This document shows positions 1 to 64,000 of a stretch of DNA of 64,000 nucleotides, piece after piece. Each line of letters starts with the position of its first letter. Within the stretch, counting starts at the first letter, position 1. The position numbers were made by a program, and so were the translations under genes. This stretch comes from Lachnospiraceae bacterium (lineage in GTDB: Bacteria; Bacillota_I; Bacilli_A; RFN20; CAG-826), in contig CAVKLJ010000004.1 of NCBI GenBank assembly GCA_963657245.1, positions 2,584-66,583 of the forward strand, in the 5' to 3' direction. Below the pieces are notes generated by a model. That model was given only the letters and a program-made list of their open reading frames with translations, did no database searches and was not told the origin of the DNA.

Positions 1-2
1 GC

Positions 3-953
3 ATTCCTTTGGCAATAATTCCTTTCTTTTACGCTTTGCAACTATCGAATTCGTATTTCCACATTAAAGATGATTTAGATAATAACCGTTTCAAATCATA
101 TCTAAGATCTTATTTTTCTCCACTTGGATTTGGCTCTTATAGAATCATACGATCTGCTTTATTTAGTTTCCTCATCTCTCTTGTTTGTGTCTTTGTTTTT
201 TCGATATGTTATATTGAAATTGCAAGCGCAGTGGGAGTGGACATGAATTCCCTTTTGAACTCAATGTTTGAAGCCTATCAAAAGAATGACGTTGAAGCTT
301 TGCAAGCTGTTATGAAATCCGAAATGTTCCTTACATATTCCACTTGGGTTTCCGTGGTGGATACAGGCGTATTTACTATCTCTTTCGTTCTACATATTTT
401 CCGTTATGGCGTTTTATCCTATTTCCGTTTCTCCCTTCCTGGAGCCGATGCAAGATCAGTTAACGCCTTATATAGAGCAACGTTGCATTCCATAAAAACA
501 AAAGGCTACAACAAGGATTATTTCCTTTGCTTATGGCCATTGATGCTAATGACCATCTTAACTTTCGCATTAGGAACATATTTTGGTTTCCTCTTAGTAA
601 AAGTTGAACCTATTGCGGAATTCTTTGAGAACAACCAGTATTTCTCTTCCTATCAGTTAATTACATTATGTGGAACACTTGTGATGGGACTCTTCTTAAC
701 GATATCACTGCCTTATTACTTTGATTCGATATATTCCTTATATGAGAAATATGAGGTTGCATTCGGTGAAGCTGCATTTGATTTTGCGACCAAAGCCGTT
801 AATGAATTAAAACAAGCGGAGAGACTTTCAAAAGAAGAAAGAGAAGAAATCGAGAAAAGCCTCGATGAAATAAAAAAGAAACAAGAAGAACTAGAAAAAC
901 ATAAAAACGATATCATCGATAACGAAACAGACGATGATAAATCGGATAAATAA
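3..953 (+). CDS. polytopic membrane protein with an acidic, coiled-coil-like C-terminal tail (5' end probably outside the window)
   Basis: ORF 9..953. The frame stays open to the window edge. Several hydrophobic helices. Charged tail KEEREEIEKSLDEIKKKQEELEK...DDDKSDK. Followed by a hairpin terminator. Confidence 0.5.
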   Translation: MPLAIIPFFYALQLSNSYFHIKDDLDNNRFKSYLRSYFSPLGFGSYRIIRSALFSFLISLVCVFVFSICYIEIASAVGVDMNSLLNSMFEAYQKNDVEALQAVMKSEMFLTYSTWVSVVDTGVFTISFVLHIFRYGVLSYFRFSLPGADARSVNALYRATLHSIKTKGYNKDYFLCLWPLMLMTILTFALGTYFGFLLVKVEPIAEFFENNQYFSSYQLITLCGTLVMGLFLTISLPYYFDSIYSLYEKYEVAFGEAAFDFATKAVNELKQAERLSKEEREEIEKSLDEIKKKQEELEKHKNDIIDNETDDDKSDK

Positions 954-954
954 A

Positions 955-989
955 GCCCATTGAAGTCATAGATTTCATGGGCTTTTTTC
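955..989 (+). terminator. rho-independent terminator
   Basis: GCCCAT...ATGGGC stem followed by TTTTTT, directly after the stop codon. Confidence 0.6.
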
Positions 990-996
990 GATATAA

Positions 997-1021
997 AAGA
1001 AAAACTCGCAACGAATGCGAG
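997..1021 (-). terminator. rho-independent terminator downstream of tRNA-Gly
   Basis: CTCGCA/TGCGAG stem. On the minus strand it is followed by a T-run. Confidence 0.5.
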
Positions 1022-1036
1022 CCTATATATAAAAAA

Positions 1037-1110
1037 TGGAGCAGGCGACGGGAATCGGACCCGCGTATCCACCTTGGCAAGGTGGTGTTCTACCATTGAA
1101 CTACGCCTGC
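1037..1110 (-). tRNA. tRNA-Gly (anticodon GCC)
   Basis: Reverse complement reads GCAGGCGTAGTTCAATGGTAGAACACCACCTTGCCAAGGTGG...CGCCTGCTCCA. It folds as a cloverleaf with anticodon loop TTGCCAA and an encoded CCA. The T-loop reads TCCGATT, which is unusual. Confidence 0.9.
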
Positions 1111-1142
1111 ATTTGTCACGTCATTTTCTTGACGCGTGGATT

Positions 1143-1171
1143 ATTATAGCGACCAAAAAAGTTATATGCAA
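1143..1171 (-). promoter_or_regulatory. sigma-70-type promoter for tRNA-Gly
   Basis: Minus strand TTGCAT, 17 nt spacer, TATAAT. The -10 lies about 30 nt upstream of the mature tRNA 5' end. Confidence 0.55.
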
Positions 1172-1229
1172 TAGAAAATTTAATATATCTGTTCTATAAT
1201 CTTAAAGTTATTTAGCAAGGAGCAATTAA

Positions 1230-2882
1230 ATGGCAACTTACGAGGATTTAGCAAATCTCTTATTCCCAGATGTAACAGAGACCATAGACGACTTAGAAAA
1301 GCGTTACCCAGAAAGAAACCTTCCAGAAGGCGCTCAAGTAACGCGTTTCGCCCCATCTCCAACCGGTTTCCTTCACACTGGTTCATTATTTACGGCTTTT
1401 ATCGCCTATACATTAGCAAAGCAATCTAATGGCGTTTATTTCTTCCGTCTTGAAGATACTGATACAAAACGTACCATCGCTGGCAGTGCAGATGAATTAA
1501 TCGAACAATTGGCCCAATTTGGCATTATTGCCGATGAAGGATATTTCCCAAATGGCGATAAAGGTGCTTATGGCCCATTCCAACAATCAAAAAGAGCCGA
1601 TATATATAAAGTAGTTATCAAGGAGCTTCTCCGCCAAGGACAAGCTTATCCTGATTTCATGACTTCCGATGAACTCGCCGCTTTAAGAAAATTCCAAGAA
1701 GACAATAAGATCCTTCCTGGATACTATGGCCCATATGCAAGAGACCGCAAATTAAGTGTCGATGAAGCAATTGAAAAAGTGAAAGCAGGAACTCCATGGG
1801 TCATCCGTTATAGATCAATGGGTGATCATAACAAAAAAATCAAATTCACCGATAGAATTCGTGGAACAATCGAATTAGCCGATAACGATGTCGATGTCGT
1901 TATCTTTAAGAGCGATGGTCTACCTACATATCACTTTGCTCACGTAGTTGATGATCACTTCATGAGAACAACGGTTGTTACAAGAGGCGAGGAGTGGATT
2001 CCATCTACCCCAATCCATTTGCAATTATTCCGCTCCTTAAATTGGAAAGCGCCTAAATACGCTCACCTTCCAGTTATCATGAAACTCGATCATGGCAATA
2101 AGCGCAAACTTTCTAAACGTAAAGACCCTGAAGCAGCCGTTTCCTTCTTCTTGAAGGCTGGCTATCCTCCAAAGGCCTTGCTTGTTTACTTAATGAGCAT
2201 TGCTAACTCCAACTTCGAAGAATGGACCTTATCCAATAAGAGCTATGACTATTCAGAGTTCAAATTCGCTTTCTCCAAGATGTCCTTAGATGGTGCTTTA
2301 TTTGATGAAGGAAAACTTAATTTCTTCGCCAAAGAATATATCGCCACAATCAAAACATCCACACTTGTGGAAGACGTTACTTCTTGGGCAAAAGGAAACG
2401 ATGAAATCCTTAATAAGAAGATTGAATCTGATCCAGCATATTTCGCTAAAGTGCTTGGCATCGAAAGAGAAAGAGCTAATCCAAGAAAGGATTACGCTAA
2501 GTATTCTGATATCGAACCCGCAACAAGATTCTTCTATGACGAGGATTATGCAAAGCTTGTCGAGAACGAATTACCATTCAATCCTAAATTCGATAAAGAA
2601 TTCTTAAAGAGTTTCTTAGCAAGTGCTGCAGAAAAGATGGAATATGGCGTTGATGAGTCCACGTGGTGGAATTCTGTAAAGAACGTTGCTGCAGAAAATG
2701 GATTCGCCATTGCGAATAAGGATTACAAGAATAATCCTGATGCGTATAAAGGCTCAGTATCTGATGCTGCTGAGATCATCCGTATCGCCTTAACTTGTTC
2801 AAAAGATTCTCCAAACCTTCACGAGGTAATCGAGATTCTTGGCAAGGAAAGAGTACAAAAACGTTTAACTTCCCTCTTCTAG
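1230..2882 (+). CDS. gltX: glutamate--tRNA ligase (class I GlxRS)
   Basis: RFAPSPTGFLHTGS (HIGH-type motif) and KLSKRK (KMSKS-type motif). RBS AAGGAG upstream. Confidence 0.8.
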   Translation: MATYEDLANLLFPDVTETIDDLEKRYPERNLPEGAQVTRFAPSPTGFLHTGSLFTAFIAYTLAKQSNGVYFFRLEDTDTKRTIAGSADELIEQLAQFGIIADEGYFPNGDKGAYGPFQQSKRADIYKVVIKELLRQGQAYPDFMTSDELAALRKFQEDNKILPGYYGPYARDRKLSVDEAIEKVKAGTPWVIRYRSMGDHNKKIKFTDRIRGTIELADNDVDVVIFKSDGLPTYHFAHVVDDHFMRTTVVTRGEEWIPSTPIHLQLFRSLNWKAPKYAHLPVIMKLDHGNKRKLSKRKDPEAAVSFFLKAGYPPKALLVYLMSIANSNFEEWTLSNKSYDYSEFKFAFSKMSLDGALFDEGKLNFFAKEYIATIKTSTLVEDVTSWAKGNDEILNKKIESDPAYFAKVLGIERERANPRKDYAKYSDIEPATRFFYDEDYAKLVENELPFNPKFDKEFLKSFLASAAEKMEYGVDESTWWNSVKNVAAENGFAIANKDYKNNPDAYKGSVSDAAEIIRIALTCSKDSPNLHEVIEILGKERVQKRLTSLF

Positions 2883-2900
2883 GTTACAAATCAATGTGTA

Positions 2901-2925
2901 AGGCTGCGTAATTGCAGCCTTTTTC
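2901..2925 (+). terminator. rho-independent terminator
   Basis: AGGCTGC-gtaatt-GCAGCCT stem followed by TTTTT. Confidence 0.7.
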
Positions 2926-3055
2926 ATTAACTATGAAATTAATGAGTAACGTTTAGAACACGCTTAAACATTCTTTTAATCGCTTAAAAAATATCGATTC
3001 TAAGCCAACATTGTGGAATATTTTACCGATTTACCAATAAAATGACATCCTTAAG

Positions 3056-3074
3056 TTAGGTTACTCTAACCAAA
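3056..3074. promoter_or_regulatory. DtxR/IdeR-type iron-box-like palindrome upstream of hypB
   Basis: TTAGGTTACTCTAACCAAA matches the remembered DtxR/IdeR consensus TTAGGTTAG(C/G)CTAACCTAA at 16 of 19 positions. Contains the perfect GGTTA-N3-TAACC inverted repeat. Confidence 0.45.
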
Positions 3075-3144
3075 AATGTCGAAAAAATCTATATTTTGGC
3101 CATATTGAAACGTATAATATTGAATGCCCAAAAAGGATTAGAGA

Positions 3145-3819
3145 ATGTCAGAAACGAAGAGAACCATTATTCTTGGCACAAACATTTTCGAGGCTGTCAA
3201 GAAAGATGGGGACTTGCTTCGTGAAAGGCTAAAAGAAGAAAAGCTCTTCTTAGTCAATGTCATGTCTTCTCCTGGTGCAGGCAAAACCACAACGCTGATT
3301 TCCTTAATCAATTCTTTGAAGAAAGATTATCGAATCGGGGTTATGGAAGCGGATTTAGATTCCGACGTTGATGCCATAAAGGTCAGCAAGGAAACTGGAG
3401 TTGAATCGTTACAGATTCATACGGATTCTCTCTGCTATATCGACACTGATATGGTTCGTGATGGCTTAGCTCATTTTGATGGAATGAAATTAGACCTCAT
3501 TTTCTTAGAGAACGTTGGAAACATGGTATGTCCATCGACATTTGATACGGGAGCTTGCCTAAACGTTTGCATTCTCTCTGTTCCAGATGGTGATTCAAAG
3601 CCATTTAATTATCCGAATATGTTCGAGGGTTGCGATTTAGTGCTCATCAACAAAATCGACGCATTGGATTTCTTCTCCTTCAATCTGGAAGAAGTGGAGA
3701 AATTCATCAAGCAGATAAACCCAAGGGCAACAATGATTTCATATTCGGCCAAGACAGGCGAAGGAATCGACAAAATAGTTACTTATTTGAACGAAAGAGT
3801 TCAAGAGTGGAGGAAATAA
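3145..3819 (+). CDS. hypB: hydrogenase/urease nickel-incorporation GTPase HypB
   Basis: P-loop SSPGAGKTT, ENVGNMVCP, and INKID (NKxD). No N-terminal CxxCGC motif or His stretch. Confidence 0.9.
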   Translation: MSETKRTIILGTNIFEAVKKDGDLLRERLKEEKLFLVNVMSSPGAGKTTTLISLINSLKKDYRIGVMEADLDSDVDAIKVSKETGVESLQIHTDSLCYIDTDMVRDGLAHFDGMKLDLIFLENVGNMVCPSTFDTGACLNVCILSVPDGDSKPFNYPNMFEGCDLVLINKIDALDFFSFNLEEVEKFIKQINPRATMISYSAKTGEGIDKIVTYLNERVQEWRK

Positions 3820-3820
3820 T

Positions 3821-6748
3821 ATGCCAGAGCAACTTAAAGGAAAACCTGAGACCATATCTAAGTGGCAAGGTTTCGAGCCAAAAACTGAGGAAGAAAAGAG
3901 AGTTACAAAGAAATTCCTCAAATTAGCGGCAAAAATCACCGACAACGTGGAAACAAAGCTTCATCCAACCACACAATGTCCAGAATTCTGGGCCATGCGT
4001 GAAATCATGAATGAGAATGAAGCGGACATTCTTCTTAGCATCAAGCAAAGAAAATGGTACACGTTCGAAGAATTCTATGCCAAAAACAAGAAAATGGATC
4101 CAATCCTTTTCAAAGAGACACTCGAACTTTGTGTTGAACACGGTATCATCGAATATGACTACGGTGATCACTATACAGATGATGGACCAGTTCCAGGTGC
4201 AAACCCAAAACGTATTAAACGTTACCGTTTAAGTTACTATGTTCCTGGCAGTGCCGAGCTTTTCAACTCCACAAAAGAACGTGTTGATAAGAATCCTCCA
4301 GTTGCATCAGGCTTTGAAAGAATGACTTTCTTGCCTCTTGCTAAGATTACTTCCATGGTTCCAGAAGGCGGAGATGGAATTGGTATGCACGTCATCCCAG
4401 TTGAAAAAGCTATTTCCGCTAATAACGAATCTGTTAAATTAGAAAAAATCTCCTATTGGCTAAAGAAATATGATGGTCACATTGCCGCCGGTATCTGCTC
4501 TTGCCGTTATTCCCGTGCAAAGATTGGTGAAGGCTGCGCAGATGATCCATTTGACTGGTGTGTCCAACTTGGTGATATGGCAGACTACGCCGTTGAAACT
4601 GGCCGTGCACGCTATATCAGCAAAGAAGAAGCTCTTGATATCATGGAAAAAGCCGAAAAGAACGGCTTCGTACACCAAATCACCAACATCGATGGTGAAG
4701 ACCACATCTTTGATATCTGTAACTGCGATGTCAAGATTTGTAATGCTTTAAGAACCTCTCTCTTATTCAATACTCCTAACCTTTCTAGAAGTGCATATAC
4801 TGCAAAAGTTGATCCAAAGAACTGTGTCGCTTGCGGACGTTGCGTTGAATCTTGTCCAGCCGGTGCCGTCAAACTCGGACAAAAGCTTTGCACAAAGAAT
4901 GGACCAGTTGAATATCCACAAGCTCCTCTCCCAGATAAATTACATTGGGGCAAATATGCTTGGGATGAAAACTATCGCGATACAGCAAGATATAACACCT
5001 ATCCTACAGGTACAGCACCATGTAAGACGGCTTGCCCAGCTCACGTTGCAGTTGAAGGCTATCTTAAGATGGCCAACCAAGGCAGATATGATGAAGCTCT
5101 CGCTTTAATCAAACGTGAAAACCCATTCCCAGCAGTTTGCGGACGTATTTGTAACAAACGCTGCGAAAAGGCTTGTACACGTGCAAATATCGATGAAGCC
5201 GTCTCTATTGATGCAGTTAAGAAATTCTTAGCCGAAAGAGATCTTGATCCAAAAACAAGAGTCTTACCAGAAAAGACAATTGCTAAAGTCAATGGTGACT
5301 TCGATGAAAAGATTGCCATCATTGGTGCAGGCCCAGCTGGTTTATCCGCTGCCTATTACCTTGCCTTAATGGGATATCACCCAACAGTCTTCGAAAAGAA
5401 TCAAAAAGCTGGCGGTATGATGATGTATGGCATCCCATCCTTCAAACTTGAAAAAGATGTTATCGATGCTGAAGTCGAAATCATCCGTGAACTTGGTGTT
5501 GAAATCAAGTGCGGTGTTGAAGTCGGAAAAGATGTCACAATCGACCAATTAAAAGAACAAGGCTACAAGGCTTTCTATATCGCAATCGGCTGCCAAGGCG
5601 GACGTCGTCCAAACGTTCCAAATGATCAAGCTGTCGGAACAACAATTGCCGTCGACTTCCTTAAAGGTGCATACGAAAATCAAAATCAAAAGATTGATGG
5701 TGATTGCGTCGTCATCGGCGGTGGTAACGTCGCTATCGATTGCGCCCGTACCGCTCATCGTTTCAAAGCTGACTCTGTCTCGATGTATTGCTTAGAGTCT
5801 CGCGAAACGATGCCAGCAACAAAAGAAGAAGTCGCAGAAGCTGAAGAAGAAGACATCAAAGTCAATCCAGGATGGGGTCCAAAAGAAGTCCTTGTTGATG
5901 AAAAGGGCGAAGTCTGTGGCATTATCCTTAAGAAATGTATCTCTACAATTGACCCAGAAACCAAACGTTTCAATCCTCAATATGATGAGAATGTTACAAT
6001 CGAAGTCAAAGCCAAGAAGATTGTCTTTGCTATCGGACAAGCCATCGAATGGGGCGATATGTTAAAGAATACCAAAGTCACATTCTGGCATGGTAACTAT
6101 CCAATCGCCGATAAATTCACCTATCAAACAGCTGACGAGTCAATCTTCGTTGGTGGCGATGTCTACACAGGGCCTAAGTTTGTTATCGATGCTATTGCCG
6201 AAGGACATGAAGCAGCTGAATCCTTAGCTCGTTTCGTCTCTCCATATAACGCTTCCTTAACCATCGGCCGTGACCGTAGATACTTCATCGAACTCAATAA
6301 GTCCGACCTTGTCATCGATGATTATGATCACGCTGGAAGACAAGAAGCCGGAATGGATGAAACAGCCGACTATAAGAATTCCTTCCGTGATTTCAGCAAG
6401 ACCCTTACTGAAGAACAAGTCAAGATTGAAACATCACGTTGCTTACAATGCGGTGCCTCAATCGTTGATCCTCATAAGTGTATCGGTTGTGGTATTTGCA
6501 CAACACGTTGTGAATTCGATGCCATCCATCTCGTTCGTGACCATCCAAAGGCTACGACAATGAGAAATGCCGATGATAAGATTGCTGGCTTAATGCCATA
6601 TGCCTTAAAACGTGGATTCAAGATCATTGCTCACTCTGGCTCTAAAGAAGCAAGAATGATGCGTAAGAGACGTAAAGAATTCAAGAAGGCAAACAAGAAC
6701 AATCCTAACAAGAATACCGGCTATGCCGTTCCACCAATTGAACGCTAA
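3821..6748 (+). CDS. large Fe-S flavoprotein: Cys-rich N-terminal domain, 4Fe-4S motif, GltD-like FAD/NAD(P) oxidoreductase, C-terminal 4Fe-4S ferredoxin domain
   Basis: CVACGRCVESCP. GltD-type CKTACPAH...FPAVCGRICNKRCEKAC. Two Rossmann motifs, IIGAGPAGLSAA and VIGGGNVAIDCA. C-terminal CLQCG...CIGCGICTTRC. Confidence 0.75.
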   Translation: MPEQLKGKPETISKWQGFEPKTEEEKRVTKKFLKLAAKITDNVETKLHPTTQCPEFWAMREIMNENEADILLSIKQRKWYTFEEFYAKNKKMDPILFKETLELCVEHGIIEYDYGDHYTDDGPVPGANPKRIKRYRLSYYVPGSAELFNSTKERVDKNPPVASGFERMTFLPLAKITSMVPEGGDGIGMHVIPVEKAISANNESVKLEKISYWLKKYDGHIAAGICSCRYSRAKIGEGCADDPFDWCVQLGDMADYAVETGRARYISKEEALDIMEKAEKNGFVHQITNIDGEDHIFDICNCDVKICNALRTSLLFNTPNLSRSAYTAKVDPKNCVACGRCVESCPAGAVKLGQKLCTKNGPVEYPQAPLPDKLHWGKYAWDENYRDTARYNTYPTGTAPCKTACPAHVAVEGYLKMANQGRYDEALALIKRENPFPAVCGRICNKRCEKACTRANIDEAVSIDAVKKFLAERDLDPKTRVLPEKTIAKVNGDFDEKIAIIGAGPAGLSAAYYLALMGYHPTVFEKNQKAGGMMMYGIPSFKLEKDVIDAEVEIIRELGVEIKCGVEVGKDVTIDQLKEQGYKAFYIAIGCQGGRRPNVPNDQAVGTTIAVDFLKGAYENQNQKIDGDCVVIGGGNVAIDCARTAHRFKADSVSMYCLESRETMPATKEEVAEAEEEDIKVNPGWGPKEVLVDEKGEVCGIILKKCISTIDPETKRFNPQYDENVTIEVKAKKIVFAIGQAIEWGDMLKNTKVTFWHGNYPIADKFTYQTADESIFVGGDVYTGPKFVIDAIAEGHEAAESLARFVSPYNASLTIGRDRRYFIELNKSDLVIDDYDHAGRQEAGMDETADYKNSFRDFSKTLTEEQVKIETSRCLQCGASIVDPHKCIGCGICTTRCEFDAIHLVRDHPKATTMRNADDKIAGLMPYALKRGFKIIAHSGSKEARMMRKRRKEFKKANKNNPNKNTGYAVPPIER

Positions 6749-7116
6749 TGCATGAGCTTGGTATTGCCTTCGAAGTCGTGAAGGAAGTGGACCAATTTGC
6801 CAAAGACAAAAACATTGAAACTATTGCAGGCGTCACCCTTGAAATCGGAGAGGTTTCAGGGGTCGTCCCTCAATATCTCCTCGATGTTTGGCCTTGGGCA
6901 ACAGAACATCGTTCCGAACATCTAAAAGGTTCAAAACTCAACATCGTCGAACTTAAGGCAATCTCTTATTGCGAAGATTGCAAAGAGACCTACGATACCG
7001 TTCCGCAAGGGAAGAAATGCCCTCGTTGTGGAGGAGGAAATACCTACTTAGTTGAAGGAAACGAGATTAAGATCCAATCCATCCAAATTAACGAAGCCAC
7101 GCCTGAGTCTAGATGA
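6748..7116 (+). CDS. hypA: nickel insertion protein HypA
   Basis: N-terminal MHE motif. Zn site CEDC...CPRC. TAATG overlap with the upstream gene. Confidence 0.9.
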   Translation: MHELGIAFEVVKEVDQFAKDKNIETIAGVTLEIGEVSGVVPQYLLDVWPWATEHRSEHLKGSKLNIVELKAISYCEDCKETYDTVPQGKKCPRCGGGNTYLVEGNEIKIQSIQINEATPESR

Positions 7117-7129
7117 TTCAGGCTTTTTC
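7101..7129 (+). terminator. hairpin terminator spanning the hypA stop codon
   Basis: GCCTGA-11 nt-TCAGGC stem followed by TTTTT. Confidence 0.45.
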
Positions 7130-7132
7130 TAA

Positions 7133-7141
7133 TGCTATAAT
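7133..7141 (+). promoter_or_regulatory. extended -10 element (TGcTATAAT)
   Basis: TGCTATAAT ends 5-8 nt before the GTG/ATG at 7147/7150. No Shine-Dalgarno sequence lies between them. Confidence 0.35.
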
Positions 7142-7146
7142 CTAGA

Positions 7147-8457
7147 GTGATGGAAAGATATCTTTTAGATAAAACGTTTCTTGGTCCAAATGATATGTTT
7201 TCTTCACCAAGAAATAATGCGACCCTTACTATTCTTAGAGGTAATGAGATTGCTTATTCGATAGATTATCGTGTTACCTATGATTATCGTCTTTCATTTT
7301 TCTATACAAAGAAATTGATACTCACTCTTATTTGGATGGTTGGAGGAGAGAAAATCCTTTTTAAGGGAGAGCATGATTTCTTCCCATACTTAGAAAAAAG
7401 AATCAAAGACGATGAAGAGATTCAAGCGTCTTTTAAAGAGATCGGAAGAATATTCCAAAAAGAGGTTTCTTTCGAAGAAACAAATGTAATTTTTCCAAAA
7501 AAGAGTGTTAAAACCCCTTTCTTTTCTTCTTATGAAGGAAATCATATAGGCCTAGATTTAGGTGGAAGTGATCGTAAATTAACCATCATTAAGGATGGAA
7601 AACTTATATATTCTGAAGAAACATTATGGTACCCAAAAGAAGCCAAAGACCCTCATTACCAATATAACGGCATTCTAGATTCGTTAGAAAAAGGTAAGAG
7701 TTATCTTTCGAATATCGATTCAATTGGAATATCAGTCGCTGGAATAGTTAAAGATAATAAATTGATTTCTACATCCTTATATGCCAATGTAGGTGAGAAT
7801 GCAAAATACGTTTTCTCTCGTATTGTTTTTAGAGATATCATGGCTAAATATTTTCCATCAATTCCTTATTATGTGATTAATGATGGTGATGTCTCTGCAA
7901 TAGGAGCAAGTTTACGTTTCAAAAAAGATAAGGTCCTTGGCTTGTCATTAGGAACTTCCCTTGCGGCAGGATATGTTACAGATTCTCATCTTACTGGATG
8001 GTTAAACGAGCTTTCTAAGGTTCCACTTAATTATTCTCCATACGCAAGAAAACATTATGCGTTAAATATCTCTGGTGCAGCAGGGGAATATCTTTCACAA
8101 AAAGGAATCATTTCTCTTGTGGAGAAAACGGGGACCAAACTTTCTGGAAGTCCTGCAAATATGCTTAAAGAGATACAAAGACTAGCGTTTTTAGGCGATC
8201 AAAATGTTCTTTCCGCTTATCATGATCTTGGCCTTTATCTAGGTGAGGCTTTGAAATTCTATTCGAGGTTCTATGATTTTGAATCCGTTCTTCTGCTAGG
8301 AAGAGTAATGAGTGGAAAAGGTGGAGAAATAATAAGTGTAACCGCCAAGAAATATCTCCAAGAAAATGGGTTATTTATTGATTTTATTTCACCTGATGAA
8401 GAGTTTGTTCGCTTAGGTCAATCCTATATCGTTTCTTCTTTACGGAATTGTGATTAA
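7147..8457 (+). CDS. ASKHA/ROK-like sugar kinase family protein with an N-terminal extension
   Basis: GLDLGGSDRK phosphate-1 motif, INDGDVSAIGA, and GLSLGTSLAAGYV. No ROK CxCGxxGC zinc motif seen. Confidence 0.5.
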   Translation: MMERYLLDKTFLGPNDMFSSPRNNATLTILRGNEIAYSIDYRVTYDYRLSFFYTKKLILTLIWMVGGEKILFKGEHDFFPYLEKRIKDDEEIQASFKEIGRIFQKEVSFEETNVIFPKKSVKTPFFSSYEGNHIGLDLGGSDRKLTIIKDGKLIYSEETLWYPKEAKDPHYQYNGILDSLEKGKSYLSNIDSIGISVAGIVKDNKLISTSLYANVGENAKYVFSRIVFRDIMAKYFPSIPYYVINDGDVSAIGASLRFKKDKVLGLSLGTSLAAGYVTDSHLTGWLNELSKVPLNYSPYARKHYALNISGAAGEYLSQKGIISLVEKTGTKLSGSPANMLKEIQRLAFLGDQNVLSAYHDLGLYLGEALKFYSRFYDFESVLLLGRVMSGKGGEIISVTAKKYLQENGLFIDFISPDEEFVRLGQSYIVSSLRNCD

Positions 8458-8465
8458 TTAAACCT

Positions 8466-9623
8466 ATGGTTACAGGTTTAACTATGTTAAAATCATCTTC
8501 GCCCAAAATACTTATGAAGAATTCCATTAAAGAAGACATATTGCAAAAAGAGATCGAACTCTACAAAAAATATTACGAAGTTGATGAAGAAAATAGAATC
8601 ATTAAGATGGTTTTTCGTTTCGATAGTGTCGATGAAATAATTGAAAAAGAAACCTCAACTCCTGAAAGACCTCAAATAAGAGATGATGTTCTTGAGAAGA
8701 TAAGCAAAAAGATTCGTAGCGTCCCTGAAACGTATCGTAGTGACGTTGTTTTAGAGATCAAAGACTATGGAGAATATAAAAATAAAGATTTGATGGCTGC
8801 GATAAAGGATTCTATCGCCTTTGCTCATTATCATTCGGATAAGGACGTTAGAAGAAATTGTGTAATCGCCTCTTTGTTCACGCTTATTGGCTTGGTTATC
8901 CTTCTTTTTGCCGCCTTCCTTAGTTCTGATTCTTTTGCCTGGATTGATTCAACTAATGGTGCAATTATCAAAGAAATATTGGATATTGCTGCATGGGTCT
9001 TCATTTGGGAAGCGGTAAGTATTCTTTTCATCTCTCCAAATCCTGAGAAAATCATTGAAAGAAGCTTAAGACTGATGATGAATTCTTTGACTTTAACTAA
9101 TCATGACGGCTCTGATTCTATAACCGAAGATAGTTCTTATTTCTTGGATTCCTATCCACTCAAAAAAGGTCAGATGAAGAAAACAGGACGTTATCTTTTG
9201 CTCATTAGTGGTTTCTTAATGATTGCGACAGGTATTACTAGCGTCTTCTTTCTTTTCTCAACTTTGATCCCAGAATTCAAGAATGTCTTTAATGGTGGAC
9301 AATCTACAATGATTGAAGGACAAAATTACACCCAAACTCAAGCGATAGTCATATTGGTTTTGGCCGTAATCGCATCAATATTTATTCTTGCATTTAGAAT
9401 TATTGGCGGAATTGCTGGAGTTTGCAAATTTAATAACCGTGGAAAGCTTCAAAAGTTTGTTGCCCCATATGCTATAGCAATGCTTGTATATCATATGATT
9501 TCGTTCATCATTCTTTCTTTTAGTGGTCAAAATGTGGCGATTGGAAGTTGGCTGTCAAATGGCTTAAGCACTGCCCTTAATCTTACATATTTAACCGGAT
9601 ATTTCATGGATCGTTTAAGCTAA
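8466..9623 (+). CDS. membrane protein of unknown function (soluble N-terminal domain plus about 6 TM helices)
   Basis: Long ORF with a charged N-terminal ~130 aa followed by hydrophobic helices. The start codon is uncertain. Confidence 0.4.
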   Translation: MVTGLTMLKSSSPKILMKNSIKEDILQKEIELYKKYYEVDEENRIIKMVFRFDSVDEIIEKETSTPERPQIRDDVLEKISKKIRSVPETYRSDVVLEIKDYGEYKNKDLMAAIKDSIAFAHYHSDKDVRRNCVIASLFTLIGLVILLFAAFLSSDSFAWIDSTNGAIIKEILDIAAWVFIWEAVSILFISPNPEKIIERSLRLMMNSLTLTNHDGSDSITEDSSYFLDSYPLKKGQMKKTGRYLLLISGFLMIATGITSVFFLFSTLIPEFKNVFNGGQSTMIEGQNYTQTQAIVILVLAVIASIFILAFRIIGGIAGVCKFNNRGKLQKFVAPYAIAMLVYHMISFIILSFSGQNVAIGSWLSNGLSTALNLTYLTGYFMDRLS

Positions 9624-9680
9624 CGATTAAAAATAAGTCGTTTTTATTGGAGATTTTTGTATTTTTAGTGAGGAAAAATA

Positions 9681-11093
9681 ATGAGTGTAAATGAAGATTT
9701 AGGAAAGGAAAACGTTGGAAAACTTCTTCTTAGATTTTCTATACCTGGAGTTATCTCTTTAATTATTTCCTCTCTTTATAACATTGTTGATCAAATATTC
9801 GTTGGAAACTCTTCTTTAGGCTACATTGGAAATGCTGCGACAGGAGTTGTCTTCCCAGTCATTGTCGTTACACAAGCCTTTGCTTGGGGCTTTGGCGATG
9901 GATGCGCATCGTATCTAAGCATTTGCCAAGGAAAGAAAGAAACCGAAAAAGCCAATAAAGCAATTGGAACGGGATTAACGTTAACCTTGATCGCTTCGGT
10001 CTTGATTATCTTGTTCAGCCTCTTATTTGCGGAGCCTATTCTTACTTTCTGCGGAGCTAGTGAAAAATCTCTTCCATACGCTAAGTCTTACTTGTTTATT
10101 ACTGCTTTCTTTTTCCCAACTTTGATGATTTCAAATATGGCAAATGGTATCATTCGTAGTGATGGCTCTCCTCTATATGCCATGATTACGACAGGAGTTG
10201 GCGCAATCATTAACATCATTCTTGATCCAATATTCATTTATGTCTGTAACTGGGGAATTGAAGGAGCCGCTTGGGCAACTGTAATTGGACAAATCACATC
10301 TTTTATTTTAACGGTCGCATATTTCTTCAAATCAAAGACATTCCGTTTGTCTTTCAAAGATTTCATCCCAGATATCAAAAACTTTAAAGAACCTTCTCTT
10401 CTTGGAATCTCCTCTTTTATCACTCAAATGACAATTGTTGTCATCAATTTGGTTGGCAATACCGTAATTGTTAAGTATGGAAACTCTTCGATTTATGGAC
10501 AAGATATCCCGATCTCAATTATTTCTATTGAAACTAAAGTCTCCACGTTAGTCCTTAATATTGTTGTTGGAATTGCTTTAGGTGGGCAACCTATAGTCGG
10601 ATACAACATGGGCGCAAAGAAAATAGATAGAGTAAAGAAAACATATATCTTAATGCTGATATCGACTTTGATTATAGGATTGATATTCACAGCAATAATT
10701 GAGATATATCCAGAAGGTGTCATCTATATTTTCGGTGGACAAGATGAGCCTTTATATATCGAATATGGCAAGTTGGTATTCCGTTTATTCTTAGCCACAG
10801 TAACGTTAACTTGCTTTATCAAGATGTCTTCAATCTTTTTCCAATCTTGTGGTCAGCCTCTTAAAGCTATGATTTCTTCGTTGCTAAGAGATTTGTTATT
10901 CTTCGTTCCAGCAGTCATTATCATTCCTTTAATTGCAGAAAGCAATCAAGTTGGCAGTGGTGTTGTTGCCTTACTATATGCGCCAATGATCGCGGACATT
11001 CTCGCAACATTCATCTGCATATTCATCACCTTGAAGTTATTTAAAGAGCTTAATAATTACGCCAAATTGTCACCTTCAGAGGAAATTTCTTAA
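9681..11093 (+). CDS. MATE family efflux transporter
   Basis: LLRFSIPGVISLIISSLYNIVDQIFVG N-terminal signature. About 12 TM helices. RBS GAGGAAAAA upstream. Confidence 0.85.
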   Translation: MSVNEDLGKENVGKLLLRFSIPGVISLIISSLYNIVDQIFVGNSSLGYIGNAATGVVFPVIVVTQAFAWGFGDGCASYLSICQGKKETEKANKAIGTGLTLTLIASVLIILFSLLFAEPILTFCGASEKSLPYAKSYLFITAFFFPTLMISNMANGIIRSDGSPLYAMITTGVGAIINIILDPIFIYVCNWGIEGAAWATVIGQITSFILTVAYFFKSKTFRLSFKDFIPDIKNFKEPSLLGISSFITQMTIVVINLVGNTVIVKYGNSSIYGQDIPISIISIETKVSTLVLNIVVGIALGGQPIVGYNMGAKKIDRVKKTYILMLISTLIIGLIFTAIIEIYPEGVIYIFGGQDEPLYIEYGKLVFRLFLATVTLTCFIKMSSIFFQSCGQPLKAMISSLLRDLLFFVPAVIIIPLIAESNQVGSGVVALLYAPMIADILATFICIFITLKLFKELNNYAKLSPSEEIS

Positions 11094-11120
11094 TCTTTTA
11101 CAATTTTATGTTAATATACG

Positions 11121-11158
11121 ATATTTCCTAATAAATAAGGAAATATAAAGTATTTTTT
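11121..11158 (+). terminator. hairpin terminator after the MATE gene
   Basis: ATATTTCCT-8 nt-AGGAAATAT perfect stem. The T-run starts 6 nt downstream. Confidence 0.45.
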
Positions 11159-11193
11159 GATTTTTTGAATCACTTTTTCGAGAAGAGAAAAAC

Positions 11194-11224
11194 TTGCACT
11201 CAGTCGGGGGGGGGGAATTATTAT
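11194..11224 (+). promoter_or_regulatory. candidate promoter of the collagen-like lipoprotein gene, with a G10 tract in the spacer
   Basis: TTGCAC (11194-11199), 19 nt spacer containing G10, TATTAT (11219-11224). The ATG is at 11255. Confidence 0.4.
11206..11215 (+). repeat. homopolymeric G10 tract
   Basis: Ten consecutive G residues in an AT-rich intergenic region. Confidence 0.95.
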
Positions 11225-11254
11225 ATCCTCACAAGGAGTGAATCCAAAAAAACT

Positions 11255-13381
11255 ATGAAAAACAAAAACAAACTACTTTGCGTACTTGCTTTAAGCACAG
11301 GCGCATTACTCGGTCTTGCAAGCTGCCAAGACCAAAAAGACTCTTCTAGCAGCCAAGATGAAACACATCAAGTCTACCAAGCCTATTTAGCAAATGGCGG
11401 AACTCTCTCGTATGAGGAATGGCTTGCTACAATCAAAGGCGAAAAAGGTGACAAAGGTGACAAGGGCGACAAAGGTGATAAAGGCGACTCTGGCACCAAT
11501 GGTACAAATGGTGAAAAAGGCGAAAAAGGCGACAAAGGGGATAAAGGAGACAAAGGCGACAAGGGCGATGCCGGCGCCGACGGAGCCGATGGCCAAGACG
11601 GAAAAGATGGAGAAGATGGCGTCGATGGCAAAGATGGCGAGGACGGAAAGAACGGCGCTTCAGTCTTGACTGGCGAAGGCGTCCCTTCAACCGGGCTTGG
11701 CGCTGACGGCGACTCATACATCGACACCGAGACCTTCGACTATTATGTCAAGGCTGACGGTGAGTGGACGAAAGCCGGTAACCTCAAAGGCGCCACTGGT
11801 GCCCAAGGCGAGAAAGGCGAAAAGGGCGACGCTGGCGAAAACGGCACGAACGGAACGGACGGCAAAGACGGAAAAGATGGCCAAGACGGTGAAAAAGGCG
11901 ACAAGGGCGACAAAGGTGACGTCGGACGTATCGGATTTATGGTTAGAAGCGCAGATGAATTAGCTGCCGCTGTAACTATTGATAATTCATATATCGTCTT
12001 ATTGAGCGACATTACATTAACTGATCCACTATATATCGATTATGTCGATGTTATTATTAACTTAAACGGCAAAACAGTAACTTCATCAACAAAGAATACT
12101 GCCATTTCATCTTGGTATGAAAACGAAGTTACAATCATGAATGGTAAGGTTGTCTCTACAGATGGCAACGCATTAGGCTCATGCAAAGGATCATCGCTTA
12201 CATTAAAGAATGTTGAAGCCGAAGCAAAAGAAGCATGTGTCCTTCCTGAATGGAGCTCAACAGTTACAATCGATGGAGGAAAATACACTTCATACGACAA
12301 CTTCGTTGTTGGAACTAACGGAACAGTTGACAAAGACGACGATCATGGCCACAATGTCATCAATATTCTCGGTGGCGAATTCAATGCAAAAAGCGAAGAT
12401 GAAGATTTCATTGCATGCGGCATATATGTTGCAAATAGTGACACAGTTACTGTAACTGGTGGCACATTCAACATAGAAGATGGTGTTGGTATACTTGCTC
12501 GTTCTGGTAACACCAAGGTTTCAAAAGATGTTACATTCAAACACACACCAACAAAAGATGGAATAATTGCTGGATTTATTGGTGATGCCAAAGTTAACAT
12601 TCCTGCTGGTTATGACATCGTTAAGGATCTAATTTCTTCTTATCCAGGAGGAACACCTACTGTTGATGCAGACGAATCTTTTACAGAGAAAGCCTTAATT
12701 GATGAATATTATGTTAAGAGCGAGGCTGAATTTAGAGCGGCTGTTGCAACAGCAAAGGATGAAGAAATTAACGTTATTTTGGTTGATGATATCGAAGTCG
12801 AACAAAGAATTGATGTTAAGTGTGACGCATACATTGATTTGAATGACAAAACCGTCAAAATGAAGACTGGCAATACCACAGGTCAATGCTTCAATTTCAT
12901 TGGAGTTACCGCAGAACTTGCTAATGGTAAAATCTATGGTAAGGATTTAAGGCAAGATAAAACAACGCTTACAAGTAATGAAGGTGAATGCGATCCTGTT
13001 GTGGCGAGAAACGGTGCCAATGTAACTCTCACTGATATGTCTATTTCAATCAATAGCATCACTGGTGCTTGTGCTTACGCTTTTGCAAACAGCACAATTA
13101 CCATTGAAGGCGATAATGGAAAATACACTAATGATACGAGTGAAACGTATATACATAATACTGCTCTTAAAGCGCTCACTTTAAATCAAGCAAACGTTTC
13201 CGGACAATTAATATTTGTCAAAGGTGGTACCTTCACTGGTAACAATCCAGCAAACGGTGATGATGCAAGTGCAACAACTGGCGTAACAACCTTCCTTGCA
13301 GATGGCTATGTATCTACAGGCGGCCCAACAACAGTTGGTCCATTTACAATCGATGCACCATGGATTGTTAAAAAAGCATAA
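11255..13381 (+). CDS. surface lipoprotein with two collagen-like (Gly-X-Y) blocks and a duplicated C-terminal domain
   Basis: Signal peptide plus lipobox MKNKNKLLCVLALSTGALLGLASC. Blocks of 24 and 16 GXY triplets. Two paralogous modules (SADELAAAV...LNGKTVTS and SEAEFRAAV...LNDKTVKM). Confidence 0.8.
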   Translation: MKNKNKLLCVLALSTGALLGLASCQDQKDSSSSQDETHQVYQAYLANGGTLSYEEWLATIKGEKGDKGDKGDKGDKGDSGTNGTNGEKGEKGDKGDKGDKGDKGDAGADGADGQDGKDGEDGVDGKDGEDGKNGASVLTGEGVPSTGLGADGDSYIDTETFDYYVKADGEWTKAGNLKGATGAQGEKGEKGDAGENGTNGTDGKDGKDGQDGEKGDKGDKGDVGRIGFMVRSADELAAAVTIDNSYIVLLSDITLTDPLYIDYVDVIINLNGKTVTSSTKNTAISSWYENEVTIMNGKVVSTDGNALGSCKGSSLTLKNVEAEAKEACVLPEWSSTVTIDGGKYTSYDNFVVGTNGTVDKDDDHGHNVINILGGEFNAKSEDEDFIACGIYVANSDTVTVTGGTFNIEDGVGILARSGNTKVSKDVTFKHTPTKDGIIAGFIGDAKVNIPAGYDIVKDLISSYPGGTPTVDADESFTEKALIDEYYVKSEAEFRAAVATAKDEEINVILVDDIEVEQRIDVKCDAYIDLNDKTVKMKTGNTTGQCFNFIGVTAELANGKIYGKDLRQDKTTLTSNEGECDPVVARNGANVTLTDMSISINSITGACAYAFANSTITIEGDNGKYTNDTSETYIHNTALKALTLNQANVSGQLIFVKGGTFTGNNPANGDDASATTGVTTFLADGYVSTGGPTTVGPFTIDAPWIVKKA
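11438..11653 (+). repeat. collagen-like GXY repeat block 1 (24 triplets)
   Basis: GEK GDK GDK GDK GDK GDS GTN ... GED GKN, with repetitive GGYGAYAAR DNA. Confidence 0.9.
11789..11932 (+). repeat. collagen-like GXY repeat block 2 (16 triplets)
   Basis: GAT GAQ GEK GEK GDA ... GDK GDK GDV GRI. Confidence 0.9.
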
Positions 13382-13403
13382 AAACATCTTATAACAACAC
13401 AAA

Positions 13404-13437
13404 AACACTCTTTCCTCTAAAAGAAGGAGTGTTTTTT
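13404..13437 (+). terminator. strong rho-independent terminator
   Basis: 11-bp stem AACACTCTTTC / GAAGGAGTGTT followed by TTTTTT. Confidence 0.75.
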
Positions 13438-13520
13438 ACTGTCTGCAAAACATTGCATAAAACGTTGTTACTAAAGTTTAAACGCTGGGGTTTTGCAGCG
13501 AATTTTCGATTTTTTGGAAA

Positions 13521-13547
13521 AGAAAAAGAGCCTTCTAACGAAGACTC
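13521..13547 (-). terminator. terminator downstream of tRNA-Glu
   Basis: Minus strand GAGTCTTC-gtta-GAAGGCTC followed by TTTTTCTTTT. Confidence 0.55.
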
Positions 13548-13559
13548 GTTTGTTTTAAG

Positions 13560-13635
13560 TGGTGACCCAGCCGGGAATCGAACCCGGGATTCAACCTTGA
13601 GAGGGTTGCGTCTTGAACCTCTTGACCACAGGGCC
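13560..13635 (-). tRNA. tRNA-Glu (anticodon CUC)
   Basis: Reverse complement reads GGCCCTGTGGTCAAGAGGTTCAAGACGCAACCCTCTCAAGGTTG...CTGGGTCACCA. Anticodon loop CTCTCAA. 3-bp D-stem typical of tRNA-Glu. One T-T mismatch in the acceptor stem. Confidence 0.85.
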
Positions 13636-13710
13636 GCGACACATATTAAAACATTTTATGATTGGTTTTTCAAGATATATGAACTTATCTAGCGATATTT
13701 CTTCGAAGAA

Positions 13711-15141
13711 TTAATTATCTGAGCGAGAGAAACCGTTCTTCATACTTATTGATGCGACATACATCAAATTATTTAGAGCTTTTTGAGTTTCTTTCTCAAC
13801 CATATCGGATATAGCTTGATTTGCTTCTTCTAGAAGAGCAGGATTATTTAAGGAATCATATTTATTCAATATCGCTCTCGCTTTATTGCTTACTGAGTTT
13901 TGATATCTTTCGATATGAATTGCTGTAGTGTTAAAATGGGCATCTGCAAGCACTCCAAGAAGTCTAGAAGACCAATAGAAGTTATTTGTGTTAACATCCA
14001 TTGTCGTCTTAGAGAAATATGCCGGAACCTTCTTAACGTTTGCGTAAAGCGGTACAAAGGCGTTAAATGGATTAGAACCGAAACAAACCCATTCGATTGC
14101 AGACACTTCGCTAGGAAGAGAGCTTCTAATTTCTAAGCAAGCCATAAAGGAAGTTCTAGAAATTCCGATTGGTCTATATAAGCCTTTAAGAGGGCTATTT
14201 CCTTTTCCATACGGATCGTATGGTGTTCCCTGATAATGAGAGGAAAGAATATATTTAACTTCTTCAATCGTTATCTTTCTTTCTGGTCTTAAAGACCAAG
14301 GTAAGTCGTCATCCTCTGGTCTAAGTTCTGCGTCAATGCCATCATATGTATAGGTATTTGGATTGAAATACCTCGCCATATACCAGGCTCTTGGCGTGTT
14401 ATAAACATGATCAGAATCATCATGTGAGCCAAAGGCTATACGTGGGTTAAAATCCTCAAAATCTTCATCCATCGATAAATCTAAATTGTTTTTCTTGATG
14501 AATTCTTTTAAATCAGATGAGCACATGTAATTCTTTTGAGAGACATATGCGTCATCAAAATCGAAATTATCTAAGCCAAATTGGTTGGGCATCATGACAT
14601 ATGAATCGTCACGAACACGGGCGGCAATCCAATGGTGCCCACCGATTGTTTCTAACCACCAAATCTCATCACCATCCGAGAAAGCAATGCCATTAGGCTC
14701 ATATGTACCATATTGTTCAAGAATCTTTCCTAGACGAATAACGCCTTCTTTAGCAGAATGAATATAAGGAAGAACACATAAAACAAGGTCTTCTTCGCCA
14801 ATGCCATTTTTAACATATGGATCAGCGCCTAAAACCCTTGGATTCGAGGTTATGGTTTCGGTTGCAGACATGCCAACGTTTGCTGAGTTAATTCCTGCGG
14901 CTGGCCAAACTCCTTCTGTTGGATCAACGTTTGGCATCATTGTGTATCTTAATGGATTATCAGGTAGCTCAATTACAAAAGCCGAACCCTTTGCCTCATA
15001 ATGACGTGGTTGCTTGCTAGGATCAACAACGACCATCTTTTTGACGTGGAAAGAACCTGATGGGGAATCGTCATTTCTAGCAACCAAAGTGCTGCCGTTA
15101 TAAGACGCTTTTTTACCGACTAAAATTGTTGTGCATGACAT
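13711..15141 (-). CDS. C69 family dipeptidase
   Basis: N-terminal MSCTTILVGKKAS...ARNDD, with the nucleophile Cys right after the initiator Met as in PepD/C69 peptidases. Confidence 0.85.
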   Translation of the reverse strand: MSCTTILVGKKASYNGSTLVARNDDSPSGSFHVKKMVVVDPSKQPRHYEAKGSAFVIELPDNPLRYTMMPNVDPTEGVWPAAGINSANVGMSATETITSNPRVLGADPYVKNGIGEEDLVLCVLPYIHSAKEGVIRLGKILEQYGTYEPNGIAFSDGDEIWWLETIGGHHWIAARVRDDSYVMMPNQFGLDNFDFDDAYVSQKNYMCSSDLKEFIKKNNLDLSMDEDFEDFNPRIAFGSHDDSDHVYNTPRAWYMARYFNPNTYTYDGIDAELRPEDDDLPWSLRPERKITIEEVKYILSSHYQGTPYDPYGKGNSPLKGLYRPIGISRTSFMACLEIRSSLPSEVSAIEWVCFGSNPFNAFVPLYANVKKVPAYFSKTTMDVNTNNFYWSSRLLGVLADAHFNTTAIHIERYQNSVSNKARAILNKYDSLNNPALLEEANQAISDMVEKETQKALNNLMYVASISMKNGFSRSDN

Positions 15142-15204
15142 AATGAAAAACCTCTTTTCTATTACATAGAAATTTTAAGGTTTTCTCGATATATTTTCAC
15201 TAAA

Positions 15205-16542
15205 TTAATTATTGGAAACTTCTTGAATCTGTTTTTTTCTTTCAAGGGTGATTTCGCCAGCCTTAGCAAGAGCGACCTTTGTGGAGATTGGACCAACAAT
15301 TTCATAAATTAACGTTGATGTTAAAATGATTGCTAAAACAAGCGATCCCACCATTTGAACTTCAGCGTTCGTGCTTGATCCAAAGGCTGCGCTAGCTGTG
15401 GTTGCTAAGCCTATTGCAACACCAGCTTGAGGAACTAAGCAGAAGCCAAGGAATTTTTGAACTGAAGGTTCGGCAGAGGTGATTTTCGCTGCAGCAAACG
15501 TTCCAACCCATTTACCAGCAAAACGTGAAATGGCGTAAATGAGCGCAAGAACAAAGACGATCCAACCTTTATCAGAGGCAAATACGCTTAAATCAAGCGA
15601 AGCGCCAGAAATGACAAAGAAGAGCATATAGATTGGGGTCGTAAAACGATCCATGAATTCGAAAGTGATATTTGATGTCTTTTGGAAGTTGGCAAATATA
15701 GCACCAGCCATCATACAAATGAGTAATGAAGACAATTCAAATGATCCCATGTAACTTTCTTGGAATAAGTAATATAAGCCAAGAGCGGCAAAGACGATCA
15801 TAATGACCCAGATCAAACGATTGGCTCTAGATTTGAAGTAGTGCGAAGCGCCTGCAATCATAAAACCAAGAACTGCACCAAGGCCAAGCGAAATAACGAT
15901 TTCGATAATTGGCTTTGCTAACATTTCATAAAGATTGAAGCCATCACCTAAAGCAAGGGCTTGAGCAATCTGATAAAGAATGGCGTAAAGGATTAAAGCA
16001 GCAGCATCATCAAGCGCAACAACAGGAAGCAAGGTAGAAGTTACCGGACCTTTAGCCTTATATTGTTTTACTACCATTAAAGTAGCGGCAGGGGCAGTGG
16101 CTGCGGCAATTGCACCAAGGGTTAAAGCAAGGGGCAAAGAGACTGCGTCTGGCCAAGCAAAATGCAAGCCAACTAGGATTAATGTTACAAACAAAGATCC
16201 GCCTAATGCTTCAAAAATCGTAATAACGATTACTTTCTTGCCAACTTGCTTAAGAACATTGGCTTTGAAAGATGAACCTATTGAGAAGGCAATGAAGCCA
16301 AGGGCAACGTTGCTAACCCAAGAAAGGTTCTTGATAAAAGAATAAATAGGGGACTTTGCCGCATCATTAGCAATGGAGAAATCAAATCCATTGAATAATA
16401 AGCCAAAGACAAATGGCCCCATGATGATACCGGTGATGATATATCCGGTAACGTTAGGAAGTTTGATGATTTTCATCAAACGCGTTGATAAAAGGCCAGC
16501 CAAAAACAAGGCGGCAATATATAAATATATGTATGGATTCAT
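15205..16542 (-). CDS. cation:proton antiporter (Na+/H+ exchanger, CPA family), no RCK/KTN domain
   Basis: LPNVTGYIITGIIMGP signature. About 12 TM helices. 445 aa, membrane domain only. Confidence 0.8.
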   Translation of the reverse strand: MNPYIYLYIAALFLAGLLSTRLMKIIKLPNVTGYIITGIIMGPFVFGLLFNGFDFSIANDAAKSPIYSFIKNLSWVSNVALGFIAFSIGSSFKANVLKQVGKKVIVITIFEALGGSLFVTLILVGLHFAWPDAVSLPLALTLGAIAAATAPAATLMVVKQYKAKGPVTSTLLPVVALDDAAALILYAILYQIAQALALGDGFNLYEMLAKPIIEIVISLGLGAVLGFMIAGASHYFKSRANRLIWVIMIVFAALGLYYLFQESYMGSFELSSLLICMMAGAIFANFQKTSNITFEFMDRFTTPIYMLFFVISGASLDLSVFASDKGWIVFVLALIYAISRFAGKWVGTFAAAKITSAEPSVQKFLGFCLVPQAGVAIGLATTASAAFGSSTNAEVQMVGSLVLAIILTSTLIYEIVGPISTKVALAKAGEITLERKKQIQEVSNN

Positions 16543-16544
16543 AA

Positions 16545-16868
16545 TTAGATTGTGCCTTCGTAATCCTCAATTTTCTTAGTAAACATTCCACCTTTGATCT
16601 TGGTGAAGGAATCCGTATGCTCACGAATTTCAGACTTTAAGTCCTCGACCTTGTCTTCGTCGATTAAAAACATTGTGACAGTTGATTCGCGGTTATTGAG
16701 CATATCCCAATCCATAAGATTGAAGAAATGAGTCTCTTCTGGCTCAATGGCATGGCGAACGGAAATGGTTTCTAACATCGTTCCGTTATAGCCTTTTTCT
16801 TTTACAGCGCCTAAAACTTCAACAGCAACAGGCGAATTTTCTAGGAATAGATACAATATTCGTTTCAT
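16545..16868 (-). CDS. small cytoplasmic protein, PII-like fold suspected
   Basis: 107 aa. The predicted beta-alpha-beta-beta-alpha-beta pattern resembles PII/PII-like proteins. The stop lies 2 nt before the antiporter ATG. Confidence 0.3.
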   Translation of the reverse strand: MKRILYLFLENSPVAVEVLGAVKEKGYNGTMLETISVRHAIEPEETHFFNLMDWDMLNNRESTVTMFLIDEDKVEDLKSEIREHTDSFTKIKGGMFTKKIEDYEGTI

Positions 16869-17064
16869 TTTCCCTTTTACCTCTTTTCGAACGTCTAAAT
16901 TATAGTCTTATTATTCTAATAAGAGGGACTTTTTACGCCCAAGTTTAGATAGATATGCATAACTTAGGCAAAAATAACCGAATTGGTACGAAAAAAATTC
17001 AAAATATTTTCAAATTTAATTATTTGGATTTAAGATAGTTATGTCTAACGTTAAGGAGAAAAAA

Positions 17065-17337
17065 ATGTCTGAAGCAAAATTAGTGGAATATACGTTAAAA
17101 GTGGATGGAATGAAATGCGGGATGTGCGAAAGCCACGTCAATGATGTTGTTAGAAAAGTAAAGGGCGTTAAGAAAGTTAGTTCCTCACACACAAAGAATA
17201 GTTGTTCTATTGTTATGGAAGAAGGAACTTCTAAAGAAGAGATAAAGAATAATATCACTGGCCAAGGTTACCACGTCTTAGGGGAAGAGGAAAAACCATA
17301 CGTAAAGAAAAGCCTTTTCTCAATCTTCAAGAAATAA
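17065..17337 (+). CDS. heavy-metal-associated (HMA) domain protein, CopZ-like
   Basis: GMKCGMCESHV (MxCxxC) motif. RBS AAGGAG at 17053. Confidence 0.75.
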   Translation: MSEAKLVEYTLKVDGMKCGMCESHVNDVVRKVKGVKKVSSSHTKNSCSIVMEEGTSKEEIKNNITGQGYHVLGEEEKPYVKKSLFSIFKK

Positions 17338-17354
17338 GGAAAATAAAATCTATC

Positions 17355-17379
17355 AGGCAACCTAATAGTTGCCTTTTTT
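17355..17379 (+). terminator. rho-independent terminator
   Basis: AGGCAAC-6 nt-GTTGCCT stem followed by TTTTT. Confidence 0.7.
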
Positions 17380-17390
17380 CTTATAAAAAG

Positions 17391-17412
17391 AAAAAACCAC
17401 ACCGAAGTGTGG
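17391..17412 (-). terminator. terminator of the feo operon
   Basis: Minus strand CCACAC-ttcg-GTGTGG followed by TTTTTT. Confidence 0.7.
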
Positions 17413-17413
17413 C

Positions 17414-17626
17414 TTAAGACTTTTGTGCTTTCTTTTCTTCTTTGACCTTTCTTTTTTGATCGGCCTTCTTTTGAATTTTATAGAGTTTAACAAGGTCTTT
17501 TTTGCTTAGATGAGGTTCGTCATCCAAGATTCTATGGCCTTTTCTCTTTTCATTTATCCAATAGATAATAACTAAGAGGAGACCGAATAGAATCAATCCA
17601 AATATCAAGTATCCAACCCATTCCAT
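17414..17626 (-). CDS. small single-TM protein with a Lys-rich tail, downstream of feoB
   Basis: One N-terminal TM helix, then KRKGHR...KKADQKRKVKEEKKAQKS. No Cys residues. Confidence 0.45.
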   Translation of the reverse strand: MEWVGYLIFGLILFGLLLVIIYWINEKRKGHRILDDEPHLSKKDLVKLYKIQKKADQKRKVKEEKKAQKS

Positions 17627-17653
17627 ATATGGCCTCCTTTAAAATAATTAAGA

Positions 17654-20029
17654 TTAAGCGGCTAATTTAGCTTCTTGACCTTTTTTATAACGATCGTAGA
17701 AGTAGATGCCAACTCCGCCAAGGATAAGTAATCCTACTGGAACTGTCCACCCCCAAGCGGCATATTGGAAGGTAACATAGGTTAAGCAACCTAAGATATA
17801 AGATCCAAGGAGCCAGAAGAGGAGAGTTCCGATGTAATCGCGTCTTGAACTAAGTTCGCCTTTTGCAGTAGCCACAGAAGCAAAGCAAGGGATTGTTGTC
17901 ATGTTAAAGACAGCGAATGCGACTAAGGAAGCGGTGGTGATGTTTCCGCCTGTTGCGTTAGAAGCGGCAACAATTGCATTTAATCCTTCAAGGGCATCAT
18001 CTGGATCGATGTTTGCACCAATGCCAGGAAGAGCTGCTAATTGGGCTAAGACAGAAACAACGTTTTCTTTAGCGATGATACCTTGAACTGAGGCAACCGC
18101 ATATGTCCAAGCGTATTTACCGCCTTGAGCATTACCAAATCCCATTGGGGTAAATAATGGAGAGATGATCATGCCGATGTGGGCAAGGATAGAATCTGCA
18201 TCACTTAAGATGACGTCGACGTCACCTGCAGCAAACGCATCTTCTGTGAACATAGGAATGAATTGCCAAGATGGGGTAAAGCTAGACAAGAACCAAATAA
18301 TGACAGTTGAAGCAAAGATGATTGTGAATGCTTTCTTAAGATAATGTTTACCTCTGTCCCAAACGTGTAAGGCAAGGGCTTGTGGTTGAGGAAGGTGATA
18401 GGCAGGTAACTCCATGATGAATGGCGGAACCTTTTCACGCTGAGTGGTCTTATTCATTGCGATAACTGCAATGATGGCGACGACAACACCAAATAAGTAG
18501 ATTAAGAATGTGAACAAACCTTGATCAAGGCCTGAGGCGGCTGCAACTGCAGCGGCAATACAAACCAAGAATTCGGTTTTAGCTCCGCAAGTGAAGAATG
18601 GAATAACACGGATGGTTTTTGTTCTTTCTTTGTCGGAAGCAAGCGTACGGGTGTTGATCATGGCAGGAACGCCACAACCAAATCCCATGATCATTGGTAA
18701 GAAGGCTCTTCCTGAAACGCCGAAACGGCGGAAGATACGGTCTAATACGAAGGCAATACGTGCCATATATCCGGAATCTTCTAAGAAGGAGAAGAAGGCG
18801 AATAAGAGAAGAATTTGTGGAACGAATCCTAATACTGAAGCAATACCGTTAAGAACACCATCATAAACAAAGCCGGTTAGCCATTCAGGCGCATTGCAAT
18901 TAATGAGCAATTGTTTGATGCCAGTGCAAATAATGCCTTGGATACCGGAGTCATTGCCAGCACCAAAGAAATTTTGAAGGATTGCGCCAAGAGAATTAAA
19001 TCCATCTGCTGTAAAGAACAATTCTTTAAATGGATAGAAATCTTCTCCGTCGATTGTCCAATGGATGAATCCTGGATAGCCTTCGCCATAATCAAGACCC
19101 ATTGCGTGCATATAGAATAAATCGCCAGCAAATGTTAAGTGAAATATTAAGAAGAGGACAACGACCATGATTGGGAGAGCTGTCCATCTATTTGTTAAGA
19201 CTCTATCGATCTTATCGGAGAGAGATAATTTCTTCTTTTCTTGAGTGACTCCACCTTTACGATAGATTGCAAGTTCAGAGGTGATGTACTTATAACGCTT
19301 ATCCGCGCTATCAGCTTCAAAGCCTTCATGATCTTCAACCAATTCAGAAACCTCTTTATAAGCAAGAGGGTTCTTTTCTGCTTCGAGTTCATCGCCTTCT
19401 AAGGCTTTGATGGCATGGAAACGTGGGTTCAAAACTTCTTTATCTTCGTAGCTCTTTATTGCTTTTTCAATAAGTGCTGCATCTTCGCCTTTTGCCCAAA
19501 GCGAGGCACCTTCACGAGGGGTTTTTGAAGTTTTGACGGCTAAATCCATAAGCTCGTCAAGGTTTACTTTTCTTAAAGCAGAGATCTCGATTACTGGGAC
19601 TCCGAGTTTCTTAGAAAGAGCATTGGCATCAATTGATTGCTTATTGTTCTTAAGAGCGTCCATCATGTTTAAGGCAACGACGACTGGGACGTTCATTTCT
19701 AAGATTTGGGTGGTCATATAGAGGTTACGTTCTAAGTTTGTGGCATCCAAAACGTTAATGACCAAATCTGGTTTTTCTTCAAGGATATAGTTTCTTGAAA
19801 TAACTTCTTCTGGTGTATATGGAGAAAGGGAATAAATACCAGGAAGGTCAACGATTTCGACACCTTCCGTATCGCCTTTCTTTTTATAAACACCAGATCT
19901 CTTTTCAACCGTAACGCCAGGCCAGTTACCAACGTATGCTGTGCTGCCAGTTAAGGAATTAAAGAGGGTTGTTTTGCCGCAGTTAGGGTTACCTGCTAAG
20001 CAAAATCTTAATTTCTTTTCTTCGCTCAT
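17654..20029 (-). CDS. feoB: ferrous iron transporter FeoB
   Basis: G-domain GNPNCGKTTLFN, DLPG and NMMD motifs, plus a polytopic C-terminal domain. Confidence 0.95.
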   Translation of the reverse strand: MSEEKKLRFCLAGNPNCGKTTLFNSLTGSTAYVGNWPGVTVEKRSGVYKKKGDTEGVEIVDLPGIYSLSPYTPEEVISRNYILEEKPDLVINVLDATNLERNLYMTTQILEMNVPVVVALNMMDALKNNKQSIDANALSKKLGVPVIEISALRKVNLDELMDLAVKTSKTPREGASLWAKGEDAALIEKAIKSYEDKEVLNPRFHAIKALEGDELEAEKNPLAYKEVSELVEDHEGFEADSADKRYKYITSELAIYRKGGVTQEKKKLSLSDKIDRVLTNRWTALPIMVVVLFLIFHLTFAGDLFYMHAMGLDYGEGYPGFIHWTIDGEDFYPFKELFFTADGFNSLGAILQNFFGAGNDSGIQGIICTGIKQLLINCNAPEWLTGFVYDGVLNGIASVLGFVPQILLLFAFFSFLEDSGYMARIAFVLDRIFRRFGVSGRAFLPMIMGFGCGVPAMINTRTLASDKERTKTIRVIPFFTCGAKTEFLVCIAAAVAAASGLDQGLFTFLIYLFGVVVAIIAVIAMNKTTQREKVPPFIMELPAYHLPQPQALALHVWDRGKHYLKKAFTIIFASTVIIWFLSSFTPSWQFIPMFTEDAFAAGDVDVILSDADSILAHIGMIISPLFTPMGFGNAQGGKYAWTYAVASVQGIIAKENVVSVLAQLAALPGIGANIDPDDALEGLNAIVAASNATGGNITTASLVAFAVFNMTTIPCFASVATAKGELSSRRDYIGTLLFWLLGSYILGCLTYVTFQYAAWGWTVPVGLLILGGVGIYFYDRYKKGQEAKLAA

Positions 20030-20049
20030 AATGAACCTTTCTTTTTGAT

Positions 20050-20340
20050 TTACTTAGTCGTATTGATGTCGGTGACTTTAATAACGACATGTGAGGCTTC
20101 TTCTTTTCTTAATGTTAATTCGTAGCCTCTAAGCGTAATTTCAAGAGGGTCACCAAGTGGGGCTTTCTTTCTTAAGAAAACTTCTGCACCAGGAGTTAAT
20201 CCCATATCGAAAATACGTCTTTTGATCTTTCCCTCGCCTTGAATACGGAGGATGTCGCCAGACATTCCAACGCCAAGAACGTTAAGGGTGATCTCATCTC
20301 CTAACTTGATTTCGCTAGGTGTAATTTCCTTTTCTTCCAT
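20050..20340 (-). CDS. feoA: FeoA domain protein
   Basis: SH3-like FeoA pattern RRIFDMGLTPGAEV...GDPLEI. Confidence 0.8.
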   Translation of the reverse strand: MEEKEITPSEIKLGDEITLNVLGVGMSGDILRIQGEGKIKRRIFDMGLTPGAEVFLRKKAPLGDPLEITLRGYELTLRKEEASHVVIKVTDINTTK

Positions 20341-20357
20341 AATTTTTTCCTATATCT

Positions 20358-20576
20358 TTATATGACTTCAACCTGAATGGCTCTCGCCATGTTTCTATCG
20401 AGGGCAAGACGTGAGTCGCCAAGTCGCAAAATAACTCCGTTTGCTTCGCTTGACAAAAGGGTTATTTTCATCTCAGGAACGATGCCAAGTTCTCTTAGGT
20501 GTTTAATTGCTTTATCGTTTCCCACAAGTCTTACAACCGTAAGTTCTGTATCTGTTGGTGCAATCATTAAAGGCAT
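20358..20576 (-). CDS. feoA: FeoA domain protein
   Basis: LRELGIVPEMKITLL...GDSRLALDRNMA. Confidence 0.8.
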   Translation of the reverse strand: MPLMIAPTDTELTVVRLVGNDKAIKHLRELGIVPEMKITLLSSEANGVILRLGDSRLALDRNMARAIQVEVI

Positions 20577-20699
20577 AGTTAGTTACTCCTTACGTGGGTA
20601 TTATAGCCTTGCAAAATCATAAATCAACAAAAAGTTAGTAGATGATAACTAGAAATATTGTTAAAATATATTTACTTGATTCACAGAGAGGTTAAAACT

Positions 20700-21080
20700 A
20701 TGGCAATTGATGCATTAGAATCAGCAGAAGATTATCTTGAAAGAATATTGATGCTACAAAAACAAGGGATGACAGAAATCCACGCAGTGGATCTAGCTTC
20801 TTCCTTTGGTTATTCAAAGGCTTCGATTTCTATCGCTCTTCATAAATTAGAGGAGAAGGGCTATGTCGCACTTGGTTTAAAGAGCCAGCTTTATCTAACA
20901 CCAGCAGGCTATGAGATTGCTAAGAGGGTTTATGAGAAACACCAAGTCATCTCTTCCTTCCTTATGTCTATAGGAGTAGATAAAGAAATTGCTCTTAAAG
21001 ACGCATGCAGAATGGAACACTTCATTTCTGAAGAAACTTTTTCAGCTTTGAAAAAAGAATTAGAAAGCAAACAAAAATAA
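20700..21080 (+). CDS. DtxR/MntR-family metal-dependent transcriptional repressor (two-domain, no SH3-like domain)
   Basis: ESAEDYLERI...SKASISIALHKLEEKGYV...ACRMEHFIS. Divergent from the feo operon. ATG at 20700 preceded by a GAGAGG RBS. Confidence 0.85.
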   Translation: MAIDALESAEDYLERILMLQKQGMTEIHAVDLASSFGYSKASISIALHKLEEKGYVALGLKSQLYLTPAGYEIAKRVYEKHQVISSFLMSIGVDKEIALKDACRMEHFISEETFSALKKELESKQK

Positions 21081-21099
21081 ACAAATCATTGAATTTTTT

Positions 21100-21122
21100 G
21101 ACCACATTATGTGGTCTTTTTT
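21100..21122 (+). terminator. rho-independent terminator
   Basis: GACCACA-tta-TGTGGTC stem followed by TTTTTT. Confidence 0.75.
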
Positions 21123-21223
21123 AGTTTTTGCGATAAATCCTCTTTCAATTTTTAGAAATGAGCATACACTTTATAAGTAATAAGCCGAATCCTTATTACA
21201 GTTAAATGAAAGAAGGATTTTTT

Positions 21224-22504
21224 ATGTCAACTTTGGCAATTCAAGGAATGCAATGGGGCGATGAAGGTAAGGGTAAGATTACCGATTATTTCGCTTCTAA
21301 AGCGGATGTCGTAGTCCGTTCACAAGGAGGAAACAATGCTGGCCATTCAATCGTTTTCAACGGAAAACGTTATGCGTTAAGGCTACTCCCTTCTGGCGTA
21401 TTCCATAAAAATATCGTTAACGTTATTGCTGATGGAGTAACGGTTAATCCAACCGCTTTAATAGATGAACTTGATTCTTTGAAAGAACAAGGAATTGAAG
21501 GTATCCAATTATTGATTTCTAATCGTGCGACTCTTTTGATGCCATATCACGTTGATCTTGATAAAGCTCGTGAAAACGCTCTTGGAAAAGCCAAAATTGG
21601 CACAACTGGAAGAGGAATTGGCCCTTCTTATGAAGATAAAGCCTCACGTTTAGGCTTAAGAATGGGCGATATTGTCGATGAAGAATATCTCAAAGAAAGA
21701 TTAGATGAAGTCCTTCCAATCAAGAATCTTGAACTTAAGGCATTTGGCGCCAAAGAATACACTGTTGAAGAGCTTTTGAAATATCTTGCCCCAGTAAGAG
21801 AACGTCTTTCTTCTTTAATAACCGATACATCTTTATTCTTAGAGGAACAAATCGCTAACGGAAAGAAAGTTCTTTTCGAAGGCGCACAAGGGGCGATGCT
21901 TTGCTTAACGCATGGCACCTATCCATATGTAACTTCATCTTCACCTCTAGCAACCGCCATTCCACTTAATGCTGGTTTGCCATTAGATTCCATTGATACG
22001 ATGTGTGGCATCACAAAAGCCTATTGCACACGTGTTGGCGCAGGCCCATTCCCAAGCGAAATCGATAATGAGGAAGCAAATAGTATTCGTGAAAAAGGCC
22101 ATGAATATGGCACAGTCACAAAACGTCCAAGACGTATTGGCTGGCTTGATGTCATGGAACTTAAATATATTAAGAGAGTAACTGGCGTCAAATATAGCGC
22201 GTTGATGTTACTCGATGTTCTTTCTGCCGTTGATGAAATCAAACTTTGCGTTGGCTATAAACTAAATGGCAAAGAAATAAACACAATGCCATCAACCGTT
22301 AAAGAAGTTGGCAAGATTGAGCCTATTTTTATCAGTATGCCATCTTGGAAAGAAGACATTTCCAAATGCAGAAGCTTCGAAGAATTACCTCTTGCCGCTC
22401 AAAATTATATCAAGAAAGTTGAAGAATTATCAGGCATCTACTTTGCCATCGTTTCTGTCGGACCAGACAGAGAAGAAACCATCATCCGTAAGGAGCTTTT
22501 CTAA
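21224..22504 (+). CDS. purA: adenylosuccinate synthase
   Basis: QWGDEGKGK, GGNNAGH and TGRGIGP motifs. Confidence 0.95.
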   Translation: MSTLAIQGMQWGDEGKGKITDYFASKADVVVRSQGGNNAGHSIVFNGKRYALRLLPSGVFHKNIVNVIADGVTVNPTALIDELDSLKEQGIEGIQLLISNRATLLMPYHVDLDKARENALGKAKIGTTGRGIGPSYEDKASRLGLRMGDIVDEEYLKERLDEVLPIKNLELKAFGAKEYTVEELLKYLAPVRERLSSLITDTSLFLEEQIANGKKVLFEGAQGAMLCLTHGTYPYVTSSSPLATAIPLNAGLPLDSIDTMCGITKAYCTRVGAGPFPSEIDNEEANSIREKGHEYGTVTKRPRRIGWLDVMELKYIKRVTGVKYSALMLLDVLSAVDEIKLCVGYKLNGKEINTMPSTVKEVGKIEPIFISMPSWKEDISKCRSFEELPLAAQNYIKKVEELSGIYFAIVSVGPDREETIIRKELF

Positions 22505-23799
22505 TGATTGAGCGTTACGCCCCAAAGAAAATCGAAGAACTCTTTTCCGATGAAGCAAGATTCAATTCGTATCTTGAGATAGAAATTGCAGTCGTTGAAG
22601 GCTGGAATAAATTAGGCCTTGTTCCTGATTTAGATTTAGAAAAGATCCATCAAAACGCCAAAGTTGATGTTGCCCGTATCAAAGAAATTGAGACAATAAC
22701 CAAACACGACGTCGTTGCCTTTACTAGACAAGTAAGCGAAACTCTCGGAGAAGAAAGAAAATGGATTCATTATGGCTTAACTTCAACTGATGTTGTTGAT
22801 TCGGCCTTGGGCCTTCAATATAAAAAAGCCAATGAAATCATTGAAAAAGACTTTCTTTCTTTGATGGAATCGTTAAAGGAGAAGGCTTTGGAATACGAAT
22901 TTCAGCCATGTATGGCTAGAACACACGGCATGCATGCGGAAATATATTCCTTTGGCTTGAAATTTGCTTCTTTCTACGATGAAGCAAAACGTTCTTTGTC
23001 TTTCTTTAATGCGGCAAGGAAAGAAGTTGAAGCGGTAAAACTTTCTGGTGCGGTTGGAACATATGCCAATATCGATCCAAGCATCGAAAAATATGTTGCG
23101 GAAAAACTCGGCCTAACCAAACCAAGCGTTTCGACTCAAGTCCTTTCAAGAGATAGACATGAGGAATACGCTTCAGCAATGGTCGTGGCCTCTTCTTTGA
23201 TCGAAAAGATTGCCGTTGAAATTAGAAATCTCTCCCGCACCGAGATTGGCGAGCTTGAAGAAGGTTTCTCCAAAGGGCAAAAAGGCTCATCGGCAATGCC
23301 TCAAAAACGTAATCCGATATCCTCAGAAAACCTTACTGGCGCAGCTAGAATGATGAGAGGTTATTTGATTCCTATATTGGAAGATAACGCCCTCTATCAC
23401 GAAAGAGATATCTCCCACTCAATTGTTGAAAGAGTAAGCCTCATTGATATGATCGAATTATTCGATTACATGCTCATCAGAATGAAGAAAGTGGTGGATA
23501 ATCTCTCTATTTTCCCAACTAAGATGGAAGAAAACATCCAAAAGAGCCATGGAGCAATTTACTCGCAAAGAGCGATGAACGCTTTGATTGAAAAAGGCCT
23601 AACACGTGAAGAGGCTTATGACCTTGTTCAACCTCTTGCAATGAACTCTGTTACTAAAGGTATGGATTTCATCAACCAACTTATTATAAATAAGGATGTT
23701 CTAAAACACTTAAGCGAAAAAGATATCACCTCACTAACTAGCAACGAATATTACTTCAAAAACATTGATTATATTTATAAAGAAATAGGCTTGAAATAA
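22504..23799 (+). CDS. purB: adenylosuccinate lyase
   Basis: Fumarate-lyase signature GSSAMPQKRNP. TAATG overlap with purA. Confidence 0.95.
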   Translation: MIERYAPKKIEELFSDEARFNSYLEIEIAVVEGWNKLGLVPDLDLEKIHQNAKVDVARIKEIETITKHDVVAFTRQVSETLGEERKWIHYGLTSTDVVDSALGLQYKKANEIIEKDFLSLMESLKEKALEYEFQPCMARTHGMHAEIYSFGLKFASFYDEAKRSLSFFNAARKEVEAVKLSGAVGTYANIDPSIEKYVAEKLGLTKPSVSTQVLSRDRHEEYASAMVVASSLIEKIAVEIRNLSRTEIGELEEGFSKGQKGSSAMPQKRNPISSENLTGAARMMRGYLIPILEDNALYHERDISHSIVERVSLIDMIELFDYMLIRMKKVVDNLSIFPTKMEENIQKSHGAIYSQRAMNALIEKGLTREEAYDLVQPLAMNSVTKGMDFINQLIINKDVLKHLSEKDITSLTSNEYYFKNIDYIYKEIGLK

Positions 23800-23814
23800 G
23801 CCTTTTCTTTTTAT
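23787..23814 (+). terminator. terminator overlapping the purB stop codon
   Basis: AGGCTT-gaaat-AAGCCT stem followed by TTTTCTTTTT. Confidence 0.6.
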
Positions 23815-23936
23815 TTAAATAAAAGTTAGGCAAATAAAACTTAGATTTTTCCGAAGAAATTAGGCATTTTAGTTTGCTTAACATTGCCAATTTTCATAGT
23901 AAAATAATTTTTGAATTGAGAAAGGAATTTTTTTCT

Positions 23937-24185
23937 ATGGAAACGAGTAAAGAAACTGCTCAAGTATGTATTCGTTGCGCTCGTTGTATTCACGCTTGCC
24001 CATTAGGCTTAAATCCAGTCAATATCATGACGACGATGAAAAGCATGCCTGTCGACAAAGCAAAGATTAAATTACTTAATCCTTCCGTTTGTGATGAATG
24101 CAAGAAATGTAACGATGTTTGCCCGAGCAATATTGATTTAGCAACAATTGTGAAGAGAGCTAAGATTGTTGCCAAACTCCCTTAA
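23937..24185 (+). CDS. 82-aa 2x[4Fe-4S] ferredoxin-like protein corresponding only to the C-terminal domain of RnfC
   Basis: CIRCARCIHACP ... CDECKKCNDVCPSNIDL. The long inter-motif spacer and the CPSNI tail are RnfC-like. RBS AAAGGA. First gene of the rnf-type operon. Confidence 0.7.
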   Translation: METSKETAQVCIRCARCIHACPLGLNPVNIMTTMKSMPVDKAKIKLLNPSVCDECKKCNDVCPSNIDLATIVKRAKIVAKLP

Positions 24186-24197
24186 TGAGGTATTAAC

Positions 24198-25361
24198 ATG
24201 AGTGTAGAAGTAACTAAAACTAATTCTGCAGAAGTAGTTGCCGCACCAGCTCCTAAAAAAGCCCATAAGCAATCTGTCGAATGGATGCTATATGATGTGC
24301 TTATTGCTCTTGCTCCAACTGTTATTTATGCAGTTCTAATGTATGGTGTATATGCCATACGTAACATTTTGATCCCTGCCGCGACAATGTTTATCGCAGA
24401 AATGGTCTTTGTTGTTATCAAAAATCGCAAAGCCCTATTTAGCAAGGATGAAAAAACCAAGAAATCATTCTTTGATGTATTAAGCATCACTGATATTGTT
24501 TCTCCATTAATTTCAGGAATTATCTTTGGCTTGATGGTCTCAAATAGAGATACAGATCCTGCTGGACTTATCTATTTCATTTTGATTGTTTCATCTTTAT
24601 TCGGGATTATCTTTGGAAAACTCTGTTTCGGTGGTTTAGGAAAGAATATCTTCAACCCAGCTGCTGTTTCCTTTGTTTTCATGCTTGTTTGCTTTAATTC
24701 CAAATTCACTGGCACATATCACCTTAATGCTTGGGGAATTTCTTTCTTAGGAAACGCCTCATTCGAAGCTGGTGCAACACCATTAGCCAATGGATTCAAT
24801 GCAAGCCTATATAGCTTAGATAACATCAAAGCCTTATTCCTTGGCCAAGTTAATGGTGGAATTGGCGAATCTTGCAAGATTCCTCTTCTTATTGGGCTTG
24901 TCTATTTATTGGTTAGAAGAGATATTGATTGGAAGACAATCGTTTCCTTCCTTTTGATGTTCTTAGCAATGTCCCTTGTTGCCGGATTATTCTTCTTAGG
25001 CAAAAAGGACGTGAATCCTCTTTACTACATGCTTTATCAATTGCTTAGCGGTGGCGTCTTCTTCGGAATGACGTACATGATAAGCGAACCTGTAACAATG
25101 CCTCTTACTTCTCCTAGCAGAGTTATGTACGGCATGGTTATTGCAATTATTGTCGTATTCATCAGAACCTTTGCCTCTGCTCCTGAAGGAATGGCCTATG
25201 CAATCCTTATGGGCAACGCACTTGGTTGCTTTATCGACTACTACAAATGGAGCCAAACAAAATTCAGTTGGAAGAGCTGGGTGGCAATTGCTGCAATTGC
25301 AGTCGTCGGTCTTGCCATCTTTGCCTGGTGCATGAATGGCTTCAATTACGGAGGAAATTAA
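24198..25361 (+). CDS. rnfD: Rnf complex subunit D
   Basis: NQR2/RnfD-type polytopic protein. AGATPLA (flavinylation-site motif), NIFNPAA, and SGGVFFGMTYMISEPVT. Confidence 0.9.
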   Translation: MSVEVTKTNSAEVVAAPAPKKAHKQSVEWMLYDVLIALAPTVIYAVLMYGVYAIRNILIPAATMFIAEMVFVVIKNRKALFSKDEKTKKSFFDVLSITDIVSPLISGIIFGLMVSNRDTDPAGLIYFILIVSSLFGIIFGKLCFGGLGKNIFNPAAVSFVFMLVCFNSKFTGTYHLNAWGISFLGNASFEAGATPLANGFNASLYSLDNIKALFLGQVNGGIGESCKIPLLIGLVYLLVRRDIDWKTIVSFLLMFLAMSLVAGLFFLGKKDVNPLYYMLYQLLSGGVFFGMTYMISEPVTMPLTSPSRVMYGMVIAIIVVFIRTFASAPEGMAYAILMGNALGCFIDYYKWSQTKFSWKSWVAIAAIAVVGLAIFAWCMNGFNYGGN

Positions 25362-25362
25362 T

Positions 25363-26829
25363 ATGAGTGAAGAAATTAAAAACACTACTGTTCCTTCAGA
25401 AGAAAAGAATGATTGGAAGAAATGGCTCAAAGTTGGTGGAATCCTTTGCGCAATTGCTGGAGCAAGCGCCCTCGTTTTGACCTCTCTTAATTTATTAACT
25501 GCCCCAATCATCGAAGAAAACAATGCCAAAAAACAATCTGGTGGTTATCGTGAGATTTTCTCCAATTGGGCGGCAAACTCTGATCCGGTCGCAATTGAAG
25601 GCAATGACAATCTAGCCGAATATTGCATCGCATATTCTGATACTGCCAAAACAAATCAAATTGGCTACATCTATACTTCCAAGACCTTGGCTGTCAAATC
25701 CTTTGGTAACGTCAAAGCCATGGTTGGTATTTCTGGTGAAACTGATTCACCAGTCTTAGGAAAGATTTATCTTGTTGAAAATTCCCTTTCTTACAAGACA
25801 ACTCTTGAAAGCGGATATATCCTTCCATATAACTCCAACCCAGGCGATACAACACTCAATAACGTTAAGTGCGGCGCAACCTTTGGTGCTGAAGCGATTA
25901 AAGGAATAATCAATGCTGCAAGAGATCACTATTCTTCAATCGGAGATAGTTTCAAAGAAGACCTTGCTGATGATATCAAACAAATCTGGGGTGAAAATTC
26001 CGGATATACGGTTGATAATTCCGAAACCAACAACGTTTCTGGAACAACTTATGTCAAGAAATCATATTCATTCTATGAAGATGATACGATGACAGGCGAA
26101 ATCGGTCGTCTTTATTCTGCAAAATACAAGGGAGATGCAGGGGATATTTACATTACTGTGTCTTTCAATGAGAAGAATGAGTTAGGCAAACTTGTCGTTA
26201 CAAAAGACACATTAGCTGATAACACGTCTCTTAATAACTATGTTTCCGCTTATAACTCCAACCCATCAGAAGAAACGCTTAATGCCACAAATGGTGCAGA
26301 TTCTGAAGCTGTTAAAGCAATGGTAAGCGAAGCTAAGACGACTTTAACAACTGCTGGCGGATTGAAATCTTCATCTTCATATTTTAAAGATGTTATTGCT
26401 TCTAGCGCCTATTCTGAGGTGAGCGAAGCTACTGCTCTTACAAAAGATGCGGCTGAAAAAGTCAATGTTCTTCGTTATTGGACGTTCTCTAAGACCGAGA
26501 CAACCGAATCGGAAGAGGAGAAAGTTACAGAAGTTGCAAAAGTCTATAAGATCCAAGCAACCATGGAAGCAAAGAGCTATACGACAATCGAATCCGATAC
26601 AGTTTACTTATTAACAATCACCGGTTCTAAGGATTCACCTGCTTTAGGTAAGATGACCTTATTAAAGAATGAAGCTGGTGGCGGTCAAGTTTCTGATATT
26701 GAAAGTTACTTCACAAATTTTGATGGCTCGCAAACAAGCGAAGGCGTTAACGGAAGTGGAGCAACCTACACCTTGAAAGCCGTTTGGGAAGGCATAGAGA
26801 AGGCAAAAGCTCTCTATAGCGCAGAATAA
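25363..26829 (+). CDS. rnfG: Rnf complex subunit G, expanded: TM anchor plus three tandem FMN_bind-like modules
   Basis: N-terminal TM helix and LTAPII motif. Each of the three modules contains an LGK(I/L/M) motif; the modules end in VKCGATFGAEAI, TNGADSEAV and GSGATYTLKAV. 488 aa. Confidence 0.8.
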   Translation: MSEEIKNTTVPSEEKNDWKKWLKVGGILCAIAGASALVLTSLNLLTAPIIEENNAKKQSGGYREIFSNWAANSDPVAIEGNDNLAEYCIAYSDTAKTNQIGYIYTSKTLAVKSFGNVKAMVGISGETDSPVLGKIYLVENSLSYKTTLESGYILPYNSNPGDTTLNNVKCGATFGAEAIKGIINAARDHYSSIGDSFKEDLADDIKQIWGENSGYTVDNSETNNVSGTTYVKKSYSFYEDDTMTGEIGRLYSAKYKGDAGDIYITVSFNEKNELGKLVVTKDTLADNTSLNNYVSAYNSNPSEETLNATNGADSEAVKAMVSEAKTTLTTAGGLKSSSSYFKDVIASSAYSEVSEATALTKDAAEKVNVLRYWTFSKTETTESEEEKVTEVAKVYKIQATMEAKSYTTIESDTVYLLTITGSKDSPALGKMTLLKNEAGGGQVSDIESYFTNFDGSQTSEGVNGSGATYTLKAVWEGIEKAKALYSAE

Positions 26830-26843
26830 GGAGGAAAAAGAAT

Positions 26844-27602
26844 ATGGAAAAAACAAATATTTCACGTTCACAACATAAAGAGAACTTCCTTAATCCAATT
26901 TGGAAACAAAATCCTCTCTTTGTCTTATTGCTTGGTACTTGCCCAGCTTTAGCCGTTACAACAACGATTGAGAACGCCATTGGTATGGGTATTCTCTTTA
27001 CCTTCGTCTTGGTTGGCTCAAGTGTTTTGGTTTCTCTCCTACGTAAGGTCATTCCTGAAGAAGTTGAGACTCCAGCTTATATCATCATCATCGCTACATT
27101 TGTTACTATCGTTAAAATGTTAGCGGAAGCCTTTGTTCCTGAACTTTATACAGGACTTGGTGTCTTTATTTCCTTACTTGTAGTTAACTGCATCGTTTTA
27201 GGAAGAGCTGAAGCTTTTGCTAAGAAGAATACGGTTTATGACTCTTTCCTTGATGCGTTAGGAAATGGCGTTGGCTATATTATCGCCATCTTAATCATTG
27301 CCGCAGTTCGTGAGATCTTAGGAACTGGTATGATTACAGTTGGCGCAGTCTTCACCTTTATTCCAAAGACATCCCTTCATATTTTGAAATTCGATAATCT
27401 CGATCTTTCAATCCCTCTCTTTGCTAAGCCAGCCGGCGGCTTCATCGTCTATGGCGTTATCGAAGCTATAATTGCCGCTAAAAACATTAGCAAACAACAA
27501 AAAGAAGCTGCAGCAAAGAAAGCGGCTCTCTTAAAGGCCCAAGCCGAAAAAGCAGCTGCCGCTAAGACTTTAGCTGCTAACACTCCTAAGGAGGCAAAAT
27601 AA
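26844..27602 (+). CDS. rnfE: Rnf complex subunit E (with an Ala/Lys-rich C-terminal tail)
   Basis: NPLFVLLLGTCPALAVTT and VVNCIVLGRAEAFA. Extra tail QQKEAAAKKAALLKAQAEKAAAAK. Confidence 0.9.
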   Translation: MEKTNISRSQHKENFLNPIWKQNPLFVLLLGTCPALAVTTTIENAIGMGILFTFVLVGSSVLVSLLRKVIPEEVETPAYIIIIATFVTIVKMLAEAFVPELYTGLGVFISLLVVNCIVLGRAEAFAKKNTVYDSFLDALGNGVGYIIAILIIAAVREILGTGMITVGAVFTFIPKTSLHILKFDNLDLSIPLFAKPAGGFIVYGVIEAIIAAKNISKQQKEAAAKKAALLKAQAEKAAAAKTLAANTPKEAK

Positions 27603-28192
27603 TGACTGCTACAAATTTATTTACAGCATTCTTGCTTGCAATCGTTTCATCTTTATTGATCAACAACGTTGTTCTTTCTAGATTCTACGGAATTTGCTCC
27701 TACCTAGGTGTTTCCACGAAAGTGAAATCGTCCGTTGGTATGGGCATTGCCGTTGTCTTTGTCATCATGCTTGCCTCTTTGGTTTGCTACCCAATTTATA
27801 ATTTCGTTCTTGTTCCAGCAGGCTTAGCCTTCTTGGATACAATCGTTTATATTTTGGTTATCGCTTCCTTGGTTCAACTTGTTGCTCTTGTTATCAAGAA
27901 ATATTCCCCATCTCTTTATAAGAGCTTAGGCATCTACTTGCCTCTTATCACCACAAACTGCGCAGTTCTTGGCGTTGTCCAAGAAAACAACACTCTTTCC
28001 TTTGCCAATTCCATGGCTAACGCCATTGGTACAAGCGTCGGCTTCCTTGTCATGATCGTTCTTTTCTCAACAATCAGAACAAGATTAGATTCAACCGACT
28101 CTCCAAAGGCTTGGAAGGGTTTGCCTCTTGCTTTGATTACTGCCGCCATCATGGCTATGGCCATAATGGGATTAAGTGGCATGGTCGCATAA
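27602..28192 (+). CDS. rnfA: Rnf complex subunit A
   Basis: INNVVLSRFYGIC, LPLITTNCAVLGV. TAATG overlap with rnfE. Confidence 0.9.
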   Translation: MTATNLFTAFLLAIVSSLLINNVVLSRFYGICSYLGVSTKVKSSVGMGIAVVFVIMLASLVCYPIYNFVLVPAGLAFLDTIVYILVIASLVQLVALVIKKYSPSLYKSLGIYLPLITTNCAVLGVVQENNTLSFANSMANAIGTSVGFLVMIVLFSTIRTRLDSTDSPKAWKGLPLALITAAIMAMAIMGLSGMVA

Positions 28193-28193
28193 T

Positions 28194-28424
28194 ATGCAAA
28201 GAATTCATTACATTCTCATCGCGATCGCGATTCTTGTGGCATTGATTGCAATATTCATCATCAGTTTCGTTGCATATCGTCGTACACCCGCTCCAAAAGG
28301 GTGCGAAGATCTCAAACCTGAATCTGATATGTGCTCGCAATGCCAAAAGACATCGTGTGCATTCTACGAAGAATACCATAAAGAAAACGATGAGAAGGAT
28401 GAGCAAAATAAAGGAGATAAATGA
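28194..28424 (+). CDS. 76-aa single-TM protein with a cytoplasmic 4-Cys cluster, embedded in the rnf operon
   Basis: TM helix IHYILIAIAILVALIAIFIISFVAY, then RR, then C-x11-C-x2-C-x4-C and an acidic tail. Starts 1 nt after the rnfA stop. ATGA overlap with the next gene. Confidence 0.5.
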   Translation: MQRIHYILIAIAILVALIAIFIISFVAYRRTPAPKGCEDLKPESDMCSQCQKTSCAFYEEYHKENDEKDEQNKGDK

Positions 28425-28753
28425 ATATGGGTCCATTAACAATACTCTGGGGTGTCTTAGTTCTTGCCGGACTTGGCCTTGTGCTTGGCTTCTTACTTGC
28501 ATTAGCCGCTAAATTCCTCCATGTTGAAGAAGATAAGCGTATCAAAGAAGTGGAAAGCATGTTACCAGGTGCTAACTGCGGTGCTTGCGGATATGCCGGT
28601 TGCCACGATTTAGCCGAAGCCTTAGTTACAGGCGCAGCAAAGAAAGTTACAGCTTGCAAAGTCGGTAAAAAAGAGAAGAATTTTGATCCAATTGTAGCCT
28701 ATATGAAGGCTACTCCAGGACCAGATGGAAAAATTACTGAAGTAAGTGAATAA
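28421..28753 (+). CDS. rnfB: truncated-type RnfB: TM helix plus N-terminal Fe-S cluster domain only, no ferredoxin domains
   Basis: LPGANCGACGYAGCHDLAEAL...ACKVG (CxxCx4Cx16C) after one TM helix. 110 aa. Confidence 0.75.
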   Translation: MNMGPLTILWGVLVLAGLGLVLGFLLALAAKFLHVEEDKRIKEVESMLPGANCGACGYAGCHDLAEALVTGAAKKVTACKVGKKEKNFDPIVAYMKATPGPDGKITEVSE

Positions 28754-28759
28754 ATTTTC

Positions 28760-28788
28760 TTGCTCAACGATTATCGTTTGAGTATAAT
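28760..28788 (+). promoter_or_regulatory. sigma-70-type promoter for the tRNA-Ala/tRNA-Met pair
   Basis: TTGCTC, 17 nt spacer, TATAAT. Followed by the hairpin CCGCTCA-ttg-TGAGCGG, which ends 3 nt before the tRNA. Confidence 0.55.
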
Positions 28789-28813
28789 AAACACCGCTCA
28801 TTGTGAGCGGAAT

Positions 28814-28889
28814 GGGACTTTAGCTCAGCTGGGAGAGCGCGTGCTTTGCAAGCATGAGGTCGCCGGTTCGATCCCGGTAAGTTCCACCA
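28814..28889 (+). tRNA. tRNA-Ala (anticodon UGC)
   Basis: GGGACTTTAGCTCAGCTGGGAGAGC...CTTTGCAAG...AAGTTCCACCA. G3:U70 identity pair present. Confidence 0.95.
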
Positions 28890-28896
28890 AATTAAT

Positions 28897-28973
28897 GGCT
28901 GAGTAGCCCAGTTGGTTAGAGCAACCGGCTCATACCCGGTATGTCGAGGGTTCGAGTCCCCCCTCAGCCACCA
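28897..28973 (+). tRNA. tRNA with CAU anticodon (elongator Met, or Ile2 if lysidinylated)
   Basis: GGCTGAGTAGCCCAGTTGGTTAGAGCAACCGGCTCATACCCGGT...CTCAGCCACCA. Not initiator-like: no three G-C pairs in the anticodon stem. Confidence 0.85.
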
Positions 28974-29015
28974 TTAATTGAATATACCTTCATTAAGGAA
29001 GAAAAATAAGAATTT

Positions 29016-29039
29016 AAGTGGTAAATATGCCACTTTTTT
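29016..29039 (+). terminator. rho-independent terminator after the tRNAs
   Basis: AGTGG-taaatat-CCACT stem followed by TTTTTT. Confidence 0.6.
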
Positions 29040-29078
29040 CTTTGTAAAATATGGCATAAAACAACGTTTTAAAGTAAA

Positions 29079-32000
29079 ATGTGGTGTATGATGCCAACAA
29101 GTAATGAAGCAAACAACAACTTTGATGGTAAAATCGACAAGTTTCTTAAACAAACGTTAGAAAGTTCATCTTTGTGTTTTGGCATTTTTGATACGAATTC
29201 TGGCAAGGCTGAAACTATTCTTTTATCGAAAGGTTTCAAAACGAATTTCAATAAAAACAATCCTTCTAGTAAAGAAACAATCTTTGGGATTTCAGTTGTC
29301 AACGTCCATAAAGATGATGTAGAAGGCTTCAAGGAAAAAGCATCTTCCTTAGTTAACGGGGGAGATGAACTAGATTTATATTTCCGTTTCCATTCATCAT
29401 CTAATAGCCTTTATCATTCAATCCACGCCTTAGGAAGACGTATCAAACTTGAAGGAGATGATTTCCTTTTTGTTTGGTATAACGATTTAGCAAGGATGGA
29501 TGATGATACGTTTGTCTTTGATGAAAGAGCCTATGATAACACCGTTAGCATCATTAAAAAATATTATGATGACGAATTAACTGGGTTGCCAAGGATGGCC
29601 AATTTCGTTCATCACGTCCAAGAACTGTTATCGACCCCATATATTGATGAGAAGAATTATGTTCTTCTTGCCTTTGACTTAACGGGTATGAAAGCCTTCA
29701 ACATGAAATATGGCTTCGAAAACGGGGACCGTTTGATCATCTCTATTGCCGACATTTTGAAAAAACATTTCGAAACTCAATCAATTTCACGTTTTGGCGA
29801 GGATCATTTCTACGTTTTAACCGAGAATGATGAGATTGAAAAAACAATCAAAGAGATTTTTGAAGACGTTAAAAAAGCAAATGATGGCAATACCTTACCT
29901 ATTCGTGTTGGCATCTATAAAGACAAAATAACGGATATTTCGGTTGCTTGCGATAAGGCGAAAACGGCCGCGGATGTTGGAAGACATTCCTATATTTCCC
30001 ATTTCACGTATTTTGATGAAAATCTATCAGAAGAAATCGAAAAACGTGATTTTATTTTAAATAATTTAGAAAATGCCATAGAAAAAGGCCATATTCAGCC
30101 ATATTATCAACCAATCGTTAGAACATTGAATAATAAGGTTGCAGATGAAGAGGCCCTTGCCCGTTGGAAAGATCCTGAGAAAGGATTATTAAATCCTGCA
30201 GATTTCATCTCAATTCTTGAAGATGCAGGAATCATCTATAGATTAGATTTATGTATCCTAGATTGCGTCCTTGCCGACTTAAAAAAGAAAAAAGACAAAG
30301 GCCAATATCTAACTCCAGTTTCAATTAATATTTCTCGTTATGATTTTGAATCGTGCAATATCGTTGAACTAGTTTCAAAGAAAGTCACGGAAAGTGGCTT
30401 TTCTCCCGACTTAATCATTATCGAAATAACTGAATCTGCCGCTTTCTATAACAAAGCATTGCTTATCGAACAAGTGAATAGATTCCATGAATGTGGCTTT
30501 AAAGTCTGGGTTGATGATTTTGGCAGTGGCTATTCTTCCTTAAACAGCCTTCAAGAATTCTCTTTCGATGGAATGAAAATAGATATGGGTTTCTTATCTT
30601 CTTTTAAAGAGAATAAGAAAACTCCAAGTATCATCAAAGAAACAATCAAACTTGCGGAAAAAATCGGTATAGATACAATTTGCGAAGGCGTTGAAACAAA
30701 AGAAGAATTGGATTTCTTGCGTGAAGCTGGATGCGATAAAGTCCAAGGTTACTATTTCTCTAAGCCAAATCCAATCGATTATATAATTTCTGGACAGACT
30801 CCTTTAAAGAGAGAAAATCCTGAAGAGCGTGAATACTATCGTGAAATAGCTCTTTCTTCACTTAGTGAGCCTGAATCAAATGGCGATAAAGGCACCATGG
30901 CAGAGCGCGCCTTATCTGGACCTAGTGTTGGAATCATCGAAGTAAAGGATAACACATTCCGCCTCTTAAGAACGACAAAGGCTTTTAAGAGCGCGTGTGA
31001 AATCGAAGGGTTTATTTCTCCTAATGAGCAATTTGATGGTGGCTATCCATTCATTCGAACACCTGATTCTTTCTTCTCTGAAGCAATATATAGGGCTTGT
31101 GATACAGGAAATTGGGAAGAAACATCCTTCTATTCCGAAAGACGCATAACCACGTTCTTCTTTAGATTAGTTTCTACAAATCCTGTTACTAAGGCTAAGT
31201 CTGTCATGTGCATCATGTCTTATGCCAATAAGGGCAGTGATAAAAAAGTCCAAAGAGAAGCTGAACTAATCAATTTAGAAACTATCAATGTTGATGATTT
31301 CCCATTACCTGTAATCATCATCGAACTTTGTAACGACGCCGGAAAAGAGCGTCTTAAATGTTTGAACCTTAATAAAGCGTTCTCTGAATTAGCATCGGTA
31401 ACTCCTGAAGAAGCGAAAAACTCTAACTATCTTGAAAGTGTCTTTGATAAAAAGAATGAGTGGAAGAAACTAATAAAGCAAGTTCTTTCCGTTAGAAGAC
31501 CTTTAAAGGGAGAGACTTTCCATGAGCCAACGCGCCTATGGATGAATTTCATAATTTCTCCTTGTTTAAGTGAGAATTGCGTGTGTGTGACCATCCTTCA
31601 AGATAGCAGCTCTTTCTCCTTATTTGAAAAAAGAGCAATTAACTGCGATGATGAAGCCTATAGAATTGCTAGTATCTTAAAACAAGATGGCAATCATTCA
31701 AAAAAGATCGATGATGCCCTAAATGAATTTGGTCGCTCATCTAATGCGGATGACGCTTTGGTGATTGAAATAAATGGAAACGTCATTGAACATTGCCACG
31801 AGTGGAACAAACCAGCTTTCAATCCTTTATCTAGAGAAATTGATGAAGCTGAATTTGTTAATTTACTAGCCTTTTTAAGAAAACGTTTTAAAGAAGAAAC
31901 CTATGTTTCCGTTAAAGCCATTGAAGAATTGAAAATAAATGGTGGAACATTCTATGATTGGTGTAGAGCACATGGGGTAAAACGTTTCTTGATTTTCCCA

Positions 32001-33317
32001 TTATTCTCCCAAGGAAAATTAATCGGTCTCTTCATTGTTAACAATTACGAAATTAATAATGCCGAATTTACAAGAAAGTTGATGGAAAAGCTTTCTGGAG
32101 TTTTCTCTTCGCAGATAAGTTTATCTTACAAAGATAAAGAGAAAAACGAAAAAACACATGGATTTCCTAAGTATTTTTCCGATTCTAGCGACTTGAAGAC
32201 CAAAATTAAACGTTTCTTTGGAATTGGCAAAAGAAGTGCGTCGGAAAATATCTATAACGATCGTAGCAACATCGAAATAGGGCGACTTACATCTGCCTTC
32301 CTTGGTTTGTTTGAACTTGTGTTTGCAATTGTCTTTACCATTAATTTCTATTTAAACAAAGATAAACAACCAGATAACATCTACTATCAAAGCACATGGG
32401 TTTGGAGCCACTTGGCTTTATACGCTTTTGCATTTGTCGTAAACGCCCTCTTCTTCCTTTATTGTGAGTTCTATTATCATGATAAATTCACTAAAGTTAA
32501 GAAATTATCTTTAAAAACCCATGTTGTGATCGATGCATATGTATTGTGCATAATCACTTTCGGAATGCTTATCTCTATTATGGACGTGCAAAATGGCGGA
32601 CAACCAATAACGTTCGTTACAATGCTACTATATACAATGCTGATTTTCCGCTTATATCCGATCAAGAGCATCATCTATCTATTCGTCATGAATGTTTTAT
32701 TTGTCATTCTCCTTTGCGAAGTTCCGATGGTCAACCTTCCTATGGATAAAATAAACATGAGCTTGGATATAGGGGCATTTGCTAACATCATTTGTGTATT
32801 TATTCTTGAATGCGTTGCTTCATCTCTTCTTTATAAAGCCAGAATGAGAGCGGCCGCACACTGTATTGTCGATACTCTTTCAGGCACTAAATGCCGCTTT
32901 GCCTTACAAGAAGATTTCAAGCACTTAGAAGGAAAACGAGTTGTTGTCATGATGCTTGATGTCGATGATTTTAAGTTACTTAATGACATCTACGGTCACC
33001 AAGCGGGGGATGAAGTCATTAACGAAGTTGGCCAAGCTTTAATTAAGACCTTTGGTGTTGAATCGGTTTACCGTTATGGCGGAGATGAATTCCTTGTTAT
33101 CAAAAAAGGCGATTTATTCTCTTTTGAAAAACATTTATTTAACCTACAACGTAATATAAGTTCAGTAACCTCACTTGATATGAACGTTACCTTCTCGGCT
33201 GGCTATAAAGAGCATCTTGTTGGAGAAAATGCTTCTCTAGATGAAGTGATTAGAGAGTCTGACTTGCTCTTATACGAAGCTAAGAAACGTGGCAAGAATC
33301 AAATCGTCAAAGGATAA
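29079..33317 (+). CDS. multidomain c-di-GMP signalling protein: PAS-like, degenerate GGDEF, EAL, PAS/GAF-like region, ~6 TM helices, canonical GGDEF
   Basis: First cyclase motif reads RFGEDHF. EAL motifs EEALARW, EITES, DDFGSGYSS, EGVETKEE and QGYYFSKP. C-terminal YRYGGDEFLVI. The start codon is uncertain. Confidence 0.8.
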   Translation: MWCMMPTSNEANNNFDGKIDKFLKQTLESSSLCFGIFDTNSGKAETILLSKGFKTNFNKNNPSSKETIFGISVVNVHKDDVEGFKEKASSLVNGGDELDLYFRFHSSSNSLYHSIHALGRRIKLEGDDFLFVWYNDLARMDDDTFVFDERAYDNTVSIIKKYYDDELTGLPRMANFVHHVQELLSTPYIDEKNYVLLAFDLTGMKAFNMKYGFENGDRLIISIADILKKHFETQSISRFGEDHFYVLTENDEIEKTIKEIFEDVKKANDGNTLPIRVGIYKDKITDISVACDKAKTAADVGRHSYISHFTYFDENLSEEIEKRDFILNNLENAIEKGHIQPYYQPIVRTLNNKVADEEALARWKDPEKGLLNPADFISILEDAGIIYRLDLCILDCVLADLKKKKDKGQYLTPVSINISRYDFESCNIVELVSKKVTESGFSPDLIIIEITESAAFYNKALLIEQVNRFHECGFKVWVDDFGSGYSSLNSLQEFSFDGMKIDMGFLSSFKENKKTPSIIKETIKLAEKIGIDTICEGVETKEELDFLREAGCDKVQGYYFSKPNPIDYIISGQTPLKRENPEEREYYREIALSSLSEPESNGDKGTMAERALSGPSVGIIEVKDNTFRLLRTTKAFKSACEIEGFISPNEQFDGGYPFIRTPDSFFSEAIYRACDTGNWEETSFYSERRITTFFFRLVSTNPVTKAKSVMCIMSYANKGSDKKVQREAELINLETINVDDFPLPVIIIELCNDAGKERLKCLNLNKAFSELASVTPEEAKNSNYLESVFDKKNEWKKLIKQVLSVRRPLKGETFHEPTRLWMNFIISPCLSENCVCVTILQDSSSFSLFEKRAINCDDEAYRIASILKQDGNHSKKIDDALNEFGRSSNADDALVIEINGNVIEHCHEWNKPAFNPLSREIDEAEFVNLLAFLRKRFKEETYVSVKAIEELKINGGTFYDWCRAHGVKRFLIFPLFSQGKLIGLFIVNNYEINNAEFTRKLMEKLSGVFSSQISLSYKDKEKNEKTHGFPKYFSDSSDLKTKIKRFFGIGKRSASENIYNDRSNIEIGRLTSAFLGLFELVFAIVFTINFYLNKDKQPDNIYYQSTWVWSHLALYAFAFVVNALFFLYCEFYYHDKFTKVKKLSLKTHVVIDAYVLCIITFGMLISIMDVQNGGQPITFVTMLLYTMLIFRLYPIKSIIYLFVMNVLFVILLCEVPMVNLPMDKINMSLDIGAFANIICVFILECVASSLLYKARMRAAAHCIVDTLSGTKCRFALQEDFKHLEGKRVVVMMLDVDDFKLLNDIYGHQAGDEVINEVGQALIKTFGVESVYRYGGDEFLVIKKGDLFSFEKHLFNLQRNISSVTSLDMNVTFSAGYKEHLVGENASLDEVIRESDLLLYEAKKRGKNQIVKG

Positions 33318-33322
33318 GATAG

Positions 33323-34057
33323 ATGCTAAACGAATTATCTAGACTTGAGCTTCTTTTAAATGAGTCTCAAATTAGCAAAATAAAGAAAACTAGAATTGCC
33401 ATATTCGGTGTTGGAGGAGTTGGAGGATATGTTCTTGAAGAGCTTGCTCGAAGCGGTTTCTCCGATTTCGTTCTAGTTGATAATGACGTTTTCTCTTTAA
33501 CGAATCTTAATAGGCAGATACTTGCAACCCACGAAAGCATCGGAAGGAAAAAGGTTGAAGTAGCGAAAGAAAGAGTTCTTTCTATAAACCCAAATGCCAA
33601 AATTGAAATCCACGACTGTTTCTATCTTCCAGAAACGAAAGATGAATTTGATTTCTCTTCTTATGATTATGTCGTTGATGCAGTAGATACAGTTACCGCA
33701 AAACTATCAATCATCGAAGAAGCAAAGAAGAATAATGTTAAAGTTATTTCCTCCATGGGATGTGGGAACCGTTTCAACCCACTTAAACTAAGACTTGATG
33801 ACATATCTAAAACAAGTATGGATCCTCTTGCCAAAGTCATGCGTAGAGAACTAAAAAAACGCAAAATTTATCATTGTAACGTTCTTTATTCTTTAGAGAA
33901 GCCAACAAAACCAGTAGAATGTATAGATGTAATGAACGAAAACCCAATAAGGAGATCGACTCCTGGTTCAACTTCATTCGTTCCTACCACAGGCGGAATA
34001 TTAATCGCCTATTGGATATTTAAAGATGTAACAGGAGTAGAAGAACCTACTTGTTAA
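33323..34057 (+). CDS. tcdA: ThiF/E1-like tRNA threonylcarbamoyladenosine dehydratase
   Basis: IAIFGVGGVGGYVLEELARSG...LVDNDVFSLTNLNRQ. Confidence 0.75.
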   Translation: MLNELSRLELLLNESQISKIKKTRIAIFGVGGVGGYVLEELARSGFSDFVLVDNDVFSLTNLNRQILATHESIGRKKVEVAKERVLSINPNAKIEIHDCFYLPETKDEFDFSSYDYVVDAVDTVTAKLSIIEEAKKNNVKVISSMGCGNRFNPLKLRLDDISKTSMDPLAKVMRRELKKRKIYHCNVLYSLEKPTKPVECIDVMNENPIRRSTPGSTSFVPTTGGILIAYWIFKDVTGVEEPTC

Positions 34058-34070
34058 GAAGGAGAAAATT

Positions 34071-35843
34071 ATGAAAACATCATGGGATTTAAGTCCTCTC
34101 TATGAAAACGAAGAGGCTTTTAACGCTGATTTAGCGAAATTCAAAGACGTATACGTTGCTAAAGCCGCCTCATTTGAAGGCAAATTAGGAGACGAAAAAA
34201 ACTTCCTTGAATATTTAGATATGGAAAAGGAAGTCAACCTCCTTTTAGAGAAACTTTATATGTATGCTAACGGACTTTCTGACTTAGATAAGAAAGACGT
34301 TTCTAGAAATGAAAGAATCTCTAAAGTCATGTCCGCGATGAACGCATTCTCTGCTGCTTCTAGCTACATCGACCCAGAAATCTTAGCCTTAGGAGAAGAC
34401 AAGGTCAAAACCTTCCTTAATAACAATCCAACTTACAAGGCTGAATTCGATTTTGCTTTCGACAAATTATTCCGCACACAAAAACACGTTTTATCTTCCT
34501 TTGAAGAAAAACTTCTCTCTTCCTTCAACAATCTAGAAGGAGATGGCGGTGATTTATATTCTTATCTCTCTGTTGCTGACTATAAGCCAAAGACAATCTT
34601 ACTAAACGGCAAAGAAATCGAAGTTAATATGTCTAATTGGCGTAATCTTATTGAAGAAACAGAAAGTGCAGAAGACCGTAAGAGAATCTTCGAATCCCTC
34701 TATTCTTGGTATGATGAACACAAGAACACATATGGGCAAATCTATAATACCGTATTGCATGCCCAATATGCCGAGATGAAGGCAAGAGGATATTCTTCCA
34801 TTCTTGAAGAGCATCTCTTTAAAAACAATATCCCTCTCTCGGTTTTCCATAACCTCATTGAAGTTGCTTCAACTGATAACGCTTCTCTTAAAAAATACTA
34901 TGAACTAAGAAAGAAATATCTCCATTTAGACAAGCATCGTTCATATGATCGTTTCCTTCAACTTGCTAAGTCTGATAAGAAATACACTTACGAAGAAGCA
35001 AGAGAAATCTTCTTTGATTCCATCAAGAGCTTCCCAGAAGACTATCAAAAGAAGGCTAGAGAAGTCACAAAAGAAGGCTATGTTGATGTTTATCCAAGCG
35101 CTGGCAAAATTACTGGTGCATATTCCACAGGTGGAGCAAACATCCATCCATATATTCTTCTTAACTTCGAAGGAAATTTAGACGATGTCTTCACTCTTGC
35201 CCATGAATCTGGACACTCAATCCACACCTTATATTCCGAAGAATCTCAGCCTCTTTGCAAACAAGATTACACAATCTTTGTCGCAGAGATCGCTTCAACC
35301 TTCAATGAACATAATCTTCTTGATTATTTCTTGAAGAGAGGAGACCTAAGCAAGGAAGATAAGATATTCCTTCTTCAAAAGGCTATTGATGAGATTGCTT
35401 CAACTTTCTACCGCCAAGCCTTATTCGGACAATACGAATATGAAATCTCTCTTCTTGCTGAGAAAGATGAGCCAATCAATTATCAAGTTCTCTCCGATAA
35501 GATGATTGAACTTTATAAGAAATATTATGGCATTGATATTCATGAAGAAAAGGTTAAAGAACTAGTTTGGGCTTATATCCCTCATCTCTTCTATACGCCA
35601 TTCTATGTTTATCAATATGCAACCTCCTTCACAGCTTCCATGCTTTTATATCAAAACGTCAAGGAAGGTAAAGAAGGAGCCTTCGATAAACACATCTCTC
35701 TCTTAAAGATGGGCGGAAGTGATTACCCAGTTCAAGAAGTTTTAAAGGCTGGAGTCGACTTCACAAAGAAAGAAACATTCTACTCTTGCCCACGTAGAAT
35801 GGATGAATTAGTCGAAGAACTTGAAAAACTTCTAAATGAGTAA
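34071..35843 (+). CDS. pepF: oligoendopeptidase F (M3B)
   Basis: HESGHSIH zinc motif. 590 aa. PepF-like N-terminus WDLSPLY. Confidence 0.9.
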   Translation: MKTSWDLSPLYENEEAFNADLAKFKDVYVAKAASFEGKLGDEKNFLEYLDMEKEVNLLLEKLYMYANGLSDLDKKDVSRNERISKVMSAMNAFSAASSYIDPEILALGEDKVKTFLNNNPTYKAEFDFAFDKLFRTQKHVLSSFEEKLLSSFNNLEGDGGDLYSYLSVADYKPKTILLNGKEIEVNMSNWRNLIEETESAEDRKRIFESLYSWYDEHKNTYGQIYNTVLHAQYAEMKARGYSSILEEHLFKNNIPLSVFHNLIEVASTDNASLKKYYELRKKYLHLDKHRSYDRFLQLAKSDKKYTYEEAREIFFDSIKSFPEDYQKKAREVTKEGYVDVYPSAGKITGAYSTGGANIHPYILLNFEGNLDDVFTLAHESGHSIHTLYSEESQPLCKQDYTIFVAEIASTFNEHNLLDYFLKRGDLSKEDKIFLLQKAIDEIASTFYRQALFGQYEYEISLLAEKDEPINYQVLSDKMIELYKKYYGIDIHEEKVKELVWAYIPHLFYTPFYVYQYATSFTASMLLYQNVKEGKEGAFDKHISLLKMGGSDYPVQEVLKAGVDFTKKETFYSCPRRMDELVEELEKLLNE

Positions 35844-35872
35844 TTGAGATACTCTCTTTACTTAGATATAAT
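35844..35872 (+). promoter_or_regulatory. sigma-70-type promoter for tRNA-Ile/tRNA-Ser
   Basis: TTGAGA, 17 nt spacer, TATAAT. Followed by the GGCTGCA-t-TGCAGCC hairpin. Confidence 0.6.
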
Positions 35873-35895
35873 ATCTAGGCTGCATTGCAGCCAGA

Positions 35896-35971
35896 GGTCC
35901 ATTAGCGCAGTGGTTAGAGCGAACGACTTATAATCGTTAGGTCTCAGGTTCAAACCCTGAATGGACCACCA
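35896..35971 (+). tRNA. tRNA-Ile (anticodon UAU)
   Basis: GGTCCATTAGCGCAGTGGTTAGAGCGAACGACTTATAATCGTT...ATGGACCACCA. Anticodon loop CTTATAA. Confidence 0.8.
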
Positions 35972-35974
35972 CAC

Positions 35975-36066
35975 GGAGGCATACCCAAGCGGTTGAAGGG
36001 GTCGGTCTTGAAAACCGATAGTGGGGTACTGCCCCAGCTAGAGTTCGAATCTCTATGCCTCCGCCA
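35975..36066 (+). tRNA. tRNA-Ser (anticodon UGA), class II with a long variable arm
   Basis: GGAGGCATACCCAAGCGGTTGAAGGGGTCGGTCTTGAAAACCGA...GCCTCCGCCA. Confidence 0.9.
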
Positions 36067-36267
36067 CTTAAAGAAACGACGGCTTACTACAAATGTATTA
36101 GGCCGTTTTTGTTTTAACGAAAACCGGAAGAAATAAATAGACTAAATTTGTAGTCTACTCAAGATGAAGATTTATTCAATTAAAGAACATTAGGCAAATG
36201 TGTCTGCAAAATCTTTAACGTAAAGAAAAAACATTACCAATAAGGCAACGTTCAGTCTTTCTTTAGA

Positions 36268-36537
36268 TTAATGGCAACAGCCACAAGGCGTTCTAACAAA
36301 ATCCATTAACGAATCAACGTATTCTTTATTGATCGAATAGGAATCGCCATTCTTTGTTAGTAGACATCCATCTTCCATTAGTTGGAGAGACTCTTTTAAT
36401 TCTTCCTCACTATCTCCAGTGACATATAGAAGATCATCGAAAGATAAAGTTCCTTTCATATAGAGGAATTTTGTAATTTTGACTCTACTTGGGTTGGATA
36501 GTATTTCGAATCCTGAAGCCGCTTCATCTTTATGCAT
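36268..36537 (-). CDS. ArsR-like winged-helix regulator with a C-terminal CGCCH tail
   Basis: FEILSNPSRVKITKFLY...SFDDLL wHTH pattern. Ends in TPCGCCH. RBS AAGGAG before the ATG at 36537. Confidence 0.5.
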   Translation of the reverse strand: MHKDEAASGFEILSNPSRVKITKFLYMKGTLSFDDLLYVTGDSEEELKESLQLMEDGCLLTKNGDSYSINKEYVDSLMDFVRTPCGCCH

Positions 36538-36676
36538 ATATTTTCTCCTTGTTGATATGAAAGGATTATACAATATCAACCAATTTAAACGAATAAATAT
36601 GCTTAGGAAAGGTTTCTAAAGGCCAGTATAAATATGAAATTGAAGGGGATTTAGCAAAGGTTTTTGAATTTCTAAA

Positions 36677-36726
36677 TAAAAAAAGTTAACGCCGCATGTT
36701 CTTGCAAACGTTAACTTTTAGGTTGT
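36677..36726. terminator. bidirectional hairpin terminator
   Basis: AGTTAACG...CGTTAACT stem flanked by an A-run and a T-run. Ends the lipoprotein/GH3 operon on the minus strand. Confidence 0.55.
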
Positions 36727-36734
36727 TGAGATGA

Positions 36735-39269
36735 TTAGGCTTTGACGATGACTTTTGCAGCGTCTTCTGCTGAGAAGGTGAATTCTTGAGTCATTTGAGA
36801 ATTCTTATTAGAGATGTAGTTGAAGGTATAGCTTCCATCTGTTCCCTTGCTTGCGGTATTAACCGTGTTGTTGCAATAGAAAGAGAAGTCACCAGTTGTC
36901 GTATCGTAAGACCAAGTTCCGTATTCGGTAACACCATAGTTATAGAAATGGAATGAATAGGAGTGGTTGGAATAGAAGATAAATCCAAACTTAGTACCAT
37001 TTGTATTCTCTTTATTAATGTTGAGAAGAGTTGTAGCTAAGAAATCAGTATTTCCAGATTCGATAACGAACTCTTGTTTCAATTGGCTGCTAATTCCAGC
37101 AGTGTAGTTACCTTTATAGCTTCCGTCTTCTTGCTTTGCAAGTTCATTAGTCTTCTCTGTGTTATAGGTAAGAATGATCTTATCGTTTTCGGAATCATAT
37201 TCCCATCCGCCAACTTCTTTTGACCAACTTCCTGTGAAGTTGAAATTGAAAGAGTAGGTGTGGTCACGGTTGAGTTTGAGGATAGTCTTATCTGGATTTG
37301 CTACTCCAACAACAGCAATATCAGAAATAGAGAAGACATCTTTATAGGTGTGTTCATCCATCATGAAATCTTGCCAGCATTGGTCACTCTTTGAATAAAC
37401 ATAGTGGAATTTGTAGCGTCCATCAGCCTCTTTTGAGGCGGTGGCAACCGTCGCATCTCCAACCTTTAAGACAACTAAGTCATCTTCGCCAACAGAATAA
37501 GTACCATCTTCTTTAACGATGCTATCTGTTCCGTTGTTACTAACCTTGAAGAAGAAATTGAATGTCTTATCAGAATTGAAGGTAAGAGTACAATTATCTT
37601 CCATCTTTTCACCCTTAAGCATCTTTAAAGCGTGAACGAAGGTTGAACCCCATGTATCTTTGTTCATTGTGAAGCTTTGAGTTAAGCCAGAGCCAGAGGA
37701 ATGTTCACAATAGATAACGTAGTTTCCACCTTTGATAGAGGAGGAGCCAGTTTCTTTATCGCCAACATTAAGGGTTAACTTATCTGTTGTCGCATTATAT
37801 GACCAAGTTCCTTTTTCTTGGGCGTTATATGTCTTAAACTCAAACACATAAGTGTTATCAGAATAGAATGTGATGCAGATTGCCTCATTATCATCTCCCT
37901 TAAGTTCCAAAACTTTTGTAACTTGGAAATAAGCGGAGAAATCGGCTGCAGAGATAACGTACTTCTGAGTTAATTGCTCACTAATTGCAGAGATATAGTT
38001 AACTACATAGGTGCCATCTTCTTGCTTAACTGTAACGTTGGTGCGGACTGTTTCGTCGCTCTTTGTTGCACTTAAAGTAAGAACATCGCTATCTTTGTCA
38101 TAGACCCATGTGCCTTTTTCATCGATCTTATTTGCCGTCCAGACGAAGTGGTACGTTCCATCATTGAAGAAGGCAAGTTTGATGTTGGCATTACTTGCGC
38201 CATCAAGAACTAACATTGCTCCTTCAGTTGGATCGGCCTCTTTCTCTTCATCGCTTCCAAAGTCTTCGGAGAATGCTTCAAATCCATAGGCTTTGACGTC
38301 TCCTAATAACCCTGCAAAACCAACTTTTGTGACTTTATAAGCAGGGACTGAACCGATTGATAAACCAAGCCATTGCTTGAAGTTTGAATCATCTGGAAGA
38401 TCGAATTCCATGTTGGATCCATTGTTATTGGCATACATATGGCCTTTTCCTGGATTGATTCTTACAGCATCGTATTCTTCGGTGCTCTTATCAGGATAAG
38501 TTTTGTATGTACCAGTTGTGACGAAGGCAGAAACTGGCATCTTATCGTTCTTAGAATCCATGCAGAACGTGTTTAGATAATATGTGCTATCGTCTAAGAG
38601 AGTAAGCATGTAATAGGAAGGACGAGAGGTGAATTCGCTATACCAGTATGTTGTAGCGTTGCTTAAGCCTTTTGCAGTATTGCCGCTTGATGTCGTTCCA
38701 AGAGCAAATGTGCCATCTTCTTTAAGAGAGAAGGAGGCTGTTTCTGTGTCGAAGGCTTTTTTGAAGGCTTCTTTAGAAGTTGTTTCATCATCTCCACGGT
38801 AGAAGGCAACGTTGCTTGTATCGGTTCTATCGGTATAAACCATTGGTCCGAAATCAAGGGTAACGACGTTTCCATCACGTGTATAGTCGGTTAAGGAAGC
38901 AAAAGAAGTGTAGGTGTAGCTGCTTCCAGAGGTAGGAATATACTTTGTATAGGAGTTCAAAGCGGCCTTGCTACCATCAAGAATGGCAAGAAGATCGTAT
39001 TTTTCGAGCTTTGCGCCATTGGATAAAGTCTCGCTCGATGTAACAAGATATGTTTCAGGAATATTGGTTTTGACTTCTTCGCTGCTTTCTGAGGAAGAAG
39101 AATTCTCGCTATCGTTAGATCCACGGTTATCGTATTTCTTTGTCTCATTGTCGATGTGAATTTTATAGAAGAATCCAAATAATGAGAAATCGGAATAGTC
39201 GCAGGAAGTAAGCAAGCCTAAGCTAACAAGAGCTGTTGTGCCAAGTACTAATAATCTTTTCTTTTTCAT
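36735..39269 (-). CDS. large surface lipoprotein with five ~97-aa tandem repeat modules
   Basis: Lipobox LGLLTSC. Ser/Glu-rich linker. Five C-terminal repeats with the pattern F.SD.TY.F.F...E.GTW.YD...DG.Y..NY.S..S.Q.TQ.F. Confidence 0.75.
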   Translation of the reverse strand: MKKKRLLVLGTTALVSLGLLTSCDYSDFSLFGFFYKIHIDNETKKYDNRGSNDSENSSSSESSEEVKTNIPETYLVTSSETLSNGAKLEKYDLLAILDGSKAALNSYTKYIPTSGSSYTYTSFASLTDYTRDGNVVTLDFGPMVYTDRTDTSNVAFYRGDDETTSKEAFKKAFDTETASFSLKEDGTFALGTTSSGNTAKGLSNATTYWYSEFTSRPSYYMLTLLDDSTYYLNTFCMDSKNDKMPVSAFVTTGTYKTYPDKSTEEYDAVRINPGKGHMYANNNGSNMEFDLPDDSNFKQWLGLSIGSVPAYKVTKVGFAGLLGDVKAYGFEAFSEDFGSDEEKEADPTEGAMLVLDGASNANIKLAFFNDGTYHFVWTANKIDEKGTWVYDKDSDVLTLSATKSDETVRTNVTVKQEDGTYVVNYISAISEQLTQKYVISAADFSAYFQVTKVLELKGDDNEAICITFYSDNTYVFEFKTYNAQEKGTWSYNATTDKLTLNVGDKETGSSSIKGGNYVIYCEHSSGSGLTQSFTMNKDTWGSTFVHALKMLKGEKMEDNCTLTFNSDKTFNFFFKVSNNGTDSIVKEDGTYSVGEDDLVVLKVGDATVATASKEADGRYKFHYVYSKSDQCWQDFMMDEHTYKDVFSISDIAVVGVANPDKTILKLNRDHTYSFNFNFTGSWSKEVGGWEYDSENDKIILTYNTEKTNELAKQEDGSYKGNYTAGISSQLKQEFVIESGNTDFLATTLLNINKENTNGTKFGFIFYSNHSYSFHFYNYGVTEYGTWSYDTTTGDFSFYCNNTVNTASKGTDGSYTFNYISNKNSQMTQEFTFSAEDAAKVIVKA
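36738..38219 (-). repeat. five tandem protein-level repeats inside the lipoprotein gene
   Basis: Recurring EDGTYVVNYISAISEQLTQKY / ADGRYKFHYVYSKSDQCWQDF / EDGSYKGNYTAGISSQLKQEF / TDGSYTFNYISNKNSQMTQEF blocks. Confidence 0.7.
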
Positions 39270-39271
39270 AA

Positions 39272-42200
39272 TTATTCTCCCTCCTTTGTATCTTCAGAAA
39301 GAGTTTCTTTCTTAAATTTGTTGTACTTCACTTGTCTGTAAGTGGCAACTCCACCTAAAGCAAGAGCAACGATACCAGAGTAGATGATTCCATCGACTAT
39401 GGCCATTTGCCACCAAGTCATAACATGAATCATGATTGTGGTTGGGGTGACTCCATTCATCGCGTTGGAATTAACAACTGTGTATAAGATACGTTTACAA
39501 GATTCTCTCATCGCCAAAACGAAATGAGGATCGTTTTGATAATCTAATGCCTTGAGGAACTTGTATTGGGAAGTCTTAGCGGAGGAGTCGAAGGTATCGG
39601 TTCCAGCAAGGACTGCTAAGTATGGATCATAGGTGGTTCTTTCGTGAGCGGAGGTAGCTGCGCCACTTGTGGTGTAGTCAGAAACGGCGAATCCATCTAA
39701 TCCCCATTCGTTACGTAAGACTGTTGTCATTAAGCCAGAGTGGGCGCTAGACCAGATGACACCGACTCTAGAGAAGGCTGTCATAACGTTATGGGCTCCA
39801 CCTTCAGTGATGGCGATTTGGAATGGCTTGAGATAGATTTCTCTGATTGATTGCTCGTTGGCAAAAGTGGAGATAGAACGGCAGTTTGTTTCTTCGTCGT
39901 TTAAAGCAAAGTGCTTAACGAAGACATATACGCCTTTAGATTGAATGCCTTTTGTTTCGGCGGCTGCAATCTTTCCGGCCAAGAAACCATCTTCGGAATA
40001 ATATTCGAAGTTTCTTCCGCTATAAGCGCTTCTATGGGTATTCATTGCTGGGCCATATAAGCCAGAATAGCCTAAAGCAAGACCATCTTCGCCGATGTGT
40101 TTACCGATTTCTTCCATGAATTCAACATTCCATGTTGCACCCATGATGTTTTCATCGGTATAAGCACACATTGTTTTGCTATTACCGGTTAAATCAGTAA
40201 GTTTTCCAGAGAATCCTTGTGGACCGTTTTCATCTTTTGTTCTTGGCATGGAGACAGAAGCGACTGATTGAATGCCGTGGTATCCAAGACCGATCATATT
40301 AGACATATCATCATATGAAAGCTGATCAAGTAAACTATCCCAATTTTCATCGTCATAGTCTTTGCCTCTCATATTGATTAAGGTTAGGCCATTATTAGCA
40401 TCCATTGTAGGAAGTTTTTCCCCTTCAACGGTGATCTTTTCGTAGGCTTTGATACCTGTCATTTCGTCATGGAGTTTATCATTAAGAGCAATTTCGACCT
40501 TGCTTGGCCAAGTGCCAACCCAGTTACTTCTAGAAAGATATGTGACATCATCCTTGCCATAATAGGAAAGGGATGCCGAATCAAATTGGTTAGAAATCTT
40601 CTTGCCATCTTTGCCAATCGAATATGTTTCATCATCGATTGTTTCTTGATTGAAGGTGTAGACATAAGAAGAATCACCTTCAGCGGAAGCGCCATCAATT
40701 CCTTTCATCAAGGATTTGTTTGCTCCGCCCTTTTTGGCGATGATGTTATTTAAAGCATCATGAGCATTAGCGCCAACGGAAAGATAATAATTTCCTGCAT
40801 CAAGGATATAAGTTCCTTTTCCTTTGGAATCGTATGTGGCAAATTCACTTCTTGGAACGGAAATCTTAACTTCTTCAGAGGCGTTAGGAGCTAATTCCTT
40901 GGTTTTAGCAAAGCCACAGAGTTCAACTGCGCTCTTTTCGATGCCGTTTGTTTTGTCATAATCGGTATATTCGCTCTGGAAATAGACCTCAACGACTTCT
41001 TTTCCTTTGACGGTGCCAGTGTTTTTGACTTTAACAGTCACTTCGATTTCATCTTTCTTGGAATCATATTTATAAACAGGGGTGCTATATTCAAAGGAAG
41101 TGTAGCTTAAACCATAACCAAATGGATAAGCGACATCATTTAAATACTCATATGAGCCAGTGCCAGTCTTTCCGTAGACTGTGTCTTCATATCTTGTTTC
41201 ATAATACCTATAACCGACATAGATACCTTCTTGATAGACGTTATAGTATTTGTTTCCGTCAAGGGAGTTGAAGACCATGTCGTTTTTATATTTGTCATCA
41301 CCGGAATTGCTCCATTCGGCAGAATAGAAATTTTGCATGCTTGGAGCGGTGGTGTTGTCATTGCAATATATATCAACTAATCTTCCAGAAGGAGAAACGT
41401 TTCCAACAAGAAGATCTGCAACGCCTTCAAGTCCTTGAAGACCTGTATAACCGATCCAAAGAGCTGCATCGACTTTGGAGTTTCCAGCTGTAAGGAAATC
41501 ACATTCAAGAGGGTTTGCAGAGTTGATAAGAACGATAACTTTACCGAAATTGTTCTTTGCTTGTTCAATCAATTCTTTTTCATTGATTGTTAATTCAAGT
41601 GCGTTGCCGGAGCCGTTTTCCGTTTCAGAAGCATTGCCTTGATGGTCAACATCGGCAGGAAGATCGTACATTTCTCCGCCTAAACGGGAAATAACAACGA
41701 TAGCCGCATCATTATATTGGCTAAACGATGAGGTTACCCCATCAGCTGCTGTAAGCGTGCTATAAGGGATTTCGTTAACGGTATAAGAGCCCTTAACTCC
41801 GCCATCACCTCCACGAATGGAGTTATCGCCTTTCTTAGGATTGGTTTGATAGTTGTTGATTTGGCTTACATAGTAATTCCAAACGGTTTCATTAACGGAG
41901 ACTCCTCTCTTTGTGAGAGTTTCTTTTAAAGTAGGTGCGCCATCAGCGTTAATATCGGCAGAACCTGTACCGCAAACTAGCATATTGCAGCTAGAGTGAC
42001 CAAGAATTGTGACTTTTGCAGTCTTAGAAAGTGGAAGGGCATCGTTTTTATTCTTAAGAAGAACGCTGCCTTCTTCAGTGAGTTCTTCAGCAATCTCTTT
42101 GTCGGATTTTTGAAGATCTTCAGTGCTGTTGTAGTCGCTTTTGAAATAAGCGGAATCGAATTTTGATGGGTCACCGATTTCAATCTGCTTGTTAGCCGCA

Positions 42201-42337
42201 TCTTCACAACCGAGCGCTTTATTGATGACGTTTACAAAGTTGTCCGTCACGCCTAAAGCCACTCCACAAGTGACGGCTAAAGCTGCGAATGTTCCAGTAA
42301 GGACCCAAAGAACTATAGGTTTTTTTCTTTTTGCCAT
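39272..42337 (-). CDS. GH3 family glycoside hydrolase (beta-glucosidase/xylosidase type), membrane anchored, reversed domain order
   Basis: N-terminal TM anchor. GH3 C-domain and Fn3-like region (PFGYGLSYTSF) come first. The catalytic domain (VKHFALNDEE, GFAVSDY) follows. C-terminal TM helix. RBS AGGAGAAAA before the ATG at 42337. Confidence 0.85.
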   Translation of the reverse strand: MAKRKKPIVLWVLTGTFAALAVTCGVALGVTDNFVNVINKALGCEDAANKQIEIGDPSKFDSAYFKSDYNSTEDLQKSDKEIAEELTEEGSVLLKNKNDALPLSKTAKVTILGHSSCNMLVCGTGSADINADGAPTLKETLTKRGVSVNETVWNYYVSQINNYQTNPKKGDNSIRGGDGGVKGSYTVNEIPYSTLTAADGVTSSFSQYNDAAIVVISRLGGEMYDLPADVDHQGNASETENGSGNALELTINEKELIEQAKNNFGKVIVLINSANPLECDFLTAGNSKVDAALWIGYTGLQGLEGVADLLVGNVSPSGRLVDIYCNDNTTAPSMQNFYSAEWSNSGDDKYKNDMVFNSLDGNKYYNVYQEGIYVGYRYYETRYEDTVYGKTGTGSYEYLNDVAYPFGYGLSYTSFEYSTPVYKYDSKKDEIEVTVKVKNTGTVKGKEVVEVYFQSEYTDYDKTNGIEKSAVELCGFAKTKELAPNASEEVKISVPRSEFATYDSKGKGTYILDAGNYYLSVGANAHDALNNIIAKKGGANKSLMKGIDGASAEGDSSYVYTFNQETIDDETYSIGKDGKKISNQFDSASLSYYGKDDVTYLSRSNWVGTWPSKVEIALNDKLHDEMTGIKAYEKITVEGEKLPTMDANNGLTLINMRGKDYDDENWDSLLDQLSYDDMSNMIGLGYHGIQSVASVSMPRTKDENGPQGFSGKLTDLTGNSKTMCAYTDENIMGATWNVEFMEEIGKHIGEDGLALGYSGLYGPAMNTHRSAYSGRNFEYYSEDGFLAGKIAAAETKGIQSKGVYVFVKHFALNDEETNCRSISTFANEQSIREIYLKPFQIAITEGGAHNVMTAFSRVGVIWSSAHSGLMTTVLRNEWGLDGFAVSDYTTSGAATSAHERTTYDPYLAVLAGTDTFDSSAKTSQYKFLKALDYQNDPHFVLAMRESCKRILYTVVNSNAMNGVTPTTIMIHVMTWWQMAIVDGIIYSGIVALALGGVATYRQVKYNKFKKETLSEDTKEGE

Positions 42338-42377
42338 AATTTTCTCCTGACCTTTTAGCCTAATAATTATTCCATAT

Positions 42378-42391
42378 TGTAAGCGCTTTAA
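42378..42391. promoter_or_regulatory. cre-like (CcpA-type) operator upstream of GH3
   Basis: TGTAAGCGCTTTAA versus the cre consensus TGWAANCGNTNWCA: 13 of 14 positions. Confidence 0.5.
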
Positions 42392-42485
42392 AATTGCAAA
42401 AATAATATAAAAATATTGCATTTTCTAAACTATTCGATATTTTTTTACTTTTTTGTTTCAAATGAAAGGAATTTATTGTCGGCAA

Positions 42486-42518
42486 AGAAAAAAGAATGCC
42501 GAAATGGCATTCTTTTAT
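42486..42518. terminator. bidirectional hairpin terminator
   Basis: AAGAATGCC-gaaat-GGCATTCTT stem with flanking A- and T-runs. Confidence 0.7.
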
Positions 42519-42536
42519 AATAGAAAACACTAGAAT

Positions 42537-44786
42537 TTATCGAAGATTATAGATTGTTGTGTTTGCTAAAGTGATGAAGGTGAAGAAAATGGTGTTAAGG
42601 AAGACGCCACTCCAGATATTGCCACTCTTTTCGAGTGAACGGTGCTGATAGACAGCTAACATTCCAAGAGTGATGATTAGGCCTTGGACAAGGATGCCAT
42701 CAAGGGCAAAATTCACAAATGGAGCAGTGCCAGTCGTATAAAGAACGCCATATTGATATAAGAGGAAGAGGGCTGATGGCCCAACTTCGATAGCAACGGC
42801 AAGTAAGTCTCCTCTCCAACCTTTCTTTCCAGCTGTTGTAACGGCGATTGAAATACCGGCGCAAAGATAGAAGATAAAGAAGAACGGGAGATAACGTAAG
42901 GAGGAAACGAATGCGGCTCCGTTTAACGTCTTAATGGCATATGTGTAAACGCGGAAGTCTGTGTTGAAGATCAATTGAACAATCCAAACGAATCCACAAA
43001 TAACTGAACAAAGAACGATAGCGTTAACTAAACTGACACCTACTGACTTCCAAGAGGCTTTTAAGCCAAGATGTGAAATGTTCCTATTATTATTAAGGAA
43101 GAAATGGGAGATAAGAGCAAATATCAAGGCTAATAAACCTGAGCCCATTGCCCAGAAGGCGATTGTATTGATGGATGGAGCGTTAAAGAATCTATTTGTT
43201 GAATTCAAAACGTAATTCGTTCCGTCGTTGATTAACCAACGTAAAGCGAAGGCGACAAGCGTGATTAAGAGGCTTCCACCAGCTGGGCGAATAAGCTTCT
43301 TTGCATTATCTTTCTTGTCTAATGCATTTAAGACAATAGCTACAATGCCAAGAATTATTGCAATTCCGATTCCACAATACATAAAGACGTCCATCATCGT
43401 CGTAAGTGTCTTTACTTGCGTTGGATAAGAAGTTGGCTCCATTAAGGCAGGAATCATAAACATCGATAGCAGTATGGAGAATACGCTCATTACGATGCTT
43501 ATTGCTTTTTGCCCTTTGCCTTGCGGTTCTACTTCAGGAATTAAAGTGCATTCAGTCTTTGCTAGACGGAAGAATGGCACATCAAACATTCCCATAAGTC
43601 CGAATAAAACCGCGGCAAAGACAGCAATTAGTCCTAAGCAAGTGAACACTTCTTTGATCCACCATATTTGTTTAGAACCAGATTTAACCGTTACATACGA
43701 ACTTAAATCTTTTAGGCCAGCCATCTTTGTTTGATGCTCAAAGCCATGGTTGAAAAAATCGACGATGCAACTTGTCGCCTCAGGTGACCAAGTGTTATAA
43801 GGGTGATCTCCGGCAACCTTATAAATGATTCTTTCACCATAATTGGCGGATAAATCTGTATTTTCAGTTGTTAATGCGGTATTTGTCGCTGGATCGACTT
43901 GATAGAATTTACCCGACTCACCAGCCGAAGTTAGTCCAAGCATTGAATAACCGACTTTATCCTTGGCATAGTCTTTTTCGGTAACGGTTCCTTTGCTATT
44001 TTCCGAATTGTCAAAGAAGAATTCATCATATTGTCCTTGAAGGGTTCCGCATGTTCTTGAACCATATGTCTTATATGTCGCGTCATATAAGCCTCCACTA
44101 TATGCGGAAACATAGAAATCAACATAACGGAAGTCAGCACCTTGTGCCAACATTGTTGTAACTTTTGGTTTGGAATAAACGCCCATATTGATGTTTAAAG
44201 TATCCCAAGCGACAGCAATTTCTGATGAGAATCCGCCCATTGAGTGGCCAGAAAGACCGATCATTGCAGTGCCATCACTTGCTTTAAGAACATAGTCTTG
44301 GGCATATAAATATTCCATTGCGTCATATGCTGACCAAACGTAGAAATTGAATGCAGAAGGGGTATCCCACGTAGAATCGCCATGGTCATATTGATCATAG
44401 GCGAGAACGACATATCCTCTTCTTGCGAGTTCAAGAGCAACTCCCGATTCGAATTCTTTGGAATTCAAATAGCCGTGTGTTAAAGCAACAGCTGGAGCTG
44501 GATGAGAGGCGTCAACTCCTTTTGGCAAATAAAGATCATAGGCCATTTTGGCATTGACCATGCCATCCTTCTTTTCACCGATGGATAAACGGAATGGCTT
44601 AGTAGTGGATGATTTGTATGTCTCTGAATACAAAGCGTCCATGTCGGCGACGCCACTAGTCACCTTCACAGAGTATCCGCTAGTATTAACCAATTGAGCG
44701 CCGAAACTCATCACTAGAGCTCCGACTAAGCACGATAAGCCAATACCTAGAGGATTTTTGAAAAAGCCTTTAACTTTTTCGTTCAT
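42537..44786 (-). CDS. fusion protein: TM anchor, extracytoplasmic alpha/beta-hydrolase (esterase/lipase type), ~10-TM C-terminal domain
   Basis: GLSGHSMGG nucleophile elbow and THGYLNS. The C-terminal ~380 aa are highly hydrophobic. Confidence 0.65.
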   Translation of the reverse strand: MNEKVKGFFKNPLGIGLSCLVGALVMSFGAQLVNTSGYSVKVTSGVADMDALYSETYKSSTTKPFRLSIGEKKDGMVNAKMAYDLYLPKGVDASHPAPAVALTHGYLNSKEFESGVALELARRGYVVLAYDQYDHGDSTWDTPSAFNFYVWSAYDAMEYLYAQDYVLKASDGTAMIGLSGHSMGGFSSEIAVAWDTLNINMGVYSKPKVTTMLAQGADFRYVDFYVSAYSGGLYDATYKTYGSRTCGTLQGQYDEFFFDNSENSKGTVTEKDYAKDKVGYSMLGLTSAGESGKFYQVDPATNTALTTENTDLSANYGERIIYKVAGDHPYNTWSPEATSCIVDFFNHGFEHQTKMAGLKDLSSYVTVKSGSKQIWWIKEVFTCLGLIAVFAAVLFGLMGMFDVPFFRLAKTECTLIPEVEPQGKGQKAISIVMSVFSILLSMFMIPALMEPTSYPTQVKTLTTMMDVFMYCGIGIAIILGIVAIVLNALDKKDNAKKLIRPAGGSLLITLVAFALRWLINDGTNYVLNSTNRFFNAPSINTIAFWAMGSGLLALIFALISHFFLNNNRNISHLGLKASWKSVGVSLVNAIVLCSVICGFVWIVQLIFNTDFRVYTYAIKTLNGAAFVSSLRYLPFFFIFYLCAGISIAVTTAGKKGWRGDLLAVAIEVGPSALFLLYQYGVLYTTGTAPFVNFALDGILVQGLIITLGMLAVYQHRSLEKSGNIWSGVFLNTIFFTFITLANTTIYNLR

Positions 44787-44809
44787 AGGTATGTTCCTTT
44801 CCGAATGTA

Positions 44810-44823
44810 TGTAAGCGTTTACA
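44810..44823. promoter_or_regulatory. cre (CcpA-type) operator upstream of the hydrolase-membrane fusion gene
   Basis: TGTAAGCGTTTACA fits TGWAANCGNTNWCA at 14 of 14 positions. Lies 24 nt from the ATG at 44786. Confidence 0.6.
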
Positions 44824-44941
44824 TTCTTTTCTAACATAGTAGAACTTTTGAAAAATTTTGAGAATAGATTTTCATCAAAAATAACGATTATTTTTTACCG
44901 ATATATCGTTTTATACTAAATTTGTATAAAGAAAAAATGGC

Positions 44942-44967
44942 ACTTTTACATGCCATTTTGCGTTATT
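44942..44967 (-). terminator. terminator of the GH2 gene
   Basis: Minus strand AATGGCA-tgtaaaag-TGCCATT followed by TTTTTT. Confidence 0.65.
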
Positions 44968-44974
44968 TTGCTTT

Positions 44975-47365
44975 TTAGATATGGAAATCTTCTTGTTTCT
45001 CCGTTTCTTTTGCGAGGAAGGAAATTGTTTGTTCTCCACATTTTGTTTTGAAGGAAACTTTGACCTCTCCTGGACCATTTGGTCTAACGATTGCTTGAGC
45101 ACGTCCATAATAAGCAGGGGCGACGTTATCTAGATAAGTTCCAGTGTAATATGGGCAAGCGTTACCAAGTCCAAGCAGGCTTCCATTCTCGACTTTTGTC
45201 ACAATAATTTCGCTATTTTCTAGAGGCTTTTGATGTCCATCTTTATCAACAAAGTTAAGCCTGATAAATGCGGTCTCATCGGCTCTAACAACATCCTTTT
45301 CTGGTTTAGCTAAGAAGAAGGTTTCTTTCTTTACTGTTGATAGAGACGTTCTTGCGTATTCTTTGCCATCCTTTGTGTAAGAGACTGCTTCAATTGTTCC
45401 AGGAATATATTTGATTTTGAAATAGACTCTTCCGCCGTCCTTTTGTTTCTTTTTGGCAATAAGTTTGCCATTTTGATAGAGGGCGACAATAGGCTCTTTG
45501 GAATACACTTCTGCGACCATCTTTTTCCCTTCCCATCCTTCATAATCATATGAGCGGTGGGCCCAAGAAAGCTTCCAAGATGAAGCACTGTGACCATAAT
45601 GAAGATCTTTTGGTGAAACGCATGCTAAGCCGATTTTTTCTAGTCCAAAAGCCACACGAGTGTAGGTCATTTCAGCGCAAGGATGACCAAGGATATCAAT
45701 TCTTCCTGAACCAGCTAGAAGCCAATTTGTTTTATCTTCCCTCATGCCTTCTCTTTCAAGAGCAACCCAGCTTCCTACTCCAGCCTCACCTAGATAATCC
45801 CATCCGGCCCAGACAAAGTCTCCGATTAAACGTGGATTCTTTTCTGCTTGTTCAATGAATGAAAGGGCATCAGAACAGAATGTTTCTGAACCAACGATGA
45901 AACGATCAGGGTATTGTTTTAAATCGTGCTTATAACGTTTGATGCCATAGTTATACCCGGCGACATCAAGTTCTTTGAAAGCATCTCTAGTTTTAACGTT
46001 TGCTCTATGGAGAGTAGCGCCAGTCTTCATGAAGTCAGCACCTAGAATGCCTGCTAAATCATTAAAGAATTGTGAACCAACGGATGCTTTCTTTTGAGTT
46101 GGCTTTTTCTTTGCGTCTTTTTGAGCCTTCTTATCTGAATATTGGCCCATTCCCCAGCTATATAGAGCATTGAAGAAAATATTAACGCCGCAAGTTATTG
46201 GCCTCGTGTTATCGTCTTCTTTGATCGTTTTAACCATTTCACGAACAAAAGAAACGCCTTTTTTCTCGCTTGTTTCTGCAACTTCGTTTCCTAAGGAATA
46301 CATGATTACTGAAGGATGGTTGTAGTCTTTTTCAATCATCTCCTTCAAATCCTGTTTATAGGTTTGCATGACAAAAGAAGCACAATCGTGCATTGTCTTA
46401 TGGATATACCAGCAATCAGCATATTCATCGAGAATCAAAAGTCCTAGCCTGTCTGCTTCATCAAGGAAATATCTAGAGATTGGGTTATGGGCGGAGCGGA
46501 TGGCGTTATAACCATTTTCAAAGAGGATTCTCGCTCTTCTTTCTTCAGCGTCTTTATCACAAACAGCACCTAATAAACCATTGTCGTGGTGGATACAAGC
46601 GCCTTTAAGGATTACTCGTTTGCCATTGATTAAGAAGCCTTTTTCTTTATCTAATTCTACTTGCCTAATACCAAATTTTGTTTTGTAGACATCTTTCTCA
46701 AAAGAAAGTTCTAACTCATATAAGTTTCCTTCTCCAACGTTCCATAATTTAGGATTTTCGATTGTTAAATTTTCGTTTAGGGAATCACCAGAAAACTCCT
46801 TTTCAAAGATAACGTCTTCTCCATCTCTAATTTTGAATTTTCCTTTTCCAGAACAAGAGAAACTTGCTTTTAAATTGACCTCGCCTTTTTCATAAGAAAG
46901 AGTGGTTATTCTTACAGATCTAGGAAGGATATGTTCTTTTGGCAATACCCACATATGAACAGGACGATATATGCCAGATCCTGTGTACCAACGCGAATTT
47001 GGCTGATCGGAGTTATCTGCAATAACTTTTATATGATTTTTTCCATTTTTGATGGCATTAGTTGCCTCAAATATGAAATCTGTATATCCATATTCGCGAT
47101 GAGCGACCTCTACATCATTGATGTATATTCTTGGATGGCGATAGACTCCTTCGAATTCGAAATATACTTTTTCGCCATCGTTTAGAGATAATTCAAAGTC
47201 TTTTTCATAGATATATTTTCCACCAGAAAAGAATGAAATATTGACTCCACCAGGATTATTTATATCTCTATTTGTTCTAAGCATTCTATCATCAGGTAAA
47301 GTTACCTTTTCTGCTTGATCTTTATGACCATCTTCATAAACGATCCAATCATTGTTAAACAACAT
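44975..47365 (-). CDS. GH2 family glycoside hydrolase (beta-galactosidase/beta-glucuronidase type), cytoplasmic
   Basis: NGKRVILKGACIHHDNG, NAIRSAHNP and SLGNE (acid/base region). No signal peptide. Confidence 0.85.
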   Translation of the reverse strand: MLFNNDWIVYEDGHKDQAEKVTLPDDRMLRTNRDINNPGGVNISFFSGGKYIYEKDFELSLNDGEKVYFEFEGVYRHPRIYINDVEVAHREYGYTDFIFEATNAIKNGKNHIKVIADNSDQPNSRWYTGSGIYRPVHMWVLPKEHILPRSVRITTLSYEKGEVNLKASFSCSGKGKFKIRDGEDVIFEKEFSGDSLNENLTIENPKLWNVGEGNLYELELSFEKDVYKTKFGIRQVELDKEKGFLINGKRVILKGACIHHDNGLLGAVCDKDAEERRARILFENGYNAIRSAHNPISRYFLDEADRLGLLILDEYADCWYIHKTMHDCASFVMQTYKQDLKEMIEKDYNHPSVIMYSLGNEVAETSEKKGVSFVREMVKTIKEDDNTRPITCGVNIFFNALYSWGMGQYSDKKAQKDAKKKPTQKKASVGSQFFNDLAGILGADFMKTGATLHRANVKTRDAFKELDVAGYNYGIKRYKHDLKQYPDRFIVGSETFCSDALSFIEQAEKNPRLIGDFVWAGWDYLGEAGVGSWVALEREGMREDKTNWLLAGSGRIDILGHPCAEMTYTRVAFGLEKIGLACVSPKDLHYGHSASSWKLSWAHRSYDYEGWEGKKMVAEVYSKEPIVALYQNGKLIAKKKQKDGGRVYFKIKYIPGTIEAVSYTKDGKEYARTSLSTVKKETFFLAKPEKDVVRADETAFIRLNFVDKDGHQKPLENSEIIVTKVENGSLLGLGNACPYYTGTYLDNVAPAYYGRAQAIVRPNGPGEVKVSFKTKCGEQTISFLAKETEKQEDFHI

Positions 47366-47410
47366 ACGAAAACTCCTTTTGCTCTAACATTGTATATTAT
47401 CTAACAATGA

Positions 47411-47424
47411 TGTAAGGGCTTTCT
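47411..47424. promoter_or_regulatory. degenerate cre-like site upstream of GH2
   Basis: TGTAAGGGCTTTCT matches the cre consensus at 12 of 14 positions. Confidence 0.3.
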
Positions 47425-47517
47425 AGTTCAAAATAAGTCGTGAAATGTGCATTTTAAGGCGTGTCTTGTATTTTTCCGAAAAATAAATAAGAATTTATAT
47501 AGATAGAAAAATTAATT

Positions 47518-48240
47518 ATGTTCAGTATTCATATTGCAATTGTTGAAAACGAAAATGATGTAGCGGAAGCCGATGCTAGATTGCTTGAGCGTTACGCTAA
47601 AGAAAATGAAGTGGAGATTGAATCCAAGATTTTTCCTAACGCTTATGAATTCCTAGATTCTGAAGAAGGCTTTGACGCAGTCCTTATGGATATTGATATG
47701 CCAGGAATGAACGGCATGCAAGCATCAGAGAAAATCAGAGAACATAACAGTGCGATTGATATTATTTTTACGACTAATCTCCCTCAATTTGCAGTTGATG
47801 GCTATAAAGTCCAAGCTTTAGACTTCGTTATCAAGCCTGTGACATTTGCAAATCTATCTTTTGCCATGGATAAAGTGGTTGAGAAAAAGAAGAATGCATT
47901 AAATGGTTCTTTCTTCTTAAAGATTGGCGGCATGTCTAGAAGGTTCAAGAATGATGAACTCATATATTTTGAGATGGTGAATCATAACATCGTTCTCCAC
48001 GAAGTTGGGTTAGAGCCTTTCAAAGTTAGAGGCTCTTTAAAACTTGTTGAAGAAGTTGTAAATCCTGAAGTCTTTGTGAAGATAAATTCCGGAATCATCA
48101 TCAATTTATCAAAAGTAAAAACTTTTGCTGATGGCTCTGCAATTATGGAAGATGGATCAATTCTTCCGATTTCTCGTTCGCATAAAAAAGAATTTGCCGT
48201 TCGTTTGTCTCAATTCTACGGTAATTCATTCAATAGGTAA
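47518..48240 (+). CDS. LytTR-family response regulator
   Basis: Receiver domain (VLMDIDMPGMNG, KP) plus a LytTR DNA-binding domain (YFEMVNHNIVLH...ISRSHKKEF). Confidence 0.85.
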   Translation: MFSIHIAIVENENDVAEADARLLERYAKENEVEIESKIFPNAYEFLDSEEGFDAVLMDIDMPGMNGMQASEKIREHNSAIDIIFTTNLPQFAVDGYKVQALDFVIKPVTFANLSFAMDKVVEKKKNALNGSFFLKIGGMSRRFKNDELIYFEMVNHNIVLHEVGLEPFKVRGSLKLVEEVVNPEVFVKINSGIIINLSKVKTFADGSAIMEDGSILPISRSHKKEFAVRLSQFYGNSFNR

Positions 48241-48245
48241 GCAAG

Positions 48246-49544
48246 ATGGAAGATGGAACCCCCTTATATAAGATTTTGATTCTAGGAAAATATCAATTCT
48301 ATTTGGAGTTGCTCATTCCTTTCCTTATCTTGATGCTTTTCTCTAAAAGAAGAAAATATTTTTGGTGCTTTTTGCCTGTTGTGGCAGCTTTGCCATGCTT
48401 CCTTTATTGGATGCCGTCCTTAAAAACGAGCTTTGGATATAACTTCGATTATTTGTTTGCTGCGATGGTGCTCTTTATTTTGAGCTTCTTCTTATATGAA
48501 GAGTCTTTTCTTACCTTGCTTTGCGCAGTGACCATTTCCTTTGGCGTGCAGCACATAGCTTGGAATTTCCTTGGATTTTTCTTTGATATCATGCCAAATA
48601 ACGCGTCAGACTGGTCGAAACTTGTAGCCATTATTTCTTTTGTTGGAATATATTTGATCATTTATGGGGCGTTTTTGTTTGCTGTCCTTAAACTCAAACG
48701 CCCGTATCGTTGGCAACGTAAGGATTCGTTAAGTCTTATTTTTGGCTCTGTTATCATTGCAATAGCCGCCGTTTTAAGCCAATATGTCGAACCTTGGGGA
48801 ATAATTCCTAGACTTTATACTGTTATTTTGATGTTCCTTGGCGTTTCTTTGGAATTCGTCGTCCCTATTGCTCATGAGGCGGGTTCTAAAGCCAGAGAAT
48901 TAGAAGACGAAAAAGAAACTTTGGTCTCTCTTCTTGAACTTCAAGCCCACCAATCCGAAACGGCAAAGAAAGAACAAGAAATCCTCAATATGAAATTTCA
49001 TGACATGAAACATCAGCTGAATCTTTTAAAAGAAATGAAGATTGAAGATAAAGATTCAACGATCAAGGAACTAGAAAAAACAATTGATATATATGGTGAC
49101 TATGCAAAAACAGGCAACGAAGCTTTAGATATCATTCTTACCCAAAAGTCTTTGCTATGTACAAAAGAAAATATTACGTTTACCTACATCATTGATGGGA
49201 ATGCTTTCTCATTTATGTCAGCAAGTGATATCTCATCTTTATTTGGAAACATTATTGATAATGCTATAGAAGCAGTTTCCAAAGAAGAAGGAGAATACCG
49301 CTTAATCAAAGTTTCAGCCTCGATAAAGAATGGTTTTTTATCACTTATTGAGGAAAATTATGTTTCTGAAAAAGTTAAGTTTTCATCGAATGGTTTGCCA
49401 ATTTCAAACAAAGAAAATCAGATATATCATGGTTATGGTACAAAGTCGATAAAATACATCTCTCAAAAATACGGAGGAACATTTTCTTTCGAACAAAAAG
49501 CTAATAGATTTAAGGTATCATTGCTCTTCCCGATTAAAAAGTAA
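48246..49544 (+). CDS. membrane sensor histidine kinase, HPK10/AgrC-like GHKL type
   Basis: About 6 N-terminal TM helices. H-box KFHDMKHQL. ATPase region NIIDNAIEA...YHGYGTKSIKYISQKYGG. Confidence 0.8.
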   Translation: MEDGTPLYKILILGKYQFYLELLIPFLILMLFSKRRKYFWCFLPVVAALPCFLYWMPSLKTSFGYNFDYLFAAMVLFILSFFLYEESFLTLLCAVTISFGVQHIAWNFLGFFFDIMPNNASDWSKLVAIISFVGIYLIIYGAFLFAVLKLKRPYRWQRKDSLSLIFGSVIIAIAAVLSQYVEPWGIIPRLYTVILMFLGVSLEFVVPIAHEAGSKARELEDEKETLVSLLELQAHQSETAKKEQEILNMKFHDMKHQLNLLKEMKIEDKDSTIKELEKTIDIYGDYAKTGNEALDIILTQKSLLCTKENITFTYIIDGNAFSFMSASDISSLFGNIIDNAIEAVSKEEGEYRLIKVSASIKNGFLSLIEENYVSEKVKFSSNGLPISNKENQIYHGYGTKSIKYISQKYGGTFSFEQKANRFKVSLLFPIKK

Positions 49545-49553
49545 GCGCTTACC
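49540..49553. promoter_or_regulatory. cre-like palindrome overlapping the kinase stop codon
   Basis: AGTAAGCGCTTACC contains the perfect 12-bp palindrome GTAAGCGCTTAC. Confidence 0.35.
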
Positions 49554-49605
49554 GAAAATGTCACAAATCCGTACAAATTCGGTCACGGTTTGCCTTTTTT
49601 AAGAA

Positions 49606-49619
49606 TGTAAGTGCTTACA
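49606..49619. promoter_or_regulatory. cre-like operator upstream of the second GH3 gene
   Basis: TGTAAGTGCTTACA matches at 13 of 14 positions (the central CG is TG). Overlaps a possible -10, TACAAT. Confidence 0.5.
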
Positions 49620-49664
49620 ATAATTCCGCTTGGAGTCATTAGACCCAAATTAAAGGAGGGCAAT

Positions 49665-52600
49665 ATGCCTAAATCAAATGTATTTAGAGGACTGACAGCT
49701 TTCAGCGTTTTGTTGTTGTCATCTTCTACAGTCATGGGAATGATTTTCGAAAAGTACCCACAAGGAATGGATCAAACTTGGGGAACAACATCGAGCAAGA
49801 TCGTGACTGAGAAAAACGAAGGATCAGAAAATAGCTGGTCTTACGTTTCAAAGTATAAAAACGCAAAAGAAGCAATCGCAGGCTATAAGGATTTAGCTCT
49901 TCGCGAAGCTGCAGAATCGTTCGTTCTTCTTAAGAACAAAGACAACGTTCTTCCATTAGCGGAAAAACCAAAAGTTTCTCTCTTTGGTTTAAGAAGCTAT
50001 GCTCCAATCTATGGTAACAGCGGTGGTTCTATCGCTGATAAAGCAACCATCGATAATGGAAACACAATCACAGAATGTTTCACCGAAGAAGGACTTGAAA
50101 TCAACCCAACTCGTCAAGCGGTTTATAAGGAATACTGCAAGGATTTCGAGTGGGGCGGACAAAGCTTCGGTGCCACACCTCCTCAATACACCGAAATTTC
50201 TGGAACTGATAAAGTCTATGAATTAGGTTCAGCAGACATGGCAAAAATCAACGCCAACTATAAGAAGGACGATGCTTCATATGCTGATGCAGCCATCGTT
50301 ATCGTTGGCCGTCCAGGTGGCGAATCGAAAGAATATCGCACAGGACAAGAAAACTGCGGAAGCACGACAACAAACGGAAACGTCCTTTCTCTTTCCGCAG
50401 AAGAAAAAGAAATGATTGCCGAAGCAAAAGCAACTTCCAAGAAAGTCATTGTTCTCTTGAATACCACAAACGTCATGGAAATTAAGGAATTAAAGGACGA
50501 TGATGCAATTAGCGCAATCATGTGGATTGGCTATCCTGGCTCTTATGGATTTAGAGCGGTCGCTAACGTTCTTCAAGGAAAGATCAACCCATCCGGTCGC
50601 CTTGGCGAAATCTATATCTCCAACGGATTAACCGCTCCAGCAATGCAAAACGCTGGCGATTCCACACCATGGGATGATGCAACAAAAGCCGCTGGCGAAA
50701 ACTTAAATTCCTACCTCATCTGGGCTGAAGGAATCTACACTGGCTATCGTTATTATGAAACTAGATATGCCGATGTTGTCTCTGGAAAAGCCAGTGCAAA
50801 AACAGCAAAAGCAGGTTCTTATACCACAGGAACAGGCGTCTTAGGCACAGGAGTAGGAGAATGGGACTATGACCAAGAAGTTGTCTACCCATTTGGTTTT
50901 GGTTTAAGCTATACAACCTTCGAAGAAAGCTTAGATAAAGTTGAGATTTCTGGTGATCATAAAACGGCAGAAGTCACCGTTACAGTTAAGAATACTGGCT
51001 CAGTTGACGGCAAACATGCCATTGAGCTTTATGCCCAAACACCATATACCGACTATGACGTTGAAAATGGTGTTGAAAAGAGCGCAATTCAATTAATTGA
51101 CTTCGAAAAAACCGATACAATCAAAGCTGGTGACAGCGAAACCATCACCTTAAATGTCGAATTAGAAAACCTTGCTTCTTACGATACAAACGGCAAAAAG
51201 ACATACATTGTCGATGATGGAACGTATTACTTTGCTCTTGGTGCTTCTTCGCACGATGCTTTAAATAACGTCTTTGCGAAACAAGGCACAACATCAGTTG
51301 GTGGAGATGCTTCAAAAGTCTATTCCTTCAACTGGTCTGGGCATACGGGCGGAGTTGATGATAAGACCTTCTCAGTTTCTGATAATGGCACAAACATCAC
51401 CAACAAATTATCTGAAGGTGACTATGCAACTGATTTCAACGCCTTTAGCAAGGATACAGTCACGTATCTCTCCCGTTCAGATTGGAATGGAACCTTCCCT
51501 AAGACCTATAGTGGATTGCAACCAAGCGAAAGAATGAAGAAACTCTTCACCTGCGATTGGATCGACTTAGAAGAAGGAGATACCTCTTCCTATAAGTGGG
51601 GCGTTAACAATGGACACACCATTAAAGAATATAAGAATGCTGATTGGGATGATTCCCGTTGGGATGAACTTGTTGATCAAGTTACTCCAGCAGAATTCTT
51701 AAACTTCGCTTCACACGCCTTCCATAACTTAGAAGGCATCGCATCAGTTGGACTTGAAACATTTAACGCTGATGACGGTCCAGGTGGATCCGATACACAT
51801 TACTTCAATGAAGGAACCTATCAAGGTGAAGCTTGGAGCGATGGAGAAAGCGCCAAAGTTGCCTCTACAGGCGATTACATGGGCACACGTGTCACCCCAT
51901 CTCAAACAAACATTGCTTATACTTGGAATAAAGAACTTGCCTATGAAAACGGTGAGGTCATCTTAGGCGAAACATCAGTCGATCTTGGTTTACCAATCAT
52001 GATTGGCCCAGCAATGAACATCAAACGTCATGGTTATAATGGCCGTGGTGGAGAATATCTCTCCGAAGATCCAATCCTTTCTGGATATATCGGTTCCGCT
52101 ATCGTCCAAGGCGCCCAATCCATGGGATGCTTAGTTAACATCAAACACGCCGCCTTCAACGATCAAGAAATCAACCGTTCTGGCGTTGCAGCTTTCATGA
52201 ACGAACAATCCGCTCGCGAACTTGAATTACGTAACCTCAACAAAGCCTTCACAGCAAAAGGAAAACCAGCAAAATGGGTCAACGACGAGTCCAAGAAAGA
52301 TACTTACACACAAGGCGCTCTTGGTGTCATGACTTCCTATAACCGTATTGGCGCCGTTCCTTCTAGTGCTAATAAAGCCGTCATGCAAGATATCATGCGT
52401 GATGAATGGGGCTTTAAGGGCTATAACGTCACTGACTTCACTGGTGTCTCTTTAAAAGCTGCTCCAAAAGAGTCCATCTTATTCGGAACAACCGCATTCT
52501 GCGGATTTGGTAACCCAAGCTTCTCCTACTGGAGTGAAAGCGAAATCACCAAGTATCCTGCAATGTGCGCAGCTCTTAAGACAAACATAAAGTACATCTT

Positions 52601-52781
52601 ATACTCAGTCTGTCATTCTAACGTCTTAAATAACACTGACGTTACAATCAGAACAGTTCAACTCGAAACATCTTGGAGAACGATGTATAAGACAATGATC
52701 GGTGTCTCTGCTGGACTTGTTGCAGTCTTCGGAGGATTGTCCCTCTTTGTAACTCTTCGCAAGAAAAAGGAGGAAAAATAA
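49665..52781 (+). CDS. GH3 family glycoside hydrolase, membrane anchored, reversed domain order (paralogue of 39272..42337)
   Basis: RBS AAGGAGG. N-terminal signal/anchor. PFGFGLSYTTF, then the catalytic domain (IKHAAFNDQE, GYNVTDF). C-terminal TM helix plus KKKEEK. Confidence 0.85.
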   Translation: MPKSNVFRGLTAFSVLLLSSSTVMGMIFEKYPQGMDQTWGTTSSKIVTEKNEGSENSWSYVSKYKNAKEAIAGYKDLALREAAESFVLLKNKDNVLPLAEKPKVSLFGLRSYAPIYGNSGGSIADKATIDNGNTITECFTEEGLEINPTRQAVYKEYCKDFEWGGQSFGATPPQYTEISGTDKVYELGSADMAKINANYKKDDASYADAAIVIVGRPGGESKEYRTGQENCGSTTTNGNVLSLSAEEKEMIAEAKATSKKVIVLLNTTNVMEIKELKDDDAISAIMWIGYPGSYGFRAVANVLQGKINPSGRLGEIYISNGLTAPAMQNAGDSTPWDDATKAAGENLNSYLIWAEGIYTGYRYYETRYADVVSGKASAKTAKAGSYTTGTGVLGTGVGEWDYDQEVVYPFGFGLSYTTFEESLDKVEISGDHKTAEVTVTVKNTGSVDGKHAIELYAQTPYTDYDVENGVEKSAIQLIDFEKTDTIKAGDSETITLNVELENLASYDTNGKKTYIVDDGTYYFALGASSHDALNNVFAKQGTTSVGGDASKVYSFNWSGHTGGVDDKTFSVSDNGTNITNKLSEGDYATDFNAFSKDTVTYLSRSDWNGTFPKTYSGLQPSERMKKLFTCDWIDLEEGDTSSYKWGVNNGHTIKEYKNADWDDSRWDELVDQVTPAEFLNFASHAFHNLEGIASVGLETFNADDGPGGSDTHYFNEGTYQGEAWSDGESAKVASTGDYMGTRVTPSQTNIAYTWNKELAYENGEVILGETSVDLGLPIMIGPAMNIKRHGYNGRGGEYLSEDPILSGYIGSAIVQGAQSMGCLVNIKHAAFNDQEINRSGVAAFMNEQSARELELRNLNKAFTAKGKPAKWVNDESKKDTYTQGALGVMTSYNRIGAVPSSANKAVMQDIMRDEWGFKGYNVTDFTGVSLKAAPKESILFGTTAFCGFGNPSFSYWSESEITKYPAMCAALKTNIKYILYSVCHSNVLNNTDVTIRTVQLETSWRTMYKTMIGVSAGLVAVFGGLSLFVTLRKKKEEK

Positions 52782-52783
52782 TC

Positions 52784-53230
52784 ATGAAAAACTTCTTAGC
52801 TAAACAAACTATCTGGAGTTATCTCTTACTTGCATCCGTCATCCTTCTTGTTCCTGGATTTATCGTCTTCATGATAAATTCCACGACAGGATATCTACAT
52901 GGTAGCACTCTCTCTGCCTTAGTCGTATCTATGAGCATTATCGCCCTCGTTCTTGGAATTGCCTTAGCTCTCTTTGGTGAGAAATTGGGCAAGTTCGCAG
53001 GCATTGGCTATCTTGCTGTTGCTGCAATGGTTGCAATCGCCATTGCTGGCATTGCTTGGACTGTTGAAGCAGTTGTTGGTGATATCTACTTCATCCCAGT
53101 CAACCATCCTGAAAGTGAAGATACGACTTGGACATTAGCAATCGTTACTCTTGTCTTCTACGTCTTATCCTTCTTAAGCGCTATGGTTGCTTGCTTTGGT
53201 GGAAAACTTTACAAAAAAGTTGAAGACTAA
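52784..53230 (+). CDS. small 4-TM membrane protein coupled to GH3
   Basis: Starts 2 nt after the GH3 stop. Four hydrophobic helices. NHPESED loop motif. Confidence 0.5.
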   Translation: MKNFLAKQTIWSYLLLASVILLVPGFIVFMINSTTGYLHGSTLSALVVSMSIIALVLGIALALFGEKLGKFAGIGYLAVAAMVAIAIAGIAWTVEAVVGDIYFIPVNHPESEDTTWTLAIVTLVFYVLSFLSAMVACFGGKLYKKVED

Positions 53231-53251
53231 TTGCTCAAAATAAGAAAATGA

Positions 53252-53280
53252 CCTCTCTATGAAAATAGAGGGGCTTTTCT
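53252..53280 (+). terminator. rho-independent terminator
   Basis: CCTCTCTAT-gaaa-ATAGAGGGG stem followed by CTTTTCTT. Confidence 0.7.
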
Positions 53281-53319
53281 TATATATTTTTGAAAATATA
53301 TGGGAAATGTAGTGGATTT

Positions 53320-54303
53320 TTAGAAATCGATTTTCAACGCTAGACTCTTTAACGATGAGAACGAAAGAATATTATTTAAGTCTTCTATATTCTTGATTTC
53401 AATGTTTTTAAGAATGAAATGAAGTTGATTTATCAAGTGATCTGAAAAGGTTTCTTCAGATGAATAGTTTTCGTCATTTGAACCTTCTAATTCTTCACTT
53501 AGAAGGATAATTATTGCTCGTCTTAATAAGGCAAGTATAGAGTTTTCGATCCAATATGCATATTTAGTTTTCGGATGTTTATTCTCTGCCTTGGCGATTT
53601 TTATATACATTGGAAGCCCATCATCTGGCATATGCCAAAGATCAGCAAATAAATAATCTCCATCAAAGTCTTTTTCGAGGAATGTAAACGCATCGTCGTT
53701 GATGATTTCGATTTTTTCTTTATGAGGGAAGAAAGGGAGGATTTCCTCTTTGAAGATATCGATTATTTTGTTATTCATCTCAATGATCGTTACTTTCTTA
53801 ACATCATCTTTGTTTGAAACCATAAATGCATAATAACCAAGGCCCAAACCCAGAGTTATGACGTTGCCTTTGGCTTCAGCTACGCTTTGTTTCATTGTGT
53901 TTATTTCATGAGGGGTAACGCTCATCCAGGTTCTATCGTTTTCTTTCAATGCTAGGAATTTAAATTCATCCTCGAAATAGCCAAAAGGAGTTTCTTCTTG
54001 GAAATAATTGCCTTTAAGATTTATCTCATCATAGACGAATCCTTGTTTAGGGAGGTATCTGTCATAAGTTAAGAGAACCTTTCCTTTTTTCTCGCTATGT
54101 GGCTTTATTGCTTGGTAGTAAGGGTTAGATGAATACTCTTTTGGGTCAAGTCTAGAAATTTTATATGGATGATTTTTGCTTGAGATGATTGGACTATTAA
54201 AAAGAAGGTCGTTAAAATAGTCCGCTTCGGATATTGTTTCGTCTAACGCTTCAAGATAGTTATCAAACTTTTTTATGTCTTCTTTGTTTAAAGATATTTT
54301 CAT
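53320..54303 (-). CDS. class I SAM-dependent methyltransferase / spermidine-synthase-like protein
   Basis: Rossmann motif VITLGLGLGYYA and acidic IIEMN. Confidence 0.45.
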   Translation of the reverse strand: MKISLNKEDIKKFDNYLEALDETISEADYFNDLLFNSPIISSKNHPYKISRLDPKEYSSNPYYQAIKPHSEKKGKVLLTYDRYLPKQGFVYDEINLKGNYFQEETPFGYFEDEFKFLALKENDRTWMSVTPHEINTMKQSVAEAKGNVITLGLGLGYYAFMVSNKDDVKKVTIIEMNNKIIDIFKEEILPFFPHKEKIEIINDDAFTFLEKDFDGDYLFADLWHMPDDGLPMYIKIAKAENKHPKTKYAYWIENSILALLRRAIIILLSEELEGSNDENYSSEETFSDHLINQLHFILKNIEIKNIEDLNNILSFSSLKSLALKIDF

Positions 54304-54351
54304 GCTTAATTAGTTTACTTGCTTTCCATAAATATGTGCTAGAGTTATTTC

Positions 54352-54756
54352 ATGAGTGGAAAAATCATATTAACAAATATGTGCATGCTTTATAAGGATG
54401 ATGGGTCATTCCTTGTGATTGATAGATTGAAGAATGATTGGCCAGGCTTAAATTTTCCAGGTGGCCACATCGAATCTGGCGAAAGTGTTGAAGAATCTGT
54501 TGTCCGCGAAATAAAAGAAGAAACAAATCTTCAGTTAAAATCGGTTGAATTTGTTACCTATTATGAGTGGAATATGATTGAAGATGGTATTAGGCATCTT
54601 TGCCTATTGTTTAGATCAAAAGAGTTCGAAGGAGAGATAAAATCTTCCTCCGAAGGTAACGTTTTCTTTATCAAAAGAGAAGATCTAAATAAATATAAGT
54701 TATCAACCGATTTCGAAGAAATTTTAAATATCGCCAGCAAATCCTTGCCTATTTAA
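54352..54756 (+). CDS. NUDIX hydrolase
   Basis: Nudix box GGHIESGESVEESVVREIKEETNL. Confidence 0.85.
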   Translation: MSGKIILTNMCMLYKDDGSFLVIDRLKNDWPGLNFPGGHIESGESVEESVVREIKEETNLQLKSVEFVTYYEWNMIEDGIRHLCLLFRSKEFEGEIKSSSEGNVFFIKREDLNKYKLSTDFEEILNIASKSLPI

Positions 54757-56362
54757 TTGTTGGATCTGGATGATCCTCAAAATATTTGCCGTCTATTTTG
54801 CCAACAGGGGTGCGTGGCAATTCTTTAAGAATTATTACTTTATCTGGGGTATAGGCTGGAGGCAGGGACATCTTAATTTTGGAATAGATTAAACGGACTG
54901 CTTCCTCGTCGCTAATTTGATCTTTGCCTTTTCTTGTGACGGCAACAACGCGGAACACTTGGCCTTTTCTTTCGTTTTTAACGCCATAGCAATATGCGGA
55001 ATATATTTCCGGCATTTCAAGAATGGCATTTTCAATATCAGCAGGGCATAGAGTCTCGCCATTGATTTTCACGACTCTTCTAAGCCTTTGACGGAAATAG
55101 ACATATCCATCTTCATCCATGAAGCCATAGTCTCCTGTATGAAGCCATATCTTGCCGTTTTCATCTTTTTGCAAAGCTTTATTTGTGCCTTCTATATCAT
55201 TTAGGTAACCATTCATTGTCATTGGACCTGAAATAATGATTTCTCCGCATTCGCCGATAGGCATTTCTTTACCGTTTTTATCGATAATCTTTGCTTTTTC
55301 GCCTTGTTGAGGCTTACCAATAGAACCTTTTCTCGAGCGGTTGAAACGTGTGTTTACCATGCAAACCATCGCTTCGGTTGAACCGTATCCTTGGTAAAGC
55401 TTGGCTTCGCTTCCCCAGATTTTCATCGTGTTGTTCCAAGAGTCTAATAAAGTTTGTGAGATAGCGTCTCCTCCAACATAAGCAATAAGTTGTTTCTTAA
55501 GGAAATCACCATAAAATTGTTTCTTAGAAAGAAGAGCGTTATAGATTGCAGGAACACCAAGCAAAGTGTTTGTATGACCTTTTTTGATGTGATTGATTGC
55601 TTCTTTGGTATTAAATTTAAGCATCAAGACCGTTGATCCACCAAAGGAAAGAGGAGTAACCAAACCCATCCCTAAACCGAAAATATGGAAAAGTGGAATG
55701 GCTGCAAAAAGCTTGATATTTTCATATGGTCCACCAATTAGCTGATAAGAAGTGGAGCCTAGATAATTAATCGAACGCGAGGACAATCTAACAATTTTTG
55801 GATCACCATTTGTTCCGCCAGTGTTTAGATAAACCGCATCTTCATCCTCATCTGAATGAACTTTGATGAATTCTTTTTCTCTAACTTTATCTAACTTGTG
55901 ATAGCGGAGCAAACCGTCTCTTTTTCTTCCTACCGCACGGAAATAAGAAGATTTTAGAGAGTTTACGCCAATATAAGGGTTAATTCCGACGATGACATAA
56001 TTCATCGGGAAATAGTCCCTATTCTTAAAACCGGTGTTCCAAAGGCAGAAAAGGAATTTTGAATTCGCTCTATCCATGAATTTCTTTAAAGTTTCAGGAG
56101 GGGTTAATGGGTGGATATTATATGATATGGCTCCGATCATCGATATGGCATAGAAAAGCTCGGCTGCTTCGATGCAATTTGGAATTGAAACGGAAACGAC
56201 ATCTTTTGGCTTTATACCTAATTTGACAAGTTTTCTTGCCGTTTGTTTTACATGAGAATCGAATTGTCTGTAGTTCAAAGTTTTATTTTCAAAACGGATA
56301 CAAAGGTTATGAGGATATTTCTTTGCTACTTCATGAAATTGATCATATATGCTTTTTTCCAT
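54749..56362 (-). CDS. AMP-binding (ANL superfamily) acyl-CoA/acyl-AMP ligase
   Basis: NTGGTNGDPKIV (core A3-like), GYGSTE, TGDYGFMDEDGY, and a terminal PRTPVGKI. Confidence 0.8.
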   Translation of the reverse strand: MEKSIYDQFHEVAKKYPHNLCIRFENKTLNYRQFDSHVKQTARKLVKLGIKPKDVVSVSIPNCIEAAELFYAISMIGAISYNIHPLTPPETLKKFMDRANSKFLFCLWNTGFKNRDYFPMNYVIVGINPYIGVNSLKSSYFRAVGRKRDGLLRYHKLDKVREKEFIKVHSDEDEDAVYLNTGGTNGDPKIVRLSSRSINYLGSTSYQLIGGPYENIKLFAAIPLFHIFGLGMGLVTPLSFGGSTVLMLKFNTKEAINHIKKGHTNTLLGVPAIYNALLSKKQFYGDFLKKQLIAYVGGDAISQTLLDSWNNTMKIWGSEAKLYQGYGSTEAMVCMVNTRFNRSRKGSIGKPQQGEKAKIIDKNGKEMPIGECGEIIISGPMTMNGYLNDIEGTNKALQKDENGKIWLHTGDYGFMDEDGYVYFRQRLRRVVKINGETLCPADIENAILEMPEIYSAYCYGVKNERKGQVFRVVAVTRKGKDQISDEEAVRLIYSKIKMSLPPAYTPDKVIILKELPRTPVGKIDGKYFEDHPDPTIK

Positions 56363-56364
56363 AA

Positions 56365-57342
56365 TTAAACCACCTTATAGCCACAAAGAAGATAGACGAT
56401 AGCCATGATAATGTACATAAAAGGCTGATGACAAATGTAAATTAAAAGAGAATGTTTGCCTAAAAAAAGAATTGGCTTAGCCCATTTTGTTGGCATGTTT
56501 TCTGGCAACAATGATTTCTTTTTGGCATAGAAGAGTTTGCCAAAGGAGACTCCTAGGAACATAGTCGCAGTGACTTGAACTGGAGAAAAATAATCATCCC
56601 CATATCTCGCTAACCCCAAAAGAAGTTTCCACCAATCTTGAGGAAGATTAGCTGAATGAATCATGCCTGTCTCAGAGTCGGCATAGAAATATGTAGTTAT
56701 AATCGCAAATATAGAAAGAACTATCGCGGCAATAAAAGTTTGATAAAAACTCGGGAAGAAATGGTCGAATATCGAATAAATGATTAAAGCAATGGCAATT
56801 GAATGTAAAATTCCGCAAATTATGCATATTGCAGGGAAATGATTGCTTCCGATATCAAAACAATTCTTGGCAATATAACTAGCAACAATCAAAACAACAG
56901 TCATCAGCTCTGCGACATATGCTAATTGGACGCCTCTTTTTAGATTGTTCTTGGCGAACGAGCAAGAAATTCCCGAAAGGAAAATAAAAAGCCCAGAAAA
57001 GAATAATTCCAAAAAGAGAAGATGAAATACGCCAGGCCCAAATGGATTTCTTGTTCCGGTAGCGTTAACTATCCCCCAGAAAACGTTGCCACAGAACCTA
57101 TTCATTGCCTCAATTGTTCCGTTATGTTGAGAATTTTTGTCAAATAGCATTCCCATTATGCCATCGTTTGACGCGGCAAAGCAAAAATGAACCGCAATCA
57201 TCAAAATAAGATCAAACCCACGAAGGAAATCAATTTCGAATATTCTCTTCTTTTGGCGATTTTCTCTATTGGCAAGTGTTTGATATTTAATGACTTGGGA
57301 TTTCGACATCGTAACTAACATTCTAATATAATTGGGAAGCAA
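56365..57342 (-). CDS. polytopic membrane protein, DUF1624 / heparan-alpha-glucosaminide N-acetyltransferase-like
   Basis: RIFEIDFLRGFDLILMIAVH N-terminal signature. About 9 TM helices. The start codon is uncertain (TTG 57342, ATG 57321 or ATG 57309). Confidence 0.5.
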   Translation of the reverse strand: MLPNYIRMLVTMSKSQVIKYQTLANRENRQKKRIFEIDFLRGFDLILMIAVHFCFAASNDGIMGMLFDKNSQHNGTIEAMNRFCGNVFWGIVNATGTRNPFGPGVFHLLFLELFFSGLFIFLSGISCSFAKNNLKRGVQLAYVAELMTVVLIVASYIAKNCFDIGSNHFPAICIICGILHSIAIALIIYSIFDHFFPSFYQTFIAAIVLSIFAIITTYFYADSETGMIHSANLPQDWWKLLLGLARYGDDYFSPVQVTATMFLGVSFGKLFYAKKKSLLPENMPTKWAKPILFLGKHSLLIYICHQPFMYIIMAIVYLLCGYKVV

Positions 57343-57410
57343 TTAAAATAACCTAAAAAAGCCGTTGCTTGTTTTTGCTTTATCTATGATAAAGAGATAG
57401 ACTATTAACC

Positions 57411-58775
57411 ATGAAATATAGCAAAGAACAATTCCCTGAAATATTCAAACACACTAAAGATAACGAAATAGATATCCTTAATTCCAAGAAATGCTCATGC
57501 CTTTTCTGCCGCCAAACGTATGATGCAAGAAGAGTTAGTGATTGGAGTACGGAGAATAACAAAATCAGTGCGGTTTGCCCTGAATGCGGTATGAATGCGG
57601 TCGTAGGGGACCACTCAGGATTCATTCTCGACCACGATACGCTTAAAGCGTTAAACCTTACATATTTTGGCGAAGACTATATGGTCAGAAATCCAGATAG
57701 TTTAGCGAAATATATTTCCCGTTACCGCGAAGGAAAAATTACTCACAAAAGAACGAATGAAAACCTTTATTTGAAATATTTGTTGCTTCAAGTACGTAAT
57801 GGCGATCCAGATGCGGCCTATTATTTAGGGGAATATTACGAGTTTGGTACCCAATTTAGTAATCCTGATTTGGAAAAAGCCCTTTTCTGGTATTTGGATC
57901 CAACATTAACTTTGGACTCTGAGGGATTGGCAAGAAGCGGAGCGGTTCGTTATAAACTCCATCAGTTTGATGAAGCATATAAAGATTTTGCCGAATCAAT
58001 GAGCTTAGGCTCTTTTACTGGTTTGATGCATTTTGCTGATTGCTATATGGAAGGACGCGGGGTGATGAAAAACGAACAACTCGCTTGCAAGATTCTCTTT
58101 GGAATCTCCTTAGAATGTTATGCTCGTTTCTTGATGAGCGATGGAGCGAGTTCTGAAGCGTTTTCTTCTCTTTGCTATCGTTTAGGAAAAGCCTATGGCA
58201 AAGGAAGCGGGCTTGCAAAAGATAATTACCAAGCAATTAGATATTTCCTATATGCAAATCTTGGCTATCAGTTGCTTAATGAAGATGGAAAGCTAATTGG
58301 CGATTTGCTTACGGAAAGTAGATACGTAAAACGCCGTTTGAATCTTCTAAATAAGGAAAATGGCTATGTTCCTGGAGAACCACTCTTTGATTTGGACACA
58401 TTCTTATCGACAATCTCGCCGTTTGAATCGCCTAAAGACCAATACAATTTCTTCTTCCCATCAGTTGTTCATCCATATGAATTCACCAAAGAAGATGGAT
58501 TATTCTCATTAAGAATCACTTACCCTCATAGTCAGTTAGTCTTAGACGTTCAGAATTCGTTTTGCAATTTCGTGAATGGCGATATTATCTGGAATTTCGA
58601 CCATGTTGGAGAAGTAACTCCATTCAAAGAAGGAAAGGCATTCAACAGAATAATCGGAAACGGGGACACCTCACTAAGTTTCTATAACACCTTCTCTAAT
58701 CCTCCGGAATTGATTGGAGAAATATATTTCGACAGAAGTGAGGAAGAAGAAAGCGAAGATTCGCAGAAAGCGTGA
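57411..58775 (+). CDS. Sel1-like repeat protein with an N-terminal zinc ribbon
   Basis: CSCLFC...CPEC. SLR-like repeats (AAYYLGEYYEFG, CYMEGRGVMKNEQLA, LGKAYGKGSGLAKDNYQA). Confidence 0.6.
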   Translation: MKYSKEQFPEIFKHTKDNEIDILNSKKCSCLFCRQTYDARRVSDWSTENNKISAVCPECGMNAVVGDHSGFILDHDTLKALNLTYFGEDYMVRNPDSLAKYISRYREGKITHKRTNENLYLKYLLLQVRNGDPDAAYYLGEYYEFGTQFSNPDLEKALFWYLDPTLTLDSEGLARSGAVRYKLHQFDEAYKDFAESMSLGSFTGLMHFADCYMEGRGVMKNEQLACKILFGISLECYARFLMSDGASSEAFSSLCYRLGKAYGKGSGLAKDNYQAIRYFLYANLGYQLLNEDGKLIGDLLTESRYVKRRLNLLNKENGYVPGEPLFDLDTFLSTISPFESPKDQYNFFFPSVVHPYEFTKEDGLFSLRITYPHSQLVLDVQNSFCNFVNGDIIWNFDHVGEVTPFKEGKAFNRIIGNGDTSLSFYNTFSNPPELIGEIYFDRSEEEESEDSQKA

Positions 58776-58783
58776 TTATATTT

Positions 58784-60535
58784 ATGGAAAAGAAAACAAC
58801 GGCATTATCGGCATTAAAAGGTAAATATTTTAAAGTTTTCCTTTGCCCAAGCGTTAAGTTGATTGAGTGTGCAATGGAACTTGCCACCCCATTTATCATT
58901 CGTTATATCATTGACTACGGCATTGCAAAAAATGATCTTGGATTAACGGTTAAATTATCTTTGATCATCTTTGCTCTAGCTATTTTGGGTTTCTGTTTCA
59001 CGATGTTTGGCCAATACTGGGCAGCAAGGGTGAGCGCGGATTATTCCTATGATCTTAGAAGAGATATTTATGGACATATTGCAGAATTATCCGAATCTGA
59101 TTTGAACTCCTATGGAAAGCAAAAGCTTCTGACTTTGCTATCTAACGACGTTTTCTCAATGCAAAATGGCGTAATGATTTTCATGCGATTTATCTTCCGC
59201 CCTCCATTTATTTTGCTTGGCGCGACAATTCTTTCTTTCGTTATCGATTGGAAGAGCGGCATTATTTTCTTAGCTGTCGTTTTACTTTCTGCGGCAATAA
59301 TTGGCATCATCATGCTTGTTTCCCCAAAGAAATATGCGGCAATTCAAGCAAATCTCGATGAAATTTCCGTTTTATCAAATGATGCTTTACAAGGTGCAAG
59401 ACCTATTCGCGCTTTCAATAAGCAAGAATACGAAATAAATAAATTCAGCCAATCCGTTGATTCTTATGAGAAAAAGAACATGGGAATGAGTGTCTATAAC
59501 GCTCTTTTGAATCCATTTACTTTCCTCTTCATTAACTTTGGCATGATTCTTATCGTTTATCTTGAGTATCGTTTTGGCGTATTAACCGAAGAATCAACTG
59601 TCGGATTCGTTACAATCGGTGAACTTGTCTCCTTAATTTCCTATTTGAATTCGTCATTAACTGCTCTTATGTCTTTCCAAAGACTCATTGTTTCTTTAAA
59701 CAAAGCCAAGGCTTCAAAGAAACGTATCGATGATTTCTTCGTTTACGAACCAGCAATTCATAACCTCAAGAAATACCATAAAGAAGACCAAGACAAGAAT
59801 TTGCCTTATATTTCTTTCAAAGACGTTTCTTTAACGTATGGTGCAAAAGGAGATAAGAACGCTGTTTCAAAACTCTCTTTCGATATACAAGAAGGCTCTT
59901 GGGTTGGACTAATCGGAGGAACTGGCTCAGGTAAATCTACGACTATTTCCTTATTAGAAAGACTATATGAACCATCAGAAGGAGAAATCCTATACCGCGG
60001 AAAACCTCTCGATGAATATGATTTGGATGATTTAAGAAAAGAAATCTCTCTCGTTTCGCAAAAACCATCGATATTTAAAGGAACTATCCGTTCCAATCTT
60101 CTCTTAGCTAAGCCTGACGCTAGCGAAGAAGAGATGATAACCGCATTAAAGAAATCGTTAGCCTTTGAATATGTCTCTAAGTACGACGATTTCCTTGACC
60201 ATAAGATTGAGGAGGCTGGTGCAAACCTATCAGGGGGTCAAAAACAAAGATTACTTATCGCTAGAGCGATTCTAAAAGGTGGAGATTTATTGATTCTTGA
60301 TGATTCAACATCCGCTCTCGACTATCTTTCTGACCAACAAGTCAGACACAACATCTCTGAAATCCCTGGCTTAACGAAAATGATTATTTCTCAAAGAGCG
60401 GGATCATTAAAAGATTGCGATTTGATTCTTGTCTACGATAAAGGGCAAATAATCGCTAAAGGAAAGCACGAAGAGTTGCTTAAGAGCTGCCCAGTTTATC
60501 AAGAAATTTATGAGATGCAAAGGAAGGGGGCATAA
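58784..60535 (+). CDS. ABC exporter half-transporter (permease-ATPase), degenerate-site partner
   Basis: Walker A GGTGSGKST, LSGGQKQR, and Walker B LLILDDSTS (Asp replaces the catalytic Glu). Confidence 0.85.
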   Translation: MEKKTTALSALKGKYFKVFLCPSVKLIECAMELATPFIIRYIIDYGIAKNDLGLTVKLSLIIFALAILGFCFTMFGQYWAARVSADYSYDLRRDIYGHIAELSESDLNSYGKQKLLTLLSNDVFSMQNGVMIFMRFIFRPPFILLGATILSFVIDWKSGIIFLAVVLLSAAIIGIIMLVSPKKYAAIQANLDEISVLSNDALQGARPIRAFNKQEYEINKFSQSVDSYEKKNMGMSVYNALLNPFTFLFINFGMILIVYLEYRFGVLTEESTVGFVTIGELVSLISYLNSSLTALMSFQRLIVSLNKAKASKKRIDDFFVYEPAIHNLKKYHKEDQDKNLPYISFKDVSLTYGAKGDKNAVSKLSFDIQEGSWVGLIGGTGSGKSTTISLLERLYEPSEGEILYRGKPLDEYDLDDLRKEISLVSQKPSIFKGTIRSNLLLAKPDASEEEMITALKKSLAFEYVSKYDDFLDHKIEEAGANLSGGQKQRLLIARAILKGGDLLILDDSTSALDYLSDQQVRHNISEIPGLTKMIISQRAGSLKDCDLILVYDKGQIIAKGKHEELLKSCPVYQEIYEMQRKGA

Positions 60536-60537
60536 GT

Positions 60538-62286
60538 ATGATTAAGAAATTTAAAGCGTTTATTCCTTATGTCAAAGGATCGTATTTATTAACTGCTATT
60601 TCTCTTTTGTGTGCTTTGCTAGCTACAGGATCTAAGTTATTCATTCCTTTTATCGCTGGTAAATGCGTAAACATGATGAAAGATGCAATCGAAGCAGGTA
60701 GTTTCGCTTCACTTGATTTATCTTTCTATTTCATCTTAATGGGTGTCTTGCTTGTTGTCGGAACAATATTTAGATACATTTTCGACTATATTACTTATCT
60801 TATTGGACAAAGGGTTATTAAGAATATTCGTAATAGGTTATTTGAAGCAACGCTTGAAAGTCCGATTTCTTCAATCGATCAATCAAGAAAAGGTGATTTG
60901 CTTTTACGCTTAGTCAATGACGTTGAAAACGTTCAAACCGGCTTGGTTAGTGGTTTTGCCGCTTTCTATGATGGAATCATCGCTATTTTGATTACCCTCG
61001 TTTTCATGTTTACCTTAAACTGGATATTAGGATTAGTCGTTGTTGGTTTAACCCCAATTTCCATCTTTGTTTCTCGTTTTGTTTCGAAATATAACAGCAA
61101 ATATTTCCGTAAGCAAAGAAGTGCTCAAGGCTTAGTAAACGCTTTTGCTTCTGAAAGTCTTACAAATTCTGAGGCTGTTGCAACCTTAAACATTGGCGAA
61201 AAGCGCGTTGAAGAATTCGACAAATTATCCGATGATTTCCGTAATTCGACATTTAAAGCTAATTTAGGTGCCTCGACAATCAATCCTTCAACACGTTTAG
61301 TTAACGCTTTGATTAACGGAGCATTGGTTTTAGTTGGTGCATTAATTATTATCCAAACCCCAAAAAATATCGGAGTTGATGCCTTTGCGGTCGGCGATTT
61401 ATCAGCGTTCTTAACCTACGCTTCATCTTATATGCAACCATTTAACGAAATCTCAAACGTTGTTTCGGAAATCGACTATGCTTTAGCCTCCTTCCAAAGA
61501 ATCGATGAGACAATAAATGGTCCAAAAGACGTCAATGAAGGCAAAAAAGTCCTTGAAGGCAGCGTCGATAGCCTTGAAGCAAAAGATATTACTTTCTCAT
61601 ATGACGAGAAACGTAAAATCATCAAGAATTTCTCTTTGGACATCTACAAAGGCCATAAAATTGCTTTTGTTGGCCCTACAGGATGTGGCAAAACAACCTT
61701 AATCAACCTTTTGATGAGATTCTACGATCCTCAAGAAGGTGCCTTCTATGCTAACGATATATCTACAAAAGACCTAGAAAAGGTTGCCTTTAGAAAACAT
61801 ATTGGCATGGTTTTGCAAGATACATGGATTTTTAGTGGCACGGTTTTTGAAAATATCGCTTATGCAAAAGAAGACGCAACAAGAGAAGAAGTAGAAGAAG
61901 CGGCAAGAAAGGCTCAAGCTGCTCCATTTATCGAACGTTTGCCTAATGGCTATGATACTAAGATTAGCGATTCATCAGGCTTATCTGTTGGCGAAAAACA
62001 GCTTATCTGCGTTGCTAGAGTCATGCTCTTAGAACCAGAAATTGTTATTCTTGATGAAGCGACATCAAATATTGACGTTCGTACAGAAAAGCTTCTTTCC
62101 GAAGCCTTTGACAAACTTATGGAAGGAAAGACATCGCTTGTCGTTGCCCATAGACTTTCGACAATTGTCTCTAGTGACTTAATCGTTGTTCTTAAAGATG
62201 GTGAAATCATCGAAACTGGCAACCACAAAGAATTAATGAACAAAGAAGGTTTCTACTATAACCTTTATAATGCTCAATTCAATTAA
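60538..62286 (+). CDS. ABC exporter half-transporter (permease-ATPase), consensus-site partner
   Basis: GPTGCGKTT and IVILDEATS. The signature is degenerate (LSVGEKQ). Confidence 0.85.
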   Translation: MIKKFKAFIPYVKGSYLLTAISLLCALLATGSKLFIPFIAGKCVNMMKDAIEAGSFASLDLSFYFILMGVLLVVGTIFRYIFDYITYLIGQRVIKNIRNRLFEATLESPISSIDQSRKGDLLLRLVNDVENVQTGLVSGFAAFYDGIIAILITLVFMFTLNWILGLVVVGLTPISIFVSRFVSKYNSKYFRKQRSAQGLVNAFASESLTNSEAVATLNIGEKRVEEFDKLSDDFRNSTFKANLGASTINPSTRLVNALINGALVLVGALIIIQTPKNIGVDAFAVGDLSAFLTYASSYMQPFNEISNVVSEIDYALASFQRIDETINGPKDVNEGKKVLEGSVDSLEAKDITFSYDEKRKIIKNFSLDIYKGHKIAFVGPTGCGKTTLINLLMRFYDPQEGAFYANDISTKDLEKVAFRKHIGMVLQDTWIFSGTVFENIAYAKEDATREEVEEAARKAQAAPFIERLPNGYDTKISDSSGLSVGEKQLICVARVMLLEPEIVILDEATSNIDVRTEKLLSEAFDKLMEGKTSLVVAHRLSTIVSSDLIVVLKDGEIIETGNHKELMNKEGFYYNLYNAQFN

Positions 62287-62289
62287 TAT

Positions 62290-63093
62290 ATGAAAGTAAG
62301 GAAAATTCAGCACATTTTGTTACCTATTTTATTTACAGGAATGTTAGCTAGCTGTAATTTTTCCTATACCCATCCAATCACTCAAGAAGCGGCCAAACAA
62401 ATAATAAGCAATACCAAAACAGCCATAAGTAAAAAAGATTTCGATTCATTTGCTGGAATTACTCTAACTTCCAGCCTAGTTGAATATAGAACCTATTCAT
62501 CTTTCTCTAAGTCGACTTTCTTAAAGGCTAATTATGAGATTACATATACCGCATCTCCTTTCTCTGTTTTAATCAAGGAAACATATGAGAATAAAGAAGA
62601 CATGAAAACTAAGTATTCTGATGCGGAATATACGATAAGCATGGGTGCTTCGAATTTTGAAATATCAATTAATGGGTCAGAAAAAGAAAATGTCAATCAA
62701 GAGAAATATCAAAGGTTTTGGAGTTTTTGTAACTTTTCTTCTTACATAAAAGAAGTTAGCCAAGGTCTAGTTAATAAAGCTGATACTTTGATAAATTCAG
62801 TTGGTAGTGCAGGCGAAAACAAGCAAAACAAACTTGTTGGTTTTCAAACATCTTCTCAAGGCGATGATGATCTTAAAATCGAATTCCTTGGAAGCGATTT
62901 TTCTGCTGGTTCTCTTTTCTTTGAAGACAATTACAATGCTGATACTGCCTCAGAACTAAATATGTATATGAATGGTGGCTTAATAAAGAAATATTCCACG
63001 GCTTATGTTTTTGCCATCAATGAGGATAGCGATTATTATTTAGCCGGGAAATACGAGGGAAAAATAGAACATTCCCTTACATATATAGAATGA
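62290..63093 (+). CDS. lipoprotein of unknown function
   Basis: Lipobox FTGMLASC. Confidence 0.6.
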   Translation: MKVRKIQHILLPILFTGMLASCNFSYTHPITQEAAKQIISNTKTAISKKDFDSFAGITLTSSLVEYRTYSSFSKSTFLKANYEITYTASPFSVLIKETYENKEDMKTKYSDAEYTISMGASNFEISINGSEKENVNQEKYQRFWSFCNFSSYIKEVSQGLVNKADTLINSVGSAGENKQNKLVGFQTSSQGDDDLKIEFLGSDFSAGSLFFEDNYNADTASELNMYMNGGLIKKYSTAYVFAINEDSDYYLAGKYEGKIEHSLTYIE

Positions 63094-63530
63094 GCCAAAA
63101 TAAAAGGGATGAGGCCACGATTTCTTATACGATGAGCAGAATTCGTGGGAAAGACACATCGATTGAAATAAAGCTGCGTAAAGAACTATATAGATTAGGC
63201 TATCGATATAGAGCCAATTCTAAATATATTTTTGGCCATCCAGATATTTCTTTTAAGAAATATAAAGTGGTGGTTTTTTGCGATTCGGAATTCTGGCATG
63301 GATATAATTTCGAAGAAAACAAGAAGAAGCTACATTCTCATTTAGACTATTGGATCCCGAAAATCGAAAAGAACATTGCTAGAGACAATGAAGTAAACGC
63401 CAAACTAAAAGAAGAAGGCTACATCGTTTTGCGCTTTTGGGGCAATGAAATCAATAAAAACCTTGATGGATGCGTCAAACAAATAAGTGACGTATTAGAT
63501 TCAAGAGGCTATAAAAAAATCCCTCAATAG
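63090..63530 (+). CDS. vsr: very-short-patch repair endonuclease
   Basis: MSRIRGKDTSIE...GHPDISF...VVFCDSEFWHG. ATGA overlap with the lipoprotein gene. Confidence 0.85.
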   Translation: MSQNKRDEATISYTMSRIRGKDTSIEIKLRKELYRLGYRYRANSKYIFGHPDISFKKYKVVVFCDSEFWHGYNFEENKKKLHSHLDYWIPKIEKNIARDNEVNAKLKEEGYIVLRFWGNEINKNLDGCVKQISDVLDSRGYKKIPQ

Positions 63531-63544
63531 AGGGATGTTTTTTA
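63513..63544. terminator. bidirectional hairpin terminator
   Basis: ATCCCTC-aata-GAGGGAT stem between an A-run and a T-run. Confidence 0.7.
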
Positions 63545-63554
63545 AAATCTTAAC

Positions 63555-64000
63555 TTATTTGGATGTGTTTCTATCGGCAAAGATGTTAAGAAGACCAAGT
63601 GCAGCCGATAAAAAAGAGAAGACAATAACACAAATTGTGCCAGCACCAAGAGAAATCTCTGGGTGAGCGGCATAGAAATTGCTAACGTTATCGCCACTTG
63701 CTGCAATATAGAAATCAATAACGAAGAAGAAGAGAACGCCGATGGCAATTCCAAGAACTATTTCAATGAAAGGGATGACCTTTTTGCCAGAATCACCAAG
63801 AATGAAGCCAACTAAGCCAACCAAAACCAAGATAATCAAGGCAACAAATCCACCAACAATTGGCCAAACGACATTACATTCGCTATTATGCATGCCAAAC
63901 ATTGCAACAAAGATGTTTCCTTCTCCTGAATCTACCTTTTCAGCAAAGATGTTGGCAAACATGCACATGATGGCAACAAAAGCCGATGCCGCGGCAAGAA
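63555..64000 (-). CDS. small polytopic membrane protein (paralogue of 52784..53230); 5' end may lie beyond the window
   Basis: ORF 63555..63968. The frame stays open to the window end. AHPEISLG...SFLSAALG resembles NHPESED...SFLSAMV in the protein at 52784. Confidence 0.45.
   Translation of the reverse strand, partial: LAAASAFVAIMCMFANIFAEKVDSGEGNIFVAMFGMHNSECNVVWPIVGGFVALIILVLVGLVGFILGDSGKKVIPFIEIVLGIAIGVLFFFVIDFYIAASGDNVSNFYAAHPEISLGAGTICVIVFSFLSAALGLLNIFADRNTSK

Follow-up and report, generated by a model that had tools for sequence, protein, structure and literature searches.

A poly-G tract in the putative promoter spacer of a collagen-like lipoprotein gene: a candidate phase-variation switch in an uncultured gut Bacilli lineage

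An uninterrupted homopolymer of ten G residues (G10) is located between a -35-like and a -10-like hexamer, upstream of a gene for a collagen-like surface lipoprotein, in the window, which is the whole 64-kb stretch of DNA that was analyzed. On balance, we lean towards the interpretation that this G10 tract is a genuine promoter-spacer switch that would control the phase or the volume of expression of the lipoprotein. According to the proposed mechanism, the tract would be a slippage-prone repeat in the spacer of a sigma-A (sigma-70-type) promoter that belongs to an accessory surface lipoprotein gene.

Results

The G10 tract and the promoter layout

The tract occupies positions 11206-11215 of the plus strand, 39 nt upstream of the ATG at 11255, and is real and far from what chance would produce. 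In fact, the number of G/C runs expected in the window is 0.008 for lengths of 10 or more and 0.2 for lengths of 8 or more, and an iid model and a first-order Markov model gave the same result. The first-pass annotation had proposed a search for other G/C tracts of at least 8. This search was negative within the 64-kb window, where no second G/C run longer than 6 is present; the runners-up were one C6, which lies within a tRNA, and four G5 runs, and there were no A/T runs longer than 7 across the window. The intergenic region that contains the tract (11094-11254, 161 nt) has a GC content of 24.5% once the tract is removed, in agreement with the AT-rich setting that had been described for it.

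All the elements of the putative promoter are located on the plus strand. The -35-like hexamer TTGCAC (11194-11199) is preceded by the A-rich stretch GAGAAAAAC and followed by the 19-nt spacer TCAGTCGGGGGGGGGGAAT (11200-11218), which consists of TCAGTC, the G10 tract and AAT. The -10-like hexamer TATTAT (11219-11224) matches the consensus TATAAT at 5/6 positions, and a Shine-Dalgarno (SD) sequence, AAGGAG (11233-11238), is located 16 nt upstream of the ATG. The coordinates first given for TTGCAC, G10 and TATTAT, as well as the 19-nt length of the spacer, were all confirmed on the sequence.

The downstream lipoprotein

The lipoprotein gene (11255-13381, plus strand) encodes 708 amino acids and was characterized by its open reading frame, Pfam Collagen match, lipobox and AlphaFold2 (AF2) model. 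The product begins with a lipoprotein signal peptide, MKNKNKLLCVLALSTGALLGLAS-C (nt 11255-11326, plus strand), which has the lipobox LASC and the lipidation residue position Cys24. When compared with the lipobox pattern [LVI][ASTVI][GAS]C, the window protein was found to contain MKNKNKLLCVLALSTGALLGLASC with Cys24, and the ortholog at locus L015 in the sister species described below contains LAGC. Two collagen-like Gly-X-Y runs of 25 and 17 triplets follow on the plus strand (11438-11662 and 11789-11941; Pfam PF01391 Collagen, E = 6.9e-20). The expectation that an exposed, repetitive lipoprotein lies downstream of the tract was thus borne out by the LASC lipobox with Cys24, by the two Gly-X-Y runs and by the Pfam Collagen match.

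The C-terminal region (11927-13378, plus strand) was assigned two tandem beta-helix domains on the basis of AF2 and Foldseek. No Pfam or PHROG family was found in the C-terminal 484 amino acids, and a PDB sequence search with the C-terminal domain gave nothing significant. The AF2 model of this region, built from a 15-sequence alignment, has a pLDDT of 87.7 and is almost all beta-strand. Its Foldseek neighbours are right-handed beta-helix proteins and include PL6 alginate lyases, the Lactobacillus reuteri SRRP adhesin, the PfbA adhesin and phage tailspikes; the best E-value is 3.5e-06, and the global TM-scores are low, because the model holds two tandem domains.

The lipobox, the collagen runs and the beta-helix model together suggest a fibre that is anchored by a lipid and has a collagen stalk that carries beta-helix heads. 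As modelled, such a protein could be an adhesin, or could bind or degrade glycans at the cell surface. The LASC lipobox, the collagen repeats and the adhesin, lyase and tailspike structural neighbours are all features of a surface-exposed or host-interacting product. Lipoproteins with a collagen stalk and beta-helix domains are a typical class among phase-varied surface proteins.

Two further observations were made on the stalk. The DNA of the collagen-like region at 11434-11568 is a 9-bp tandem array of 15 copies, with further arrays at 11579-11638 and 11850-11889. The contig of L014, a second assembly of the window species, terminates inside the collagen array, and the array of L015 differs by whole-triplet indels, so that stalk length probably varies too. 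Between its two Gly-X-Y runs, the window protein has a non-collagen insert, SVLTGEGVPSTGLGADGDSYIDTETFDYYVKADGEWTKAGNLKG (11663-11788, amino acids 137-178), where the L015 ortholog has unrelated sequence.

Comparison with the sister species

Orthologous loci were reached by synteny from the upstream gene, which encodes a MATE efflux transporter (9681-11093, plus strand; Pfam MatE, E = 1.7e-35) and served as the synteny anchor; its homologs P0121-P0125 led to loci L014-L020. This walk was used because collagen repeats dominated the results when the lipoprotein itself was the query. A full-length protein search and a scan of representative genomes returned only homologs of at most 48% identity or unrelated collagen-like proteins, none of which had a G tract. 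With the C-terminal domain alone as the query, the L015 ortholog was not returned, and it was found only through MATE synteny. Exact look-ups of the window lipoprotein, the MATE protein and P0273 found no record. In the JGI metagenomes, a length-agnostic DNA pattern of the promoter island gave zero matches, and a protein-alignment scan gave just three distant loci and no further orthologs. The sample of tract lengths consists of four assemblies, two per lineage.

The first lineage is the window and L014, which is from the same species (99.6% nucleotide identity, with 15 mismatches in 3801 nt) and has an identical intergenic region, including the G10 tract. The second lineage is a sister species, represented by L015 and L016, which has the same gene order, a MATE protein 86% identical and a lipoprotein 73% identical to those of the window, and a tract of G8 in an 18-nt spacer. 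L015 and L016 are 92.6% identical to each other (7.4% nucleotide difference), and both have G8. The promoter of L015 and L016 reads cTTGAAA-TTCGGT[T/C]-G8-CTT-TATGAT-...-CACAAAGGAG-...-ATG. In the alignment, TTGCAC of the window is matched with TTGAAA and TATTAT with TATGAT, and the CACAA(A)GGAG block around the SD sequence is kept. The stretch from the -35 to the SD sequence is 66% identical in the four-way alignment and is the best-conserved part of the intergenic region, compared with approximately 40% identity for the remainder even under forced alignment. The motifs common to the four sequences are AAAC-TTG, the G run, TTAT-ATAT and CACAA-GGAG.

An uninterrupted G run is therefore retained at the same promoter position over approximately 20% nucleotide divergence, with a length of 10 in one species and 8 in the other. 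A kept G run with a lineage-different length is the pattern that would be expected of a selected repeat, unlike a chance run. Both lengths are in the slippage-prone range, which for G/C starts at about 7-8, and the tract is a candidate hypermutable simple sequence repeat.

The consensus tract lengths follow the lineage strictly (G10, G10, G8, G8). The first-pass annotation had considered that an invariant tract in related strains would speak against a switch. What was found falls between the two outcomes, since the length differs between the species (10 versus 8) and is invariant within each of the two lineages. Such lineage-wise lengths appear compatible with a selected modal length, and equally with a static element. 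The stability within a lineage exceeds what a freely hypermutable tract might show, unless selection or mutational bias fixes the modal length.

The tract may instead be a conserved static promoter element, that is, a fixed spacer structure or a regulator site with low constitutive or regulated expression, whose length changes by rare drift. The constant length per lineage, with G8 common to L015 and L016 despite their 7.4% nucleotide difference, is in favour of this explanation, as is the presence of one such tract in 64 kb, which gives no sign of a set of phase-variable loci across the genome. However, G tracts of at least 8 are established to be intrinsically slippage-prone in every bacterium tested (PMC7864442). 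In addition, the run stayed uninterrupted although the lineages diverged by approximately 20% in nucleotide sequence and the spacer bases beside it changed, which suggests selection on the repeat. Together with two further points against it that are given in the following sections, these data make a static element unlikely, although it has to be taken seriously.

The comparison also bears on whether the tract is translated. The tract lies inside a longer open reading frame of 738 amino acids that starts at TTG 11165, and if this start were used, the gain or loss of one G would shift the reading frame of the protein. In the G10 state there is indeed no stop between TTG 11165 and the lipoprotein frame, and the L014 gene call begins at the equivalent TTG (L014 3390). 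In L015, however, an in-frame TGA separates the tract from the ATG, and because of this the tract is not considered to be coding. Moreover, TTG 11165 is not preceded by an SD sequence, while the AAGGAG before ATG 11255 is conserved, and a lipoprotein signal peptide must be N-terminal, with MKNKNK...LASC conserved from the ATG. The extension to TTG 11165 is by all appearances a gene-caller artefact that buries the signal peptide, and a coding-frame switch is very improbable.

An error of sequencing or assembly, such as poly-G from two-colour Illumina chemistry, is still less credible. Some platforms do yield poly-G artefacts, and homopolymer lengths are error-prone, but the tract is located inside the contigs of four separate assemblies from at least three samples, with conserved flanks and lineage-consistent lengths. 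Even jointly, a coding-frame switch and an artefact have very little probability.

The hexamers around the tract as the putative working promoter

A relaxed promoter scan of the window identified three tRNA promoters of the form TTGNNN-17-TATAAT, namely TTGCTC-17-TATAAT, TTGAGA-17-TATAAT and TTGCAT-17-TATAAT, in the regions 28684-28813, 35844-35895 and, on the minus strand, 1111-1229. Because these three promoters show that form, the organism appears to use canonical sigma-A promoters with a TTG-core -35 and 17-nt spacing, and a 19-nt spacer is off the optimum by the same comparison. The 17-nt optimum that had been assumed for the lipoprotein promoter is thus matched by the spacing of tRNA promoters in the same DNA.

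TTGCAC matches the TTGACA consensus at 3/6 positions, which are the TTG core. The description of this hexamer as -35-like holds in terms of the TTG core and its resemblance to the window tRNA promoters, and is weakened by the match of just 3/6 to the consensus; judged by the organism's own standard, TTGCAC would be a normal -35. At TTG-core stringency, most upstream regions of protein genes in the window do not contain a recognizable -35/-10 pair, and the lipoprotein promoter is the sole such match with a 19-nt spacer among the upstream regions of the window. A strict scan (at least 4/6 positions per hexamer and a spacer of 16-18 nt) misses this promoter, which is called once the TTG core suffices and spacers reach 20 nt.

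The observed spacers are 19 nt in the window and 18 nt in the sister species, and neither has the 17-nt optimum. That both lineages are 1-2 nt off the spacing of the tRNA promoters would be odd for a fixed promoter and argues against a static element.

Downstream of the MATE gene, an AU-rich hairpin, ATATTTCCT-loop-AGGAAATAT (11121-11146), is present in the MFE and centroid structures and is followed by T-rich runs (the whole element is 11121-11168, plus strand). This hairpin is a weak terminator-like element, and the terminator scan skipped it because its stem has too few G-C pairs. Its presence after the MATE gene means that the lipoprotein gene probably needs its own promoter; because it is weak, read-through could give a basal expression that is independent of the spacer. 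The room between the hairpin and the SD sequence is approximately 60 nt and contains a single TTG...TAnnnT pair. The hexamers of this pair flank the tract, are kept between the species and resemble the window tRNA promoters, with a -35 that has just 3/6 positions of the consensus. From this combination we infer that these hexamers are the promoter that drives the lipoprotein gene. The earlier reading of the tract as part of a promoter spacer is accordingly strengthened in part, by the same -35/poly-G/-10/SD layout in the sister species and by the 17-nt promoters elsewhere in the window.

If transcription started further upstream, or read through from the MATE gene, the G run would be in the 5' UTR and could act at the RNA level, either through a hairpin that hides the SD sequence or through reiterative transcription. 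In the MFE fold of 11094-11260, GGGGG is paired with UCCUC, and a second pairing, of CACUC with GAGUG, overlaps the SD sequence; weak promoter-like sites are present at 11075-11104 and 11097-11125, and the AU-rich hairpin after the MATE gene may terminate poorly. However, the fold of the window sequence is no better than that of shuffled sequences (z = -1.6, with 13 of 200 shuffles as good), and the corresponding region of the sister species (L015) does not have such a structure (z = +0.6). The upstream promoter-like sites occur at chance frequency (8 found versus 7.0 +/- 2.1 expected) and are located in sequence that is not conserved in L015, while the conserved feature is the hexamer pair that flanks the tract. 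An RNA-level role is therefore regarded as improbable.

Neighbourhood and accessory status of the lipoprotein gene

The window has a GC content of about 38-40% and carries housekeeping and glycoside-hydrolase genes that are typical of a gut anaerobe. The neighbours of the locus are the MATE transporter, a tRNA-Glu, a C69 dipeptidase and a cation/proton antiporter. The tRNA-Glu(CUC) (13560-13635, minus strand; ARAGORN and Rfam) bounds a variable slot that holds the lipoprotein gene. This gene is missing from the same slot in L017, L018, L019 and L020. In L017, whose MATE protein is 94% identical, the slot between the MATE and C69 peptidase genes is empty and MATE runs straight into the terminator and tRNA-Glu region (L017 1834-2033, compared with window 13380-13640), so that both the lipoprotein gene and the G-tract promoter are absent. 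In L018, L019 and L020, other genes occupy the slot. As the gene is absent from the slot in these relatives, it is accessory and lies in a variable slot beside a tRNA. A phage or prophage origin was considered and rejected, as the PHROG matches are confined to the collagen region, with none over the beta-helix domain, and the neighbours are housekeeping genes.

In L018, whose MATE protein is 74% identical, the same MATE-to-C69-peptidase slot contains another G10 (6349-6358, in the region 6328-6400), located 15-30 nt upstream of a GGDEF diguanylate-cyclase gene. A test for homology between this region and the promoter in the window was negative, and this G10 is independent. The distance from TTGACA to the nearest -10-like hexamer is 26 nt, so that the tract does not lie in a canonical spacer. 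A second G10 in front of a gene, here one for a diguanylate cyclase, hints that the clade may have a few loci controlled by poly-G tracts.

Invertible promoters in the distant homologs

Homologs that are 45-48% identical to the lipoprotein were found in higher-GC human-gut contigs and other metagenome contigs from gut Firmicutes, and none of these homologs has a G tract. Four of the loci have invertible promoters (L011 4119-4295, L013 325-499, L021 2735-2911 and L022 2027-2206), with 25-30-nt inverted repeats around approximately 120 bp just upstream of the gene. A tyrosine recombinase open reading frame directly upstream of the inverton was called and confirmed by Pfam in L011, and L021 and L022 have an open reading frame of approximately 309 amino acids where L011 has the tyrosine recombinase. 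The flanks of L011, L013 and L021 are collinear, and the inner segment of L021 corresponds to that of L011 and L013 in reverse complement (alignment score of 108 versus -6). As a consequence of this orientation, TTGACA-17-TACAAT points towards the gene in L021 and away from it in L011 and L013; the inverton of L022 has TTGACA-17-TATAAT pointing at the gene.

Judged by this arrangement, these loci are a textbook inverton with both states caught in different assemblies. The invertons indicate that the lipoprotein family is under on/off control elsewhere, and this raises the prior for a switch at the window locus. They also show what appears to be independent selection for on/off control of this family, and the demonstrable switching of the distant homologs is a further point against a static element in the window. 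An inverton at the window locus itself was rejected, since the locus has no flanking recombinase open reading frame and no inverted repeats, and its intergenic region is 161 nt.

Discussion

Proposed mechanism

If the G10 tract is a promoter-spacer switch, the G10 state with its 19-nt spacer is predicted to be weak or off, and G9 (18 nt) and G8 (17 nt) are predicted to be on. That tract length sets expression is suggested by this spacer arithmetic (19, 18 and 17 nt) and by precedent (PMC7864442). A high frequency of tract mutation in this organism would likewise be expected by analogy. Slippage would then lead to a clonal population that mixes cells with differing amounts of exposed lipoprotein, and such mixed levels could be useful against antibodies and phages and under changing attachment needs in the gut. 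Under the switch model, the dominant state of the population would be one of low or intermediate expression, as the spacers are 19 or 18 nt.

Comparison with known systems

The window locus appears to fit the promoter-spacer class of switches, which includes porA, tp0126 and vlp, on three features that can be assessed from the sequence. In Mycoplasma hyorhinis, the repetitive surface lipoproteins of the vlp family are switched by a poly-A tract between the -35 and the -10. The window locus is similar in that repetitive surface lipoproteins of an organism in the Bacilli/Mollicutes lineage have a homopolymer in the promoter spacer. It differs in that the vlp tract is poly-A and belongs to a multigene family with combinatorial switching, while the window has poly-G, a single gene and an unrelated protein architecture. 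The Vlp system is referenced in PMC11868660.

A further comparison, in terms of the tract itself, may be made with Treponema pallidum. In the tp0126 gene, which encodes an OmpW homolog, a poly-G tract is located between the -35 and the -10 and transcription is best at 17-nt spacing (PMC7864442). With G8 the tprL promoter is active, but its activity is close to background with G10, and tract lengths from 7 to 11 occur within isolates; tprE, tprG and tprJ also have poly-G promoters, with tracts of about 7-11 in or beside the core promoter (PMC7864442). The likeness lies in a poly-G at the core promoter of a surface protein gene, and G8 and G10 are the lengths found in the two species studied here. 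The annotation has suffered in the same way: the tp0126 tract was swallowed by an over-long open reading frame that hid the signal peptide (PMC7864442), which is the same mis-annotation as the extension of an L014-type frame through the tract. In contrast, T. pallidum is a spirochaete pathogen with outer-membrane beta-barrels and has dozens of tracts, compared with one in this 64 kb. Length heterogeneity and reporter effects were shown experimentally there, whereas for the window locus they are predictions.

In Neisseria meningitidis, the poly-G of porA is in the spacer and the poly-C of opc is at the -35 (PMC7864442). The window locus is similar to these in having a G/C homopolymer in the core promoter; in Neisseria, changes in -35/-10 spacing give a graded volume control of a surface antigen (PMC7864442). 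The differences are that the Neisseria products are a porin and an adhesin of a Gram-negative outer membrane, that many phase-variable loci are documented there, and that the lengths vary between isolates, whereas they are constant per lineage here.

Other switches resemble the window locus in their product. The collagen-like adhesin Scl2 of Streptococcus pyogenes is switched by coding pentanucleotide repeats (PMC3022705). Unlike the window tract, the repeats of Scl2 (SclB) are located just past the start codon and give translational frameshift control, and the protein has an LPXTG anchor, not a lipid. The gut invertons of L011, L013, L021 and L022 give on/off control of the same surface protein family, but they do so by site-specific recombination, whereas at the window locus replication slippage would operate without inverted repeats or a recombinase.

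Implications

Most of the documented repeat-driven phase variation comes from pathogens such as Neisseria, Haemophilus, Campylobacter, Treponema and Mycoplasma, and the attention given to phase variation in gut commensals has centred on invertons. The mechanism that we propose is itself well established, and the novelty is the host, an uncultured gut Bacilli lineage. If the switch is genuine, an uncultured lineage of commensal Bacilli would for the first time be found to have a poly-G contingency locus in a promoter spacer, and contingency-locus biology would reach uncultured commensals. Strong, fluctuating selection would then be acting on this surface protein, which could be, for example, a phage receptor, an adhesin or a target of IgA.

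We also put forward, tentatively and with some doubt, that the family of collagen-stalked, beta-helix-headed lipoproteins in gut Firmicutes is under stochastic on/off control twice over by unrelated mechanisms, with a poly-G spacer in the uncultured low-GC Bacilli and an inverton in the higher-GC relatives. Two switching mechanisms would appear to have converged on one family of surface proteins, and if true, the double control would single out the lipoprotein as one of the main objects of selection by host IgA or phages in the gut.

Other features of the window

The window contains two other features that were observed in the course of this analysis. A tRNA-Ile with the anticodon UAU was identified by ARAGORN at 35896-35971. 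Such a tRNA is uncommon in bacteria, in which AUA is usually decoded by a lysidine-modified CAU tRNA. In addition, the region 29079-33317 encodes a 1412-amino-acid protein with GGDEF and EAL domains, which points to elaborate c-di-GMP signalling.

Follow-up and report, generated by a model that had tools for sequence, protein, structure and literature searches.

The window, i.e. the whole 64-kb stretch of DNA analyzed here, carries at positions 23937-28753 an operon of seven co-directional genes, which encode, in this order, a short RnfC, RnfD, RnfG, RnfE, RnfA, a small membrane protein that we refer to as subunit x, and a short RnfB (Table 1). A first-pass annotation of the bare sequence had described a seven-gene operon with complete RnfD, RnfE and RnfA; our check recovered all seven open reading frames where it had placed them, and these three subunits yield full-length family matches in Pfam and NCBIfam. 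The purB terminator it had proposed upstream corresponds to a terminator-like hairpin at the purB stop codon. The promoter-like site (a consensus match only) lies 32 nt 5' of the short rnfC gene, and the gap between purB and this gene, 137 nt, reads without any rnfC remnant. Neither apbE nor a full-length rnfC nor a polyferredoxin-type rnfB was found in the window or in the flanks of the corresponding loci of its clade.

Table 1. Features of the operon and its upstream region, in window coordinates.
Feature	Position	Strand	Basis
Terminator-like hairpin spanning the purB stop, upstream of the promoter-like site	23787-23803		Sequence read
Promoter-like site TTAACA-16-TAAAAT	23878-23905	+	Consensus scan, 10/12 matches
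Short RnfC, 82 aa	23937-24185	+	Fer4 family matches; C-terminal part of rnfC model
RnfD, 387 aa	24198-25361	+	PF03116 at 7.9e-62
RnfG, 488 aa	25363-26829	+	AF2 model, Foldseek, hhalign
RnfE, 252 aa	26844-27602	+	PF02508 at 4.9e-61; rsxE and rnfE models above cut-offs
RnfA, 196 aa	27602-28192	+	PF02508 at 1.4e-53; rnfA model, 227 bits
Subunit x, 76 aa	28194-28424	+	No Pfam/NCBIfam family; positional conservation
Short RnfB, 110 aa	28421-28753	+	PF04060 only

RnfD matches solved RnfD and NqrB chains, carries an additional hydrophobic helix at its C-terminus and has its predicted FMN-attachment residue, Thr194, in an AGATPL motif (nt 24777-24779), at a T/S column that is conserved across the family. 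RnfE and RnfA provide the cysteine pairs for an intramembrane [2Fe-2S] cluster (Cys33 and Cys116; Cys32 and Cys120), and the additional Ala/Lys-rich tail previously noted in RnfE is indeed present, as the C-terminal 40 residues. RnfG, which would be 497 residues long if translated from an alternative start at 25336, consists of an N-terminal TM/linker helix and three homologous modules of the FMN-binding type (about residues 60-195, 197-336 and 338-487). Profile-profile probabilities of 98.6-99.6% among the modules (hhalign) show a true triplication, and an AF2 model of the protein (pLDDT 84) has the RnfG chain 7zc6_G as its top Foldseek match. The earlier description of three FMN_bind-like modules thus stands as regards the triplication but needs qualification otherwise: the Pfam FMN_bind match is marginal (E = 0.087), and module 2 has lost the flavinylation threonine (NGAD313). 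Flavinylation motifs are found in module 1 (KCGAT173) and module 3 (SGAT468); 15 homologues show no variation at C170-G171-A172-T173 or A467-T468-Y469, the threonines of both modules are kept in the window's clade and in its sister clade, and RnfG is predicted to be doubly flavinylated at these two modules. Overall, the motifs give good support for a core with intact cofactor sites, comprising the RnfA/E cluster cysteines and the flavin sites of RnfD and RnfG.

While the membrane core is complete, RnfC is confined to its C-terminal 2x[4Fe-4S] ferredoxin domain, with the motifs CIRCARCIHACP and CDECKKCNDVCP. As the first-pass annotation had claimed, the 82-residue protein matches only 4Fe-4S dicluster families and positions 356-429 of the 435 positions of the rnfC model, and Pfam and NCBIfam scans detect no RnfC_N, Complex1_51K or SLBB domain in it. 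It aligns to residues ~362-430 of the solved RnfC chains 8ahx_C, 9eri_C and 7zc6_C, and is 50-59% identical to the last 72-100 residues of the full-length RnfC proteins of its relatives. All eight cysteines are strictly retained, the C-terminal helix is conserved, dN/dS is 0.065, and the protein is recorded at 82-85 residues from more than 100 contigs. Judging from these alignments, the NADH/FMN part of RnfC, some 354 residues, has been deleted, and with it the canonical site for NAD(H) and FMN. What remains is exactly the two-cluster wire that serves in solved complexes as the electron path from the RnfD riboflavin to the cytoplasm (PMC12174285). A scan with a family N-domain profile and pattern found no relocated or orthologous RnfC N-domain in 13 related assemblies of the clade; it detected 105 family members, and none of the best 80 of these 105 (identity of at least 41%) comes from the 13 assemblies.

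The short RnfB comprises a TM helix, a flexible single-cluster 'shuttle' domain (C53, C56, C61, C79) and a conserved short tail. Its sole matches are PF04060 (FeS) and the first ~83 positions of the rnfB models, and it aligns to residues 4-78 of RnfB in 7zc6_B, 9eri_B and 8ahx_B. Pfam and NCBIfam scans yield no Fer4 match, and the polyferredoxin acceptor domain is absent; the reported lack of ferredoxin-type domains is thereby borne out, whereas the cysteine spacing is CxxCx4Cx17C and not CxxCx4Cx16C. Its homologues form at least 133 clusters; among the 120 listed, all carry PF04060 (one together with a second domain), and lengths range from 76 to 164 residues, nearly all from 95 to 140. The gene has a dN/dS of 0.04. 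Likewise present is the previously described TM-plus-four-cysteine frame before rnfB, our subunit x, in which a single N-terminal TM helix precedes a cytoplasmic PKGCE...C-x2-C-x4-C motif (Cys37, 47, 50, 55). It has no family match in Pfam and NCBIfam scans, but shows 88-93% profile-profile similarity to the TM and CxxCx4C region of RnfB; AF2 models the helix confidently and the cysteine loop with low confidence. A profile search with x retrieved 131 representatives; with a single exception, these are small proteins (40-101 residues). With its position between rnfA and the short rnfB in 76 loci, shared even by a distant member, and a dN/dS of 0.12, x is a family-specific small protein that is always encoded at this site.

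These 76 Rnf loci, all from uncultured gut and rumen Bacilli, constitute our survey. Short RnfB and x co-occur in every one of them, RnfG ranges from ~160 to ~1150 residues and from one to at least five modules, up to five of which bear the flavinylation motif, and apbE usually lies downstream of the operon outside the window's clade. It is therefore well supported that the Rnf complex of this family was already non-textbook, with an RnfB composed of anchor and shuttle only, an adjoining x and an RnfG of one to several FMN-binding modules. By contrast, all loci with a readable rnfC outside the window's clade encode a full-length RnfC with RnfC_N, Complex1_51K and SLBB, so that the RnfC truncation is the only trait specific to this clade. 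The notion of stripped-down cytoplasmic subunits consequently applies to RnfC but not to RnfB, and the tripled outward flavin subunit, listed by the first-pass annotation among the same unusual traits, is in fact older than the truncation. Similarly, its conclusion that this is no textbook ferredoxin:NAD+ oxidoreductase is supported by the loss of the canonical NAD(H) site of RnfC; its argument from RnfB falls away, since a minimal RnfB coexists with NADH-type RnfC in the relatives and does not by itself exclude such chemistry.

The seven-gene layout, including the short RnfC, recurs in 13 other species-level genomes, whose nearest relatives possess a full-length RnfC, an RnfG of ~495 residues and apbE. 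The truncation has a single origin: it is well supported that one clade, made up of the window and these 13 genomes, lost the first ~354 rnfC codons by deletion. The operon-linked apbE, NusG_II and Hpre_diP_synt_I genes were also lost in this clade. Across all seven genes, dN/dS values of 0.04-0.18 indicate strong purifying selection, and the short form is kept although RnfD identity within the clade falls to 56%; the truncation dates far back, has stayed stable and is subject to selection. In both the window's clade and its sister clade, feoA-feoA-feoB and a DtxR-type repressor adjoin the operon; this linkage, which reflects at most two evolutionary events, lends weak and non-independent support to a link with iron.

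On these grounds, we regard it as well supported that the operon encodes a lineage-specific variant derived from the Rnf complex that uncultured Bacilli of gut and rumen share. With the solved complexes of Clostridium tetanomorphum (7ZC6), Azotobacter vinelandii (8AHX) and Acetobacterium woodii (9ERI), it shares the gene order C-D-G-E-A-B, homologous RnfD, RnfG, RnfE and RnfA, the flavinylation threonine, the four [2Fe-2S] cysteines, the TM helix and single-cluster shuttle domain of RnfB and the C-terminal two-cluster domain of RnfC. It differs in lacking the entire NuoF-like FMN/NADH part of RnfC and the C-terminal RnfB domain of two to seven clusters that accepts ferredoxin (PMC12174285), in its additional cysteine-motif membrane subunit, in the Ala/Lys tail of RnfE, and in having three RnfG modules instead of one. 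The related operons, which are uncharacterized Rnf systems (e.g. loci L029, L052 and L025; MAG titles include 'Mollicutes', 'Erysipelotrichaceae', 'Bacillales', 'Ca. Enteromonas' and 'Ca. Enterosoma'), likewise have a short RnfB (104-138 residues), x between rnfA and rnfB, a long-tailed RnfE and an RnfG that is divergent in the same way and escapes Pfam; the nearest clade also shares the three-module RnfG with motifs in modules 1 and 3. However, their RnfC has 430-498 residues and all three N-terminal families, and in most of them apbE, a NusG_II-domain gene and a Hpre_diP_synt_I-family gene lie directly 3' of rnfB.

RnfG proteins with more than one FMN-binding module are known as "multi-flavinylated RnfG" and have been proposed to offer electrons a second route, towards acceptors outside the cytosol (Meheust et al., 2021, eLife, PMC8238504). 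That survey defined its clusters by Pfam FMN_bind or ApbE plus KEGG RnfB, and the present operon probably escapes this definition, as its FMN_bind match does not reach the threshold and it lacks a linked apbE; neither the loss of the NADH module nor subunit x is described there. For another reduced Rnf/Nqr derivative, the two-subunit 'NQR/RNF-like' systems, one-way electron transfer has been proposed, leading from the cytoplasm to an FMN domain on the extracytosolic side (PMC8238504, PMC10979944). These systems pair an RnfG-like protein with an RnfD-like one that carries a fused NqrF-type NAD-binding domain, and they lack RnfA, RnfE and RnfB, whereas the present operon encodes all of the A/E/D/G core together with the two Fe-S stubs but no NAD-binding domain. 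Lastly, Na+-NQR, in which the RnfC homolog NqrA lost all cofactors and NqrF replaced RnfB (PMC12174285), illustrates that the peripheral modules of these machines are exchangeable in evolution. There, a large cofactor-less NqrA is kept, NADH enters through NqrF and quinone is reduced; here, the opposite part of RnfC survives, its clusters being kept and its large domain lost, and the operon lacks a linked NqrF-like gene.

Our preferred reading is an outward electron conduit, a plausible role that Meheust et al. (2021) previously proposed for multi-flavinylated RnfGs; its specific form, ferredoxin-driven export through the doubly flavinylated RnfG, we put forward tentatively, as a little short of an even chance. 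With the roles of the retained domains taken from a review of RNF and NQR (PMC12174285), reduced ferredoxin or a similar one-electron carrier would reduce the short RnfB cluster, where x may serve as a docking site or an extra metal site. The RnfA/E [2Fe-2S] cluster would carry the electron across the membrane to the covalent FMN of RnfG module 1. No NAD+ site being left, the productive exit would be the second covalent FMN, in module 3, and from there an extracytoplasmic acceptor, e.g. Fe(III), free flavins or a surface reductase. The RnfD/short-RnfC arm may have been retained because it belongs to the ion-coupling core and gives the complex a second Fe-S port on its cytoplasmic side. We favor the RnfG exit on grounds of parsimony, since a complex that gained no new partner could tolerate losing the NAD+ exit only if the one on RnfG was already there. 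The extra RnfG modules alone do not indicate independence from NAD, because relatives with full RnfC have the same RnfG. Against export speak the eight retained cysteines of the short RnfC, through which electrons could still leave to a cytoplasmic partner; equally, so small a domain could need its clusters for folding. Nor did an acceptor, a surface reductase or a flavin transferase turn up in the stretches of genome covered, which likewise counts against export.

It is this conservation of the stub, with its C-terminal helix and low dN/dS, that together with the conserved RnfD flavin site and entire core lends some weight to a rather doubtful alternative, in which the complex would still be a semicircular ion-pumping ferredoxin:X oxidoreductase between two cytoplasmic carriers, X not being NAD+. 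The stub, on the established path from RnfD to the cytoplasm (PMC12174285), would then be a docking port for another Fe-S enzyme or for a soluble one-electron carrier whose potential exceeds that of the donor ferredoxin, e.g. flavodoxin or a second ferredoxin. Such a partner interaction would, however, need to have arisen together with the deletion, the 64-kb window contains no small ferredoxin or flavodoxin reading frame as a candidate, and the clusters may be conserved only for folding. We consider it improbable that a conventional ferredoxin:NAD+ oxidoreductase persists with its NADH/FMN module supplied in trans, whether by a separate gene for the N-terminal part of a split rnfC or by a NuoF/HydB-like flavoprotein from another locus that docks onto the stub. 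NAD(P)-binding Fe-S flavoproteins do exist in this organism, as the window encodes a 975-residue GltD-like one (3821-6748), but its gene sits between hypB and hypA at a distance of 17 kb; the N-domain scan and the purB gap speak against a split gene, and in solved structures the N-domain is attached by the same chain that is severed here. The losses of linked apbE and the NADH module could also be steps of decay in a reduced genome, or mis-assembly could have clipped rnfC and rnfB. This relic-or-artefact reading is effectively refuted by identical gene boundaries in thirteen independent species-level assemblies and the many contigs, by the selection on every gene with retention of all cofactor ligands, and by the persistence of the form despite the divergence of the clade.

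Outward export remains the reading we prefer. Since the NADH-binding part has been deleted while the membrane core is complete, the familiar ferredoxin:NAD+ complex must have a different partner for electron exchange in this clade, possibly on the cell surface.

Seven co-directional genes, abutting or overlapping, occupy the space between purB (22504-23799) and a tRNA-Ala gene (28814) among the ORFs of the window. On our reading of the sequence, a terminator-like hairpin covers the purB stop codon, and the short rnfC is preceded by a promoter-like site with 10 of 12 consensus matches and a ribosome-binding site, GAAAGGAA. The gap between purB and the short rnfC measures 137 nt, which leaves no space for the missing N-domain of RnfC.

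Genes of the rnf operon in the window; x is a small membrane protein with four cysteines
Gene product	Position	Strand	Length
short RnfC	23937-24185	+	82 aa
RnfD	24198-25361	+	387 aa
RnfG	25363-26829	+	488 aa
RnfE	26844-27602	+	252 aa
RnfA	27602-28192	+	196 aa
x	28194-28424	+	76 aa
short RnfB	28421-28753	+	110 aa

As the first-pass annotation had claimed, the membrane core is complete, RnfC is without its NADH/FMN part and RnfB is without ferredoxin-type domains. RnfD, RnfE and RnfA are ordinary family members at full length in Pfam and NCBIfam, and the rnf models of NCBIfam outscore the nqr models for all three. RnfD matches PF03116 (7.9e-62) as well as the RnfD subunits of 7zc6, 8ahx and 9eri, and its predicted covalent-FMN site, AGAT194PL, is present, with a T/S column that is conserved in the family. 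PF02508 matches both RnfE and RnfA, whose cysteines C33/C116 and C32/C120, respectively, are the four ligands of the intramembrane [2Fe-2S] cluster in Rnf (PMC12174285).

RnfC combines a NuoF-like FMN/NADH domain with a small C-terminal two-cluster domain, which bridges the riboflavin of RnfD to that FMN. RnfB combines a TM helix, a single-[4Fe-4S] domain on a flexible tether, from which electrons are shuttled to the [2Fe-2S] cluster of RnfA/E, and a C-terminal ferredoxin-accepting domain with 2-7 clusters (PMC12174285). The short RnfC matches 4Fe-4S dicluster families only and covers positions 356-429 of the rnfC model (435 positions), as well as residues ~362-430 of RnfC in the solved structures 8AHX, 9ERI and 7ZC6; RnfC_N, Complex1_51K and SLBB are all negative in HMM scans, and what is left is the 2x[4Fe-4S] domain. 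The short RnfB likewise possesses the TM helix and matches PF04060 alone, together with the rnfB models up to position ~83; in the solved structures 7ZC6, 9ERI and 8AHX it corresponds to RnfB residues 4-78; the Fer4 families are negative, and with them the multi-cluster acceptor domain at the C-terminus is absent. The operon keeps the RnfB shuttle and the RnfC bridge and has neither of the substrate-facing domains. The canonical NAD(H) site is absent from this Rnf.

An identical architecture, with purA-purB upstream, is found in 13 other species-level assemblies (prefixes CAVKFY, UQFY, CAVGNL, CAVHQU, CAVIJE, CAVKAU, CAVIBR, CAVGNR, CAVJFO, CADAUN, DBKT, CADAXQ and CAVFKA), with RnfD identities down to 56%; we refer to these genomes and the window as the window's clade. 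Public records hold the stub at 82-85 aa, one variant being present on 107 contigs, under no label other than 'hypothetical protein'. Pairwise dN/dS within the clade is 0.065 for the short RnfC, 0.12 for x, 0.04 for the short RnfB, 0.10 for RnfD, 0.05 for RnfA and 0.18 for RnfG. The 13 assemblies, the contig records and the low dN/dS values (0.04-0.18) exclude assembly error and gene decay, and the doubt on this point in the first-pass annotation is thereby settled: selection has conserved the membrane core along with both Fe-S stubs. A contig search aimed at extending the sequence past the window returned shorter contigs only. Genetic code 4 (TGA read as Trp) was also rejected as the cause of the short ORFs, given the narrow gap behind purB and ORFs in the window that reach 1412 aa under code 11.

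A scan with the profile of x, reduced to one genome per species, yielded 76 loci, all from uncultured gut or rumen Bacilli with titles such as Mollicutes, Erysipelotrichaceae, Bacillales and Candidatus Enteromonas; this family probably belongs to the order RF39. At the readable loci, RnfB always comprises 104-138 aa and directly follows x, and RnfC is full-length (430-498 aa) everywhere but in the window's clade. Across the survey, RnfG varies in length between about 160 and about 1150 aa. The operons that hold the more distant homologues of RnfG and short RnfB have the order full RnfC (431-439 aa, with RnfC_N, Complex1_51K and SLBB), D, G, E, A, x, short RnfB, and the full-RnfC relatives lack the RnfB acceptor domain only. 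In most full-RnfC operons, rnfB is directly followed by apbE, a gene for a NusG_II-domain protein (PF07009) and a gene for a membrane protein of the Hpre_diP_synt_I family (PF07456). This three-gene cassette, located at 9415-11341 in the full-RnfC locus L029, is absent as a block from the window's clade, and in the 76-locus survey no locus of that clade has apbE beside it.

In a neighbour-joining tree of RnfD, RnfE and RnfA, the short-RnfC genomes form one clade, and their nearest relatives (the sister clade) have a full RnfC, an RnfG of ~495 aa and apbE. Survey and tree together indicate that the window's clade stands apart only by the truncation of rnfC and the accompanying loss of the linked apbE cassette, a change that occurred once, and that a minimal RnfB, subunit x and an RnfG of several modules are ancestral traits of the family. 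The latter three had been read as oddities of the window in the first-pass annotation; since three of the four unusual features are family norms beside an NADH-type RnfC, the finding is less exotic than it had seemed. Of the short forms that were to be sought in relatives, the short RnfC does recur in the 13 assemblies, but the short RnfB extends over the whole family of 76 loci.

Some further observations concern individual loci. Several 'cleanbin' MAGs with a Mollicutes-like operon (L004, L009, L001, L003 and others) bear titles that misfit their contig content, among them Escherichia coli, Bacteroides uniformis, Alistipes communis and Prevotella sp. At the related locus L030 (4642-5643, with purA-purB upstream), the called RnfC has 333 aa and no RnfC_N, which may reflect a second partial truncation, a frameshift or a miscall. 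In the full-length RnfC of the sister clade, residues ~136-147 read GLGGSSFPSYVK (alignment A3), a stretch where we would presume a GxGGAGFP-type FMN/NADH-site motif, as in RnfC/NuoF-like proteins. Should this deviation hold, nucleotide or flavin binding may differ in the NADH-type relatives too.

The AF2 model of RnfG (pLDDT 84, pTM 0.72) consists of a long N-terminal helix and three α/β modules, and its sole significant PDB match in Foldseek is RnfG of 7ZC6 (7zc6_G). Pfam FMN_bind is marginal on this protein (E = 0.087, below threshold), and the RnfG homologues that we found have no Pfam domain on record. Profile-profile comparisons of the three modules gave probabilities of 99.3%, 99.6% and 98.6%. 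Module 1 carries an invariant KCGAT and aligns with the single-module RnfG of relatives, and module 3 carries an invariant x-A-T-Y, which is SGAT in the window. In module 2, the Thr is lost in the window's clade (NGAD), the motif is lacking in the sister clade, and GAT is kept at the related locus L011. The three FMN_bind-like modules recognized earlier thus stand as a triplication, but one of them is without its flavinylation Thr, and RnfG keeps two predicted flavinylation sites. It has the predicted anchored extracytoplasmic FMN-binding domain and flavinylation motif of an Rnf subunit and, with motifs in modules 1 and 3, would also belong to the multi-flavinylated RnfG proteins, for which a second path to extracytosolic acceptors has been proposed (Meheust et al. 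2021, PMC8238504). Elsewhere among the related loci, RnfG reaches 696 aa with five tandem modules and GAT in each (L069, 5590-7680) and 1154 aa with five modules or more (L100, 4138-7602), and a 615-aa RnfD (L107, 4394-6241) has lost its own flavinylation Thr and has an FMN_bind domain fused at its C-terminus.

Subunit x matches no family in Pfam or NCBIfam. An exhaustive profile search returned 131 representatives, all of them small (40-101 aa) except for one repetitive protein of 2951 aa, and a distant member is likewise located between rnfA and a 102-aa rnfB, beside a full-length rnfC. AF2 predicts one confident TM helix and a Cys loop at pLDDT ~50; as positive residues follow the helix, the Cys motif would face the cytoplasm by the positive-inside rule. 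In the close relatives aligned, the motif is PKGCE...C-x2-C-x4-C with four invariant cysteines, and the C-x2-C-x4-C triplet is also the commonest core among the 131 representatives, ~20 of which lack the first Cys. The same spacing opens the cluster motif in the shuttle domain of RnfB, and x and short RnfB match at 88-93% probability in profile-profile comparison over TM helix and Cys motif, a value that is inflated by the TM helices. This is suggestive of x being a degenerate RnfB paralogue. The short-RnfB family itself comprises at least 133 sequence clusters, named RnfB or '(Fe-S)-binding protein' where a name is given.

The missing parts were sought elsewhere. With full RnfC, ApbE (from the L011 operon), NusG_II and Hpre_diP_synt_I proteins as queries, tblastn recovered nothing but the C-terminal domain of RnfC in the window and in the flanks of an initial set of clade loci. 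Pfam searches of the window ORFs of at least 120 aa gave no apbE, rnf paralogue or flavodoxin, and the window holds no small ferredoxin ORF. A scan of the genome collection with the N-domain of the sister-clade RnfC (alignment of residues 1-350) gave 105 relatives, with none of the 13 clade assemblies among the best 80 of 105 (at least 41% identity); the outcome depends on the search patterns and on the completeness of the MAGs, which is limited, and an NADH module of non-orthologous origin would escape the scan.

Among published concepts, multi-flavinylated RnfG and the two-subunit NQR/RNF-like system come closest. The two-subunit system has another architecture, in which an RnfD-like domain is fused to an NqrF-type NAD-binding domain (PF00175) (PMC8238504), whereas the RnfD of the window matches PF03116 only; we therefore rejected this class. 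Na+-NQR differs as well, as it has NqrF, with FAD, [2Fe-2S] and the NADH site, and a cofactor-less NqrA, whereas the operon contains no NqrF-like gene and its C-homologue keeps the clusters. Literature searches for truncated or short RnfC or RnfB returned nothing relevant, and the literature searched holds no description of truncated RnfC, minimal RnfB or x; a review of RNF and NQR (PMC12174285) is silent on such forms, and studies of these lineages mention Rnf merely as present.

To our knowledge, every Rnf studied biochemically or structurally couples ferredoxin to NAD(H). For the window's clade, we prefer an outward route via RnfG, because no new partner has to have evolved for it. A ferredoxin-type donor would deliver electrons to the short RnfB, possibly with x; these would cross the membrane through the RnfA/E cluster to an FMN on RnfG module 1, and an FMN on module 3 would pass them on to an acceptor outside the cytoplasm. 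As the RnfG exit would already have existed in the ancestor, loss of the NAD+ exit would have been tolerable. In the main rival reading, a cytoplasmic carrier docks on the exposed stub, and the complex would be a ferredoxin:X pump. That all eight cysteines of the stub are strictly conserved agrees with such a pump, but equally with clusters that are needed for structural reasons alone. The outward route can be extended to a fuller proposal, which we advance tentatively and consider somewhat doubtful as a whole: an NAD-independent Rnf descendant would act as a ferredoxin-driven transmembrane exporter in wall-less or reduced gut Bacilli, its two-flavin RnfG arm would reduce extracellular acceptors, for example Fe(III) for uptake by the adjacent Feo, and x would be a new seventh subunit, a metal-binding membrane protein like a miniature RnfB, which takes the place of the polyferredoxin domain family-wide.

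Immediately upstream of purA-purB-rnf, positions 17654-21080 of the window hold feoB, feoA and feoA on the minus strand, divergent from a gene for a DtxR-type repressor. In the sister clade, the same feo genes directly follow the rnf-apbE operon (for example L029, 11345-14661), with a small divergent ORF in place of the repressor gene in L029. This adjacency may hint at a functional iron link or reflect conserved synteny alone, the two clades not being independent evidence; no inverted repeat suggestive of an iron-repressor operator was found upstream of the operon or in the feoA/dtxR intergenic region.

The window has several other features of note. At 3145-7116, hypB (3145-3819) and hypA (6748-7116) flank a 975-aa protein, whose C-terminal 590 aa correspond to a GltD/NfnB-like NAD(P)-binding Fe-S flavoprotein and for whose N-terminal ~320 aa Pfam, NCBIfam and PDB sequence searches gave no match; nickel chaperones are odd in this place, as no gene for a hydrogenase, urease or CODH was seen. 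The gene at 11165-13381 encodes a protein of 738 aa that has collagen triple-helix repeats. Another gene, at 29079-33317, follows straight after the tRNA genes on the downstream side of rnf; its product has 1412 aa, an EAL domain, a GGDEF domain at the C-terminus and long stretches without Pfam match. ARAGORN reports a tRNA-Ile with anticodon TAT (UAU) at 35896-35971; AUA in bacteria is usually read by a lysidine-modified CAU tRNA, and the UAU anticodon is uncommon.

Rnf is central to energy conservation in anaerobes, and a natural Rnf that has no NADH module, yet is conserved and selected, shows that other partners can make use of its membrane core. The short-RnfC Rnf also offers a natural minimal system for questions about the core alone, such as how it pumps ions, how it is gated and in which direction electrons flow. 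Likewise, the family-wide occurrence of a minimal RnfB with x raises the question of how ferredoxin feeds the complex without the polyferredoxin domain, which is the acceptor site in current structural models. The host organisms are common, uncultured members of human and animal gut communities. With the short RnfC recorded as a 'hypothetical protein' and RnfG homologues without a recorded Pfam domain, metabolic reconstructions that score plain 'Rnf present' would misassign the redox balance of these organisms.

Follow-up and report, generated by a model that had tools for sequence, protein, structure and literature searches.

Among the enzymes with which anaerobes conserve energy, Rnf is a central one, and its NAD(H) chemistry is defined by the RnfC subunit. 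In the window, that is, the whole 64-kb stretch of DNA analyzed here, the rnf operon begins with a gene of 82 codons (referred to below as rnfC', and its product as RnfC'), located directly upstream of rnfD and coding for a small protein with two cysteine motifs of the [4Fe-4S] type. The question that this locus raises is whether this protein is what is left of RnfC and, if so, what an Rnf complex could do with an RnfC of this size.

The reading frame runs from an ATG at 23937 to a TAA at 24183–24185, and its product contains the motif CxxCxxCxxxCP twice, at residues 11–22 and 52–63. The two motifs are separated by 30 residues; the corresponding distance is 28 residues in 50 of 59 diverse RnfC proteins, and either 28 or 30 in RnfC of the Mollicutes type. 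This spacing had been considered RnfC-like in the preliminary description, as had the tail of the protein, and both are shared with RnfC of the sister lineages; the alignment with a full-length RnfC described below extends over the ...RAKIVAKLP tail. Between the stop codon of purB (23797–23799), which lies inside the hairpin of its terminator, and the start of rnfC' there is a non-coding leader of 137 nt; this distance and the position of the stop codon had also been noted before, and the terminator scan and the sequence agree with them. The AAAGGA proposed at that time as the gene's own ribosome-binding site forms part of a conserved GAAAGGA (Table 1). A conserved promoter is indeed predicted for the gene, but the hexamers proposed earlier (TTGCTT and TAGTAA) overlap the conserved ones with a displacement of 3–4 nt: the consensus scan identifies TTAACA (23878–23883) and TAAAAT (23900–23905), separated by 16 nt and matching the consensus at 10 of 12 positions. 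Both hexamers are kept across loci L004–L014, including L014, whose upstream gene is one other than purB, and when the leaders of 14 related loci are aligned, it is these two hexamers and the ribosome-binding site that stand out as conserved blocks. A longer frame that would be initiated by a TTG at 23874 was considered and discarded, since it is interrupted by in-frame stops in most related loci and shows no protein conservation, and no Rfam family or riboswitch matched the 137-nt leader.

Table 1. Features of the rnf region, in positions of the window.
Feature	Position	Strand	Remarks
purB intrinsic terminator	23787–23813	+	hairpin 23787–23803, followed by a T-run (terminator scan)
Predicted sigma-70-type promoter of the rnf operon	23878–23905	+	consensus scan and conservation
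Ribosome-binding site GAAAGGA	23920–23926	+	10 nt 5' of the rnfC' ATG; kept in 12 related loci
rnfC'	23937–24185	+	82 aa; C-terminal 2x[4Fe-4S] ferredoxin domain of RnfC
rnfD	24198–25361	+	387 aa; Pfam PF03116, E 8e-62
Elongated rnfG-like gene	25336–26829	+	488–497 aa; three RnfG-type repeats
rnfE	26844–27602	+	252 aa; both conserved Cys, C33 and C116
rnfA	27602–28192	+	196 aa; both conserved Cys, C32 and C120
Small ORF	28194–28424	+	76 aa; one transmembrane helix and a four-Cys tail
Short rnfB	28421–28753	+	110 aa; transmembrane helix and single-cluster FeS domain PF04060
tRNA-Ala and tRNA-Met, then terminator-like hairpin (29016–29035)	28814–29035	+	probable end of the transcription unit

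As for the identity of the protein, Pfam recognizes generic Fer4 families only, and RnfC_N (PF13375), Complex1_51K (PF01512) and SLBB are absent from its Pfam matches. The three best NCBIfam matches are all RnfC models, aligned over their C-terminal positions 353–432 with E-values from 1.9e-13 to 5e-11; the best of them is TIGR01945 (positions 356–429 of 435, E 1.9e-13), followed by NF003454 and NF041837, and the next family appears at E 4e-7. The model for stand-alone ferredoxins, FdxA_fam (NF058577), reaches 23.6 bits against a cut-off of 65 (E 4.3e-5). At the level of PDB sequences, the protein aligns with residues 368–430 of 8ahx_C, 365–432 of 9eri_C and 362–427 of 7zc6_C, the RnfC subunits of A. 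vinelandii, A. woodii and C. tetanomorphum, respectively. The ferredoxin domain of the C. tetanomorphum RnfC comprises residues 359–435 (Vitt et al., PMC9588780). A profile built from 11 close homologues was searched against 1.84 billion representative proteins, and the best match outside its own cluster is a canonical RnfC of 437 aa with RnfC_N, Complex1_51K, SLBB and Fer4 domains (P0011, E 2.4e-22). Among the best 149 matches, 60 are at least 380 aa long and 58 contain Complex1_51K, while 26 further, shorter ones carry the RnfC motif GGxMxG upstream and represent fragments of RnfC.

The predicted fold leads to the same family. An AlphaFold model based on an alignment of 85 sequences has a pLDDT of 82.8 (a shallow alignment of 11 sequences gave 44.6 and was unusable), and its five best PDB fold matches in Foldseek are all RnfC chains (TM 0.72–0.76), with E-values that are modest (6e-3), as expected for a query of 82 residues, and with an input alignment made up mostly of RnfC sequences. 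The rmsd is 1.5–1.6 Å over 68–72 columns for four chains of A. vinelandii and A. woodii RnfC, and the next-best fold matches are the dicluster domains of CdhA, HdrC and SdhB. In a neighbor-joining tree of 106 dicluster domains, the truncated proteins form one clade (48 of 50 bootstraps) within an exclusive group that they share with the RnfC tails of the Mollicutes type, a group with no intruders in the point estimate and with two at most in 43 of 50 replicates. Taken together, the NCBIfam models, the profile search, the tree and the PDB folds agree that the 82-aa protein is an orthologue of the C-terminal ferredoxin domain of RnfC. The preliminary description had seen in it an RnfC tail and not an ordinary ferredoxin, and the tree of ferredoxin domains that it had suggested indeed places the 82-aa proteins inside the RnfC tails of the Mollicutes type.

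The 82-aa gene is found in 14 loci, namely the window and 13 loci from public assemblies, several of which come from one common sequencing project; identity ranges from 62 to 100%, and the same operon follows 3' in all of them. One further locus (L029) also has an 82-aa gene upstream of rnfD. The hosts of the 13 further loci are metagenome-assembled genomes labeled as uncultured “Mollicutes,” “Bacillales” and “Erysipelotrichaceae,” from gut and rumen. Sister lineages have a full-length RnfC of 436–439 aa directly upstream of rnfD (L017, L018, L019, from Ca. Enteromonas, L027 and L028), with RnfC_N, Complex1_51K, SLBB and Fer4 domains according to a Pfam scan in L017 and L018 and to precomputed Pfam hits in L027 and L028. 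In all of these loci but L019, whose contig stops within rnfG, the small Cys-rich ORF and the short rnfB are found as well. From its first to its last-but-one residue, the product of rnfC' aligns with residues 355–435 of the L017 RnfC (51% identity, E 5e-20), and the truncation is clean: with residues 1–354 of that protein nothing is retrieved at E<0.1, whether from the window or from the loci of the truncated clade, and tblastn with three full-length RnfC proteins detected no N-terminal remnant at the same threshold in the 64-kb window or in any of the related loci. The earlier remark that there is no room for such a remnant upstream of the gene is in line with this search of the window. A gap is also visible in RnfD, since among the sampled clusters those of at least 57% identity include the neighbors of the 82-aa gene, and those of at most 45% include the neighbors of full-length rnfC.

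These results suggest that the ancestor of the clade underwent one deletion, at a domain boundary, of the 355 N-terminal codons. This ancestor of uncultured Mollicutes-like Bacilli of the gut and rumen would have lost in this way the barrel-sandwich, NuoF-like FMN/NADH and SLBB domains (~355 codons); the 82 codons that remained would have acquired their own start codon and ribosome-binding site behind the conserved promoter, and would have been retained as the first gene of the rnf operon. Without its N-terminal 355 residues, RnfC' has neither an FMN site nor an NAD(H) site. Other short search hits were evaluated as further free-standing RnfC tails, and the clean truncated architecture was found in none of them: L020 has a split rnfC, with the ORF for the N-terminal part directly upstream of an 81-aa tail ORF; L024 has a decaying rnfC, of which pieces from the whole gene survive at low identity; P0041 comes from an archaeon and is encoded beside sdhAB; and the contigs of L025 and L026 are too short to judge.

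Two simpler explanations of the gene have to be weighed against this result. One is that it codes for an ordinary soluble 2x[4Fe-4S] ferredoxin that was recruited beside rnfD and is unrelated to RnfC by descent, an idea compatible with the generic Fer4 assignment in Pfam and with the fact that the top PDB sequence match by E-value is a polyferredoxin, MvhB. The score of MvhB, however, is a sum over repeated domains, and its best single domain reaches 27 bits versus 33 bits for RnfC; besides, RnfC models lead the NCBIfam matches, the tree and the fold search both point to RnfC, and the position, the tail sequence and the 30-residue spacing are common to this protein and to RnfC of the sister lineages. 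We regard a recruited ferredoxin as very improbable. Even less credible is a pseudogene remnant or an artefact of assembly or annotation, for which it could be said that the product is very short and that its whole-protein score of 49.7 bits lies far below the curated RnfC cut-off of 245.95. Against this, the length is exactly 82 aa in all 14 orthologues, and in L029 as well; the eight cysteines are invariant, and so are 40 of the alignment's 82 columns; among 59 pairs compared, the median dN/dS is 0.067 and the highest value 0.157, at dS values of up to about 1.9; the promoter and the ribosome-binding site are conserved; and an rnfC that is truly decaying, that of L024, looks different. The gene is under purifying selection and is not decaying, as the preliminary description had supposed when it argued that this was no decay remnant.

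The rest of the operon consists of rnfD, a long rnfG, rnfE, rnfA, the small Cys-rich ORF and a short rnfB, in this order after rnfC', with 12 nt between the stop of rnfC' and the start of rnfD. The membrane core of Rnf looks complete: the column of the FMN-attachment Thr is conserved in RnfD, the paired Cys of RnfA and RnfE are in place, and RnfG has its FMN-binding domain. The rnfG-like gene probably starts at the ATG at 25363, from which the protein would begin with MSEEIKN..., in agreement with the N-terminal sequence of its L014 orthologue. When the 171-aa RnfG of L017 is compared with the long RnfG by phmmer, it matches residues 28–199 (E 1e-20), 239–333 (E 1e-7) and, weakly, 435–483; the long protein has two motifs of the flavinylation type, CGAT in the first repeat and SGAT in the third, and the 171-aa RnfG likewise carries CGAT. 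ApbE is needed to flavinylate RnfD and RnfG; in the window no gene for it was found when ORFs of 150 aa or more were scanned with Pfam or when the L017 ApbE was used in tblastn, and none was found in the loci of the truncated clade, which speaks against the reading favored below. The small Cys-rich ORF lies between rnfA and rnfB in all related loci, and its 76-aa product has no match to a known family. The short RnfB retains its four-Cys site, no poly-cluster ferredoxin domain is detected in its 110 residues by Pfam or NCBIfam, and the tRNA genes follow directly 3'. Since a long RnfG and a short RnfB co-occur with full-length RnfC in L018 and L027, both predate the truncation of RnfC.

Changes that accompany the truncation are found in RnfD and on RnfC' itself. 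RnfD has an N-terminal arm that, in the C. tetanomorphum structure, is “completely buried inside RnfC” (PMC9588780). The motif SPH[IL]R, which lies within this arm, is present in 98 of 102 other RnfD proteins and in 0 of the 18 RnfD clusters of the truncated clade, where a variable stretch rich in Ala, Pro and Lys takes its place. In RnfC', most of the truncated clade has K, K, D, P and T instead of G56, L57, Y60, T63 and D70, and A and R instead of G15 and S16, all of them positions with little or no variation among 74 full-length relatives. Substitutions of this kind are those expected if a face that was once buried is now exposed or has a new partner. The loss of the arm motif and the replacement of these conserved positions are thus indirect indications that the N-terminal module has really been lost.

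In the canonical enzyme, electrons are considered to flow from ferredoxin to the clusters of RnfB, the Fe center of RnfA/E, the FMN of RnfG, the FMN and riboflavin of RnfD, the two [4Fe-4S] clusters of the RnfC ferredoxin domain, the FMN of RnfC and finally NAD+ (PMC9588780, PMC12174285). The clusters of the ferredoxin domain therefore link the riboflavin of RnfD to the FMN of RnfC, and the membrane-proximal one is 11.7 Å away from the riboflavin (PMC9588780, PMC12174285). Based on this scheme, the reading that we favor, with a probability of roughly 0.65, is that the ORF is an rnfC cut down to its ferredoxin domain, whose product would act as a minimal RnfC that wires the flavins of RnfD to a cytoplasmic partner other than NAD(H). 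RnfC' would bind two [4Fe-4S] clusters, dock on the cytoplasmic face of RnfD and relay single electrons between the RnfD flavins and this partner. With the FMN/NADH module gone, the partner cannot be NAD(H) acting at RnfC, and the lack of an NAD(H)-binding domain in the operon likewise argues against NAD+ as the substrate at this subunit; the Rnf pump of the clade probably no longer uses NAD(H) at the RnfC site. As its partner, either a small one-electron carrier, ferredoxin or flavodoxin, or a soluble oxidoreductase in its own right would be most likely. A GltD-family Fe-S flavoprotein of 975 aa encoded in the window (3821–6748) was considered as a replacement NAD(P)H module and set aside, given that its orthologue lies 3' of rnfB in one sister species only (L001-3/L008), so that a conserved linkage is unsupported. 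With RnfC and RnfB reduced and RnfG tripled, the complex amounts to a pared-down Rnf core that ends in Fe-S domains alone on its cytoplasmic side, and the multi-flavin RnfG may provide a further path to extracellular acceptors. Alternatively, this RnfG could be the main exit, with RnfC' serving as a second point of entry or as a structural cap.

The latter idea can be taken further. RnfC' might be essentially a structural relic that stabilizes or caps RnfD away from the main path, a role like the one proposed for the cofactor-less NqrA in NQR; the main path would lead from ferredoxin through the short RnfB, RnfA/E and the multi-flavin RnfG to acceptors outside. It is encouraged by the tripled RnfG with its two flavinylation-type motifs, by the proposal of Meheust et al. 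that multi-flavinylated RnfG feeds extracytosolic acceptors (PMC8238504), and by NqrA, a homologue of RnfC that persists without a redox role (PMC12174285). Nevertheless, the invariance of all eight cluster-ligand cysteines at a dN/dS of ~0.07 goes beyond the needs of a simple cap, NqrA has lost such ligands, the flavin site of RnfD is kept as well, and the presence of the long RnfG beside full-length RnfC (L018, L027) means that it is not tied to the truncation; a purely structural role seems unlikely. Less probable still is that a gene elsewhere in the genome supplies the NADH/FMN module, which would then join the 82-aa domain again, in which case the complex would still be a ferredoxin:NAD+ oxidoreductase. 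The genome was read over 64 kb, which leaves space for such a gene, and split or frameshifted rnfC genes exist in other loci (L020, which is split, and L024, which is decaying). In split cases, however, the N-terminal part lies directly upstream, and here none was detected, either across the window or across the related loci of up to ~16 kb; moreover, the arm motif of RnfD has been lost in 18 of 18 clusters of the truncated clade, and surface positions that are invariant in full-length RnfC are now charged residues. A profile of four N-terminal modules retrieved 2278 matches, the best 120 of which are all full-length RnfC proteins of other lineages and have little bearing on the truncated clade. 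The favored reading of RnfC' as a minimal electron relay can also be extended, although only as a tentative proposal, to an Rnf without any pyridine-nucleotide site, with two clusters in RnfC' and one in the short RnfB. Electrons from ferredoxin or flavodoxin might then either leave by way of RnfG, with its three domains and two flavinylations, and reach acceptors beyond the wall-less cell, or pass between two different one-electron carriers with ion pumping, and the lysine-rich surface around the second cluster (CDECKKC) might be a new docking site. If this were true, the operon would encode a ferredoxin-only respiratory module and, with it, a type of Rnf not described so far.

Comparison with known systems helps to delimit what is particular to this one. 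RnfC' resembles RnfC in the sequence, motif spacing and predicted fold of its C-terminal two-cluster domain, in its slot upstream of rnfD and in its orthology to the tails of the sister lineages, and differs from it in the absence of the N-terminal 355 residues, that is, of the RnfC_N barrel, the NuoF-like FMN/NADH domain and SLBB. The NqrA subunit of Na+-NQR provides a parallel, as an RnfC-type subunit that has been reduced on a homologue of RnfD (NqrB), and it indicates that NAD(H) chemistry can be lost; in NqrA, however, the large N-terminal fold is kept and all cofactors have been lost (PMC12174285), whereas RnfC' has lost the fold and keeps both cluster sites. Remodelled clusters of the Rnf type, including RnfG proteins with several FMN-binding domains for which extracytosolic electron transfer is proposed, are described by Meheust et al. 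(2021; PMC8238504). The same study describes NQR/RNF-like systems of Actinobacteria and CPR, in which RnfD is fused to an NAD-binding domain of the NqrF type and the second pathway is absent (PMC8238504); in the operon described here, by contrast, RnfA, D, E and G and an anchored RnfB are all present and no NAD-binding domain is attached. A truncated RnfC is not mentioned in the passages of that paper that treat RNF. The helical dicluster domains of HdrC, SdhB and CdhA belong to the same general fold class as RnfC', but they are less similar to it than RnfC is, in structure as well as in sequence, and they have other partners and another gene context. In the searchable literature, whose coverage is incomplete, no account was found of an rnf operon whose RnfC is reduced to the ferredoxin domain, and searches on Rnf in RF39/Enterosoma yielded none either. 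The rnfC' system is a variant of Rnf, apparently undescribed, and not a new kind of system.

A conserved operon, maintained by selection, in which RnfC consists of its ferredoxin domain only, and RnfB of its first cluster domain only, constitutes a natural minimal Rnf, and it shows which parts of the cytoplasmic modules are dispensable. For these widespread uncultured gut bacteria, whose genomes are reduced, it implies that the electron partner is not NAD(H), and RnfC' itself is a small natural construct with which the electron hand-off between RnfD and RnfC can be studied. It also calls for some caution in annotation, given that rnfC' may be labeled as a generic ferredoxin, or the genome scored as having a complete Rnf and hence ferredoxin:NAD+ coupling. 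Upstream of the rnf operon, its neighbors in the window are purA, purB, a gene for a DtxR-type repressor and feoAAB.

The loss of the RnfC N-module is not the only departure of this operon from the usual Rnf pattern, and it correlates with a change in the neighbouring subunit: all 18 RnfD proteins of the truncated clade lack the widely conserved SPH[IL]R motif in their N-terminal arm, which 98 of the 102 others possess. The rnfG-like gene, whose true start is likely the ATG at 25363, is approximately three times the normal length, and its product carries flavinylation-type motifs at about residue 178 (CGAT) and at residue 474 (SGAT), with NGAD in place of such a motif in the middle repeat.

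Two further features accompany both forms of rnfC. Throughout the lineage loci with a readable rnfB, this subunit consists of one transmembrane helix and the PF04060 domain, and lacks ferredoxin domains; its length is 105–118 aa in the window and in the related loci L001-L003, L014, L015, L017 and L027-L029. This architecture is also present beside full-length rnfC, and the short rnfB is in itself unusual among Rnf. Likewise, the small Cys-rich ORF (66–80 aa), found with truncated as well as full-length rnfC, is conserved across loci and may be an additional Rnf subunit: one transmembrane helix is followed by a YRRTPAPKGCE segment, and there are four cysteines (C37, C47, C50 and C55), with no match to any Pfam family.

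The two copies of the repeat in the leader upstream of rnfC' lie about 34 nt apart, and in the related loci L011-L013 the equivalent region folds into a hairpin with a T-run after it; this part of the leader may serve in regulation or as a further terminator. L011-L013, together with L004, L005 and L006, are near-identical copies of this Mollicutes-type locus under the record titles Alistipes communis, Prevotella sp., Escherichia coli, Bacteroides uniformis, Hallerella and Sodaliphilus, and their contigs are evidently mislabelled metagenome bins.

Features of the window discussed in this part
Feature	Position	Strand	Remarks
HypB and GltD-family protein genes	3145-6748	+	
Collagen-repeat protein	11165-13381	+	Pfam Collagen, E 8.5e-20
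Iron-uptake locus	17654-21080		feoB, two feoA (minus strand), DtxR-type iron-dependent repressor
Leader direct repeat	23826-23866	+	TTAGGCA...TTAGGCA
RnfD N-terminus	24198-24300	+	arm motif SPH[IL]R missing
rnfG-like gene	25336-26829	+	three RnfG-type repeats
Small Cys-rich ORF	28194-28424	+	between rnfA and rnfB
Short rnfB	28421-28753	+	transmembrane helix, single-cluster PF04060 domain
EAL/GAF/GGDEF protein	29079-33317	+	1412 aa
tRNA-Ile	35896-35971	+	anticodon TAT (UAU)

The iron-uptake locus adjoins purAB-rnf in the window, and the rnf operons of L001 and L027 likewise have feo genes beside them, which makes iron uptake a recurrent neighbour of this Fe-S-rich operon. The EAL/GAF/GGDEF gene lies directly 3' of the rnf operon and tRNA genes. 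In L028, a related metagenome contig, a bAvd-like gene and a reverse transcriptase (1450-3209), a diversity-generating-retroelement-like pair, precede full-length rnfC on its 5' side. The gene for HypB, a nickel-insertion GTPase, is followed by that of a 975-aa NAD(P)-binding Fe-S flavoprotein of the GltD family that carries additional ferredoxin motifs, a 55%-identical orthologue of which is encoded directly 3' of rnfB in only one sister species (L001-3, L008).

Elsewhere, the window encodes a 738-aa protein with collagen triple-helix repeats and a tRNA-Ile with a UAU anticodon; many bacteria decode AUA with a lysidine-modified CAU tRNA instead.
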